Assembly (NCBI RefSeq): GCF_032062105.1
Contig: NW_026930139.1
Span: 930,001-994,000, forward strand
Direction: 5' to 3'
Length of the DNA: 64,000 nt
DNA from: Saccostrea cucullata
Lineage: Eukaryota
Numbering within the stretch: position 1 is the stretch's first letter; each line of letters opens with the position of its first letter. This document shows, in pieces, positions 1-64,000 of this stretch. The notes beneath the pieces are model-generated. The model searched no databases and had not been told where the DNA came from. It was given only the letters and a program-made list of their open reading frames with translations. The translations under genes and the position numbers were made by a program.

Positions 1-205
1 ATGATATTTAATTCTGTTCTTACTAAGTACATTAAAAAATATATCAATTTTTTTCCTTCAAATTACAAATTGCAGTTATTATTTTGAAAAATACACAAAG
101 AAGAATATTTTGAAGGGATGAAAAGAGAAAGTGTGATGAGACAAAACAATAAGACCACACCAGGACAAAGACACATACACACAAACCACCGGACGAAGTG
201 GACAC

Positions 206-3200
206 TCACTCCTGGGAAAACTCCATGTTGTCAGAATAATCAAACATCTCGCTGTCCTGGCCGATGCCGGAGTCACTATTATAAGGGGCGGACACACTAC
301 AATCAAACAACATACAGGGGCAGTCAGAAATGACCCAGCCAAGGGACCCACGGCAATCAATGGGAAGGGGCATATGTCCCAGTGGGAAAGGCATTACCTT
401 TTGTTTCAGAGTTTTTTTCCTTTTACAGAATATGTGATTTTTCCAGGGTGATTTTTAGCCAAGGGTTTTACGCTACTCTCCTCATTCCCTTTACAGAATA
501 TGTGATTTTTCCAGGGAACGTGGAAATACATGTAATTCCAATTAACAAATGCTTGGTTGTGCATGTACTTAATTTTATTTTTTTCAAAAAAGTTGGAATT
601 CTAGCATTAAAAAAGGCATTTAAGCAAGAAAATATGTGTTGCATAATTTTTGAAAGTACATGTAATTGCCCTGTGAGATTTTACACATCCTTAAAATTAC
701 CCCCAGAATTACGGATATGAGAATCAAGAAAACGTGTATAGAAAACTAAAAATCAAAAGGTATGAGAAAATACATTTAAGATAAACGGTGTTTTGTAACT
801 GTCCGCAGAGAGAGAGAGGGATAAACAGACAGAGCTATAGAAAAGCTGAGCTGTTTCCAGCACCACCTGCAATTTAATGACACCAAACAAAACAAGCCAC
901 CCAGCCATGGCAAAAATCAAACTGCCAGCTTGTGGAAATAAATGTCAATGAAACAATAAAAATCATGATGTACAGATATTATTTATCTGACAACAGTTTA
1001 AGTGCACAGCAATATGTACATAAATATTACAACACCAACTGAAAACTCTAGTCAATTTAGTAGATTAATTCCACATACCTGTATGCCCTGCAGGTGAAGA
1101 AAACAATTCTCTTCAGCTTCTTGTTGTAGAAAAAGTAGTTAAATGACCAAATGCTGCCTTCTTCTCCAAAAGGGTCTGAGATCAGGTCAGGATTGTAGCT
1201 GTAGGAATGAATCATACAAGCATCTTAAATCTAGGTAATATTAATATTATATTAAAAGTATGCATTTATTCTTTTATTGTATTATATGTGTCTTGTATTA
1301 AAATACCCCACTTCTGGTGCTAGATTAAAAAGTTGATTAAAATTTTAATAATTTGTGTGTAAACAATAATTAACAAGTTACCTGTGAGTATTATTTACCT
1401 GTAGATTTCACAATCCTGGAGATTGATTTCCTCGTCAATTGCTGCCCATAAAGTTTGTTTCAATCCAGCGAACAAATCTCCAGCAGCGGCGTTCAGCTCT
1501 GTGTCTACTGTGTTCACAACCCACTACAATAACAAAACAACATTATATATAAACTATAAAAAAATCAATGCTTAACATTACATAATGATTTCACTGCTGC
1601 ATCTCATCGGAAAGATACAATTTTTTGCAAATATTTACTTTTGTGTACATGTACTTAATAAACAATGACATCACTGAACATTATCAACATATAACATGAA
1701 TTTTTCAACCAGTTTTTTTTTCAAATTTGAAAAGCAGTCTTTTTCATCCATTTTGGGAAAAATGGCCACATTTCTTGTGTATCTGGACATCTCTGATTTG
1801 GGATTATGAGAGATCATATTGACCACTTACTTCAATGCTTGGCTCCTTGCTAAACTCCTCACTTTTGGCATTGCTGAAGTCATAGTCTGGATTGAAGGAG
1901 GCATTCAGGGTAGAAATCAGGTAGAACAGTGTTTTGGTGGGAATGGTGTCACACAGATACCCCTCACTCTCCACGGAACCAAAACTCTTACTGTACGGCC
2001 TACAAAACAGTGTACGTAATATATTACACCAGCTCTCATGTTATTAAGTAAATTATATAATCTACATATAAAATAAAGTCATTCTGCTAATTTGATGCAG
2101 TTACAGATTTATCTTATTAAGTTCTATCCTGTTTCTGTATTAGATCTGGACAACTGCCATCTATGTCAATATCTAGATGCACATGGTGTGTCCTTATATG
2201 TGTTTACTTATTAATGAGAATTTAGGCTTACTTGGTTGGACTGTGGGACAGGACTGTTTGGGGAGGGGATAGAGCCTGGAGGTCCAGCGGTCCCACACCC
2301 CCCTCCTGACTGATCAGCTTAAAAAGCTTCTTGTCATTCCCGGCCATCTTGCAAGAGTAACTCTCAATTCTGAAAAAAAAAATAAATATTAACATATTAA
2401 TGGGGTATTAAAAAGACAAATTAAATAAACTACTATCCTAGAAATTAGAATCAACATCCATGTAACATTATCATTGATGGTGCTTTTAAATAATTTCTAA
2501 GATCACTGTATTTTTATTGTACGTGTATAAACAATGATAAATAAGCCTGTGTTTGAGCATATTTTTTTTTTCCACAATGAACTAACTATAATAAAACACA
2601 GTCACATCAAAGAAGTCATCATCTCATTGACTCAAGCACTTCTTTTGTAGAGGTTTCATTATTAACTTTTTTATTTTAAATGATAGGTATTCAGGGGTAG
2701 AAACTCTACAGAATTGCAACTTGCAAATAATTGCGAGTACAAAAAAAGAACAAGCAAATTTCACTAGGGGAAAGTGTTGCTATTTCGGACGGGGGTGTTA
2801 TTTCGGACAGTCAATAAAGAGCTTTATCACTTTTTCTCTTGTGTTATTTATTATGATATTAAAACTTACTTCTGTAGATAATACATTTACAAAATGGTTT
2901 ACAAAAAAATCTTTGCGTGTGTCAGCTCAGGTGCGACTTGTTGCCATAAATAAATGACCTTCACCGACTGTGCTGTGGATGACGCTAATATCCGTCTACT
3001 TTCAGTTTGACAGGCAAAATGGTGCACGGTTGAGATAATTGGTTTTCTGCTAAAATTTACTTCTAAAAAATTATAAATGTGAATAAATTCCATTTAAATA
3101 ATTATTTTCTTCAATATTTCATAAAGAATTATCTTGTAAATGGAAATAATTAACCGAAATTGAGGTGTCCGGAATTACAACACCTCTCTGAGAGACAGAA

Positions 3201-5022
3201 AACGTGACTAAAATTTGACCCATTACTGGCTTTAGACCTTTTATATATTTCGATAAACTTGCATTACTGACCATAACTTGGTTTTTTTTTTTAATTTAAA
3301 AATATTTAAAACGAACTTTTAAAATGGTTGTGTTATTTCTTTTTCTTCATTTTTTTTAAAAAGTGGGGGGGGGGGGGGGGGGGGGTGATAAAGAGAGAGA
3401 AAGAGAGGGAAGATCGAATCTAAATCTGCCAGTGTAACATACCTGTTCAGGTGTTCAGTGCTTAATATTTTAAAAGCCTTCTACTTACAAAGTTCACATA
3501 AATATAAATAAATGAAATTTACGTACCCCCTTTAATTATGCCATTCAATTTATTGTTTAAAAAAAATAAACAAACATGCAATGTAATGTAATTAAGATGT
3601 TCATTTGAAATGGGTTTCTCAGACACTATACATTTCTTAACGTATTACAGTTCTACAAAAATAAAAATGCCACCCCCAAATTAAATTTGAAAAAAAGCCG
3701 TTTGGAATTAAATATAAATTGAAAACGTACTTCGACCCATGGTTATACATGTTTGAATTTAACTGACCACAAGGTTCTGTAGATGTTATATACACTGTAC
3801 TTGGTAGGGCTAGTCTACCTGGCAAAAGATATTCAGATGGGTTTTTTCTTTTGAAAACACCTCATTATCATTTTTTATTCCCCGATGTCAAGCAATATCT
3901 GACATTGAGAAAATATATACATATTTAGCATCTGAAGCGTGATTTATATCCTTCTTTTAAATGTCTTTTTTTTTTTATTTTAAAACCTTAGAATTTTTTA
4001 CCAGACTACGATATACTTAGTCTAGTACTTTGATGTAAAAAAAAAATCAGTGTTCACATCTTTTTTTTAAAAATTAATTTATTTTGGTTAAATAAAAAAT
4101 CAATTGAAAGAAAAAAAGTAAAAGAAAAACCCAAGAAACAAATGTGAAGAAAGTAATAAATGAAATAATTTTATTATATATCTGCATATCATATATGTGT
4201 TTGCTACACATATTTATCCTACATATTGTTCACGCTACTTATAATTTTTGCGGCAAATACAATTTTTTCTATTGAAAAGTGTTTATATTTTATTTCATAC
4301 ATCCCGACAAAAGCTAGTCAAAGTTCCCTGCTGTAATTAGCACGACCATCGTGTAATCTGTGCGACACAGCAGCAAGCATACCTTTTTTACCCACTGTCC
4401 GACATTGTAACACCCTGTGTCCGAAGTTACAACACCACTGTCCGAAGTTACAACCTCCTACCTAGTGCTGTTTAAATGCGTTTACTAATGATATTATCTC
4501 ACGAAAAGAGCCGATGTACCACGAAAATAAGTAGCGGAAGGTTTTCTGCATCGAACGGTGTATAGCATGCCTATATTTAGCGGTAAATGCCAAGTATTTC
4601 CAAAAAAGCATTCTGAAGTGTCCGAAATATCAACACTTTCCCCTAGACTTCTTGCAATTTTCATATAAAAAAGGCTTTGTATATTTAGATAAATGGACTC
4701 TCAAGTTTTTTCGAGTTCACAAATTTCAAACTCGCAATTTGGATATTCTAAATTGGATTTTGCAAGTTGACTATACAGTAAATTTTGAACGCTGGGTTTG
4801 CCTATCATAATGGGTAACCTTGTCCTTCTAAACAACCTACATTTCACTGAACACCTGTAGTCATGACAGTGAAACTTGGGTTGGGACATTGTAGGTTTAC
4901 TAAATCTCCAAATCACTCAGTCTTATAGCTATGTCATACCTTCCTTCTATCCTGGAAGTCTCTAGCTGCATATTAAGAGCACTGTTGATTTGTTCAAATC
5001 TTGAATTTTCCAAGAGCTTCAT
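206..5022 (-). CDS. MAF1: MAF1, repressor of RNA polymerase III transcription (6 coding exons)
   Basis: Exons 5022-4940, 2369-2232, 1999-1831, 1523-1399, 1198-1079, 296-206 have GT-AG boundaries and compatible phases. Translation: [126 protein letters not shown], i.e. MAF1 boxes A/B/C, then an acidic tail. Confidence 0.96.
2767..4643. mobile_element. Non-autonomous TIR DNA transposon (TA-flanked, Tc1/mariner/pogo-like) in the first coding intron of MAF1
   Basis: 24-bp TIR ggggaaagtgttg(c/a)tatttcggac with TA on both sides. Subterminal repeats tgtccgaagttacaacacc at about 4396-4460. No transposase ORF. Confidence 0.85.
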
Positions 5023-6509
5023 TTTAAATATCGAGTGTCACAAAAAATAAAGAACTGTCAAAGGTAAACAAAGGGAAAGAACAAATTAAAACAAGGATAA
5101 AGAACGACTCGGAAGTCTAAAGTTTTTCAGAAAACTTTTAGGGTGTGAATAAAAAGAAATCCTCTTCAGTGAGTCTCTTTTGCTTGATGAGAAATTTTCA
5201 ACTTTCATTGCATCAAAATCACAGAATGCTATATCCTCCATTGATGGCTGAATTATCGATAATCAAAATTAAAACGCGCAAATCACACGATCAAACAGTG
5301 ATAATAATGCTGGAAGTTCTTTCTTTTTCCAACAAACCACAATGTCTGACTCACTAAAACAGAATTCAATCTCGAAAATCTACGTTTTGATCCACTCTCC
5401 TTCTTCTTCCTTGAAAAATTATTTGTAAACTTGACCTACAAAAAAATGCACCCACAATGCAATGCGTTGATTTATATAATCCGTTTCTAAAAAGCGAAAG
5501 CTGACTTTTAACTCTGACGCATGCTTCGACGTGTTTTCCAAATTAGTAAGAATGTATAAAGATTAAATCAACAGATTTCTTTTTTGTTGTTAACACATTT
5601 TTAACATACTTTTTACGCTAATTAAATCCTAACAGCCCGGTGTTTCATAACCATGATAACAGCCCAGTAAACAAGAGTAATATTTACCCTTGGGCTAGAA
5701 AAGTACATATTAATTTTTTACTTTTCTGCAATCATATGTTCATCATGTTCATGTCTGGGATGACAAAACTAATGACAATACAAAAAATAATATTGTAGAA
5801 TGTTTTTTTTATCGCTACTATTCTCCTGCTAAAACATTTTATAGTTCAGTTGTAAATACATGTAGGTAAATCCGTAATCATGGTAACGAAAACTAATTAA
5901 TCAGGACTTCGCGTCAATATCTCTGTTCTGAATTGTTGGTTTTCAAAGCATTTTTTGAGGGACTTAAGCAATTAGACTGGGGGAGGAGGGATGTATAGGC
6001 CACGTACAATACTAGGTCAAAGCACTACAGAGACCCTTATACTAATATTACTGCTATATATCATAGTATATATGTCCCTGGTAATTTTTATTGATCAATG
6101 AAAAATGCACAATTACTAAACGTTGGTGAATTCAGTTCTTTGTATATGCTGTCCTCCTTGACATATTTCATTTACTGATGAAATCTGCAACATGACTAGT
6201 TTTAAGAAAAAGCAGGTTATAGAGGGAGAATAATAATGTGTACCTTTTAAGATATAAAGTAGAAAAAAAAAATCAACCATTGCCAATTTTAACTGACAGT
6301 TAAACACAGATCGAGTTCTTATACACAGACATGGGTTTTAGTATTTTCTATTAGAAAGTTGACGATCAACGTCTTAATTGTTTTTAGAAATAATTGAATC
6401 TGCAATTTGCAATTCCCTCCCGATAATACTACAAACATTACTTACTAGTATTTGGTTCTATTCTTATGCTGCAAAACTGTTTTAGGTTCATTTATCTACT
6501 AATATTAAT

Positions 6510-7125
6510 AAATATATGAGACACAACATTGCCCGTATGGCAGATAATAGGGAGGGTTGAAATTTCTCAAATGTTAGTCAAACTTCATGGTCAAGGTCAA
6601 AAGATTAAAAAAAAAATGTTGGTTTCCAATGGAAGGTCTTATATCATGCACGAATAAACTCGTGAAATATGAAAGCCCTAGTACTATCTGTTCAAAATTT
6701 ATGGACAAGGATATACATGTATATATATATTTTTTGAAAATGGGTCAGACACTAAGGTCAAGGTCTAAAAGTAAAAAAAAAAATCTCCATGAAAAGGTCT
6801 TATATCACAATGAATATATACAGAATAGAATAGAATACGAAGGAAGAAAGCAAAAGTACCAACATGTTCAAAAATTATGGCCAAGGTTAAAGTTTCGTAA
6901 TTTTTTGCAAAAGTTGGTCAAACTACAAGGCCAGGGTCAAGAGGTCATATTTGTTGGTATCCGAAGAAAGGTCGATCTTGTCTCAAACCGGATATGAAAG
7001 CCATAACCCCAAACACTCTTGAAAGTTTTGGGCAAGATGATTATTGTTTTTGCAGACAAACAAACCAACAGTTTGACAGACAGATGGACAGACGGACATA
7101 TACCTTGCAAAAACGAGAGCATAAA
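6510..7125 (+). mobile_element. Pearl/CvA-like (Helentron-type non-autonomous) element, degraded
   Basis: Degenerate core repeats with gtcaaggtca motifs followed by a GACA/GACG microsatellite. Same family as 17586-18048 and 34119-34572. Ends are approximate. Confidence 0.6.
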
Positions 7126-7608
7126 GCTAGTGAGTGAACAGAGGATCCCCAAACCTGCACTGGGGAAATCATTATCAAATCAAGATATAGACTATAGAAG
7201 GCAATTCTATGACACCTAATTTATCTCCAAACATTGAAGAGTTCAGCTGGAGGAGCAAAGACGTGACAAGAATCAAATAAATTTTCCTGGTGTGGATAAT
7301 GGCCTTGACTTAAAGGTTTGTATGCCGTATTTATCTGTATAAGTAATAACTATACCATTACAAATTGCTGGCTAACATTATAGCAGTATGTCGTCATACT
7401 TGTACGGTAATTACCATACCACCTATGACTCACTGAATCCGAATTTTCTTGTCTCATTTTTAATATTTTTAGTTGTCATAAGTTATTGGATTTTTCATTC
7501 CAGATCTTTTAAGAGTAATGAAAAATGTAAAGTTTCTGTCTTCTGATTATGTTAAAGAATGAACTTTGTACCTACTTCCAAGAAGTAAACAGTGTTACTG
7601 TTAATATG

Positions 7609-7919
7609 AACTAGAGGTACTGTGAGCAATGAGCTCACTAAATGATACCCCCGCCTCCCATATATGAATATAATGGCAGTGTCCATGTTTTGCTCTGGAA
7701 AATCCAAAATATATGTCAGATCAAAAAGTAAAATAGGAGGTGCACAATGGCAATATGTAATAAAGATTCTCTGAAAGTTTTATTAAATTTCCTTCAGCAG
7801 TATGAGAGGAGTTGTGGATAAGAGATGGGTACCCCAAAGTGTAACAGATGGACGGACAAACGGACGGACATACCGATTACTATATACCCTTCCGCTTTTC
7901 AAGCTGGGGGTATAATAAT
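7609..7919 (+). mobile_element. Short pearl/CvA-like element
   Basis: Head aactagaggtactgtgagcaa, gacggaca microsatellite, terminal hairpin tataccc...gggtataa. A reverse copy of the same head lies at about 9830-9849. Confidence 0.6.
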
Positions 7920-8379
7920 AATTTTAAAGTAATGACAGCTTTCCAACTATCCATCAATAAAAAAACCCCAAATAGTAATTATTCCTCAGGGTTCTACAGT
8001 TTTGATCCATGTTCCATAAAATGATGGTATTGTTATATGCTACTCCCACTGGGGGATTTAAAGGGGGGGGGGGGGGGGGCAGGGGGCCACCCCCACCCTT
8101 TGTGTCCAAAAAATACACAAAATTTGATGAATCAATGGTTTTTATGGTGTGGCTGAGAACCCCTACCCTCACCCAAACTGGTCCATCCCTTTCTAGATTT
8201 CGGGATCCACTACTGACACCATATTGTCATAGTGCATAGGAATATCAAGACTGTCCACTTCTATAAAGAGAAAAGCTACACCAATACCAGGATTCAGAAT
8301 GAGATAAACTTCATCACCTTCCCAATTTAAGACCTTTTGATTGAATTTTGTAAAAAAAAAAAAAATATTATTACATTAT

Positions 8380-8714
8380 TATAACAGTTGGGGGAAAATG
8401 TCAGTCATATTGGGATTGAACCTGGGACCTGCTTCTAACTGTGCAGATACTCTAACTGACTGAGCTACAGGACTTACACACCCTATCCCTGTTACACTCT
8501 TCCCCTTTTTCTCGAGGTTTTCTGTCTTGAAAAGCTCACCGAGTCTTTTCTAAACCACCAGTGAGCTTTATTGTTGGGCGCCAAATATAAAAGGTGGGGG
8601 AAAATGTTGGCCAGGGACTCGAACCTGGGACCTCTTGTTAACTATGCAGGATCTCTGTTAGAGATTCTTTAACCACTGAGATACTGGGCTTGTGTGCCCT
8701 TTCCCCATTAAACA
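8380..8714 (-). mobile_element. Degraded TRIM with tRNA-derived LTRs (Helenus-like), tRNA-Lys PBS
   Basis: Direct repeats 8380-8496 and 8586-8714, each with A/B-box-like tRNA sequence on the minus strand. Between them on the minus strand: PBS tttggcgcccaac and PPT aaaaaggggaagag. No TSD visible. Confidence 0.7.
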
Positions 8715-10470
8715 ATGAAGTGCATAGAAGCTTTGGGATTGCTAGTTTGTTTCATATGCATGTAGAGTAAGGTAACAAATTGTGTCCAATTTGTTCTTTG
8801 TTGTAAGGTGGAGCTTCATCTATCCCCCTACAAAATCAACTTGTATCAATAACCCCCCCCCACACACACACACACAAAATCAGCTTGTATCAATTTGCCA
8901 ATAAAAATGGCTTTGAAAAGTAAGTAGCAGTGATAAAAATTTTGAAAAACATGTACATGTTAACATTCAAGCCTCGATGGGATTGATGAAGAACTTTAAG
9001 ATATCTTAGTATGGGAGATACCAACAATACCATGGGTAAAATACTTCAAGAGGAATTCTTGTCTACTTTCTGACTAGATGTAATATTAAAAGTATATTTG
9101 CTTATGTGTCTTATGTATTTAGATGTAAAAGATTAAAGATTTAAAGATCTTATTTTTCTTTCCTTCTCATAATTGTACCATTTTGTTTGAACAGGAATGA
9201 TAAACTGAGTTTGAAATCTAGCATGGGCTATATTTTTTTCCAATTTTGCAGAATTGCAGTTTGTGAAAATAACTCCTTTTTCTGTTTCTTAAAATTACTG
9301 CAGAACATTTAATCTTTTGTAATAGAAGAAGGCATCACACGATTGACGGCAGTTATTTTTTTTTATTCTTAATGTTGAGGAAAAATATAAGGATCTTGAC
9401 CTGACCTTGCTTCTAAATTAAAATATTCAACTTTAATCTAATCAATGGATAAGCTTTGGAAGCTCTTACTTGATACAGTAATTGTTTGTGACCCATGGGT
9501 GTGCCCTGACCCTGAACCAAACTGATTCAAGGTCACAAAAAAGGTATAAAATTCTATTTTTCTTAGCAACCTAGAACTTTTTGATGATCCTGAGGCCTAA
9601 GGTCATTTCACCAAGTTTAAAGTTACTAAAAACAAATGTAAAATATTTGAAATTCATGACAGGTCTAACATTTTCCAAAGAAGAAACATTGGATGTCAGT
9701 ATTTCATCTAAAGATTACTTATGGTCAGAGGATTTGTCTTTTTTTTTTAAAAAATCAAGATCGTTCTGGCAACTATAAGGTCACATTCGCAAAATTTGAA
9801 TGAGCACTTTAAAAAATTATTATGATAGCTTGCTCACAGTACATTTAGTATAATTGGAATTTAAAGGTAAGTATGGTTGATTTTTTTTTTTCGTAAGCAA
9901 ATTCTTGTGAAATAGAGAAGACATAATATTTTCCTCAAAAAAGAAAAGCCACGTTATTTTATCAAGATAGTTTCTTACATTGAAGTTTATTCAACTCAGT
10001 GGTTTTTGCTATATATGGATGATCATTGGGTAAAATTTTTATACTTTAAGATGACAAAGTTAAGACAGAAAACATGTATAATGTAACTTTTGATCTCTTG
10101 CCAAGGTTGTAAAATAAATCTAGACCACATGTATGATTTTTTGTTTACATAAAAGTTTTATGTTAATTTTTCAAAGGACAGAATTTTTCAATTATGTATA
10201 TATTTACATGTATGGTTTATTTATATATACACTAAGTATTTAAATTGAGTGTTGGCTATTTTGATCCAGGAAGTTAAAATGCCGTTTACTTTTTAATGCT
10301 CTATGAGAAGGCTGTAAAGAGTCAGTTATTAAAACGACAGGATGATGAGATGATTTTGATTGAGCTCTTTCTTGGCTTTAAATGGAAAATCCAATACCTG
10401 TTTTACTAAATGCGTCAACAGGTAGTGTGACTACTCGTGAGGCATGTCTTGATTAAGAAATACACGTATC

Positions 10471-13400
10471 ATGGAGCAATCACCAGCTGAACAGGTGGAT
10501 ACCCACCTGAGTCTTGGACAGCTAAGTGGTAGAGAGATTCTTTGTGTGACTACCTGTGAGATTTATGTTCCTCTCCCCGAGGTGAATCAGGTGGGGCAGG
10601 GGACACTGGAGAAGGTCAGAAAGGGGGACAAGCTTCTCCACCCACACGGAGGTCTGTGTGACTTGTACCTCCTGACTTCTCCTCAAGATTCCAACATAAA
10701 ATCTCTAGCTATGGACTTCTATAGTTCTGAGCAATCGGTACTCTCCCGAAAAAAGGATGCTATTATAAATGTTTTTTGCAAGGATTATTTTTAGCAAAAA
10801 TTTTCTTCATGAACAATTTTTTTTCCAGATTAAACTGTCTATCACATTGAACAACATTACTAAAGATACTCTAAGGGTGTTTATCAGAAGCGACTCATGG
10901 TTTGAGTTCTGGAGTCACCTTGGCAACCGGAATCACAATACAACCATTAAGTTGTGCCAGGATGATGAACACTGGAAAGATTTCTCTTCTCTTCTAAAGG
11001 AACGGGTCAGCTTCCTTAAAGAGTGTTTCAGAACCAAGGGAAATCCTAATCAAGGTGTGTATCGCAAACTCAGGTACATTTCATTGAAGCAGGTCCATCA
11101 TGTAAAAACACAAAAATATATAGTACAAAAAATTAACAGTTATATTTGTAGAAATTTATATTCAGACAAGATAAGTAAAAATTAATTCTAGAATTTTCTA
11201 AGTTTAGTTGGATTGCTTGAATTGCAGAGCATATGTACTACAGGTAATGTTAGGTTACAAAACAAAGACCACCTTATTGTAGTTTGACAAACAGAAGAAT
11301 GATGCATGTAATAAATTCCATGATATTATATAGTCCTTGGCTTATGTGTACTTGGTCACTGAAGTTAAGTGCATTGAACAGCCTTGTAAATAACATTTTG
11401 AATGAAGAAGAGATTTATTAGAGATTCCATGCTTTTAAGAACTGGGAAGTTAATCAAAAATTTAGAATTATGATGTTTTCTTTTGTAGTGTTTGAACTTG
11501 TTGCATTTCAGTCTAAGAGGACTGCAAGCACCAAATCTAAGCAAGAGTTGAATAAAAGTGAACCACCAAAAGAAAAAATACAGGGCACAGATACATCAGA
11601 ATTGGAGGAAAAGGGTGTTATATATAGATTTCAGAAACAGTCCGACAGTGATTTATATCAGAAAGACAAGGAAGATAAAATTCTTCATAGAACACAGTCC
11701 CAGGGGGAAATCCCTGAGAAGGATAGTTCTAATGTTTCACCTCCAAATACTCAAGGAGTTCTAGTCTCTCGTCCAGTAAAGATAAGTGAGTCAGAAACTG
11801 ATGTGTTTGAACCTCCGTTTTCTCCTGCCAATTTTAAATTGATAGACACTAAATCAAAATTATTTGGCAATCTTCTCCTGCAAGAAAATAAAATAGAATC
11901 CAAGAGCAATGATTTAGAATCAACAGTAAAACCAAACAGCGTTGAAGCTGCCAAATATTTGAGTGTTTTTCAGCCTCAGCATGTGCCTTCTCCTCAGTCT
12001 TTGAAGGCTGAGATAGAAAGAGATTCCAGTATTTATGAAAGTGAAAGTGGTGATTATGAAGACATGATGGACCAAGAGAAAGCCATTCAGAGACTAGTAG
12101 AGTTGCTGCAGGCAGCCATTAATTCAAATGATAAAGAGGCTGCAGCAAAGCATGCTGGGAGTTTAGCAGTCAGTGCTGCAAAGGTGACCATTACATTAGA
12201 TAGCAGTAGTCTGAAGAACCCTAAAGACAAAGAGTTCAGGTAACTAGGCAGATTTCTAAGGGCACACTGTAGTACATCCAAAATTATGCTAATGATATAA
12301 ATTTAAAATGTGCATTCTTGTGGAAAAAGGAATTTTTCTATTAACTTGATTAAGGAGACTTGTATATAAAAAAGGCAATGTAATTCAATGCAATTTTAGT
12401 TGTTTTTTTTTTTTTTATATTTCTGTAAAATTCTTTTGCAATTGCTACTGTCGACATTAAAATCATCTTGTTTGTTAAATTCCTTCCTGACTAATGAATT
12501 TGAATTACAATTGAGCTACAGGATAGAAAGGCAATCAAAACATGCTTCTTTAGTTGCTATGATGTAAAATAGTTCTAATATTCTGAATTCGGGAACCTAT
12601 TCTGTATATTAAGTTAAACTATGTTCTGTGAAAAGATGGTTTGATCGATTGTTTCTCAACATCCTCCTATCCAGAGGGTCCACTGAGTTAAAAGAGAAAA
12701 AATTTTACAGTAAAATTTGTCTTATCTGGTCACCAGTGGTTTTAAAGAAAATATTTCACGTACATGCAGTTATTGATAGTGGTAACCTTAACATGGTTGA
12801 CTGTACTGAGATGTGTGCATGCTTCATTTTACAGCATTAAAGTGTACGTAGAAGACAGGGAAGCCTCAGGAGGATGTATAACTCTGAATGTCAAACCCTC
12901 AGACACAGTCAAGGACCTCAAGCTCAGGGTTCGTATTATAAGATTCACTTATGTACTGTTCTTCATTTATTAAACAATTCAAAAACTTTATAGGTACACT
13001 TAAAAAGTCCTTCTCTTTAGCATTTTTTGTTTAAATTTAGGTTTAAAGAACACATACGAAATTGTATTTTTTTTGCATAAAATGCAAATGTGTTTGAATT
13101 ATGATGAATAGTTATTAATTTTTCTTTTTTTTGCAAATTCACAGCTGTAGGATACATTGAAATTATTATTAATTTTTTTTACTGTGAACAGATGTGTTTG
13201 AAGCACAGTTTTCCAATGGAGGTCCAGAAGTGGATCATAGGGAAGCGTATCCCCCCCGACACTGAGACCCTCCAGAAGGCTCGAGTGAGTCAAGGTCAGG
13301 CAGTCTATTTATATCTCATCTCACCCAAGTCTGTGGGACTGACCAAGGAGAAATTTATGGAGGACCGACAAAAAATGCTTCATAACCAGCGTGAGTCTTG

Positions 13401-16400
13401 TTTTGTACAGAACCACGAATATAGTCATGTTTATGTGTACATTAATGTGAGTTATCAAGGTATTTTTACAGTATCCTGTAAACCAACTATCCTTTGCATA
13501 ATCTTTTATTTGCAGCTCATTAATTTGGGATCAATCTTTCATGATAAATTGTAAGGACTGAGGAAGTGTTCTCTTCAAATACAAAGTAAACTCAATACAG
13601 TGTAGTTTGTGATGTTTAATATTCCTGAGTCAAAGTAGGTCGTGAAAACTGGCGGATATTTCTCGCATGCAAATAAAAGATGATTTACAGTATTTTGCAA
13701 GTATTTGACTGAAGAATTATCTTACTTTTTCTGATTTCATTGACAAATTTTCAATGCTCGTAACATAAATGTACATGTATGTGGCAAGTTTTTAATTTTT
13801 TTTGTTTTTTCAGCTCCAAATGTTCAGTATCAAAAGCAGGGACCCACAAACTTTGCTGAGAGTGGATGTAAGAATACATATATAGAATATTAGATATTTT
13901 ATCCTTGGATATGAATATTTTTCGGGAATGAGACAAGATTTGTAAATTATTCGTAAGTGCAAAAAACATACATGTAGTTTCAAAAATAAAATAAATTCCC
14001 TATCCAACTGTAGAATATCTTTTTATTTCATTTTTTTTTTACTTTCCTTAAGTATTACAGTTGAGAGATGCTATAGCTAAGCTGTTGCTAGATTGAACAT
14101 TTTAAAATTAAAACAGATATTAAAATCAATTCTGAGAACTTTGGCAATTTTAGACCATGTGAGAATTGTTATTTACTGCTGTGAAGTGCTGTCTTAAAAC
14201 GAAGTATTTTCTTTCTAGCAGTCTTAATTACAAAATCTCAAGTATTTATTTGGGCCTCTTTTCATGTTTCAAGTGCCCAATAGTATTCTCTGGTCTATCT
14301 GTGAAAACTTTATATGACCATACAGGTTTATATTATTACATGGTTAAAAGACAGAGGAAGATAACCATAGATTTTTTTTTTAAAAAGTCACTTCTTGAAA
14401 TGGTAAAAGCTTGTAATTAATTACATGTATATGACCAATATTGACCATTGTGATGCAATAAGTGAAGCATTTTGAAATTATACAGATAAAACCATATTAA
14501 GGGATCCTGTATGAATGTCTTAATTCTTTAATTATATATGTAAGACTCCAAAGTCCGATGGTGACACCAAAGTCCGATGGTCTCGCCAAACCCCGATGGT
14601 CTGTGCCAAATCCCGATGGTTTGTTGTCGGTACGGATGCCAAAGTCCGATGGCTCGTTTCCTATGAGACACGTTGCGCTAAAGTGCGATGGTCTGACATG
14701 CCAAAGTCCGATGGTGTGGAGAAACAATTAACGTTTATGACGTCACAATAATTGGATGTCATTCACTGATGCCGTTGTCCTGCATTCAAAAGCCAAATTT
14801 TCTGAATTGGTCCTCGCATACAATTTTACTGATTTTGCTTATTGCTTGCACCTTCCAAAGATATTAAGGTTAGTTCTTGCACACCACTCGACTGATTAGG
14901 GATAGTCTTTGCTTCGCACTATCCCGAGAGATTAAGGGTTAGCCTTTGCACACTAGTCGAGTGATTAAGTTTAGTCTTGCATCCACCCAAGATATCTAGG
15001 TTATAGTTGTTACACACTTTTTGAACGATTAGGATTAGTTTTGCGCGTATCTGAGAGATTAGGGTTAGTTTTCACATTATGATACTTATTTATTTAAAAC
15101 CTTGGCCTGGCGCGGCGTTGAGGTTTGGCGCAGTAGTACTATGACGTCATAAACGTTAATTGTTTTCCACAAAATCGGATTTTGGCGTGTCAAACCATCG
15201 GGGATTGGCGTGTCAGACCATCGGACTTTGGCGTGACCATCGGACTTTGGAGTCCCATCACACTTTGGAGTCCTTTTTATCTAAGTTAAAATTGCCCCTA
15301 ATGCAAAAAACAAAAACAAAATCAAAGTTTCATAACCCCCAATGTAAAAAAAAAGTTTGTTTTATGTACAGCTTACATTCCAATGGGTACCCCTGTGACT
15401 CCTCAGACCCCCCACAGTGCCCTACCCCCCTCCGGACAGAGATCTGAGCCTTACAGCAGCAGTTCTACAGGGGGAGGCCTGACCCCCAACCCTTGCCAGC
15501 AGGGTCAGATACAGCAGCAGAAGTCCAGGGATGGTGCCGGTAAACCGAAGGCCTCTCCCCAGGTCATCAGGGAGGGGTCAGTAGAGGGGTTTGAAGTGAT
15601 TCCACCCACAGCTGTCCTGAGGGGAATCCCCCAACCTCAAAACAAACAGGAGACCAAAATTCAGGTAATTCCAGTATCAAGCACTAGGAAAGACATTCAC
15701 TAAATAATATTTTCATATTGTTTAATATGGCTGTACGTTTAAAAATAAATACCGAATAATTCATTGTACTGATCATGGCTTTTCATTTTGTTTTGGAAAA
15801 TCAAGCTCAATTTTGAGTGAGGCATTTTCTTCAACTGGACTAAATATTTCCCAGTGTTTTTCTTTAAGTATTACTTCCAAATATGTTTAGGAAGCATATA
15901 TTACAAAACATTCCTTCGATAACTTAGGTTTCATTATGAATTGAATTTTATAAACAAATGCTAAAAGAAAATAAAGTCAGTTCAATTTATCAAATTTTGA
16001 GGTCTTTGAAAGTTCATCATAAAAGATGTAAATATCATTATATCTAACCACAACGGGACTCAAAATCAGTTCGCTATATCCGTAAATTTGTTATATCAGA
16101 GTTCATTATAACCGTAAAAATAAAAAGTTACAAAGATTTGTAAAGAATTATGCCGGGGACCCAGAAAAACTTCGCTATATCTGTGAATTCGCTTTATCCG
16201 TGTTCGTACTAAACAAGTTTTACTGTAGTGTATTTTATAATGAATGAAAAGGCTCATGCATTTATGCAGTCAACAAGTTTAAAGAACTTCTTGCTGCTTT
16301 GAATTATATGTGTACATAACTATTTGTCATAACCATTTTTTTCCTTTCTAAATTAGGCTGGCTGGGTTTGCCCTGCCTGTACTTATATTAACCAGCCAAC

Positions 16401-19400
16401 ACGGCCAGGTTGTGAGATTTGTGCCACAAACCGACCACTGGACTATCAAGTGCCTGAAGGATACAGAATGACCAAAGAAGAGGAGGAGAGGATCCAGAGG
16501 GAGCGTGAGCAGGAAGAACAAACTCAAAGGGTAGGTTTTAAAGAAAGGGTGTAATTATATACAGGGTAGTTAAACTCATGAATTCTTAATTTCAGGTACA
16601 TTGTATATGTTACAAGATTATCTTTAATGCATGAATTATATTCAGATGTTTATCTGGGACAGCCCGTAACACAGAATACATACAAATGCAGACTGACACA
16701 TCACATAGATGATCTGTATTTTTTGTAATTTGCTGAAAATACATGAAATTATTAAAGGAATTGGCCCATTTTTTTCTGTGTCATTTCTGCATCATGCAGT
16801 AATTATACACCTTGTTCAGGCTTTTCTCTTTGACACTTTTCCAGGCCAGCGTGAACAGAGGTCAGGAGAGGGGTCCAAGAGAAAATACTGACGAGGAGTA
16901 TTATGGTGACCTTGAGGAGCGAGACCTGGCAGCCATCTTGGAATTGAATGAAAACTTAAACAGGGCCAGAATTAGGTCCCCTACAGAGAATGCCCTCACC
17001 CCACCCCATGGGCCACCCCCTGACCCTCATTTGATGGACCTTGGAAATGTCCATAGAGGATCAATGGACAATTTACAGTTTCCTCTGGACAATAGACATA
17101 TAGACTGGAATGAAGAACATATATAAAATAATATACATGTCTAGGATGGAGGGGGAATATGAGGAAATTAATTTCATATTTCAATATCAGTCATTTGAAT
17201 TGCAGTTTGAATGAAATCATTAACACAAAGTTACAGTTATACAAGTATTCACATGTATGTTCTGTGTTTTATGAATTATGTAATTATGTATTAGTATCTT
17301 CAAAAATGTTTTTGTCAAAGCAAAGATCTACAAGGGAACAATAAAATCTTATTCTATGTAAGTGTCATATTTTTGAAAATAGAAATACCATAAGAGAAAA
17401 TATACCTAGGGAATTGAAACCCATGTACAGTATACCACCTATCCAAAAAGAGTTGAATTTCAACAGATACCGGTAACTGTAACAAGTATTTCCACTGATT
17501 CAGAATCTAAAAGATGGTAAGACATTTATTTGGTGGAATGTCACATATTGAAGAGGATGTTCTGTACATTAGATCCATATAGAAAACAAGATGTGTTTGT
17601 GAAACACTGATGCACCCATAAGGCAGCTTATGCTGAGGTTTGAATCTTCTCTGTAAAATATGAAAGGCAGTCCTAGTTCTAACTGTTCAAAAGTTGTGGC
17701 CAAAATTAAAGTTTTTAAAAAGTGGGTCAAACTCTAATGTCAAGGTCAAAATATTTATACCCACTGAAAGGCCTTGTCACAATGAATATACATTAGAAGT
17801 ATGAAAGCCCTTGCTCCAGCTGTTTAAAAGTTATGACCAAGATTAAAGTGTGGTATTTTTTGTAAAAGAATGTCAGACTCCAAGGTCAAGAGGTCAAATT
17901 TGGTGGTACCCAAAGCAAGGTCTTGTAACAAGGAAAAATACCTGTGAAATATAGCCCACTCACTTAAAAGTTGTGGGCAAGGTGAAAGTATTTGCAGACA
18001 AGCAAACAGCTAGACAGACATGGACAGACAGACAGGGCAAAAACTATATAAAAACTACATGTATAACAAGTCCAATGACTGTTCTACTGTGCATGCAATG
18101 TACATGTATTATTTCTGATTTAACTGAAACAAATCCCACTCTCTTCCTTATAATCAAGTTTTACTGTAAATTCTTTGTTTTATTCCTGATTTAATTGAAA
18201 CAAATCCCACTTTCTTCCTTATAATCAAGTTTTACTGTAAATTGTTTGTATTACATGTATTCCTGATTTACCTGAACAAGTCCCCATGTATTCTTTATAA
18301 CCAGATTTTACTGTACATTGTACATACAGTATTATTTCTGATGTAGCTGGAACAGGAGCGAGAGGACCTGGAGAGGAGGCTCAGACAGGAGAATTTTGAG
18401 ATTTTGATGAAAGCTGAGGACAGCAGTCTGATTGGTAACTCTCAATCCTTCCAGTGTCCCATCTGTTTTGATGACATCTCACCAGGAAATGGGGTCATTC
18501 TCAGGGAATGTCTTCACACATTCTGCAGGTAAAATACTCCTCACATTAGGTTTGAGAAACAGCCATTAAGTCCCACAATTTTTTCACTGACTAAGGAATA
18601 AATTTCTATATTCCGGTTTTATAGATGGCACAGTCTTTGATCGTATATTTTGATGAGGTTTCAACAGGGAGATTTTTTAGTGTATTTTACGAGGTTTCTA
18701 TTTTTGGTGATACAGGGATATTTTTTACCGTAATCTGACAAGGTTTCTATTTTTACAGGGACTGCCTACAGGGGGCGGTGGTACACAGTGAGGAGGCAGA
18801 TCTCCGCTGTCCGTATCAGGATGACCACTACGCTTGTAATGCCTCCCTTCAGGATAGAGAAATTAAAGCGGTCAGTATATCTGTTAAAAAATTTACTTTA
18901 TACAGTTACCTGTATAATTAAATTACCATTAAAATGATTGAATGCATTGCCTTATAGATCATAATAAACAAAAAAAAGGCTGTAAATAAATAAAACTCTA
19001 AAGCTTTGATGAGTAGTGTGTGGCTAAATGAAATGATGGAAATTACAATGTACACATTTCTATGCAATGACACTGTGAACATAAATATTTTTGTGTTATT
19101 GTCATTTGACCTTGACAGCTGGTGGAGGCCAGTGTGTACGAGAAGCACCTCCAGCGGAGCCTAGTAACGGCCGAGAGTCAGGAACAGAACAGTTTCCACT
19201 GTAAAACTAACGACTGTCCTGGCTGGTGTATCTACGAGGACCTCGTCAACTTCTTCAAGTGCCCGGTCTGTAACAAGGAGAACTGCCTGACCTGTAAGGC
19301 GATACATGAGGGCATGAACTGTAAGGAATACCAGGAGGACCTGAGGATCCGATCCTCCAACGACAAGGCCGCCAAGCAAACCAATAAAATGCTCAAGGTA

Positions 19401-19928
19401 ACCACAGCACTCTGTCTTCTGTTTGTGATGTCATTCAATTCTTGGTAAATAATGCATTAAACAGTCCCCGGTTGTAGAAATAATAAAACATATTTTATAA
19501 CATATGCTCATCATATATGGTGTATTTTCTAGGCCCTTTGTAAAAAAAGGTTAAAAAGCTACAGTTTACCATGATTCTTTTTTAGGATCTGCTGAAGAAA
19601 GGAGATGCCATGAAGTGTCCTAAGTGTGAAGTGGTGGTACAGAAAAAGGATGGGTGTGACTGGATAAAATGCTCCATCTGTAAAACAGAAATCTGCTGGG
19701 TCACTAAGGGGCCAAGATGGGGACCTCTGGTAAACATCCTACGTTGTTATAGCATATTTAAAATTCTTTGTTAAAGTTTCAGACTTCTCTGATAATAGAA
19801 TATAAAATTATTGAATCTGTTACAAAATACATGTACCGGTATTTATGATGAAAAAAATTGTTTACTGTAGGGTGTCCGATATTAGTGGTGGAAATCTGTG
19901 CCATGAGAACTGTAACAATTGTCATTAG
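10471..19928 (+). CDS. RBCK1: HOIL-1/RBCK1-like RBR E3 ligase with SHARPIN-like N-terminus (PH-like, LTM, UBL, NZF, RING1, IBR, RING2)
   Basis: Exons 10471-10737, 10829-11054, 11489-12239 (this junction less certain), 12835-12928, 13192-13390, 13814-13867, 15372-15664, 16357-16530, 18347-18528, 18759-18870, 19119-19397, 19586-19729, 19871-~19928. Motifs: LTM ([25 protein letters not shown]), UBL ([31 protein letters not shown]), NZF ([21 protein letters not shown]), RING1 ([18 protein letters not shown]), IBR ([31 protein letters not shown]), RING2 ([37 protein letters not shown]), C-terminal CHENCNNCH*. The last exon is out of frame as given. Confidence 0.93.
13476..13690. mobile_element. 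Small MITE with CTGTAAA...TTTACAG termini
   Basis: Imperfect short TIRs, right end followed by TA. Resembles 40322-40529. Confidence 0.45.
14544..15254. mobile_element. Foldback-like non-autonomous element with modular long inverted repeats
   Basis: Left arm has tandem ccaaagtccgatggt units ending in aaacaattaacgtttatgacgtca. The right arm is the inverted equivalent. An internal degenerate array of about 40 bp (gattaaggttag..ttgca) spans about 14840-15075. Confidence 0.75.
16845..17126 (+). CDS. Putative alternative terminal exon giving an RBR-less, SHARPIN-like isoform
   Basis: Strong acceptor (cttttctctttgacacttttccag), phase 0 like the NZF-exon donor. 93 open codons to a stop, no convincing in-phase donor, and AATAAA at 17340-17345. 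Confidence 0.65.
   Translation, partial: ASVNRGQERGPRENTDEEYYGDLEERDLAAILELNENLNRARIRSPTENALTPPHGPPPDPHLMDLGNVHRGSMDNLQFPLDNRHIDWNEEHI
17586..18048 (+). mobile_element. Pearl/CvA-like element
   Basis: Head aacaagatgtgtttgtgaaacac, 2-3 degenerate core repeats (gtcaaggtca, aaagttatg), GACA microsatellite and tail. Confidence 0.7.
18108..18356 (+). repeat. Degenerate tandem repeat (about 70-80 bp) spanning the RING1-exon acceptor
   Basis: Three units of tatt(t/c)ctgattta(a/c)(c/t)tgaa(a)caa.tcccact...ttttactgta lead into tatttctgatgtag|ctggaacag. Confidence 0.7.
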
Positions 19929-20613
19929 GCTTAAGTCAGTAGGGTGTGAGAACTGTAACAATTGTCATTATATTAGCTGTGCCATGAGATGCATTAGGCT
20001 TAAGAGTGTGCCATGAGAACTGTTACAATTGTCATTAGGCTTAAGTCAGTAGAAGGGAAGCTGTGCCATGAGAACTGTAACAATTGTCATTAGGCTTAAG
20101 TCAGTAGAAGGGAAGCCGTGCCATGAGAACTGTAACAATTGTCATTAGGCTTAAGTCAGTAGAAGAGAAGCTGTGCCATGAGAACTGTAACAACTGTCAT
20201 TAAGCTTAAGTCAGTAGAAGGGAAGCTGTGCCATGAGAACTGTAACAATTGTCATTAGGCTTAAGTCAGTAGAAGGGAAGCTGTGCCATGAGAACTGGAA
20301 CAATTGTCATTAGGCTTAAGTCAGTAGAAGGGAAGCTGTGCCATGAGAACTGTAACAACTGTCATTAAGCTTAAGTCAGTAGAAGGGAAGCTGTGCCATG
20401 AGAACTGTAACAATTGTCATTAAGCTTAAATCAGTAGAAGGGAAGCTGTGCCATGAGAACTGTAACAATTGTCATTAAGCTTAAATCAGTAGAAGGGAAG
20501 CTGTGCCATGAGAACTGTAACAATTGTCATTATAGGCTTAAGTCAGTAGAAGGGAAGCTGTGCCATGAGAACTGTAACAACTGTCATTAGGCAAAAGTCA
20601 CTGGAAGGGAAAG
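19896..20613 (+). repeat. 55-bp minisatellite built from the RBCK1 C-terminal codons, stop and proximal 3' UTR
   Basis: Unit gtagaagggaagctgtgccatgagaactgtaacaattgtcattaggcttaagtca ([14 protein letters not shown]). The ccatgagaac motif occurs at 20011, 20066, 20121 ... 20506, 20563, with partial copies from 19901. Confidence 0.95.
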
Positions 20614-21250
20614 CTTATTATTATATCAGCAATAACAGCCACCATTTAATAGCAATTCAGCAGCTGGAGATTTGCAAGTTCTGTTTGAAACAGCTTACTG
20701 AAAGATGGAGTCGGAGTATTATACATGTATGTCTATCTGGCTTCCAGTGCAAGCTTTTATATCATTTTCATATTTTAGAAAAATACAGGGCTTAATTTGT
20801 ATTGAAACTGTACCTTGTTCTTTTGGAGGAGATGTTATAAAGATCCATCGTATTATCGGTACATTTCATGTTTTTAAAAAATGGCAATAGTTACAGAGCA
20901 ATACATATATCACGTGGCAGCATCATGCATTATATAGCCAATGGCAGTCCATATATTTTTACTGAAGGTTTTGTAATATATCATTTTTTTTTTATATGTG
21001 CATTCTGGTACAGGTAGTGCTTCATCAATGACTTGTATTTTCAGGTATTAATGCCATCTGTTTCATTTTGCTAAAGAATTAAACAGTATACATACAATGA
21101 ACAATGATTATAATCTAGGTATTGCTCACTCCATAAACAAGATGTCCTTACATTTTCTGTTAGGTCTACTGGTCGTAGGTTACAAATCTTTATGCATCAG
21201 TCTTGTGTCTAGTACTTTTGTCTATATGACTGTAAGCATTTTTGCAACAT

Positions 21251-22002
21251 TTTTTTTATACCCCCCGCAAACGAAGTTTGGGGGGGTAAATAGGAATCAC
21301 CTTGTCTGTCTGTCCGTCTGTCTGTGCAATCGTGTCCGGTCCATATCTTTCTTACAGAGGGACTTAAGAATCTACTACTCCATACAAAGATTGCCCATGA
21401 CCTAAGGGTGTGTCATGACCTTGACCCAAGGTCATTTGGGGAACTTCAAGGTCACTGGAAGAAAAATTTCATATTTCGTGTCCGGTCCATATCTTTCTTA
21501 TGGATAAACTTGGTAGGTTCTCATTTCACAAAAAGATTGCCCATGACCCAAGGGTGTGTCATGACCCTGACCCAAGGTCATTTGGGGAAGTTCAAGGTCA
21601 CCGGAAGAAAAATTTCATAATTCGTGTCCTGTCCATATCTTTCTTATGGATAAACTTGGTAGATTCTCCTTTCACACAAAGATTGCCCATGATCCAAGGA
21701 TGTGTCATGACCTTGATCCAAGGTCATTTGGGGAAGTTCAAGGTCACTGGAAGAAAAATTTCATAATTCGTGTCTGGTCCATATCTTTCTTATGGATAAA
21801 CTTTGTAGGTTCTCATTTCACATAAAGATTGCTAATGGCCCAAGGGTGTGTCATGACCTTGACCCAAGGTCATTTGGGGAAGTTCAAGGTCACTGGAAGA
21901 AAAATTTCATAATTCATGTTTGATACATATCTTTATCAAGGAAAAACTTACTTCTGAAAAACCCAGCAGGGGGTATTTTGTCCCGTTTGGACAGTTCTAG
22001 TT
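21251..22002 (-). mobile_element. Pearl/CvA-like (Helentron-type) element with 146-bp core array
   Basis: Terminal hairpin tatacccccc..gggggg, TGTC microsatellite, core units at 21331, 21477, 21623, 21769, 21915, and an end at ttctagtt. Confidence 0.85.
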
Positions 22003-23199
22003 GAAATTTGGTCTGATTTCAGTATAGCGTAGTTTACAGGTAGACTACATCAACATACAAATGATATTATTACATTGTAGAAGAGTAAAAAAATCCAAAT
22101 AACCAGTTTGTATACATGTAAACTTGTAAAAGTTAAACTAAAAAGAATACTGTATGATATGGAATGTTTTTATTTTTCACTGTTATAATAATTTTTATTT
22201 AATATTTGAATTATTTACATACTAGAAGAACGTGTCTTATCATAAACACATCCTAGCTGGAACTGGGGATATACTGTAATAATTTTTATTAAATATTTGA
22301 GCTGCTGAATATACATTACATATATATATGATGCTAATTAAGGTGTTCTATTTGTCGACATTTCTAGATAAATATAGTGGTGCTTCTATTCATTTGAATA
22401 TATTAGCCTGGGTATATTTTGGTTCTGGTTCTTTCAAAATATCATATTTCTGTTTGAATTAGGCTTTAAATATTTTTCAGTGCTGAATATTTTTTTCAAA
22501 CAATTGTACACTTTATCATTAAAATAGTATTCATATACAATCATTACATTCCATGTATATTTCCAGTTTCTAGTCAATGGCAGGGGTATTTGTGTGCCAT
22601 GTTAAATGTGCAGATTTTAATCTTTCTGTTTCATATAACGTGTTATACTCAGCCAATCCCTAATTGTGCTATTTTGCAATCTGTACATAAACACAATAAA
22701 AAGTGTCACATTTTGTTGAGGTCGAGGAAACATATTCAGTGCTTTGTCACAGTGAGTACATTTCATATATTTTTAACAATAAGGAACTTACAGCAGTAAT
22801 ACTTTAAAGTAGAATTTGAATATTTGTTATTTTACTTTAAACTGTGTATGAAATAAATTAAATTTCTTTGAATAAAGCTTTGTTATGTTTAGAGGTTTGG
22901 AAAAGACCTGATATTGAAGGTAACAATTACATGAAATATTTCATAACATTTGCTCTAAATGCTATCAAAAACAATTTAACACCACAAAAAATTGCTTTCT
23001 TTATTAAATAAAAAATTCTGTACAAAATATTGTATTAAATAGATACATGATTTAAATATAATAATTTTTATATTATTTTTAATTATTATTACAACAGTAT
23101 TGCACAAGTAAATGTAAATAAAGCTTGCAAAAAACAAGTCATGAAATCAACAACATGGGAATTAAAATAATTCTCAAATGTCAGAATTCCTCTAACATT

Positions 23200-43127: not shown

Positions 43128-43949
43128 TTAATACCCAAGGATGGGAGGACAGGTTCTGAATTGTTTATTCTGTTACATTTCCCTGAAATAAGAAAAAATA
43201 TTAAATACAACATTATATGTATAATAATTTTAAAAATCACATAGAAAAAAAAGAAAGATAGAAAGAGGATCATAAAGGGCTTAGGCACTCAACAGTCAAA
43301 ATTTAAGAATGTATCATAGATTCAAAGATTTACAAAACACTTAAACAAAATAATTTTACCCATTTTTTTTTTTTACTGTTAAATCACAACTACATGTATA
43401 TTCCCATATCAAATCAGGTATGTTACACCTCTTACAGATAAGAGCGACCCGGAATAGCCACGCTGGACTTTACAGTCAGCAGTTCATGTAGCCGTGACAT
43501 TAGCACCTGTGACATGGACGGAAGCTTTGACACAACCCTGGCCACAATTGACCAGAAAAGGGGAGTCATATCCTCGCAAAACGCTCCTTAGAATTGTTTT
43601 TTACTTAACTTAATCAAATTCACACAATTCTTTTTAAAAAAAACTTACTATTTTGGGTTGTTAATGGATCGATGAAGGTACAAACCTTTACATTGTTGGA
43701 GAAACGACAAATCCTATTGGTTGAGAATTCACGATCGGTAACTCCAGTTCTACTTTCACTTTCCCGACACGTCGAAAGGCGAAAGGGGCGGACCTCGAAA
43801 TCCTCCAAGATTGTAAAATAAAAATTCTTGCAGATGTTTATTGCTAAAAAGTGGTAGAAGCCCTTTTGGAATTATCATGACCCATGTCTGTGTTGGGGGG
43901 GGGGGCAAAAAATTCCTTGTCTGATATTGGTTGAAGTTGATCTGAACTC

Positions 43950-43981
<32 letters not shown>

Positions 43982-45161
43982 ATTTAATTGAAATCCATAT
44001 AAAATTATAAATATATAGTGAACTTCGCTATCTTGAATTCCGCGAATATGTCGAAGTACTTGAGTTGAAAGCTCCAACAAAATTCTTTACTAAATTTACA
44101 CACATATGTCGTGGTTTATAAATAAGTACTTGAGATATGTAAAAAAAGCTTTTTTACATATCAACAAAATTCTTTACTAAATTTACATCCAACTCTCGGT
44201 TATTTCGAAGTTTTTTTTATGTTAAATTGTATGTCCAACCAAGTTTGAGTATATATCTACCGAATCATGAATGCAACTACTTATATATCATCAATGTCCT
44301 AGAATTTAAGGGGATATAATAAAAACATGCTTATCAAAAGAACCCAAGTTGCTTTTTAAACATTCTTGACAATGATGGAGGCTTTAAATGAATTTTCATT
44401 TTTTTAAAAAAAATTTTGGCACTAACAATTATAATCGATATATGGCAACATAATTCTATTTTCTTTTGCTATAAAATTATCAGCCCTTTAGTCAATGGTA
44501 CAATGAAATGATTTGGTGTGATAGCATAATGGTGTCATAATGATTGAGCATATTACTTCATGTCATTGCCATCACTGCACTTATACCTGCATTTAACATC
44601 TCTATATCTGGACGTTTTTACATCAATATTATCAATGTTTACATCCTTACACATTTTTGTAAAATTAAACCACAAAACAGCTGTAGAGATTTGACTTTTT
44701 TTAATTCATCGTTATTACACAAAAACTTTCCACTTTTACTTTGTAGAAACAAGGTATACTTAAAATCACTAAGGGAAATGCCAAATGTTAAGATGATGGA
44801 TGACAATTCCTTAAAGATTAAATTAAATTGTATTAATGTTACATGTACTGAACAAGTGAGAAAAGATTCTCATACTTTTTAACAGAAGCTGGTGAAACAA
44901 ATTAAGTTCTGTAATAAGACTATGCAGTATTTGGCACAACTTCAATCAAGTTACTGGTAAACACACAATAAAGATTGAAACCCTCCCCAAATTTTGAAAA
45001 ACACATTACAGGTATCTTTGCATTAGTTTGTCTCACTACTGCTAAGAATTTATACAATTAACAAAGGGAATGTCTTATAGCATCTACATTATCTCTAATG
45101 CAAGCATACAAACTCTAGCTCAAAAAATGTTAACAATATAAAAAGCTTGGCAGGAAATCAA

Positions 45162-45760
45162 AAAGAGGCCTATGGACCACAATGCTCACCTGAGTCAGTT
45201 GCCATGTTCTGTGTCAGACTTCCCCCCCAAGATACATGTATTCCTTTGTATTTTGATTGCCTTTTGTGGCCCCATCCTATACATAAGGGGCCCTGATTTT
45301 AACATTTATAGACCTACACTGTCAGAAGATGCTTTCACTTAAATATAGTTCATCATGGATTTTTCAATGAATTTCAAGGAGTTTTCCCCATGTATTCCCT
45401 ACTATGGCCCTGATCACATGGGGATTGTGATATGTATAATGTACATTCTATATAAGCCCAGAAAGCTTCCACAAGTTTTATCTTTTCTGGTCTAAGTAAT
45501 TCTCAAGAAGGTTTTTTTCCTGTCCCACCCTTTTTTTGCCTTTTCTTGATAATTTCCCCTTGGAAGGAGGCTTGGTCTTTTATGTTAACAATTTAGAATT
45601 CCCTTTACCCAGGGATGCTTTGTACCAACTTTGGTAAAATTGGCATTGTGGTTCTTGAGAAGTTAAAAAATGTGAAAAATTTACAGACATATGAACAGAC
45701 AGATGCCAGACACCATGTGATCAGAAAAGCTCACTCAAGCTTTCAGCTCAGGTGAGCCAA
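45162..45760 (+). mobile_element. Pearl/CvA-like element
   Basis: Head gaggcctatggaccacaatgctcacctgag, GACA microsatellite, tail tcagaaaagctcactcaagctttcagctcaggtgagc. Confidence 0.75.
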
Positions 45761-47340
45761 TCAGCCAGAGATGTCATAGATATAAACAACCATCTGCTTC
45801 ATTATTTCAGAGGGCTAGACGTTAAATACATTGAGATAGTGCTTCAAACATTGATATTTATATGTCCAGAGTAATTAATACACTATGCTCAAGTACATAT
45901 ACATGAACATTTTATCTCTTTTCATTTTGTTTTCAATTTACAATGTCTCATTAATGTTACTGCCTTCTTAAAAAATAAATATGTCAAACCTAAATTTGAA
46001 TGTACATTGCATTTTTCTGAGTAAATGTATATAAATACTGTTAGGCATTTCTGTCTATCTTAAATAATAACAATACATACTTCAATTAATAAAGTAACTA
46101 CATGTACTTAAATAATTTTTGGTCCAGCTTAAAAAAAATCAAATATTACAGTTTTTAAACTTGCACCTACACTGTACATGATTTATAATGGTTACATGTA
46201 TTTTCTCAGTTGAATAATTTAAAACACTCACATGTTAAATTTGAAGTGTTTAAATTACTAAAAAAAGAAAACCAAGTTAAAGAACATATATATATATTCA
46301 TTTAACCTTGAGAAAAATCAATAACACTTTCAGGAGAGACTTAATAATAACTGAAGAAACACCACACAATGACAGTCAACAATACAAAATTAACAAGCCT
46401 GAGATCACCTCAGATTATTGTGACATCATCACAAAAACTGATGATGTCATCAAGTAGACACCTCATTCATCACATAAATGGAACACATGATCTCACACAT
46501 TCACATCTCACATTCACATAAAAATTCTCAAGTTTTCATCATAGTTCAAACATACTTCTGCAAATCTTACAAATCTCAAATACACACACTCTGAAAACAC
46601 TGAACACCTTATAACAAGCATGTACACAAATTTTATCTGTAAACTATAAGAAAATGTATCATTGGTAAGTCATTGAAAACATGTACCAGAATACTGAAAC
46701 AGAATAATCTAGTACAGATTATCCTTAGACATTTACCGTCAACAGTCGTAAGGACCATAATGCTGACGTGAAACACGTGTGTCCGAAAAAAGTTATCTTC
46801 ACAACAAAAATTCTCAATGAAATGCATTTTTGTGGCTTTTAAATATATATAACATTTATTTAGATACATCATTTATATGAATGAGCATAAATGTATTTCT
46901 GAATATTAATTTTAGTAATTAGTACATTATATGTTGATCAATTTCTTAATTTAGCAATAATTTCCTAAAACGGTACTAAATAGAATAAACAGCCAACTGC
47001 ATCAATTCAGTACCCCAGTACATGATTGCACCCTACCATCCATCAGAAAAATTGACTTCTGCCTTGACTAAGGTAGGCAATTATCAAAAATAATCTGAAG
47101 GAGGTTCAAGTAAATCACAAAAAAATAATTCAGCACTTCTGTGTGTGAAACAGCAACATAAATTACATACATGTATATCACTGAAAGAAAGGGTTTGTAA
47201 TCACTAAAAACATTTAACATAAGCTGGTGATTCTGCATACCACTCCCTCCAACATGAAAAACAAACTGACATTTTATCAGTAATGGTTACCGTCCATCAG
47301 TTTTTCACTGTCTTTAACTGTCAGATACAAGTAGGTGAAC

Positions 47341-50300
47341 TTAAGATGATGGCATCTGTGGCACCACATTGGCAGTAGTGTGTGGTTCATAGTTGACTAG
47401 TCTCTGCCCCACCAGATATCTACAAATATACAAATACATATAACAGATGTATGATCAAACAATAACAAGAGACCCACAGGCCACAACATTAGCCTGAGTC
47501 ACATAAAAATGAAATTTTAACAAGCCATGAAGTAAAATTCCCCAGTTTCAATAATTTAGAATTGCAGCTCCTTGTGGTGAAAAATTTAACAACTTGGACC
47601 TTTGTAGTTCTCATAGAATCATAAACACATACTGTTTAATATCATGTCTCAGGATGACTATAACAAGCTAAAACAAATCTTACTTGTCATTTTTGATGTG
47701 CTCATAAAGTCTTTTAAATTGGCGAATTTGGAATATAAGGATCAGTACACCAATTATGCAGGCAAGAAGGAATGGGTAAATTCTTCTTAAAACCAAATTT
47801 TCAACTTCAAATGGAAAACCTAAATTTAAAAAAAATTGAAATATTAAAAACAGATTTTTTTCTCCCAGAAGATCTCAGAATAAATCCTTATTTGTTACAT
47901 TGTTGAATTAATTAATGAAAGTAATCAAACACATGGTACATGAAAATGGTGTAAAAACTTTACAATGCAGACATACTGTTTAAAGCAAAGAGCTATCCTA
48001 CCTAAGAAAGGGACTATACTCCTGGCTACCACATACGGAACAGATATTGACATTCCTAGCACCCCAATAACAGGGGCACATAACTTTGTCAGGATAAAAC
48101 GAAGGTTCATGTTACGAATGCCATCATTATACACCTGAAACAGAACGTATAAACATGCATTTATAATCATAAACTCCTAGTGAATGTTATCTTGCTCGAC
48201 ATTAGATGTGAGCACCACTTACCTGTTCTATGACCCTTTTGAGCCACCACTGAGGCCCCATCATTGTCACAGCAGTCACTATTTTGGCATGAAGTACACC
48301 AAGTGCCCAGTCCTATATAATGTGGAGAAAAAATATCAAAGAATGCTTGCAAAAAGCAGGATTAAATTTATGTTTGTCTTTAAGATAGAAAACATGTATA
48401 ACAAGCAATTTGTACATATTTTAAAGACAACAATCATTCTTACCTGCCATGGAAAAAATATGGGAGTTTGGTCGAGAGGTACTCGAAGTGGTGCTACCAC
48501 TACCAGTTCAAACAATAGACCCAGTAATAATGGCACCATTCCAATCAACAGGAAAGCCACAAGAATACATTTAGAAGCCTAAATAAAACAAAGATACAAT
48601 ATTCAATCTTTCTGGCACAAATAAAAATATCCCCCATCCCACTGAAAGAAAAATTAATGGGTGTTCAACCCTTCTCAGAAAAATCTTTTTATAATTCCAG
48701 TAGTTGTATATGTACATGAATTTTCTCTTTCTTTCATTTTTAAAGAGGACACTGTTTGGCACATATGTACATGAACTTGGTAAAAACATACCAGGAAGAC
48801 CCACTCTTTGACCTTGTTGAGAATAACTGAGGTGCCCTGGGGGATCCAATTATATAAAACTGTCCCTATCCTCAACACCACCCAACAGACATACAGACCA
48901 CAGGCGGCCGTGTAAAGCTCGTGGATCTTGGCTTCTCCCATCCAGAGGGACATCAGCTTACGACCCACAAATACTGTCATAGAAATATATATCATAAGCA
49001 ATGAGCAAAACATTCAAACAACAAAGTACTCATTAAAGTAATGAATAGTTAATTCCAATCTTACACATAGTAACATATGGTATACTGACCTGGCAATACT
49101 AAGGAAACCAAACTCATAGCAAACAAAGTGAAACATAAACAGAGGACAAGGAGCACAACCTAAAGTAATAAAGCATGGTTTATTAATAACAATGGAGAAT
49201 CTAGAAAAGTGGCATCATTTGTTCCTCAAGATTTTAAATATCTACAGTAGTGGATTGCAAAAATAAAGGCAATCATAACCTCCCATGAGGCATATTCTTA
49301 ATATCAATTGTAATTTTTTCAAAAATCTTACTCTGAGTGGGAAAAGTGGTGGTCTTTTATAAGACTGGAATCCTGTAGGTCCCCCACCCTGTAACATGGC
49401 GACATGGGCGGCTCTCAGTCCCCCACCTGCAGGGGGTGGGGCAGGGTTATTGGGTGCCGCAGGCTGGGCCTGGACAGCTGGTTCACCCTCAACCACATTG
49501 TCCTAAAATGTTACAAATAAATATCATTAATACTTATTAATAGGTGATGTTATAAGCAGTCAGTATCACTCCGCATAAATGGAAACAGTTTACAGCATAT
49601 GTGAAAGTCTCTATATAGCAATATTCTTGCATACTTTAACAATATACACTTTACCAAACCACAGTATACTTGCTCCACAATTATATTAAATAACTGAAGT
49701 AAAAAAAAAAATGCAAGTCTATGCTTCTCCTTTTACAGTGAAATTCATTTTTTTTATTTCAGTGAAGATAGCACAATCATATTACCCCATCATGTAGTGG
49801 TGCATCTCCTAACAGGTATGACCTCAAACCCAGAAAATAAGCCACGCCCACAGTCCAGCCCCGTATCAACCCCTTCAGCCACATCCGCGTGTGTCCCTGC
49901 TCCAGTAAGGCAGGCAGCACTACTTGTAACAGAAGGAGCTCTAGGGAGAGTTCACTGACAGGGGCATCACTGAAACAAAACAGATACTCTGTAAACTCCT
50001 TATTAGAAGTTATCAACAATAGTTGTCCAGACAGGTACTTTAAAATTCAGTCTACCAGGAAATATTGACCAACTGAATCAAATAATGTATCAGTGTGTAC
50101 CTTGACAACATGACATGGTAAGGTAGAAATGATGTTAAGACTTTCCTAATGACTCGGGCAGGCAACCATAACATTAATAGAACTGTGCTTCCAAAGATCA
50201 CCTAAAAACAAAAAATACCGGTAATGGGTGTGTAGACAGATTGCTGGAATAAAAGGCTTGACATGGAATAAAATATTCACTGCTCACAAGAGTACTTACA

Positions 50301-53300
50301 ACAGAGGCCAAAAATCTCCTGGCATGCCTGTACACTGGTAGGTGTATCATCTACAAGAAGATAATCAAATACCATTCTAAGAATTTCTTTACTCTTTCAT
50401 GAGTCAATCATTCAACATTAATAAACATAGAAAAGCTGAATGGAAAATGTTTTTTTAAATTATAAACTAAGATTTATATTTACTTGTGAGCCAAAAAAAA
50501 AATAGGAGCAGAAGTATTTGCTCTAACCCTGTCCTTAACAGATAAAATGACAAAGAGCTTTGCAACTCAAAGTCTAACTTTATAACCAATGAGGAATGTG
50601 TGTATGTTCCATCTGGTTCTTACATATATATTGTACTATTTACTCTGAGTTATGAGGACAGTGTTGATTTCCTACCTCCTGTATGGGATTGAACTCTGGG
50701 TCATTCAGGTTTCTGAGGAACCATAGGACCCCTGGTCTGAGGACCTCCCTCAGGAGAAGAATGAAGGAGGCAAAATAGAAAACATACACCATCCCCACCA
50801 ACCAGTGGATAAACATGGAGGTCCCCGGGGCTGCATGGAAGCTGTTCTTCCTGTCCTTCAAGGTAGCATCAAACATCGACTGCAAAAAACAAAGAAATAT
50901 TAACATAACAGTTCTGTTCCTTTAATTCTCAACAAATGATGGTACAGTGGCTTCCACTTAATCAGATAGCGGTTAAACGAATATTTCGGCTATTCCAATA
51001 TAATATCAGAGTACAAAACCACTTCTTATATATTTATTAATAATTTATCAATAATAATAATTAATAATCAGAATGATATTCTGATAAGAAAATAGCAGAA
51101 TTTCGTTTTATCTGATACAAAAATTTGACCATCGTAGTATTTTTTCAAAATTGTGACCTTATTCACACCTCTAACTTCCCTAGCCTTCGTTTACACTGTC
51201 TGACACCTTGAGTACGATAATGAGGGGATCAGTTACAGCTGAACACACGCAGTCACCTTACCTGTGTTAATAATTGGCACACTAGATTGATATGTTTTGA
51301 TACAGTTATGATGATCAGCTTGGGTTTAAATTACTTTTCAGTGATGTACTCGATAATTATGATAATTGTTTGCAATTTTTTCCAAAGTTAGATATCAATT
51401 ACTGAACGTATTAGCTTGTGTATGACAATTTGCTGGGACACTGAAATGCATCATAGTTACAGGACTATTGACTTGAGAATTGTCACAAACAGTATTAAAT
51501 ACATAACCATATTAAAGAAACAAATAAAACAAAACAATTTAATATTTTTGTTTAATATTACTGTACCATTTATCCGGGGAAAAATAAATTACAGAATAAA
51601 GTCAGGCATTTAGTCTACTTCCATTTCCAAAATGGCGGCCATCGAAGAAGGAATGTTAATATGTGCTGATTAAAGATGGCAATAACTCTTAAAAAACATC
51701 TTTTGTAAAAGTCATTTTATTAGAAAAATGTTATCACATTAAATTAATAAGTAAGTTTAACATCTTAATTTAGGAGAATCGCCAGGTAAAGTAATCAAAC
51801 GAAACGAAAGTGCAAGTTTGAAATTTGCTACGATGTATTGTCAATACATGTAGCTCTATACATCGTTGTTTGGACTTGAAATGGAACAATCGGCTATTCG
51901 AATATTCGGCTATATTGATAACAGAAGGCTGACAAATTTACTATTGGATTAAGCGGGATCCACTGTAATATCTTCTAAATGTATATAGCTGTGGTAATAT
52001 CTAACATATTACATTTATTTTCATTCTTACCAAGGAACAAATATCCAGCCACCAGCCACAAATGACAGGAAACACGCCCACTTCTATAACAACTAGAAGC
52101 ATCACTTTGACAACCACATAACAAAGGCCAAGCACTCTGCGGAACCTGTGCAATCAGAAATACAACTTGAGTTTCATATATTTATGTGACATTTTTTAGT
52201 CATAAAATAGTAGAAACTTTTTAAATTATGTTTTGAAAATGTAAATGCTTACTTTGAATTTCAGATTATAATTTACACAGCTTACTTTCTAAGTTTGGCT
52301 ATGGAACACATCATGTAGAGAACAATAAGAGAAGCTGAGATGACAATGTATCCAATCATGGTAGTCAGAAGGCCCTCAAAGTGGGTGGATTCCACCTGTA
52401 ATAAAGAAGTTAGGTGAGACAAAGCAGTCCATTAGTATGTACCTACCGGTGTACACTGTCACTGACACAAAGTACTTACCATGTCATCCATCTTCATTCC
52501 AACCATGGTGAAGTGTCCAATGTGGTAGGGACAAAAAGCTATAAATAAGTGTACCAGTAAATAAAAGATATATACAGTTGTTATTAACATGTACCAATGT
52601 TGTCACGGTTTTCAAAGAATCAATTAAATGTTGTTTTTTTTTCAAATATCTATTGAAGATGTGGAAAAGATTAAAATCATGTACATCTTGTAAGGTATTA
52701 AAATTGTTTTAGTTTAATGACTTCCCTTTGATTTAATATCTACTCACCAAACACTAGTATAAATAAAGTATTCAAAGACACCACCCAGAAAACATGTTCC
52801 TGCAAATAGACACCATACAGCAAATAATAAACTAATTTTCAGATCCATGTTAAAAAGTAAAGTATACTTTGCAGTATAAGAAAATGATGTTACCAGAAAA
52901 ACAAGTGAGCCGTCTAATCCCAGAAGTCGCTCCCATGTCAATTCCTCAGCTGCCCGATCCCATTCAATAGGATTCCAATTATTGTCATCTATGAAATAAA
53001 TTAGCTACATTGTATAATCAATACACTGTATCAAAAATTCACATGCTGTGAAATCACTGTTTTCATCCGTTTTAGTTTTTGATGATTTTATGGTATGAAG
53101 AAACCCCATCTTATCATGTCCCCCATGAAATGATAAAATTTTATACAGAGTAAAAAGTCAATCCTCCACCCACAAAATAAAATCCCTTGAACCAATTTTT
53201 GTTTTAAACTTTGAAACCACAAAAATAGATGATTTTATAGTGTTTTACCAAGGAAAGGAAATACATATTTTGGGATTCCAATTGTGCTCAATGAAACTAA

Positions 53301-56300
53301 ATTTGAATATGCATTACTAGAGGATGCAAGACATTATTATGATAAACTGTAGCCATACTCTTAAAAAAGATTTGGCTTGCAAGTGTATCTATCAAAAAGA
53401 TTCTCCACCTCTTTCAATATTTTTACTGTATTTGCCCTACCTTGTGCCCCATTATTTCCATTGTTTGCCCCATCCACTCCTTCAGCCCCATCTTCCTCTT
53501 GCTCCTCCTCATTGGCTGCAGCCTGACCTACATCTCCTCCCCCTTCTCCTCCTCCTTCATTGTTAGCCTCATTCTGATTGGCTACAGGTGCTCTAGCTCC
53601 ACCTCCTCCTAATCCAACAAGGTCATTGAGGACAACCCCATCCAGAGGGTTCTGTAGAAGATAAAATTGTTACATGTACTTATTATGTGTACCATGTTTT
53701 TTTTCCTGTGAGCTCTCATTGTCTTTATCTTAGAGTAACATGTACAAAGATGCCTTAACCTATGAACCTTAAGAAATTCACTCATCATCTCTTGCTTTGA
53801 TGCATCCTGAATTGAATTTGAGTAAAGGTTAGAAAAAACGATACATCAGTATATGTATATGCACAGTCCTCGTTTACACTGTTATTTTAGCATGTTTAGG
53901 TTGTCTATGGGCTATAACTTTTTTGTTATAGCTATTTTGTTAATTACCCTGTTGTTATTTACGTATTGTTTTTTACGTACCCTATTGTTATTTCTTCGTT
54001 GATTGTCCTGTTCCAGCCAGTCAGGGCCTCCTCCGTGTAAAATCTGCTCTCTGAGCCAAACCAGGCTGATGAAAGCACACAGTGTACATGTCACCACAAA
54101 ACACCCATGGAAACAATCTGAGGCTAAGTTCTCACTGAAACAACATACAAACAAGGCAATTAAGGGGATACATTCCTCAATTTTTGACTCTTTATACTGT
54201 AAATCACATTCGTATGACTTTATTTTATGCATTGCAAAATCATTTCATTTATTTGTAATTCAAAGGCAATGCATTTATTTGCAATAAATTGGGTTAGCAA
54301 ATTTAAATTAACAAGAACTTAATGTATAAAGCTTTTGTGAGTAAAATGAGATTAAACAATGGTTTTCTATCAGCTAACCCTATAAGTATAACCAGGTGAG
54401 ATTAAAAATATATATGCATCTGATAGTTATATCTCACAGGCCTTTAGATTGCTTAGAAAAAAAATTGAGGTGTTGAAAAAAAAAAAATAAAGGTATAAAC
54501 TCTGTATATAGGGTACCTAAAAAAGCCAATAAAATTCTTTTAAATCAGATGATTTACAATTTTACTTTTTATCCATATCTATTTATATATAAACACTTTT
54601 CATTACTACTAAATTTCATTCTGTAATTCCTTATACTAATAAAATATTACTGAAATCAATTAAAAGTTGACCTTAATTTTTTTTACTCGACATCAGCTTG
54701 GGCCTTCGCAGAGGGCTACACTAATTTTTAAGCGGGAACGTGTGTAGTGAAAATTTTCCTCCGAAGTTTATTCAGTAAACTCAATGATATTTGCTCATTT
54801 GCATTCGAGCTTTACATGGATTTTCTCTAATTTGATCATATGATCTTACTAAGTCACAAACAACATTTTAGCGGTCTAGTTGTTTTGAAAATCGAAAGGT
54901 ATTTAATGCATTCCGGGAAAAAATCGTTCGACCATAGCTTCTTTTACATTCATAATCAACATGGCGGTGTAGTTTGATGCAAACGTTTTCAAGTTAATTT
55001 TTCGCGAAAGGAATTAATACAGACTTAACCTTACAATTCGGAGTAAGAAATCAACTTTAAAATGTTGAAAGATCTTGCAAATACTATGCAACTCTTCGCT
55101 GCATTTCAAACACCGTCTGTTTACATGCGAATGGCTAGGGGCCCAAGCTAATGTCGAGTAAAAGAAAGTAGGTCATTTTTGAGATTGATTTCAGAATATC
55201 TCGAGAAAAATATGGAATTTCGGAATGAGCTTCTGGTAGAAATGAAGAATGTTTATATATGAATAAATTTAAATAGAAAGTAGAATTTTAGAGCATGTGA
55301 ATAAAAAATATTTTATTAGCGCAATTTGGTTACCGGTGTAAGAGTTCAGTACCTTTATTTTTTTTTTCACACAATTTTTTTTTTCAAGCGATCCAAAAGC
55401 CTGTGTTTTGTCTATATAAGTATATAGTACTCAAAATGTAGTACTTACGTGGATAACATATCTAGAGGTAAGGTTAGCAATGAACTGACAGATCCTGTGA
55501 ATAAACATCTGTATATACGACCTAAAAAAGAGAAAATTTACACATTAATATAAAAAGGGCCTTACAAATAATTCACAAGAGATATATACAGTAAATTAGT
55601 AATAGACATTAGTTTATTATTAAATTCTTCTGAAGCAGTGAAATATCACATTAAAGTCAAATATTCATAAACATAATAAAATTTTACTTATAATAAAAGT
55701 GAACTTTCTTTGTCTTACAATGTATGTCTTTTTCTTTACTTACATGCAGTAAGGGGAACAACTCCGAGCCAGGCGAAGGCCACCAGTGTGTAGTGAAACC
55801 AGTACCTCACGGCCCTCCCAATACTGGACAGTAATCCCCCAAATATGTCCTTAATTGGCAATCTCTTTGGCATATCAGGGGAATATACTGAAATAAAAAT
55901 AGATCAAGAAATGGGGATAAAAAAATAATAAAATGATTTGATATTGGACATATTACCACATAAAAATTTTCACCTGCAAAGCATTGAAAAACAGCTGGCA
56001 GTCAGGCTTCACATTAAACCAATGAAAATGTAAGATTTCAGTGTAAGGGAATTAAATTAAAAGTTTATCAAGATCATCCTGGATGCACAGATGATATTTA
56101 GAAATTGTTGTCCTAAGAATTTCCAAATGGATACTTACTTGGGGTGAAGGCAAATCTGTGTTTACATAATTCACAATATTCTTTTCTACTGTATTTAAGC
56201 CACTGCACCAAGCTGAAAATGAACAAAATCAGATGTTATATGGCCCACAATGCTCAGGTATGTCAAATGACTTCCTCTCTGAAAATTATAATATACATGA

Positions 56301-59300
56301 TTTAATGACATCCCTTCTTCTGGTTTGCCAATACTCTTCAGCATATTCATCATGTTCATGGTATTCAAGATACTGGTGTTAGAGATTAAGTTTAACTGCA
56401 CATGTACAATATAAAGAGTTATTTTCACCCTTTCAAACAATTTTCCCATTTTAAATTTGCCCAACTGCATTTTTTGTATTTGTTTGAAGAAATTGTACCC
56501 TATTCTTAAATCTCACTCTGTTTTAAATTTGCCAAAATGAGTGTATAGGGAGAATGGGGGCAAATATTCTTGATAATATGCTTATGCTTTTTTCTCAAAC
56601 GTACAGTTAAACCTTTTTATCTCAAAATCAAATGGACTGAGAAGAGTGATTGGGATTTCAAATTTCTTAGAAATAGCATTTAAGATATCTATGTTTGGGA
56701 TGCCTTAAAATAACAAGCACTTATATTTCCTTAGGGAAATATATATTCTAGGTAAATATGATACTGCAAATATAATTTTTTTTATTTCTTCATATGAATT
56801 GTTAGTTCAATTTTTTTGAAAAATAAATTTTAAAATATACATCCTTCTGTAATAAAGACGAGGAGGAAACTAAAACATCCTGCAAACCAGAATTGAGTCA
56901 TATCAAGATACATTTTAAAATAAAATCATTGATGCTACTGATATCAGTGAAAATACTTACCAGTCTTGATGTATATATCGTATACTTCCTGTACATACAC
57001 AAGGGTGATATAGAGGTTTGTCATATCAAGATCATTTTAAAATAAAATCATTGATGCTATTGTAATTGAAAATATCAGATTACTGTCAATTACTTGAAGT
57101 AATCATTACAATCAATTATGATTATTCAATTAGTACCCAATGCCTGATGTATATATCACAAAATAAAAGTATACAGATTATTTTGTAAGATCCTGTACAT
57201 ACACAAAAAAAGGGTGATATAGACCGGCCCCTTTTTTTGGTTAATTTTTTTTTGTTTTTCCATTTATCAGCTGTGCATTTCCCATCTTAATTATCATACC
57301 TTATATGCGATTGCGTAATACATTTTCTCTCGAGGCTGTAAATGAAAGTGCGACATGACCTATTAAATTTACAACTGGGACAGAATTAGGTAGAAAACGT
57401 ATTAAAGAAACCAGAAGCCTCTGTCGAGATTGAAGCTCTACTGGTTTGTACTTATAATAAAGAAAGAGAAAAGTAGCAATTGGGATATAAAACTTTACAA
57501 AAGCAATAAATAGAATAATGACAAAATCACAGAATTATGTATCTTATGAACTTGTGTGCCAAGTTATATTGAAATCAGACCAAAACTGTAGGAGAGTAGA
57601 ATTTTGAATGTTTTTCACAAAAATTTCTATTTTTAGTGACAATGGCAACACCGTTCTTTGAAATCAAAAACCAATATACAGAATTATGTATCTTTAGTTA
57701 GTGTAGTCTACTTGTGTGCCAAGTTATAATAAAATCAGACCAAAACTGTAGGAGGAGTAGCATTTTGAAAGTATTTCTTTTTAAATTCTATTTTTAGTAA
57801 CAATGGCAAAATAATCTTACACAGAATTATGTATCATACTGGTGTTGTGAAATCAGATTTAAACTATAGCATTTTGAATAACAAATTTTTTCGTAACAAG
57901 AATTACCTAAAACGAATACAGAATAATGTATCTTAATGTAATCTACTTGTGTGCCTACAAATTGTATATAAAAATCAAGTTAATTTATATATGAGAAGAT
58001 ACTATTTTTTGCATGTTGTTTTAAAGAGGTGATAGTAATTTACAATAATAAAACATTTTAAAATGTTTATTTAAGCAAATTTTCTCAGAAAAATGGATAG
58101 GATATATTATATCACAAATGTGTCATGTCATATATAATTTATGTGCTAAAACTCGTTCTGAAGCCACAGACAACATCACAACATTGACCTGTTTGACTGT
58201 GTTGATACTTCATTTGATGTCGTATTCGTGGAAGAAATTGGATAAAATATTTTACCAAATTGCTTTGAGGGGGGGGGGCCATTTTACCTACCGGATTGCC
58301 TCCAAGTTTCACAGTAGCAAACAGGTCAATAGCACCTGTGATAATATATATTACATTGGAAATTTTACAGCTGTAATCGATAAACATTACATGCATTTAC
58401 AAGTAATTGTAAAAATCTCTTCGATTACAGATTACAAAAAAATATCGATGTATGTCATATTACTATCGTTCATCGAAATCAAAAACCGAAAAGAATTAAT
58501 CATTACAAGTTAATCTGTAGGAGGAATAGCATTTTGAAAAACGATTATCTGACCAGTAGAGCTAAAAATTAAAGAGGAGCTGATTTAAAATATGAAAAAT
58601 TTCAACAGAAGGAATTCAAGCACAGGTGGGGAAAGCAGTAAATCTAGTACTCCCGACTGTCCCGGATTTTCGTTTTTTTTTTACCGATTGTGTTAATATC
58701 TTTATTATTGATGCAAAGAATTTTTGCAATTTCTAGACCAATTTTCTAGGTTAATATAATTCCAAAATGCATAAATGTTTTTTTTTTAAATTATGTTCAA
58801 AAAATAAAAGCAGTTATTTATGGCAAAATTAGAGTCAGAGAATTTTGATCTTTATTAACATGATTTATTTAAAAAATGTGTTATTAAGTGATTTTGCTTA
58901 GGAAGCAGTAGTGAAAAAGTTTTCCACAACTCTGCTAAGCTGATTGACAGAGAATTATTTGAATAAAATGCATTAGTTACAAAGCTTACTGCAATCATCC
59001 TTAGAGTTCCTCCATCTCACATATTAAGACACTAAATTTACTTGTATATATAGGAGAAAAATTAACATTTCTTTATGTCTCTGTTGTAGAAAGTAACAGT
59101 ATGGAGGATGAATAGATTTTCACCATTTTATCCAGCAAGACTTTGTTTACAAAGGCTATCTTTCATGTAACAACACAAAAATACACTAAAAATCAAACAG
59201 TCTAGTCACTTATAAAGCTGTCTAATTCTTTAAAAGTGAAATAAATATGCACAGATGGACTAAGCTAATGACGAAAGGAAAGGTGAAGAACATGTTTCCG

Positions 59301-59447
59301 TTTCATTTAAGTGAACTCCACAGGAATATTGACGAAAATCATTCACCACGGAATTAAAAAGTAAGATTCAAATTGCTGATATGATCAAGTTCATCTTTAA
59401 AATACAAGAAAGCAAATAATACCTGTGTGAACTTCTGACTCCTCCAT
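47341..59447 (-). CDS. MARCHF6: E3 ubiquitin ligase MARCHF6 (TEB4/Doa10 ortholog)
   Basis: Exons: 59447-59423, (5' part missing) 57022-56961, 56212-56139, 55887-55744, 55521-55449, 54134-53981, 53651-53441, 52988-52894, 52799-52748, 52538-52480, 52395-52286, 52145-52031, 50879-50676, 50350-50300, 50201-50101, 49969-49786, 49502-49332, 49159-49090, 48973-48792, 48578-48444, 48312-48223, 48134-48002, 47819-47684, 47419-47341. Motifs: [44 protein letters not shown] (RING-CH), AAEELTWERLLGLDGSLVFLEHVFW, CGWWLDICSL, LLREVLRPGVLWFLRNLNDP, IKNDKYLVGQRLVNYE. Confidence 0.96.
50945..51965. mobile_element. Pogo/Tigger-like non-autonomous element
   Basis: TA-cagtggcttccacttaatc ... gattaagcgggatccactg-TA. 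Subterminal cggctatt repeats. No ORF. Confidence 0.8.
54435..55405. mobile_element. Non-autonomous element with about 270-bp imperfect terminal inverted repeats
   Basis: Arms align from cacaggc.tt..gat.gctt through aaataaaggta and tgaaatcaat to ttttactcgacat(c/t)agcttgggcc. No TSD found. Confidence 0.7.
57410..58568 (+). mobile_element. Pearl/CvA-like element (same family as 37621-38506), degraded or mosaic
   Basis: Same head ccagaag.ctctgtc.aga, core units tctacttgtgtgccaagttata..aaatcagaccaaaactgtagga, tail ctgaccagtagagctaaaaa. Confidence 0.75.
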
Positions 59448-59747
59448 CTTGGACAATAATGGTACTTTCGGTTGTCGTAAAATCTCTTATTTAAAGGAAT
59501 CAAACCATTCTTGATTAAATAAAAAGAATCGATAAATCAACAAAATAGAATTTAAAAAAGAGAAAAAATGAGTATACACATTTATTCTTTCATTTTGTGC
59601 AAGTGTTTATTTTTACGACTTACGATAGCATCCTCTTTACGGTAGCACTTGCTTCGGAAACCAGGGACGCTTGTATTTAGCTTTAGTCCGAAATGGCTCG
59701 ATAATAAACACTGGAAAAATAGTTTGTAATTAATCAGAAATGTGAAA
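59448..59747. promoter_or_regulatory. Probable bidirectional promoter of MARCHF6 and WDR88
   Basis: The divergent start codons at 59447 (-) and 59748 (+) are only 300 bp apart. The interval is locally CpG-richer. Confidence 0.6.
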
Positions 59748-62700
59748 ATGACAACTCTGAGTGAAGACAACGATTATTTGGCAATTGAAACTAAATCTGA
59801 AAGCAACGACGGACGAATAAGTGCAGCGACATGGGAACATGAAGATCTGGCACAAGTGAGAGAGGATTCATATTCTCTTGCTTTTTGATGCATTGATTAG
59901 ATATTGAAATTGTTTGACTTCTTTCAAGCTCGACATTTATTATTCAAAAGTTTTAAATTACTTTTATTGAAAAATACTAAAATCCTAGGATTGAATTTCC
60001 TATTATACAGTCGATTATGATATTGCTACACTGTAGATCTAGGGGCAGGTCAAAGTATTGGGGTCTGTTCTTGGACATATTGTATATGTAGTAAGAAATA
60101 TAATTCAGGCATATCTGTTTGTGTACTCTCACAAGGAGTACAGCATTGAAAACAATGAAAATTTCACATTAATTAAAATTTTGTAGGTAAAGATAAGAGT
60201 TTTTCGAGGTCACACAGATGCTGTTAATTCCTGTACATACATTGACAATGACACAAAAATCCTTGCTGGGTCCTCAGATAAGACAGCCCGTATTTGGGAC
60301 ATTGACTCAGGAGAGTTAAAACATCATTACACTGGAGGACATGAGGGGGCTATCTCAGAGACAAGTATCAATGACAATAGTCGCAGGTTATTGTAATGAT
60401 TTTTATCATCTCTTCAAGATCATAACAATCTTTTCAGTCATCACGGAACATTGAAAAGTATTTTATCAAGATCAATGTTTGTTGACAGGTTTGTGAGCTC
60501 AGGCTGGGATAAGAAAGTCCAGGTGTGGGACATAGAATCTGGAAACATCTTGGTAGGAACAGTATAATTGTAATACTGTGTTATGTCTCTCTTATTCATT
60601 TATAACATACCAGAACATAAAAATGCAAGTCTCTTGTTGTAATTATTGCAGTGGACTGGGAGACATGGGGGAATTGTTACTTGCTGCAAGTTTTCACATG
60701 ATGGAAAATTAGTAATCTCTGGATCAGATTTAGACAACACACTAAAAATCTGGGATGCAAACTCTGGAGAACTCATCAAATATCTTGAGGGTAAGTTAAA
60801 ATCATCAATCATTCTGATTCGATAGGAAAATACTTTACTGTGGATTAATTAAGGAATCCTTTTGCACAAATACCTGACCTACAAAGAGTGTGTGGTGGTC
60901 AGACAGGTTCATTAATTGGTGGAAGATAGCTCAGTTGTTACAGCACTGGACTAGAGATGTAGAGAGACTAGGTTTTAATTATTCCTCAGGTCTGATTTGC
61001 TACATTTTCTTTCTTGGGAGTTAATTTTGGTGCAGTGACAGGTAAAGAAATTTCTAGGGAAGAGCCTAATGGATTGTGTGTTTGGGGGCAATGACCTTAA
61101 AGGAAGGAGAAATGTGGTGTTCAGGCAGGTTTGATCACCAGTAGCATAATATAGCTCAATTGGAAGAGCACTGTACAAGTGATTTACAGGTGGCTCATGT
61201 TTAATTTCTGGTCTGGCCTGTCATATTTTTCTCCCTTGCCATTATATTTGGTGCTATGACCTAAAAATGACAGGTGAAAGACCTGCCAGGGTAGAGACTG
61301 GGTTTGTATCTTCAGGGACAAAGTGTAAGACATGTGGGAGGAATGTATAAGACAGACAGGATGAATCACTGTTGGCCAGATAGGTCTATTCAGAACACCT
61401 GACAAGTGATTCGGGGTCCAGGTTCAAATCTGCATCAATTCTGGTCCATTGCATATGTAACGGGAGAGGAGAAAATGCAGCGGACCAGACTGGGATTCGA
61501 ACCCGGGCCCCCTGAAACTCCGGTCAGGTGCTCTACCAACTGAGCTATCTGGCCATCGGCGATCGAGCCCGGCTGAGCGCCACATTCCTCCCTCCTTAAA
61601 GGTCTTTGGCCCTTCAAAGATCCCAACCCAGGCTCATCCCTGGCATGCCTCTCGCCTGCAATTCCAGGGCATGGCACGGCTCCAAATGTAATGGGAGAGG
61701 AGAAAATGCAGTGGACCAGACAGGGATTTGAACCTGGGCCCCCTGAAAATCCAGTCAGGTGCTCTAGCTACCAACTGAGCTATTTGGCCACCGGTGATCA
61801 AAACTGGCTGACTGCCACACATAACCCCCATTAATTACATGTACCAGTATATATGACATTTTATTTTTATTATAGATCATCATGATAGCACCATAACAAG
61901 CTGTATTTTTGCACCAGGAAATGACAAAGTTATCACAACGTCAATGGATAGAACCTCTAAGTTTTATGATCTGAGAACACAAAAAGTTACAATACAGTTA
62001 GAGTATGTTGAATAATCTGAGAATAATATAAAGTAAAAAAATCTTTTGAAATTCAAATATTTTTATAATCTTTTTTTTAATTAATATACCATATGTATAT
62101 ATAAAAAACTGTTTTCTTTCAAAAATAATTGTTGATACAAAGAAAATTTATTATGTTGATTCAAATGGTCTCATAGTCTATCATTGATTAAAAATGATAC
62201 CTATTTTAGAGGGCATATCAACATTATTGCTGATTGTGACATCTCATTTGATGAGAGGAAATTTGCCACAGCCTCTTGGGATAAAACCATTAAGATTTGG
62301 GATGTGGCCACTGGAGCCTACAGGTCAGACCTGAATATTTTACTATTGTATCATTAATGTTGACATGCTTAAACTGTTAATACTGTACTAATTAATATTA
62401 AAAACTTTGTCTTTGATACAGGATAAAATAATTTCTTATGTATATAAATAGGTTAACAAGTTGTTTCAAAACAAAGTGGAATAATTACTTCTTGAATGTT
62501 TCACTGTTTATGGAATTTTTATTTGTTTTTGACAATTAAGAATTTTCCTTGTTTCAGGTCTCAGGGTCCAGGTTCTCTCCAGGGATCCCATGAGGGAACA
62601 GTGAGCTGCTGTCAATTCAGTAGAGATGGTAAGTGAACATCTAATTGTTGTCAGTTCAGTAGAGATGGTAAGTGAGAGAACAGTTAGTTGTTGTCAGTTC

Positions 62701-63565
62701 AGTAGAGATGGTAAGTGAGAGAACAGTTAGTTGTTGTCAGTTCAGTAGAGATGGTAAGTGAGAGAACAGTTAGTTGTTATCAGTTCAGTAGAGATCGTAA
62801 GTGAGAGAACAGTTAGTTGTTATCAGTTCAGTAGAGATTGTAAGTGAGGGAACAGTTAGTTGTCAGTTCAGTAGAGATGGTAAGTGAGGGGACAGTTAGT
62901 TGTTGTCAGTTCAGTAGAGATGGTAAGTGAGGGGACAGTTAGTTGTTGTCAGTTCAGTAGAGATGGTAAGTGAGGGGACAGTTAGTTGTTGTCAGTTCAG
63001 TAGAGATGGTAAGTGAGAGAACAGTTAGTTGTCAGTTCAGTAGAGATGGTAAGTGAGAGAACAGTTAGTTGTCAGTTCAGTAGAGATGGTAAGTGAGAGA
63101 ACAGTTAGTTGTCAGTTCAGTAGAGATGGTAAGTAAGGGGACAGTTAGTTGTCAGTTCAGTAGAGATAGAGATGGTAAGTAAGGGGAAGTTAGTTGTTGT
63201 AAGTTTGGTAGAGATGATAGTGTTTAGTAGGTATGAAGGACTGAATTTTTTGCCTTACAAAATTTATTTACTAAGCTATAAATTTAAACATTTGATTGTT
63301 CAATGAAGAATTCTTTGAAATTTTTAGTTTAAAGGTAAAAAAAAAATTATATAGCATATTCATAAAATGATCCTTGATTGAAAGTGTATTAATTAATGGT
63401 TTTTAACTGGCAAATTTATAAAATGATCGTTTATTGAAAGTGTATTAATGGTTTTTAATTGTACTATTTTTGTTGTTGTTAGGTCTGATGCTGGTATCTG
63501 GTTCCTATGACAACACTTTGGTGGTCTGGGATGTTGATAATGAGATGCAGAAACTTCAACTACAG
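59748..63565 (+). CDS. WDR88: WD40-repeat protein, WDR88-like (3' end outside window)
   Basis: Exons 59748-59855, 60187-60386, 60489-60552, 60652-60790, 61876-62002, 62210-62323, 62558-62628, 63483-63565 are in phase. FRGHTDAVNSC..DDTKILAGSSDKTARIWD-type repeat, WDIESGNILW, CCKFSHDGKLVISGSD, DHHDSTITSC, SWDKTIKIWDVATGAYR, GSHEGTVSCCQFSRDG. Repeat order resembles WDR88 as I recall it. Confidence 0.8.
60891..61840 (+). mobile_element. Old tandem array of tRNA-LTR TRIM (three LTRs), interrupted by a younger copy
   Basis: LTR1 ~60891-61023, PBS tttggtgcagtgac, PPT aaaggaaggagaaa, LTR2 ~61113-61246, PBS tttggtgctatgac, PPT gggaggaa, LTR3 ~61343-61455 resuming at 61824-61840 (..attaca). Each LTR has degenerate A/B boxes. 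Confidence 0.7.
61456..61819 (-). mobile_element. Intact TRIM with tRNA-derived LTRs (Helenus-like)
   Basis: TG..CA-bounded LTRs 61687-61819 and 61456-61584, 102-bp interior with PBS tttggagccgtg and PPT aaggagggaggaa, 4-bp TSD CATA (61452-61455 and 61820-61823). A tRNA-like cloverleaf lies at 61554-61483. Confidence 0.9.
62592..63217 (+). repeat. 40-43-bp minisatellite made from the end of a WDR88 exon plus its 5' splice site
   Basis: Unit gag(a/g)gaacagttagttg(ttg)tcagttcagtagagatggtaagt copies exon sequence gagggaacagtgagctgctgtcaattcagtagagatg|gtaagt. 13 extra GTAAGT donors. Confidence 0.95.
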
Positions 63566-64000
63566 GTAATATCACCTACTATTTGTTACATAGTCTGACA
63601 GAATGTGAAATTGTTAATAAGTTATTTCCCTTTGTTGCTTTTCTTGTATCTGCTTTTGTCAGAATATAACAAAAATATCTATTGCTCCCTCAAACTTAAA
63701 ATACACCTATTATATTAGCATATGATGTAAGCAAAAGACTGCAAATAATGTTTTGCAATGGGCAACCCCATGCAAATATGTGCCTGATCAAAATTTAAAT
63801 AGGAGATGCACATTATGACATTATTAAAGTAGAAAGATTCTGTGAAAGTATCCTTATAATATTTTATTTAGCGATATAGGAGGGGTTGTGGATAAGATAT
63901 TTGCTATAGGAAACCCAAAAATTGTATATCATTAAATGTGTAAAATAAGAGGTGCACAATGGCATTAAATTTTACTCAGTGATTTGAAATTCATGCACTG

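Follow-up and report, generated by a model that had tools for sequence, protein, structure and literature searches.

Does the divergent pairing of a MAF1 gene with a SHARPIN/HOIL-1-type gene in the oyster Saccostrea cucullata mirror the SHARPIN-MAF1 pair of amniotes, and what would this imply for the origin of SHARPIN, a companion of LUBAC, the complex that assembles linear ubiquitin? The question arose from a sequence-only reading of a 64,000-nucleotide stretch (NW_026930139.1:930001-994000), here called the window; all coordinates are counted from its first letter. The explanation that we consider reasonably probable is that MAF1 and a LUBAC accessory gene formed a 5'-5' pair in the bilaterian ancestor, that the oyster gene represents the undivided SHARPIN/RBCK1 gene, and that the SHARPIN copy stayed beside MAF1 and lost its RBR exons in mammals. 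If this is true, SHARPIN is a shortened ubiquitin-ligase gene whose pairing with MAF1, a gene of growth control, is probably very old, since the oyster arrangement matches the SHARPIN-MAF1 arrangement of birds and mammals.

The two divergent genes

The genes, strands and start codons of the initial reading, which had described MAF1 (minus strand, ATG at 5022) and a LUBAC gene (plus strand, ATG at 10471) as divergent neighbours, were all confirmed; 5,448 bp, free of any intervening gene, separate the two start codons. The MAF1 gene consists of six exons:

4940-5022, minus strand: exon 1, coding part; ATG at 5022-5020, GT donor at 4939-4938, read depth 5-10
5023-5293, minus strand: 5' untranslated part of exon 1; read coverage stops near 5293
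2232-2369, minus strand: exon 2; Pfam Maf1 26.9 bits, AG/GT edges, junction with 4940 in RNA reads
1831-1999, minus strand: exon 3; Pfam Maf1 58.5 bits (E 1.3e-15), AG/GT edges
1399-1523, minus strand: exon 4; Pfam Maf1 36.7 bits, AG/GT edges
1079-1198, minus strand: exon 5; Pfam Maf1 64 bits (E 2.4e-17), AG/GT edges
206-296, minus strand: exon 6, acidic C-terminal tail in open frame with AG acceptor; stop at 206-208

Together these exons amount to 726 nt in frame with AG/GT at their boundaries, and four of the six pieces matched the Maf1 family (PF09174; E 6.2e-6 to 2.4e-17); exons 3, 4 and 5 lie above the Pfam cut-off of 28.9 bits and exon 2 below it, and the first (27 aa) and last (31 aa) pieces gave no Pfam match. 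RNA reads cover exon 1 over 4900-5293, and 34 reads in run X10 are spliced from 4940 to 2369; by its exon boundaries and reads, MAF1 is an intact, spliced and transcribed gene, present genome-wide at one locus per haplotype.

The LUBAC gene was traced on the plus strand as 12 tblastn segments within 10471-19732, 94-100% identical to a database protein (P0288), to which the residue numbers below refer:

10471-10737, plus strand: coding exon 1, first half of the N-terminal PH-like region (residues 1-90, 98.9% identity)
10829-11060, plus strand: coding exon 2, second half of the N-terminal region (residues 90-164, 100% identity)
11488-12237, plus strand: coding exon 3, disordered linker and LTM (residues 165-414, 100% identity)
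12830-12931 and 13189-13389, plus strand: UBL, two exons (tblastn)
13816-13866 and 15371-15664, plus strand: two linker exons (tblastn, residues 514-628)
16357-16533, plus strand: NZF exon; Pfam Zn_ribbon_RanBP 30 bits (E 3.1e-7, cut-off 27)
16845-17123, plus strand: candidate alternative last exon; matches the C-terminal end of P0291 (an isoform X3 protein from a different oyster) at 92.6% identity
18347-18529 (RING1), 18751-18873, 19119-19397 (IBR) and 19586-19732 (RING2), plus strand: RBR exons; Pfam RING, IBR and IBR_1

Exon by exon, Pfam recognized NZF, RING, IBR and IBR_1, and the RING1-IBR-RING2 module was found both on the exons and on P0288; the LTM was weak (15.9 bits, E 0.012 on exon 3; 13.9-19.1 bits across exons, P0288 and genome, under the cut-off of 27.5). 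Residues 362-496 of P0288 match the LTM-UBL chain of HOIL-1L (5y3t_A, 48.2 bits, E 3.8e-12), the UBL being clear, the NZF matches that of HOIL-1 (3b08_B, 55.7 bits), and residues 670-924 match HOIL-1 chain 8eaz_A with 312 bits. By its domains the oyster gene would be a HOIL-1/RBCK1-type RBR ligase, with ligase activity and HOIP binding as predicted properties. LTM loci number one per haplotype genome-wide, and the gene described here is the oyster's only LUBAC accessory gene. Its main product, judged by tblastn to P0288, carries the RBR; use of the predicted alternative exon at 16845-17123 would stop the protein after the NZF and yield a SHARPIN-like form without RBR. The same protein end occurs in P0271, and RBR-less isoforms are annotated in two other oysters.

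The spacer and the promoter question

The space between the two genes had been described as holding only repeats, which holds for several of its segments and fails for the 1.2 kb next to MAF1:

5296-6500: single-copy spacer beside the MAF1 start; own-genome matches are itself, the haplotig (96%) and one 50-bp stretch
6557-7098: dispersed repeat (blastn within the window, 65-66% identity), with a copy in a LUBAC intron at 17653-18034
7609-7919: repeat of about 310 bp in high copy number; of the 63 non-self matches listed, 62 lie in this stretch (68-98% identity), from 11,167 first-look candidates
about 8046-8231 and 8377-8649: two repeat pieces; the 38 non-self matches listed fall on both
9101-9442: repeat pieces; among the best 40 of 1,589 candidates, 36 fall on 9300-9442 and 2 on 9101-9296

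Repeats occupy about one third of the 5.4-kb spacer. In the first repeat, RNA reads that match only in part break off at 6865 and 6895; over the high-copy repeat, read depth is 40-50 and hundreds of read ends hang loose at 7609. A unique transcript between MAF1 and the LUBAC gene was seen in none of the three RNA runs. The repeat at 8377-8649 appears by eye to contain tRNA-like SINE heads; ARAGORN called no tRNA within 8046-8649.

Around the MAF1 start, read depth was 16-25 in 5097-5293 against 0.04-0.41 in 5294-5490 (runs X9-X11), an edge near 5293 that may partly be set by clustered strain differences at 5253-5288. The adjoining single-copy segment (5296-6500) is a candidate MAF1 promoter and the sole candidate for a promoter shared by both genes. 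A possible 3' splice site at 10400-10421 on the plus strand (pyrimidine tract, TACTAAA, CAG), 49 nt upstream of the LUBAC ATG, suggests from its sequence an upstream non-coding LUBAC exon. As to how the pair is maintained, regulatory DNA in the single-copy 1.2 kb might serve both genes, with a non-coding first LUBAC exon spliced to 10422; this is our best guess, at odds well below even.

A serious competitor, to which we give a little less than an even chance, is that the pair is ancestral and the promoters are separate: the LUBAC transcript would start within about 9443-10470, the neighbourhood would have been kept passively, and no shared promoter would exist at 5400-5900, where the sequence-only reading had placed one. 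No reads fall in 5491-6475 in any of the three runs, all with good coverage of MAF1, the spacer has tolerated four repeat insertions, and in 9443-10470 no repeat was found among the best 40 of 1,589 own-genome candidates. There is also no sign of co-expression, because the first-exon depths are very unequal (0 to 0.76 for the LUBAC gene against 16-25 for MAF1 in the same runs). Yet libraries primed with oligo-dT represent long mRNAs poorly at their 5' ends, and LUBAC coverage is too low to speak for any start position; the good acceptor-like site upstream of the ATG and the gaps of less than 1 kb in amniotes also count against separate promoters.

Descent of the LUBAC gene

Two trees were calculated, one of 26 proteins and one of 29 rows restricted to LTM through NZF; mammalian SHARPIN was left out of both. 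In the first, a vertebrate clade (100/100) combines an RBCK1 type (mouse and bichirs, 99/98) with a PH-bearing type (100/98), and molluscs (98/96), amphioxus and echinoderms branch outside; the second again places the oyster gene outside the vertebrates (99/97), within which RBCK1 (99/95) and all PH-bearing forms, long and short (94/78), are separated. The SHARPIN/RBCK1 duplication falls on the vertebrate stem in both trees, and the oyster gene is the pro-ortholog of SHARPIN and RBCK1 together, an undivided gene of the ancestral type. One-to-one orthology with vertebrate SHARPIN is out, since the two vertebrate types share a clade that excludes the oyster gene; the name "positional ortholog of SHARPIN", given to it initially, is fair by position, but by descent the gene is equally an ortholog of RBCK1.

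Sharpin_PH, LTM, UBL, NZF and RBR are combined in a single protein of a sturgeon (P0042, Sharpin_PH E 9e-51) and in a passerine protein named sharpin by NCBI (P0072, E 3.7e-24); the same set occurs in amphioxus P0043, with Sharpin_PH at 26.2 bits against a cut-off of 27. Bichirs possess both the RBCK1 type and the PH-bearing type, on separate contigs. In fishes, coelacanth, turtle and birds, the SHARPIN-lineage copy still carries the RBR. Co-orthology, RBR retention and MAF1 adjacency in amniotes lead to the view that SHARPIN is an RBR gene truncated at a MAF1-linked locus; the earlier proposal that SHARPIN arose there by loss of RBR exons fits a lineage that has the RBR outside mammals and adjoins MAF1 in chicken, mouse and human. 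The undivided gene would have duplicated on the vertebrate stem into SHARPIN and RBCK1/HOIL-1, the SHARPIN-lineage copy would have remained next to MAF1 with its RBR kept in the non-mammalian groups above, and mammalian SHARPIN would be this gene minus the RBR exons.

That the oyster N-terminus adopts a SHARPIN-type PH fold is a weak proposal. Sharpin_PH (PF16764) gave no Pfam hit on the LUBAC exons, P0288 or the whole genome, coding exon 1 had no match in Pfam or PDB, the oyster N-terminus did not match the SHARPIN PH chain 4emo, and a profile from vertebrate PH regions recovered amphioxus only. In profile comparison, coding exon 2 weakly resembled vertebrate Sharpin_PH in its C-terminal half, and hhalign of six N-terminal regions from molluscs with vertebrate PH gave a score of 24.1 (P 0.0055), a value reached by 0 of 200 column shuffles (maximum 19.9). 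The AlphaFold model of this region is unreliable (mean pLDDT 35), and the Atlas scores (0.75-0.79) are no better than those attained by shuffled proteins.

A probably old pair among known systems

Published data place chicken MAF1 (end at 148,590,058) 361 bp from SHARPIN (148,590,419-148,636,483), and mouse Maf1 5' of Sharpin in divergent orientation; in coho salmon, maf1 and rbck1 are listed as adjacent inside a 540-kb region. The adjacency in human, stated in the sequence-only reading, is borne out by a provirus within SHARPIN that lies 424 bp from the MAF1 start. Human RBCK1 is not beside MAF1; by literature search it occurs together with 20p13 in 18 papers. The 5'-5' adjacency common to oyster and amniotes would most simply be an ancestral bilaterian pair that was never broken.

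It is unlikely that the two genes became neighbours once in the oyster lineage and again, separately, in vertebrates, a convergent or chance event that would be silent on the bilaterian ancestor. In favour of convergence, and against an ancestral pair, the pair was seen in one invertebrate genome only, and its long spacer is full of mobile repeats (5.4 kb against less than 1 kb in amniotes). Neither of the 8q24.3 neighbours searched for, HGH1 (found on contig C10122) and CYC1 (C12967/C12118), lies on the pair's contig, where the other neighbours differ: CYLD, TFAP2, a PH+SH3 gene, Rho, a PQ-loop gene and MARCHF6. Yet a given gene would be one of MAF1's two neighbours by chance in only about 1 in 10,000 cases (our estimate, for tens of thousands of genes), the divergent orientation is alike in oyster and mouse, and true ancestry holds for hundreds of such pairs, most of which molluscs keep (PMC3514665). 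An assembly artefact is exceedingly improbable: the assembly is fragmented (23,869 contigs), but the window's contig measures 1.09 Mb, and the adjacency is no assembly accident because the pair recurs on contig C21937, probably the other haplotype, with both flanking genes and the whole 5,448-bp spacer at 96-100% identity and equal spacing.

The ancestral pair has a wider context in the 595 conserved pairs of unrelated genes found across animals, of which 593 were traced back to the bilaterian ancestor; the majority are 5'-5', and one mollusc retains 448-492 (Irimia et al., 2012; PMC3514665). Like HSPE1-HSPD1 and others in that set, the present pair is 5'-5', common to a mollusc and vertebrates, and composed of unrelated families (Maf1 and RBR ligase by Pfam), divergent in oyster and mouse; it differs in being known here from two sources, one mollusc genome and, through papers, vertebrates. 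MAF1, SHARPIN and RBCK1 each have 0 occurrences in the main text of that study. The oyster pair is probably a further member of this known class.

As in oyster, MAF1 of amniotes (human 8q24.3, mouse, chicken chromosome 2) adjoins a PH/LTM/UBL/NZF LUBAC accessory gene, divergently where seen in mouse; the chicken gene is long (46 kb), and bird "sharpin" proteins carry the RBR, as the oyster gene does. Apart from the shorter gap and the outer neighbours CYC1 and HGH1, the amniote pair differs in that mammalian SHARPIN lacks the RBR and that the oyster gene is also an ortholog of RBCK1. With vertebrate RBCK1/HOIL-1 the oyster protein shares the LTM-UBL-NZF-RBR order and the strong RBR match to 8eaz_A, and its LTM-UBL is closer to HOIL-1L than to Sharpin (48.2 vs. 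25.2 bits), whereas it is set apart by a long linker and by some 165 additional residues at its N-terminus. In birds, turtles and fishes, the long "sharpin" or PH-bearing "RBCK1" proteins (about 700 aa) have a clear Sharpin_PH (E 9e-51, 3.7e-24), in contrast to the oyster N-terminus, which was unrecognized by Pfam or PDB sequence search; the module order from N-terminal domain to RBR is identical, and short and long products occur both in chicken (sharpin X2, 466 aa) and in oysters (isoform X3 proteins).

The divergent MAF1-LUBAC gene pair and its spacer

MAF1 (minus strand, ATG 5022) and the LUBAC accessory gene, whose open frame begins on the plus strand at ATG 10471, are divergent neighbours with the strands and start codons described in the sequence-only reading; the start codons are separated by 5,448 bases, and the genes point apart. 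The MAF1 coding exons total 726 nt and remain in frame; four of the six exon pieces match the Pfam Maf1 family (E 6.2e-6, 1.3e-15, 6e-9 and 2.4e-17), and the Pfam search was blank for the short first and last pieces.

Features of the pair and its spacer (window coordinates)
4940-5022, 2232-2369, 1831-1999, 1399-1523, 1079-1198 and 206-296, minus strand: six coding exons of MAF1, AG/GT-bounded
6557-7098, unstranded: repeat, also present in an intron at 17653-18034
7609-7919, unstranded: repeat of about 310 bp, taking 62 of the 63 non-self matches found for its part of the spacer, 11,167 first-look candidates in the genome
8046-8231 and 8377-8649, unstranded: repeats with own-genome matches
9101-9442, unstranded: repeat with own-genome matches
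Site ending at 10421, plus strand: acceptor-like, 49 nt upstream of the LUBAC gene ATG, a hint from sequence
16845-17123, plus strand: candidate alternative last exon of the LUBAC gene, matching the C-termini of P0291 and P0271, annotated isoforms from two further oysters that lack the RBR

The same arrangement of MAF1, spacer and LUBAC gene recurs with identical spacing, inverted and at 96-100% identity, on contig C21937 (53,800-67,700), which is probably the other haplotype left uncollapsed; CYC1 is likewise found on two contigs. No further MAF1 or LTM locus was found in the genome beyond the pair on these two contigs. The claim that only repeats separate the genes holds for the five repeat intervals listed and fails for 5296-6500, which in an own-genome search matched only itself, the haplotig and one 50-bp piece; in 9443-10470, no repeat was found among the best 40 candidates scored. 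The spacer repeats draw many partly matching RNA reads from other copies, and such reads are abundant over the 7609-7919 repeat, where they reach a depth of 40-50 and leave about 300 loose ends per run at 7609.

RNA from three oligo-dT runs of the same species label (as raw reads) and one run as contigs was placed on 4900-10800. In run X10, 34 reads splice position 4940 into letters equal to 2340-2369 at 29 of 30 places, which confirms the first MAF1 intron. Read depth is 5-10 in 4900-5096 and 16-25 in 5097-5293, drops to 0.04-0.41 over 5294-5490, and reaches zero in 5491-6475; the reads thus carry the MAF1 leader to about 5293, an apparent end that may be partly an alignment effect, since most reads in 4900-10800 are only 95-99% identical and their fixed differences are clustered at 5253-5288. 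The 1.2 kb of single-copy DNA beside this leader would hold the MAF1 promoter. For the LUBAC gene, a start of its own within the kilobase preceding its ATG has somewhat less than an even chance, and that the 1.2 kb also serves this gene through a non-coding first exon is a tentative possibility; the first coding exon has an RNA depth of 0, except for 0.76 in one run. The unequal read depths of the two genes argue against tight co-expression, with the caveat that long mRNAs are poorly covered at their 5' ends in oligo-dT libraries.

Products and N-terminal region of the LUBAC gene

The exons of the LUBAC gene, searched singly, encode a weak LTM (15.9 bits, below the cut-off), a ubiquitin-like domain, an NZF (30 bits), RING1, IBR and RING2. 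The IBR exon retrieved 719 proteins at E <= 0.001 among representatives; P0003 is 96% identical to this exon, and its cluster, followed by a further search, led to P0288, a 926-aa oyster protein named 'RBCK1-like' at NCBI that matches the window in 12 segments of 94-100% identity and was used for all whole-protein work. The RBR of P0288 matches human HOIL-1 chains with up to 312 bits, and its LTM-UBL region scores 48.2 bits to HOIL-1L and 25.2 bits to Sharpin. After the last exon, open frames at 19815-20587 (plus strand) contain several repeats of the ligase C-terminal peptide motif CHENCNNCH.

The candidate last exon at 16845-17123, which shares 92.6% identity with the terminus of an isoform X3 from a different oyster, would terminate the protein after the NZF and yield a SHARPIN-like form lacking the RBR. 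In chicken, a 466-aa 'sharpin X2' occurs alongside the bird proteins of about 700 aa; short and long products may be older than the vertebrate duplication.

The N-terminal 165 residues are likely a divergent PH domain, since they occupy the place of the PH domain in the amphioxus and vertebrate relatives. Neither the Pfam family Sharpin_PH (PF16764) nor the PDB chain of the SHARPIN PH domain gave a match by exon, with P0288, or across the whole genome; a profile of vertebrate PH regions found only amphioxus, and the best outside matches of the mollusc profile, at about 10 bits, fell within vertebrate PH regions. An hhalign comparison of six mollusc N-termini with vertebrate PH regions yielded a weak match over 52 columns of the C-terminal half (score 24.1, P 0.0055); none of 200 column-shuffled controls, slightly fewer if only independent shuffles are counted, reached this score (maximum 19.9). 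The corresponding comparisons showed no such similarity between echinoderms and vertebrates (P 0.13), between molluscs and echinoderms (0.39), or between Hydra and any of the vertebrates, molluscs and echinoderms (0.047 to 0.51). AlphaFold, run on six sequences of the region, gave a mean pLDDT of 35, too low for a fold search, and Atlas look-alikes of the region were PH, WH1 and EVH1 clusters at 0.75-0.79, the level of shuffled proteins.

Family history of SHARPIN and RBCK1

Three of the proteins tested combine Sharpin_PH, LTM, UBL, NZF and RBR; they come from a sturgeon (PH match E 9e-51), a passerine (NCBI 'sharpin'; E 3.7e-24) and amphioxus (a protein named SHARPIN, with PH at 26.2 bits against a cut-off of 27); the combination was absent from all 15 scanned mollusc, echinoderm, nemertean, Hydra, tick and unnamed proteins. 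Precomputed Sharpin_PH annotations place proteins of about 700 aa in sturgeon, bichir, gar, bowfin, many teleosts, coelacanth and turtle, and also in birds, where they bear the name sharpin. Bichirs have in addition a 533-aa RBCK1 without PH, on another contig.

Two trees were built from rows chosen by hand among about 446 proteins, none of them a mammalian SHARPIN sequence; mammalian SHARPIN was absent from the 120 best matches in each of two protein searches. In the first tree (26 proteins, 546 columns), all vertebrate sequences group together (100/100) and divide into an RBCK1 type (mouse and bichirs, 99/98) and a PH-bearing type (100/98); a separate clade (98/96) unites eight mollusc proteins, P0288 among them, and amphioxus and echinoderms fall outside the vertebrates. 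The second tree (29 rows, 270 columns) covered LTM to NZF and gives the same picture. Its PH-bearing clade (94/78) also takes in the short PH-LTM-UBL-NZF forms from chicken (sharpin X2), a rattlesnake, frogs and teleosts, and the short genes of teleosts come out as a duplicate of the long gene that is confined to teleosts (100/97). The trees thus indicate that the duplication is vertebrate-specific, with both subunits as co-orthologues of the oyster gene, and that the RBR was lost secondarily, and more than once, from the SHARPIN lineage. The PH-bearing clade is linked to mammalian SHARPIN by the NCBI names of the bird proteins, by the match of the passerine PH to the PDB SHARPIN chain 4emo (E 1.1e-8), and by an LTM-UBL match that is slightly stronger to Sharpin than to HOIL-1L (117.7 vs. 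105.3 bits).

In teleosts (P0322-P0426), the second PH-LTM-UBL-NZF gene, of about 435 aa, lies on a different contig from the gene of about 710 aa and is called 'sharpin and rbck1 related' in some sources; this duplicate without RBR parallels mammalian SHARPIN. Arthropod RBCK1-like proteins of ticks, bugs and crustaceans (P0036, P0040, P0033, P0053, P0067, P0138 and P0139) have an N-terminus that is CAP-Gly-like and not PH-like, and Pfam confirms CAP-Gly in P0036 (E 5e-14). Capture of a CYLD exon was ruled out as its source, the tick CAP-Gly being nearest to TBCB and CLIP chains.

Genomic neighbourhood and age of the pair

Besides satellite DNA, the 60 kb beyond MAF1 contain four genes, namely CYLD, TFAP2, one TLDc-like and one kelch/BTB-like; none of them is known to belong to 8q24.3.

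Neighbours of the pair in oyster
Contig G000:C12276 about 915,200-925,000 (5236-9919 of stretch L012 and 4593-4880 of stretch L011), plus strand: CYLD (CAP-Gly exons and USP), just past the MAF1 3' end
3-1211 of stretch L013, minus strand: TFAP2
Window 23203-24578, minus strand: PH+SH3 (SKAP-like) gene
Window 29321-29962, minus strand: Rho, intronless
Window 36285-43127, minus strand: PQ-loop gene
Window 47928-54244, minus strand: MARCHF6

Judged by the gene order at human SHARPIN and by where their human counterparts map, the PH+SH3 gene, Rho, the PQ-loop gene, MARCHF6 and TFAP2 are likewise not known to adjoin human SHARPIN or RBCK1; 8q24.3 and 20p13 are paralogous regions (SCRT1/2, SLC52A2/3, TRIB1/3). 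The satellite is a tandem array of several kilobases (2-2612 of stretch L014 and 4592-9924 of stretch L015; 880-893 kb of G000:C12276), one frame of which reads as repeats of 'WREVTLLDNHINMQ'. CYLD is placed tail-to-tail with MAF1 just beyond its 3' end, which brings it within about 25 kb of the LUBAC accessory gene; in a PDB sequence search, two of its exons matched CYLD chains only (2vhf, E 2e-17). In human, CYLD is described as a deubiquitinase recruited to HOIP (PMC5413910); its proximity to the oyster LUBAC gene may be due to chance.

In vertebrates, mouse Sharpin is reported to be flanked by Cyc1 and Maf1, Maf1 sequence being on its 5' side (PMC7371178), and a human provirus within SHARPIN is tabulated at 424 bp from the MAF1 start (PMC4741842, table 1). 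On chicken chromosome 2, the positions reported are 148,590,058 for the end of MAF1 and 148,590,419-148,636,483 for SHARPIN, with HGH1 flanking MAF1 at its opposite end (PMC13560938). For coho salmon chromosome 1, the genes tabulated in a 540-kb region include maf1 next to rbck1, which may be either paralogue, as well as tbc1d20 and trib3 (PMC8102513, table 2); RBCK1 and 20p13 are co-mentioned in 18 papers. In the oyster, HGH1 (PF04063) and CYC1 (PF02167) were not found on the contig of the pair and are carried by other contigs, so that only the pair itself is common to oyster and vertebrates. We estimate that one given pair would be adjacent by chance about once in 10,000 cases, and shared ancestry is therefore the likelier explanation, with thin support on the invertebrate side, which consists of one genome.

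If the pair is ancestral, the SHARPIN-MAF1 arrangement dates to the bilaterian ancestor, and SHARPIN, not RBCK1, is the copy left at the original locus; combined with the trees, mammalian SHARPIN would be an RBR ligase gene minus its catalytic end, and the LUBAC of birds, reptiles and fish is predicted to have two HOIL-1-like ligase subunits. As a divergent pair with a spacer expanded from less than 1 kb to 5 kb, the oyster locus would also be a testable case. A more comprehensive reading, which we consider unlikely as a whole, is that regulatory DNA common to both genes has kept a bilaterian 5'-5' pair intact for over half a billion years, coupling the RNA polymerase III/growth brake with linear-ubiquitin immune signalling; that the ancestral gene already had short SHARPIN-like and long HOIL-1-like products; that the vertebrate subunits are isoforms apportioned to the two duplicates, the RBR having been lost repeatedly (in the teleost duplicate and in mammals); and that CYLD beside MAF1 makes the oyster locus a small linear-ubiquitin neighbourhood.

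A literature search found no paper that derives SHARPIN and HOIL-1 from a duplication, describes their RBR-bearing ancestor, or treats an oyster LUBAC gene, and two reviews checked for evolution-related terms are silent on the matter; the long bird and fish proteins are already plain in public annotation. Conserved pairs of unrelated genes are a known class: 595 have been described, 593 of them dated to the bilaterian ancestor, and the limpet retains 448-492 (PMC3514665). The main text of that study names none of MAF1, SHARPIN and RBCK1, and its supplementary pair list may include the pair. In this class the 5'-5' orientation accounts for 54.8% of conserved pairs in human and 68.6% in limpet (PMC3514665), and the oyster MAF1-LUBAC gene pair is a probable member of its 5'-5' group.

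Follow-up and report, generated by a model that had tools for sequence, protein, structure and literature searches.

In vertebrates, the immune enzyme LUBAC consists of HOIP, HOIL-1L (LTM-UBL-NZF-RBR) and SHARPIN (PH-LTM-UBL-NZF), with HOIL-1L and SHARPIN co-folding through their LTMs. The need for two similar accessory subunits and the origin of SHARPIN are unsettled in the literature that we found. A pseudo-2-fold axis relates the LTMs of the two vertebrate subunits, and mouse has HOIL-N, a HOIL-1L variant without RBR (PMC6044281). [quoted passage not shown] In Aplysia, no Sharpin gene was reported, and a HOIL1 isoform without TRIAD/RBR (XP_035825204.1) was proposed as a functional analog of Sharpin (PMC9334734). 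The idea of a short HOIL-1 form as a Sharpin analog is, therefore, not new.

Gene identity and exon layout

We analyzed a 64,000-nt stretch of Saccostrea cucullata contig NW_026930139.1 (positions 930,001 to 994,000), termed the window, which contains no N. At 10471-19928 lies a gene that is present once, without duplication, and is the mollusc counterpart of both RBCK1 (HOIL-1L) and SHARPIN of vertebrates. The features, numbered from the first letter of the window, are as follows.

10471..10737, plus strand: coding exon 1, first half of a putative PH-fold domain; N-terminus the same as in RefSeq P0059 and P0081
after 10494, plus strand: inner donor in exon 1, leading to RefSeq isoform X2 (P0080) without the first PH-fold half
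10829..11054, plus strand: coding exon 2, remaining half of the putative PH-fold domain
11489..12239, plus strand: coding exon 3, long linker, then putative LUBAC-tethering motif (~12106-12207)
12835..12928, plus strand: coding exon 4, UBL, first part
13192..13390, plus strand: coding exon 5, UBL, second part
13814..13867, plus strand: coding exon 6, linker; keeps the frame and is in RefSeq models
15372..15664, plus strand: coding exon 7, linker rich in Pro/Gln; 4/4 runs of a close relative have contigs over it and a joint to exon 8
16357..16530, plus strand: coding exon 8, NZF and HOIL-1L-type tail helix; phase-0 donor common to both isoforms
16822..16844, plus strand: 23-nt acceptor tract preceding the alternative last exon
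16845..17126, plus strand: alternative terminal coding exon, 93 codons and stop (TAA), acidic
~16911-16958, plus strand: Leu-rich helix-like motif in the alternative terminal exon
17127..17381 (end approximate), plus strand: 3' UTR of the short isoform, AATAAA at 17340-17345
18347..18528, plus strand: exon 9 of the long isoform, linker helix plus RING1, first half
18759..18870, plus strand: exon 10 of the long isoform, second half of RING1
19119..19397, plus strand: exon 11 of the long isoform, IBR (Pfam IBR over cut-off)
19586..19729, plus strand: exon 12 of the long isoform, RING2 with GCDW catalytic motif
19871..19928, plus strand: exon that ends the long isoform; the copy in this contig carries a frameshift and is shortened, whereas haplotype C21937 has it intact
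20007..20611, plus strand: 55-bp tandem array of 11 copies, built from the end of the long isoform's coding sequence (final codons and stop) and the beginning of its 3' UTR
4941..5022, minus strand: MAF1 coding exon 1, transcribed away from the accessory gene, ATG at ~5021
1828-1986, 1398-1529 and 1093-1221, minus strand: further MAF1 exons, Pfam Maf1 matches over cut-off

The initial annotation had the exon at 18347 lead to a full RBR. This stands for the species, in which the intact haplotype C21937 encodes 951 aa with RING1-IBR-RING2, the catalytic Cys and a Cys/His C-terminus, but not for the contig analyzed here, where the last RBR exon is broken: compared with the second haplotype, 2+21 nt are missing, and a stop falls at codon 930, and the RefSeq model for this contig ends early (926 aa). 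C21937 was also considered as a second paralogue, which we rejected in favor of a haplotype because of its 98.3% identity to the window over 11.6 kb and the same MAF1 neighbor. The Magallana long form matched the HOIL-1L RBR with E 4e-107.

A genuine alternative last exon

The initial annotation had proposed that the NZF exon donor at 16530 has two in-frame partners, and the NZF exon end and the acceptors at 16845 and 18347 are indeed all phase 0. Its description of the intervening exon likewise held: positions 16845-17126 comprise 93 open codons followed by TAA, phase-0 donors inside the exon all score at or below -4 bits, and AATAAA lies at 17340. Joining the exons to check the frame gave a short model of 779 aa with one stop. 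At least 93 open codons after an AG occurred in 19% of simulated introns, so a run of this length is common and sequence alone is no proof of an exon. This frequency favors reading the region as chance open sequence or splicing noise, a reading now left with a negligible probability and refuted by the junction, selection and conservation results that follow.

The predicted junction 16530>16845 (GT..AG) was present in transcript contigs of a close relative in 4/4 runs from four studies, with RNA confirmed for one of the four runs. In two of the relative's runs, the upstream contig stops at 16530 and branches to both the new exon and the RING1 exon, and the intron bin 16562-16715 is empty in the relative's contigs. 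The possibility that the exon always splices onward was not borne out, as no joint from 16845-17126 to RING1 was found among those listed. A cassette exon continuing to RING1 was rejected, given no usable in-frame donor, no such joint among those listed and database models that all share one C-terminal residue position. In the relative, a contig extends across the short-isoform UTR as far as 17381, although contigs cannot fix the RNA end.

At the codon level, all seven substitutions between the window exon and that of the close relative fall at third codon positions, with 6/7 synonymous (p ~5e-4). The dN/dS of the exon was 0.15-0.20 against three other oysters, and its 23-nt acceptor tract shows no difference between the window and two other oysters. 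These data show that the alternative last exon is under purifying selection. On the other haplotype, RefSeq holds the short form as ‘uncharacterized isoform X3’ (XP_062592564.1, 779 aa, four differences), and long and short forms are both common in transcript assemblies.

Conservation, anticipated for other bivalves, extends well beyond them: pearl oyster and abalone carry an equivalent terminal exon between NZF and RING1. Short isoforms or models were found in Saccostrea, Ostrea, Magallana, Pinctada, Potamilus, Dreissena, Nucella and other bivalves and snails. Exon order and phase in Pinctada, where the annotation divides the gene in two, are the same as in the oyster. Haliotis shows the same order and phase, and its unannotated exon was the sole match of a bivalve-only motif model (E 7e-4 in 53.7 kb). 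With a motif model built without oysters, the oyster exon came third (E 0.43) and was not singled out, which leaves position, phase and the Pinctada intermediate as the grounds for its homology to the other molluscan exons. With the junction found in four studies, codon-level selection and position and phase conserved to abalone, 16845-17126 is confirmed as a genuine alternative last exon, and the transcript continues after the NZF exon into either this exon or RING1-IBR-RING2.

Domain affinities, LUBAC components and the probable role of the short form

Joining the NZF exon to the terminal exon yields a ligase-free protein of 779 aa with a putative PH-fold and LTM, a UBL, an NZF and an acidic tail, while skipping the terminal exon adds RING1-IBR-RING2 to give the 951-aa form of the intact haplotype. 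The short form had been assigned the SHARPIN architecture, which applies to its domain order and lack of an RBR but not to its UBL and tailed NZF, which are of HOIL-1L type; its N-terminal domain falls short of the Sharpin_PH model. The LTM-UBL region scored 53.6 bits with HOIL-1L versus 28.6 bits with SHARPIN (5y3t chains), and the best solved-structure matches of the UBL were HOIL-1L (E 7e-7) and SHARPIN (E 0.018). For the NZF, Pfam Zn_ribbon_RanBP was over cut-off and 3b08 matched across both NZF and tail. The short form retains this HOIL-1L NZF tail, which is absent from fish SHARPIN, followed by the 93-aa acidic tail. The LTM segment reached 15.9 bits with Pfam LTM, below the cut-off of 27.5; the 5y3t HOIL-1L and SHARPIN matches span the segment, and two mollusc orthologues carry the Pfam LTM family.

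The N-terminal domain looks like a PH fold. It gave no match to PF16764 (Sharpin_PH), and a low-confidence fold model (pLDDT 49) returned mostly PH-superfold matches at Z ~5, with SHARPIN unlisted; a first fold model (pLDDT 43) was left out of comparisons. Its profile matched the fish SHARPIN PH with E 8e-4 but a probability of 25%, the coral orthologue's N-terminal domain has a weak WH1 match, and Atlas leads were WH1/EVH1/PH, all below 0.9.

Exon-by-exon searches found no separate SHARPIN gene and no other LTM-UBL-NZF locus in the genome. IBR occurs at this locus and its haplotype only, and this gene was the best genome match of a fish SHARPIN query. Other genomic NZF matches were rejected as lying in GTPase-like or unrelated loci. 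Genome scans with Pfam Sharpin_PH and LTM were blank, this gene itself included; a very diverged SHARPIN could, therefore, escape searches that missed this gene's own LTM and PH. A HOIP gene with a UBA region and LDD lies on C22155 (UBA_HOIP 73.7 bits, covering positions 12-112 of 152; LDD family over cut-off), and an OTULIN-family gene is present. The first part of the HOIP UBA region weakly matched 5y3t_B, and the second UBA module, in the next exon, had no solved-structure match.

On this basis, the long and short products, which share one putative LTM and one UBL, probably co-fold and dock on HOIP, with the short one filling SHARPIN's ligase-free slot. With these segments identical in both forms, two chains would co-fold into a symmetric tethering domain, their UBLs would dock on the UBA region of oyster HOIP, and long/long, long/short and short/short accessory pairs would be possible. 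The short form would then take the ligase-free accessory position held by SHARPIN in mammals. The pseudo-2-fold relation of the vertebrate LTMs, mouse HOIL-N, the gain in LUBAC when the HOIL-1L ligase is lost and the MAF1 gene 5' of both this gene and mouse Sharpin speak for this explanation. Counting against it, the second UBA module of oyster HOIP has no structure match, the Pfam UBA_HOIP match is incomplete, and Drosophila LUBEL functions without accessory subunits (PMC5090701).

The HOIL-1L-type UBL and tailed NZF imply that the short form may not supply a SHARPIN-specific function. Together with the mouse HOIL-N precedent and the second UBA module without a structure match, they speak for a truncated HOIL-1 resembling HOIL-N/RBCK2 that acts as competitor or decoy at the HOIL-1 site of HOIP or on linear chains, leaving mollusc LUBAC as roughly HOIP plus one accessory. 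We regard such a role as unlikely, however: the short form keeps an LTM-like segment, whose known role is pairing two accessory chains; with one gene only, the LTM partner must be another product of the same gene; and both mollusc forms are abundant, whereas HOIL-N is minor.

The acidic tail raises another option. Its motif is retained across bivalves and gastropods and has no counterpart in fish SHARPIN, Atlas or any library searched. Such a conserved motif hints at a binding partner absent from the SHARPIN repertoire. When the first helix of the RING1 exon was considered as a duplicated source of the tail, linker windows ranked 2-10. The short form could act chiefly as an adaptor that binds ubiquitin outside LUBAC, with its tail helix contacting a mollusc-specific partner. 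This is quite improbable in our assessment, as the putative LTM-UBL unit is intact and a tail partner would be compatible with a LUBAC role. Returning to the co-folding accessory pair, we infer that the short form is SHARPIN-like in function while standing outside the SHARPIN family in the strict sense.

Origin of SHARPIN and comparison with known systems

In corals, the NZF is followed by a distinct terminal exon of 18 codons. The mollusc, coral and fish SHARPIN terminal exons lack detectable mutual similarity. The NZF-RING1 intron is ~190 nt in termite-like loci, ~47 nt in one locus and missing from one; no such exon was seen in the termite-like loci, and no motif exon was found in worm-like loci. 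These observations agree with independent origins of the mollusc and coral exons, SHARPIN having arisen by plain RBR loss after duplication and not from a two-isoform ancestor. This account, which concerns evolution only, falls somewhat short of an even chance. Against it, a phase-0 intron after the NZF exon precedes all three terminal exons, short terminal exons diverge fast, and MAF1 lies 5' of the oyster gene as it does 5' of mouse Sharpin, which places the unduplicated gene at the SHARPIN position. For the Haliotis, Potamilus, partial Pinctada and fish loci, MAF1 was not found in the 10 kb upstream, an absence that long introns make uninformative. An LTM-UBL-NZF tree, unrooted and including no vertebrate RBCK1, gave no resolution.

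Only tentatively, we propose that the ancestral cnidarian/bilaterian LUBAC was built from two genes, HOIP and a MAF1-linked accessory that used a choice of last exon to produce chains with and without ligase, paired through a truly symmetric LTM dimer; that vertebrate RBCK1 and SHARPIN are these isoforms fixed in duplicates; and that in molluscs this exon choice remains a means of adjusting linear ubiquitination. The oyster gene likely pictures how the mammalian HOIL-1L/SHARPIN pair arose. A gene still making both forms offers a natural minimal system, leads one to expect that the pseudo-symmetric tethering domain of mammals goes back to a homodimeric one, and opens the ligase-free slot to study with identical UBL and LTM. 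Splicing or polyadenylation may control NF-kB signaling in oysters and other molluscs, and mollusc short forms currently filed as uncharacterized proteins call for annotation correction.

Like vertebrate HOIL-1L/RBCK1, the mollusc protein has the order putative LTM-UBL-NZF with tail-RING1-IBR-RING2, but it adds an N-terminal domain resembling a PH fold and long linkers, and its gene also produces, as a major isoform, an RBR-less form that ends in a dedicated terminal exon. With vertebrate SHARPIN, the short form shares, as far as its putative PH and LTM go, the PH-LTM-UBL-NZF order without RBR, with fish SHARPIN the phase-0 intron after the NZF exon followed by a short last exon, and with mouse Sharpin the 5' MAF1. 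SHARPIN, however, is a separate gene from RBCK1 and lacks the NZF tail helix and 93-aa acidic tail, whereas the oyster short form is a product of the ligase gene and has both, with a putative PH unmatched by the Sharpin_PH model and a UBL nearer HOIL-1L.

HOIL-N/RBCK2 of mouse and rat is likewise an RBR-less ligase-gene product retaining the UBL, but it is a ~30-kDa variant made in small amounts beside a separate SHARPIN (PMC6044281), in contrast to the abundant mollusc form with its long-conserved dedicated last exon. The Aplysia proposal, in the passages found, is a single sentence drawn from domain annotation and does not go into exon structure, splice junctions in RNA, conservation, selection or synteny (PMC9334734). 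Drosophila LUBEL is, like oyster HOIP, an invertebrate HOIP orthologue and makes linear chains (PMC5090701); flies have no accessory subunit, whereas in the oyster a single gene is retained and yields two products.

Gene structure and transcript evidence

The oyster gene has eight coding exons common to both forms (10471-16530, 686 codons); by boundaries read from the sequence, they lead into two alternative phase-0 continuations: a terminal exon closing a 779-aa short form, or the RING1 exon at 18347 and the RBR of the long form. Exon-by-exon searches recovered a weak LTM, a UBL nearest to HOIL-1L, an NZF, RING1 and an IBR. RefSeq XP_062621424.1 has the sequence of the window gene, and XP_062592562-4 are models on C21937, the contig of the second haplotype. 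An inner donor at 10494 in coding exon 1, used in RefSeq isoform X2 of this oyster and M. gigas, deletes the PH-fold domain's first half; PH-less long forms nearer to the HOIL-1L architecture may arise through it. Intron 6 contains a MITE-like element (14544-15273) that has inverted ends and, internally, short repeats, and introns 7 and 8 hold high-copy repeats (15950-16230 and 17560-18050) at which many unrelated contigs stack.

The initial annotation's reading of exon 16845-17126 was borne out: it has a good acceptor and 93 codons closed by a stop, offers no usable donor in frame, and is followed by AATAAA at 17340. The 93-codon open length is by itself not significant, being reached in 19% of simulated introns. 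A search for transcript runs yielded none from the oyster's own species. The data comprised contigs only, from four runs and four studies of a close relative (~96% identical in exons); one run is recorded as RNA, the nature of two was guessed and one is of unknown kind. The 16530>16845 joint is present in all four, so the exon is indeed spliced in. In runs X4 and X7, the upstream contig ends at 16530 and two contigs go on: the first enters the new exon at depths of 29.4 and 29.0, respectively, the second RING1 at 30.8 and 19.7. Because contig depth is no measure of expression, our conclusion goes no further than that both forms are common in transcript assemblies. The 16530>18347 joint was absent among the joints listed for the four runs; we infer it because the RING1 contigs bear the same 29-letter overhang and RefSeq long models join those exons. 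One contig of the relative crosses the UTR and stops at 17381, consistent with AATAAA but not a mapped RNA end. Within this short-form 3' UTR, an indel at 17126-17170 spans ~490 nt in the related species versus 44 in the window. For the other haplotype, RefSeq lists the 779-aa form under the name 'uncharacterized protein isoform X3'; S. echinata, O. edulis and M. gigas have equivalent models.

Between the window and the close relative, the exon differs at seven sites, every one a third codon position, and six of the changes are silent. Against three other oysters, dN/dS is 0.15, 0.15 and 0.20. The window shares the 23 bases ahead of the exon, letter for letter, with two other oysters. The alternative last exon is a real, deeply conserved feature.

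On the window contig, the long form departs from the 'full RBR' first annotated as ending at 19928. That end lies in another frame: relative to C21937, 2 and 21 bases are missing from the last RBR exon, and a stop falls at codon 930. This frameshift (exon 19871-19928) is confined to the window contig and reflects either a broken allele or an assembly error. Adjoining the exon on both haplotypes is an array (20007-20611) of 11 copies of a 55-bp unit containing the C-terminal codons and stop. The 3' end is also tandemly repeated in Pinctada (last exon three times, L070:26990-27370), and in Haliotis the end of the RING2 exon is repeated four times (L042:43005-43298).

Distribution of RBR-less forms

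The terminal segment of RBR-less forms carries a Leu-rich motif, roughly L-x-E-x-x-L-x-x-L-L-x-F-N-D-A-L, found in Pinctada, Potamilus, Dreissena, Nucella and further transcript contigs. Dreissena has a short RefSeq isoform X4 alongside long X1-X3, and a single Pinctada contig, annotated as two genes, runs from NZF exon to terminal exon to RING1 exon. For Haliotis, the annotated model is the long form. There, a motif model built from bivalves alone gave one match in 53.7 kb (E 7e-4): inside the NZF-RING1 intron lies a phase-0 exon of 91 codons ending in a stop. A model built without oysters failed to single out the oyster exon, whose motif has diverged. Judged from these sequences, the terminal exon predates the bivalve-gastropod split, because it occurs in bivalves, in the Haliotis NZF-RING1 intron and in Nucella.

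A parallel came from the transcript protein P0096, which has a WH1-like domain, an LTM-like segment, a UBL, a tailed NZF, 18 codons and a long UTR, and no RBR. Genomic contig L054, too short to show any RBR exons that may follow, carries a homologous 18-codon exon and conserved UTR 1.46 kb past the NZF donor. The source animals are probably corals, because both group with L046 from a Cyphastrea coral metagenome (Ga0126343). The motif exon was not seen in loci that we take, by their sample identifiers, to be those of termites and marine worms, which counts against universality; in several of these the intron measures 190 nt or about 47 nt, or is missing. Independent truncations rival a shared ancestral two-isoform gene as the history of these forms, and SHARPIN and RBCK1 may have originated from such a gene.

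The core idea has a one-sentence precedent in a paper on Aplysia (PMC9334734), in which a HOIL1 isoform without the RBR is proposed as a functional analogue of Sharpin, a gene that Aplysia lacks. In literature that covered few subscription journals, we found no publication describing the conserved terminal exon or its selection, nor one on the coral parallel or the MAF1 link.

LUBAC components and a proposed mechanism

An exon-wise scan of the genome, not fully sensitive, found no separate SHARPIN gene and no second LTM-UBL-NZF or IBR locus; the best match to a fish SHARPIN query was this gene. The genome has HOIP (UBA, RBR, LDD), together with an OTULIN-family gene. Neighbouring features in the window are as follows.

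1093-5022 (-): MAF1, divergent, its start 5.4 kb upstream of the gene
23203-24578 (-): exons of a PH/SH3 adaptor-like gene
29321-29962 (-): intronless Rho-like GTPase ORF

Because MAF1 lies upstream here and Maf1 lies 5' of Sharpin in mouse (PMC7371178), the oyster gene combines the RBCK1 ligase with the genomic position of SHARPIN. A putative donor on the plus strand near 5546 may belong to a non-coding first exon, whose promoter the gene would share with MAF1. Elsewhere, contigs C18140 and C19241 of oyster genome G000 (L023, L024, L026) carry several copies of NZF-like zinc-finger exons immediately 5' of GIMAP/AIG1-like GTPase exons.

In mammals, the two LTMs form one domain with pseudo-2-fold symmetry, and the two UBLs bind the UBA region of HOIP, one at either end (PMC6044281). 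In the oyster, both accessory chains would be products of one gene, and because that gene must supply both, the LTM dimer would be symmetric, in long/short, long/long or short/short pairs. Since loss of HOIL-1L ligase raises LUBAC output in mice (PMC10967397), a higher short-form share should give more linear chains. We consider this mechanism as a whole moderately probable. Rival readings make the short form a decoy resembling mouse HOIL-N/RBCK2, an RBR-less splice variant (PMC6044281), or a LUBAC-independent adaptor acting through its tail helix.

Affinities of the short form

In domain order, the short form agrees with SHARPIN. The N-terminal domain gave no match to Pfam Sharpin_PH and aligned weakly with the fish SHARPIN PH profile (E 8e-4, probability 25%); its low-confidence model (pLDDT 49) retrieved mostly PH, EVH1, RanBD and PTB domains at Z about 5. 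The LTM-UBL scored 53.6 bits against HOIL-1L versus 28.6 against SHARPIN, and the oyster NZF retains the HOIL-1L-type tail, which confers linear-chain preference. Given these scores and the NZF tail, the short form classifies by sequence as a HOIL-1 that lacks the RBR and bears a head apparently of PH fold, and by membership it is no SHARPIN.

In the database, the fish genes P0097 and P0099 (locus L038) carry the name RBCK1; their domains and their GPAA1 and RNase-PH neighbours mark them as SHARPIN. Fish also have a paralogue, shrprbck1r, combining PH and RBR. The likeness of the oyster short form to SHARPIN is one of domain order, fish SHARPIN lacking the NZF tail that the oyster protein keeps; with HOIL-1L it shares the tailed NZF and the better LTM-UBL match, but it is RBR-less.
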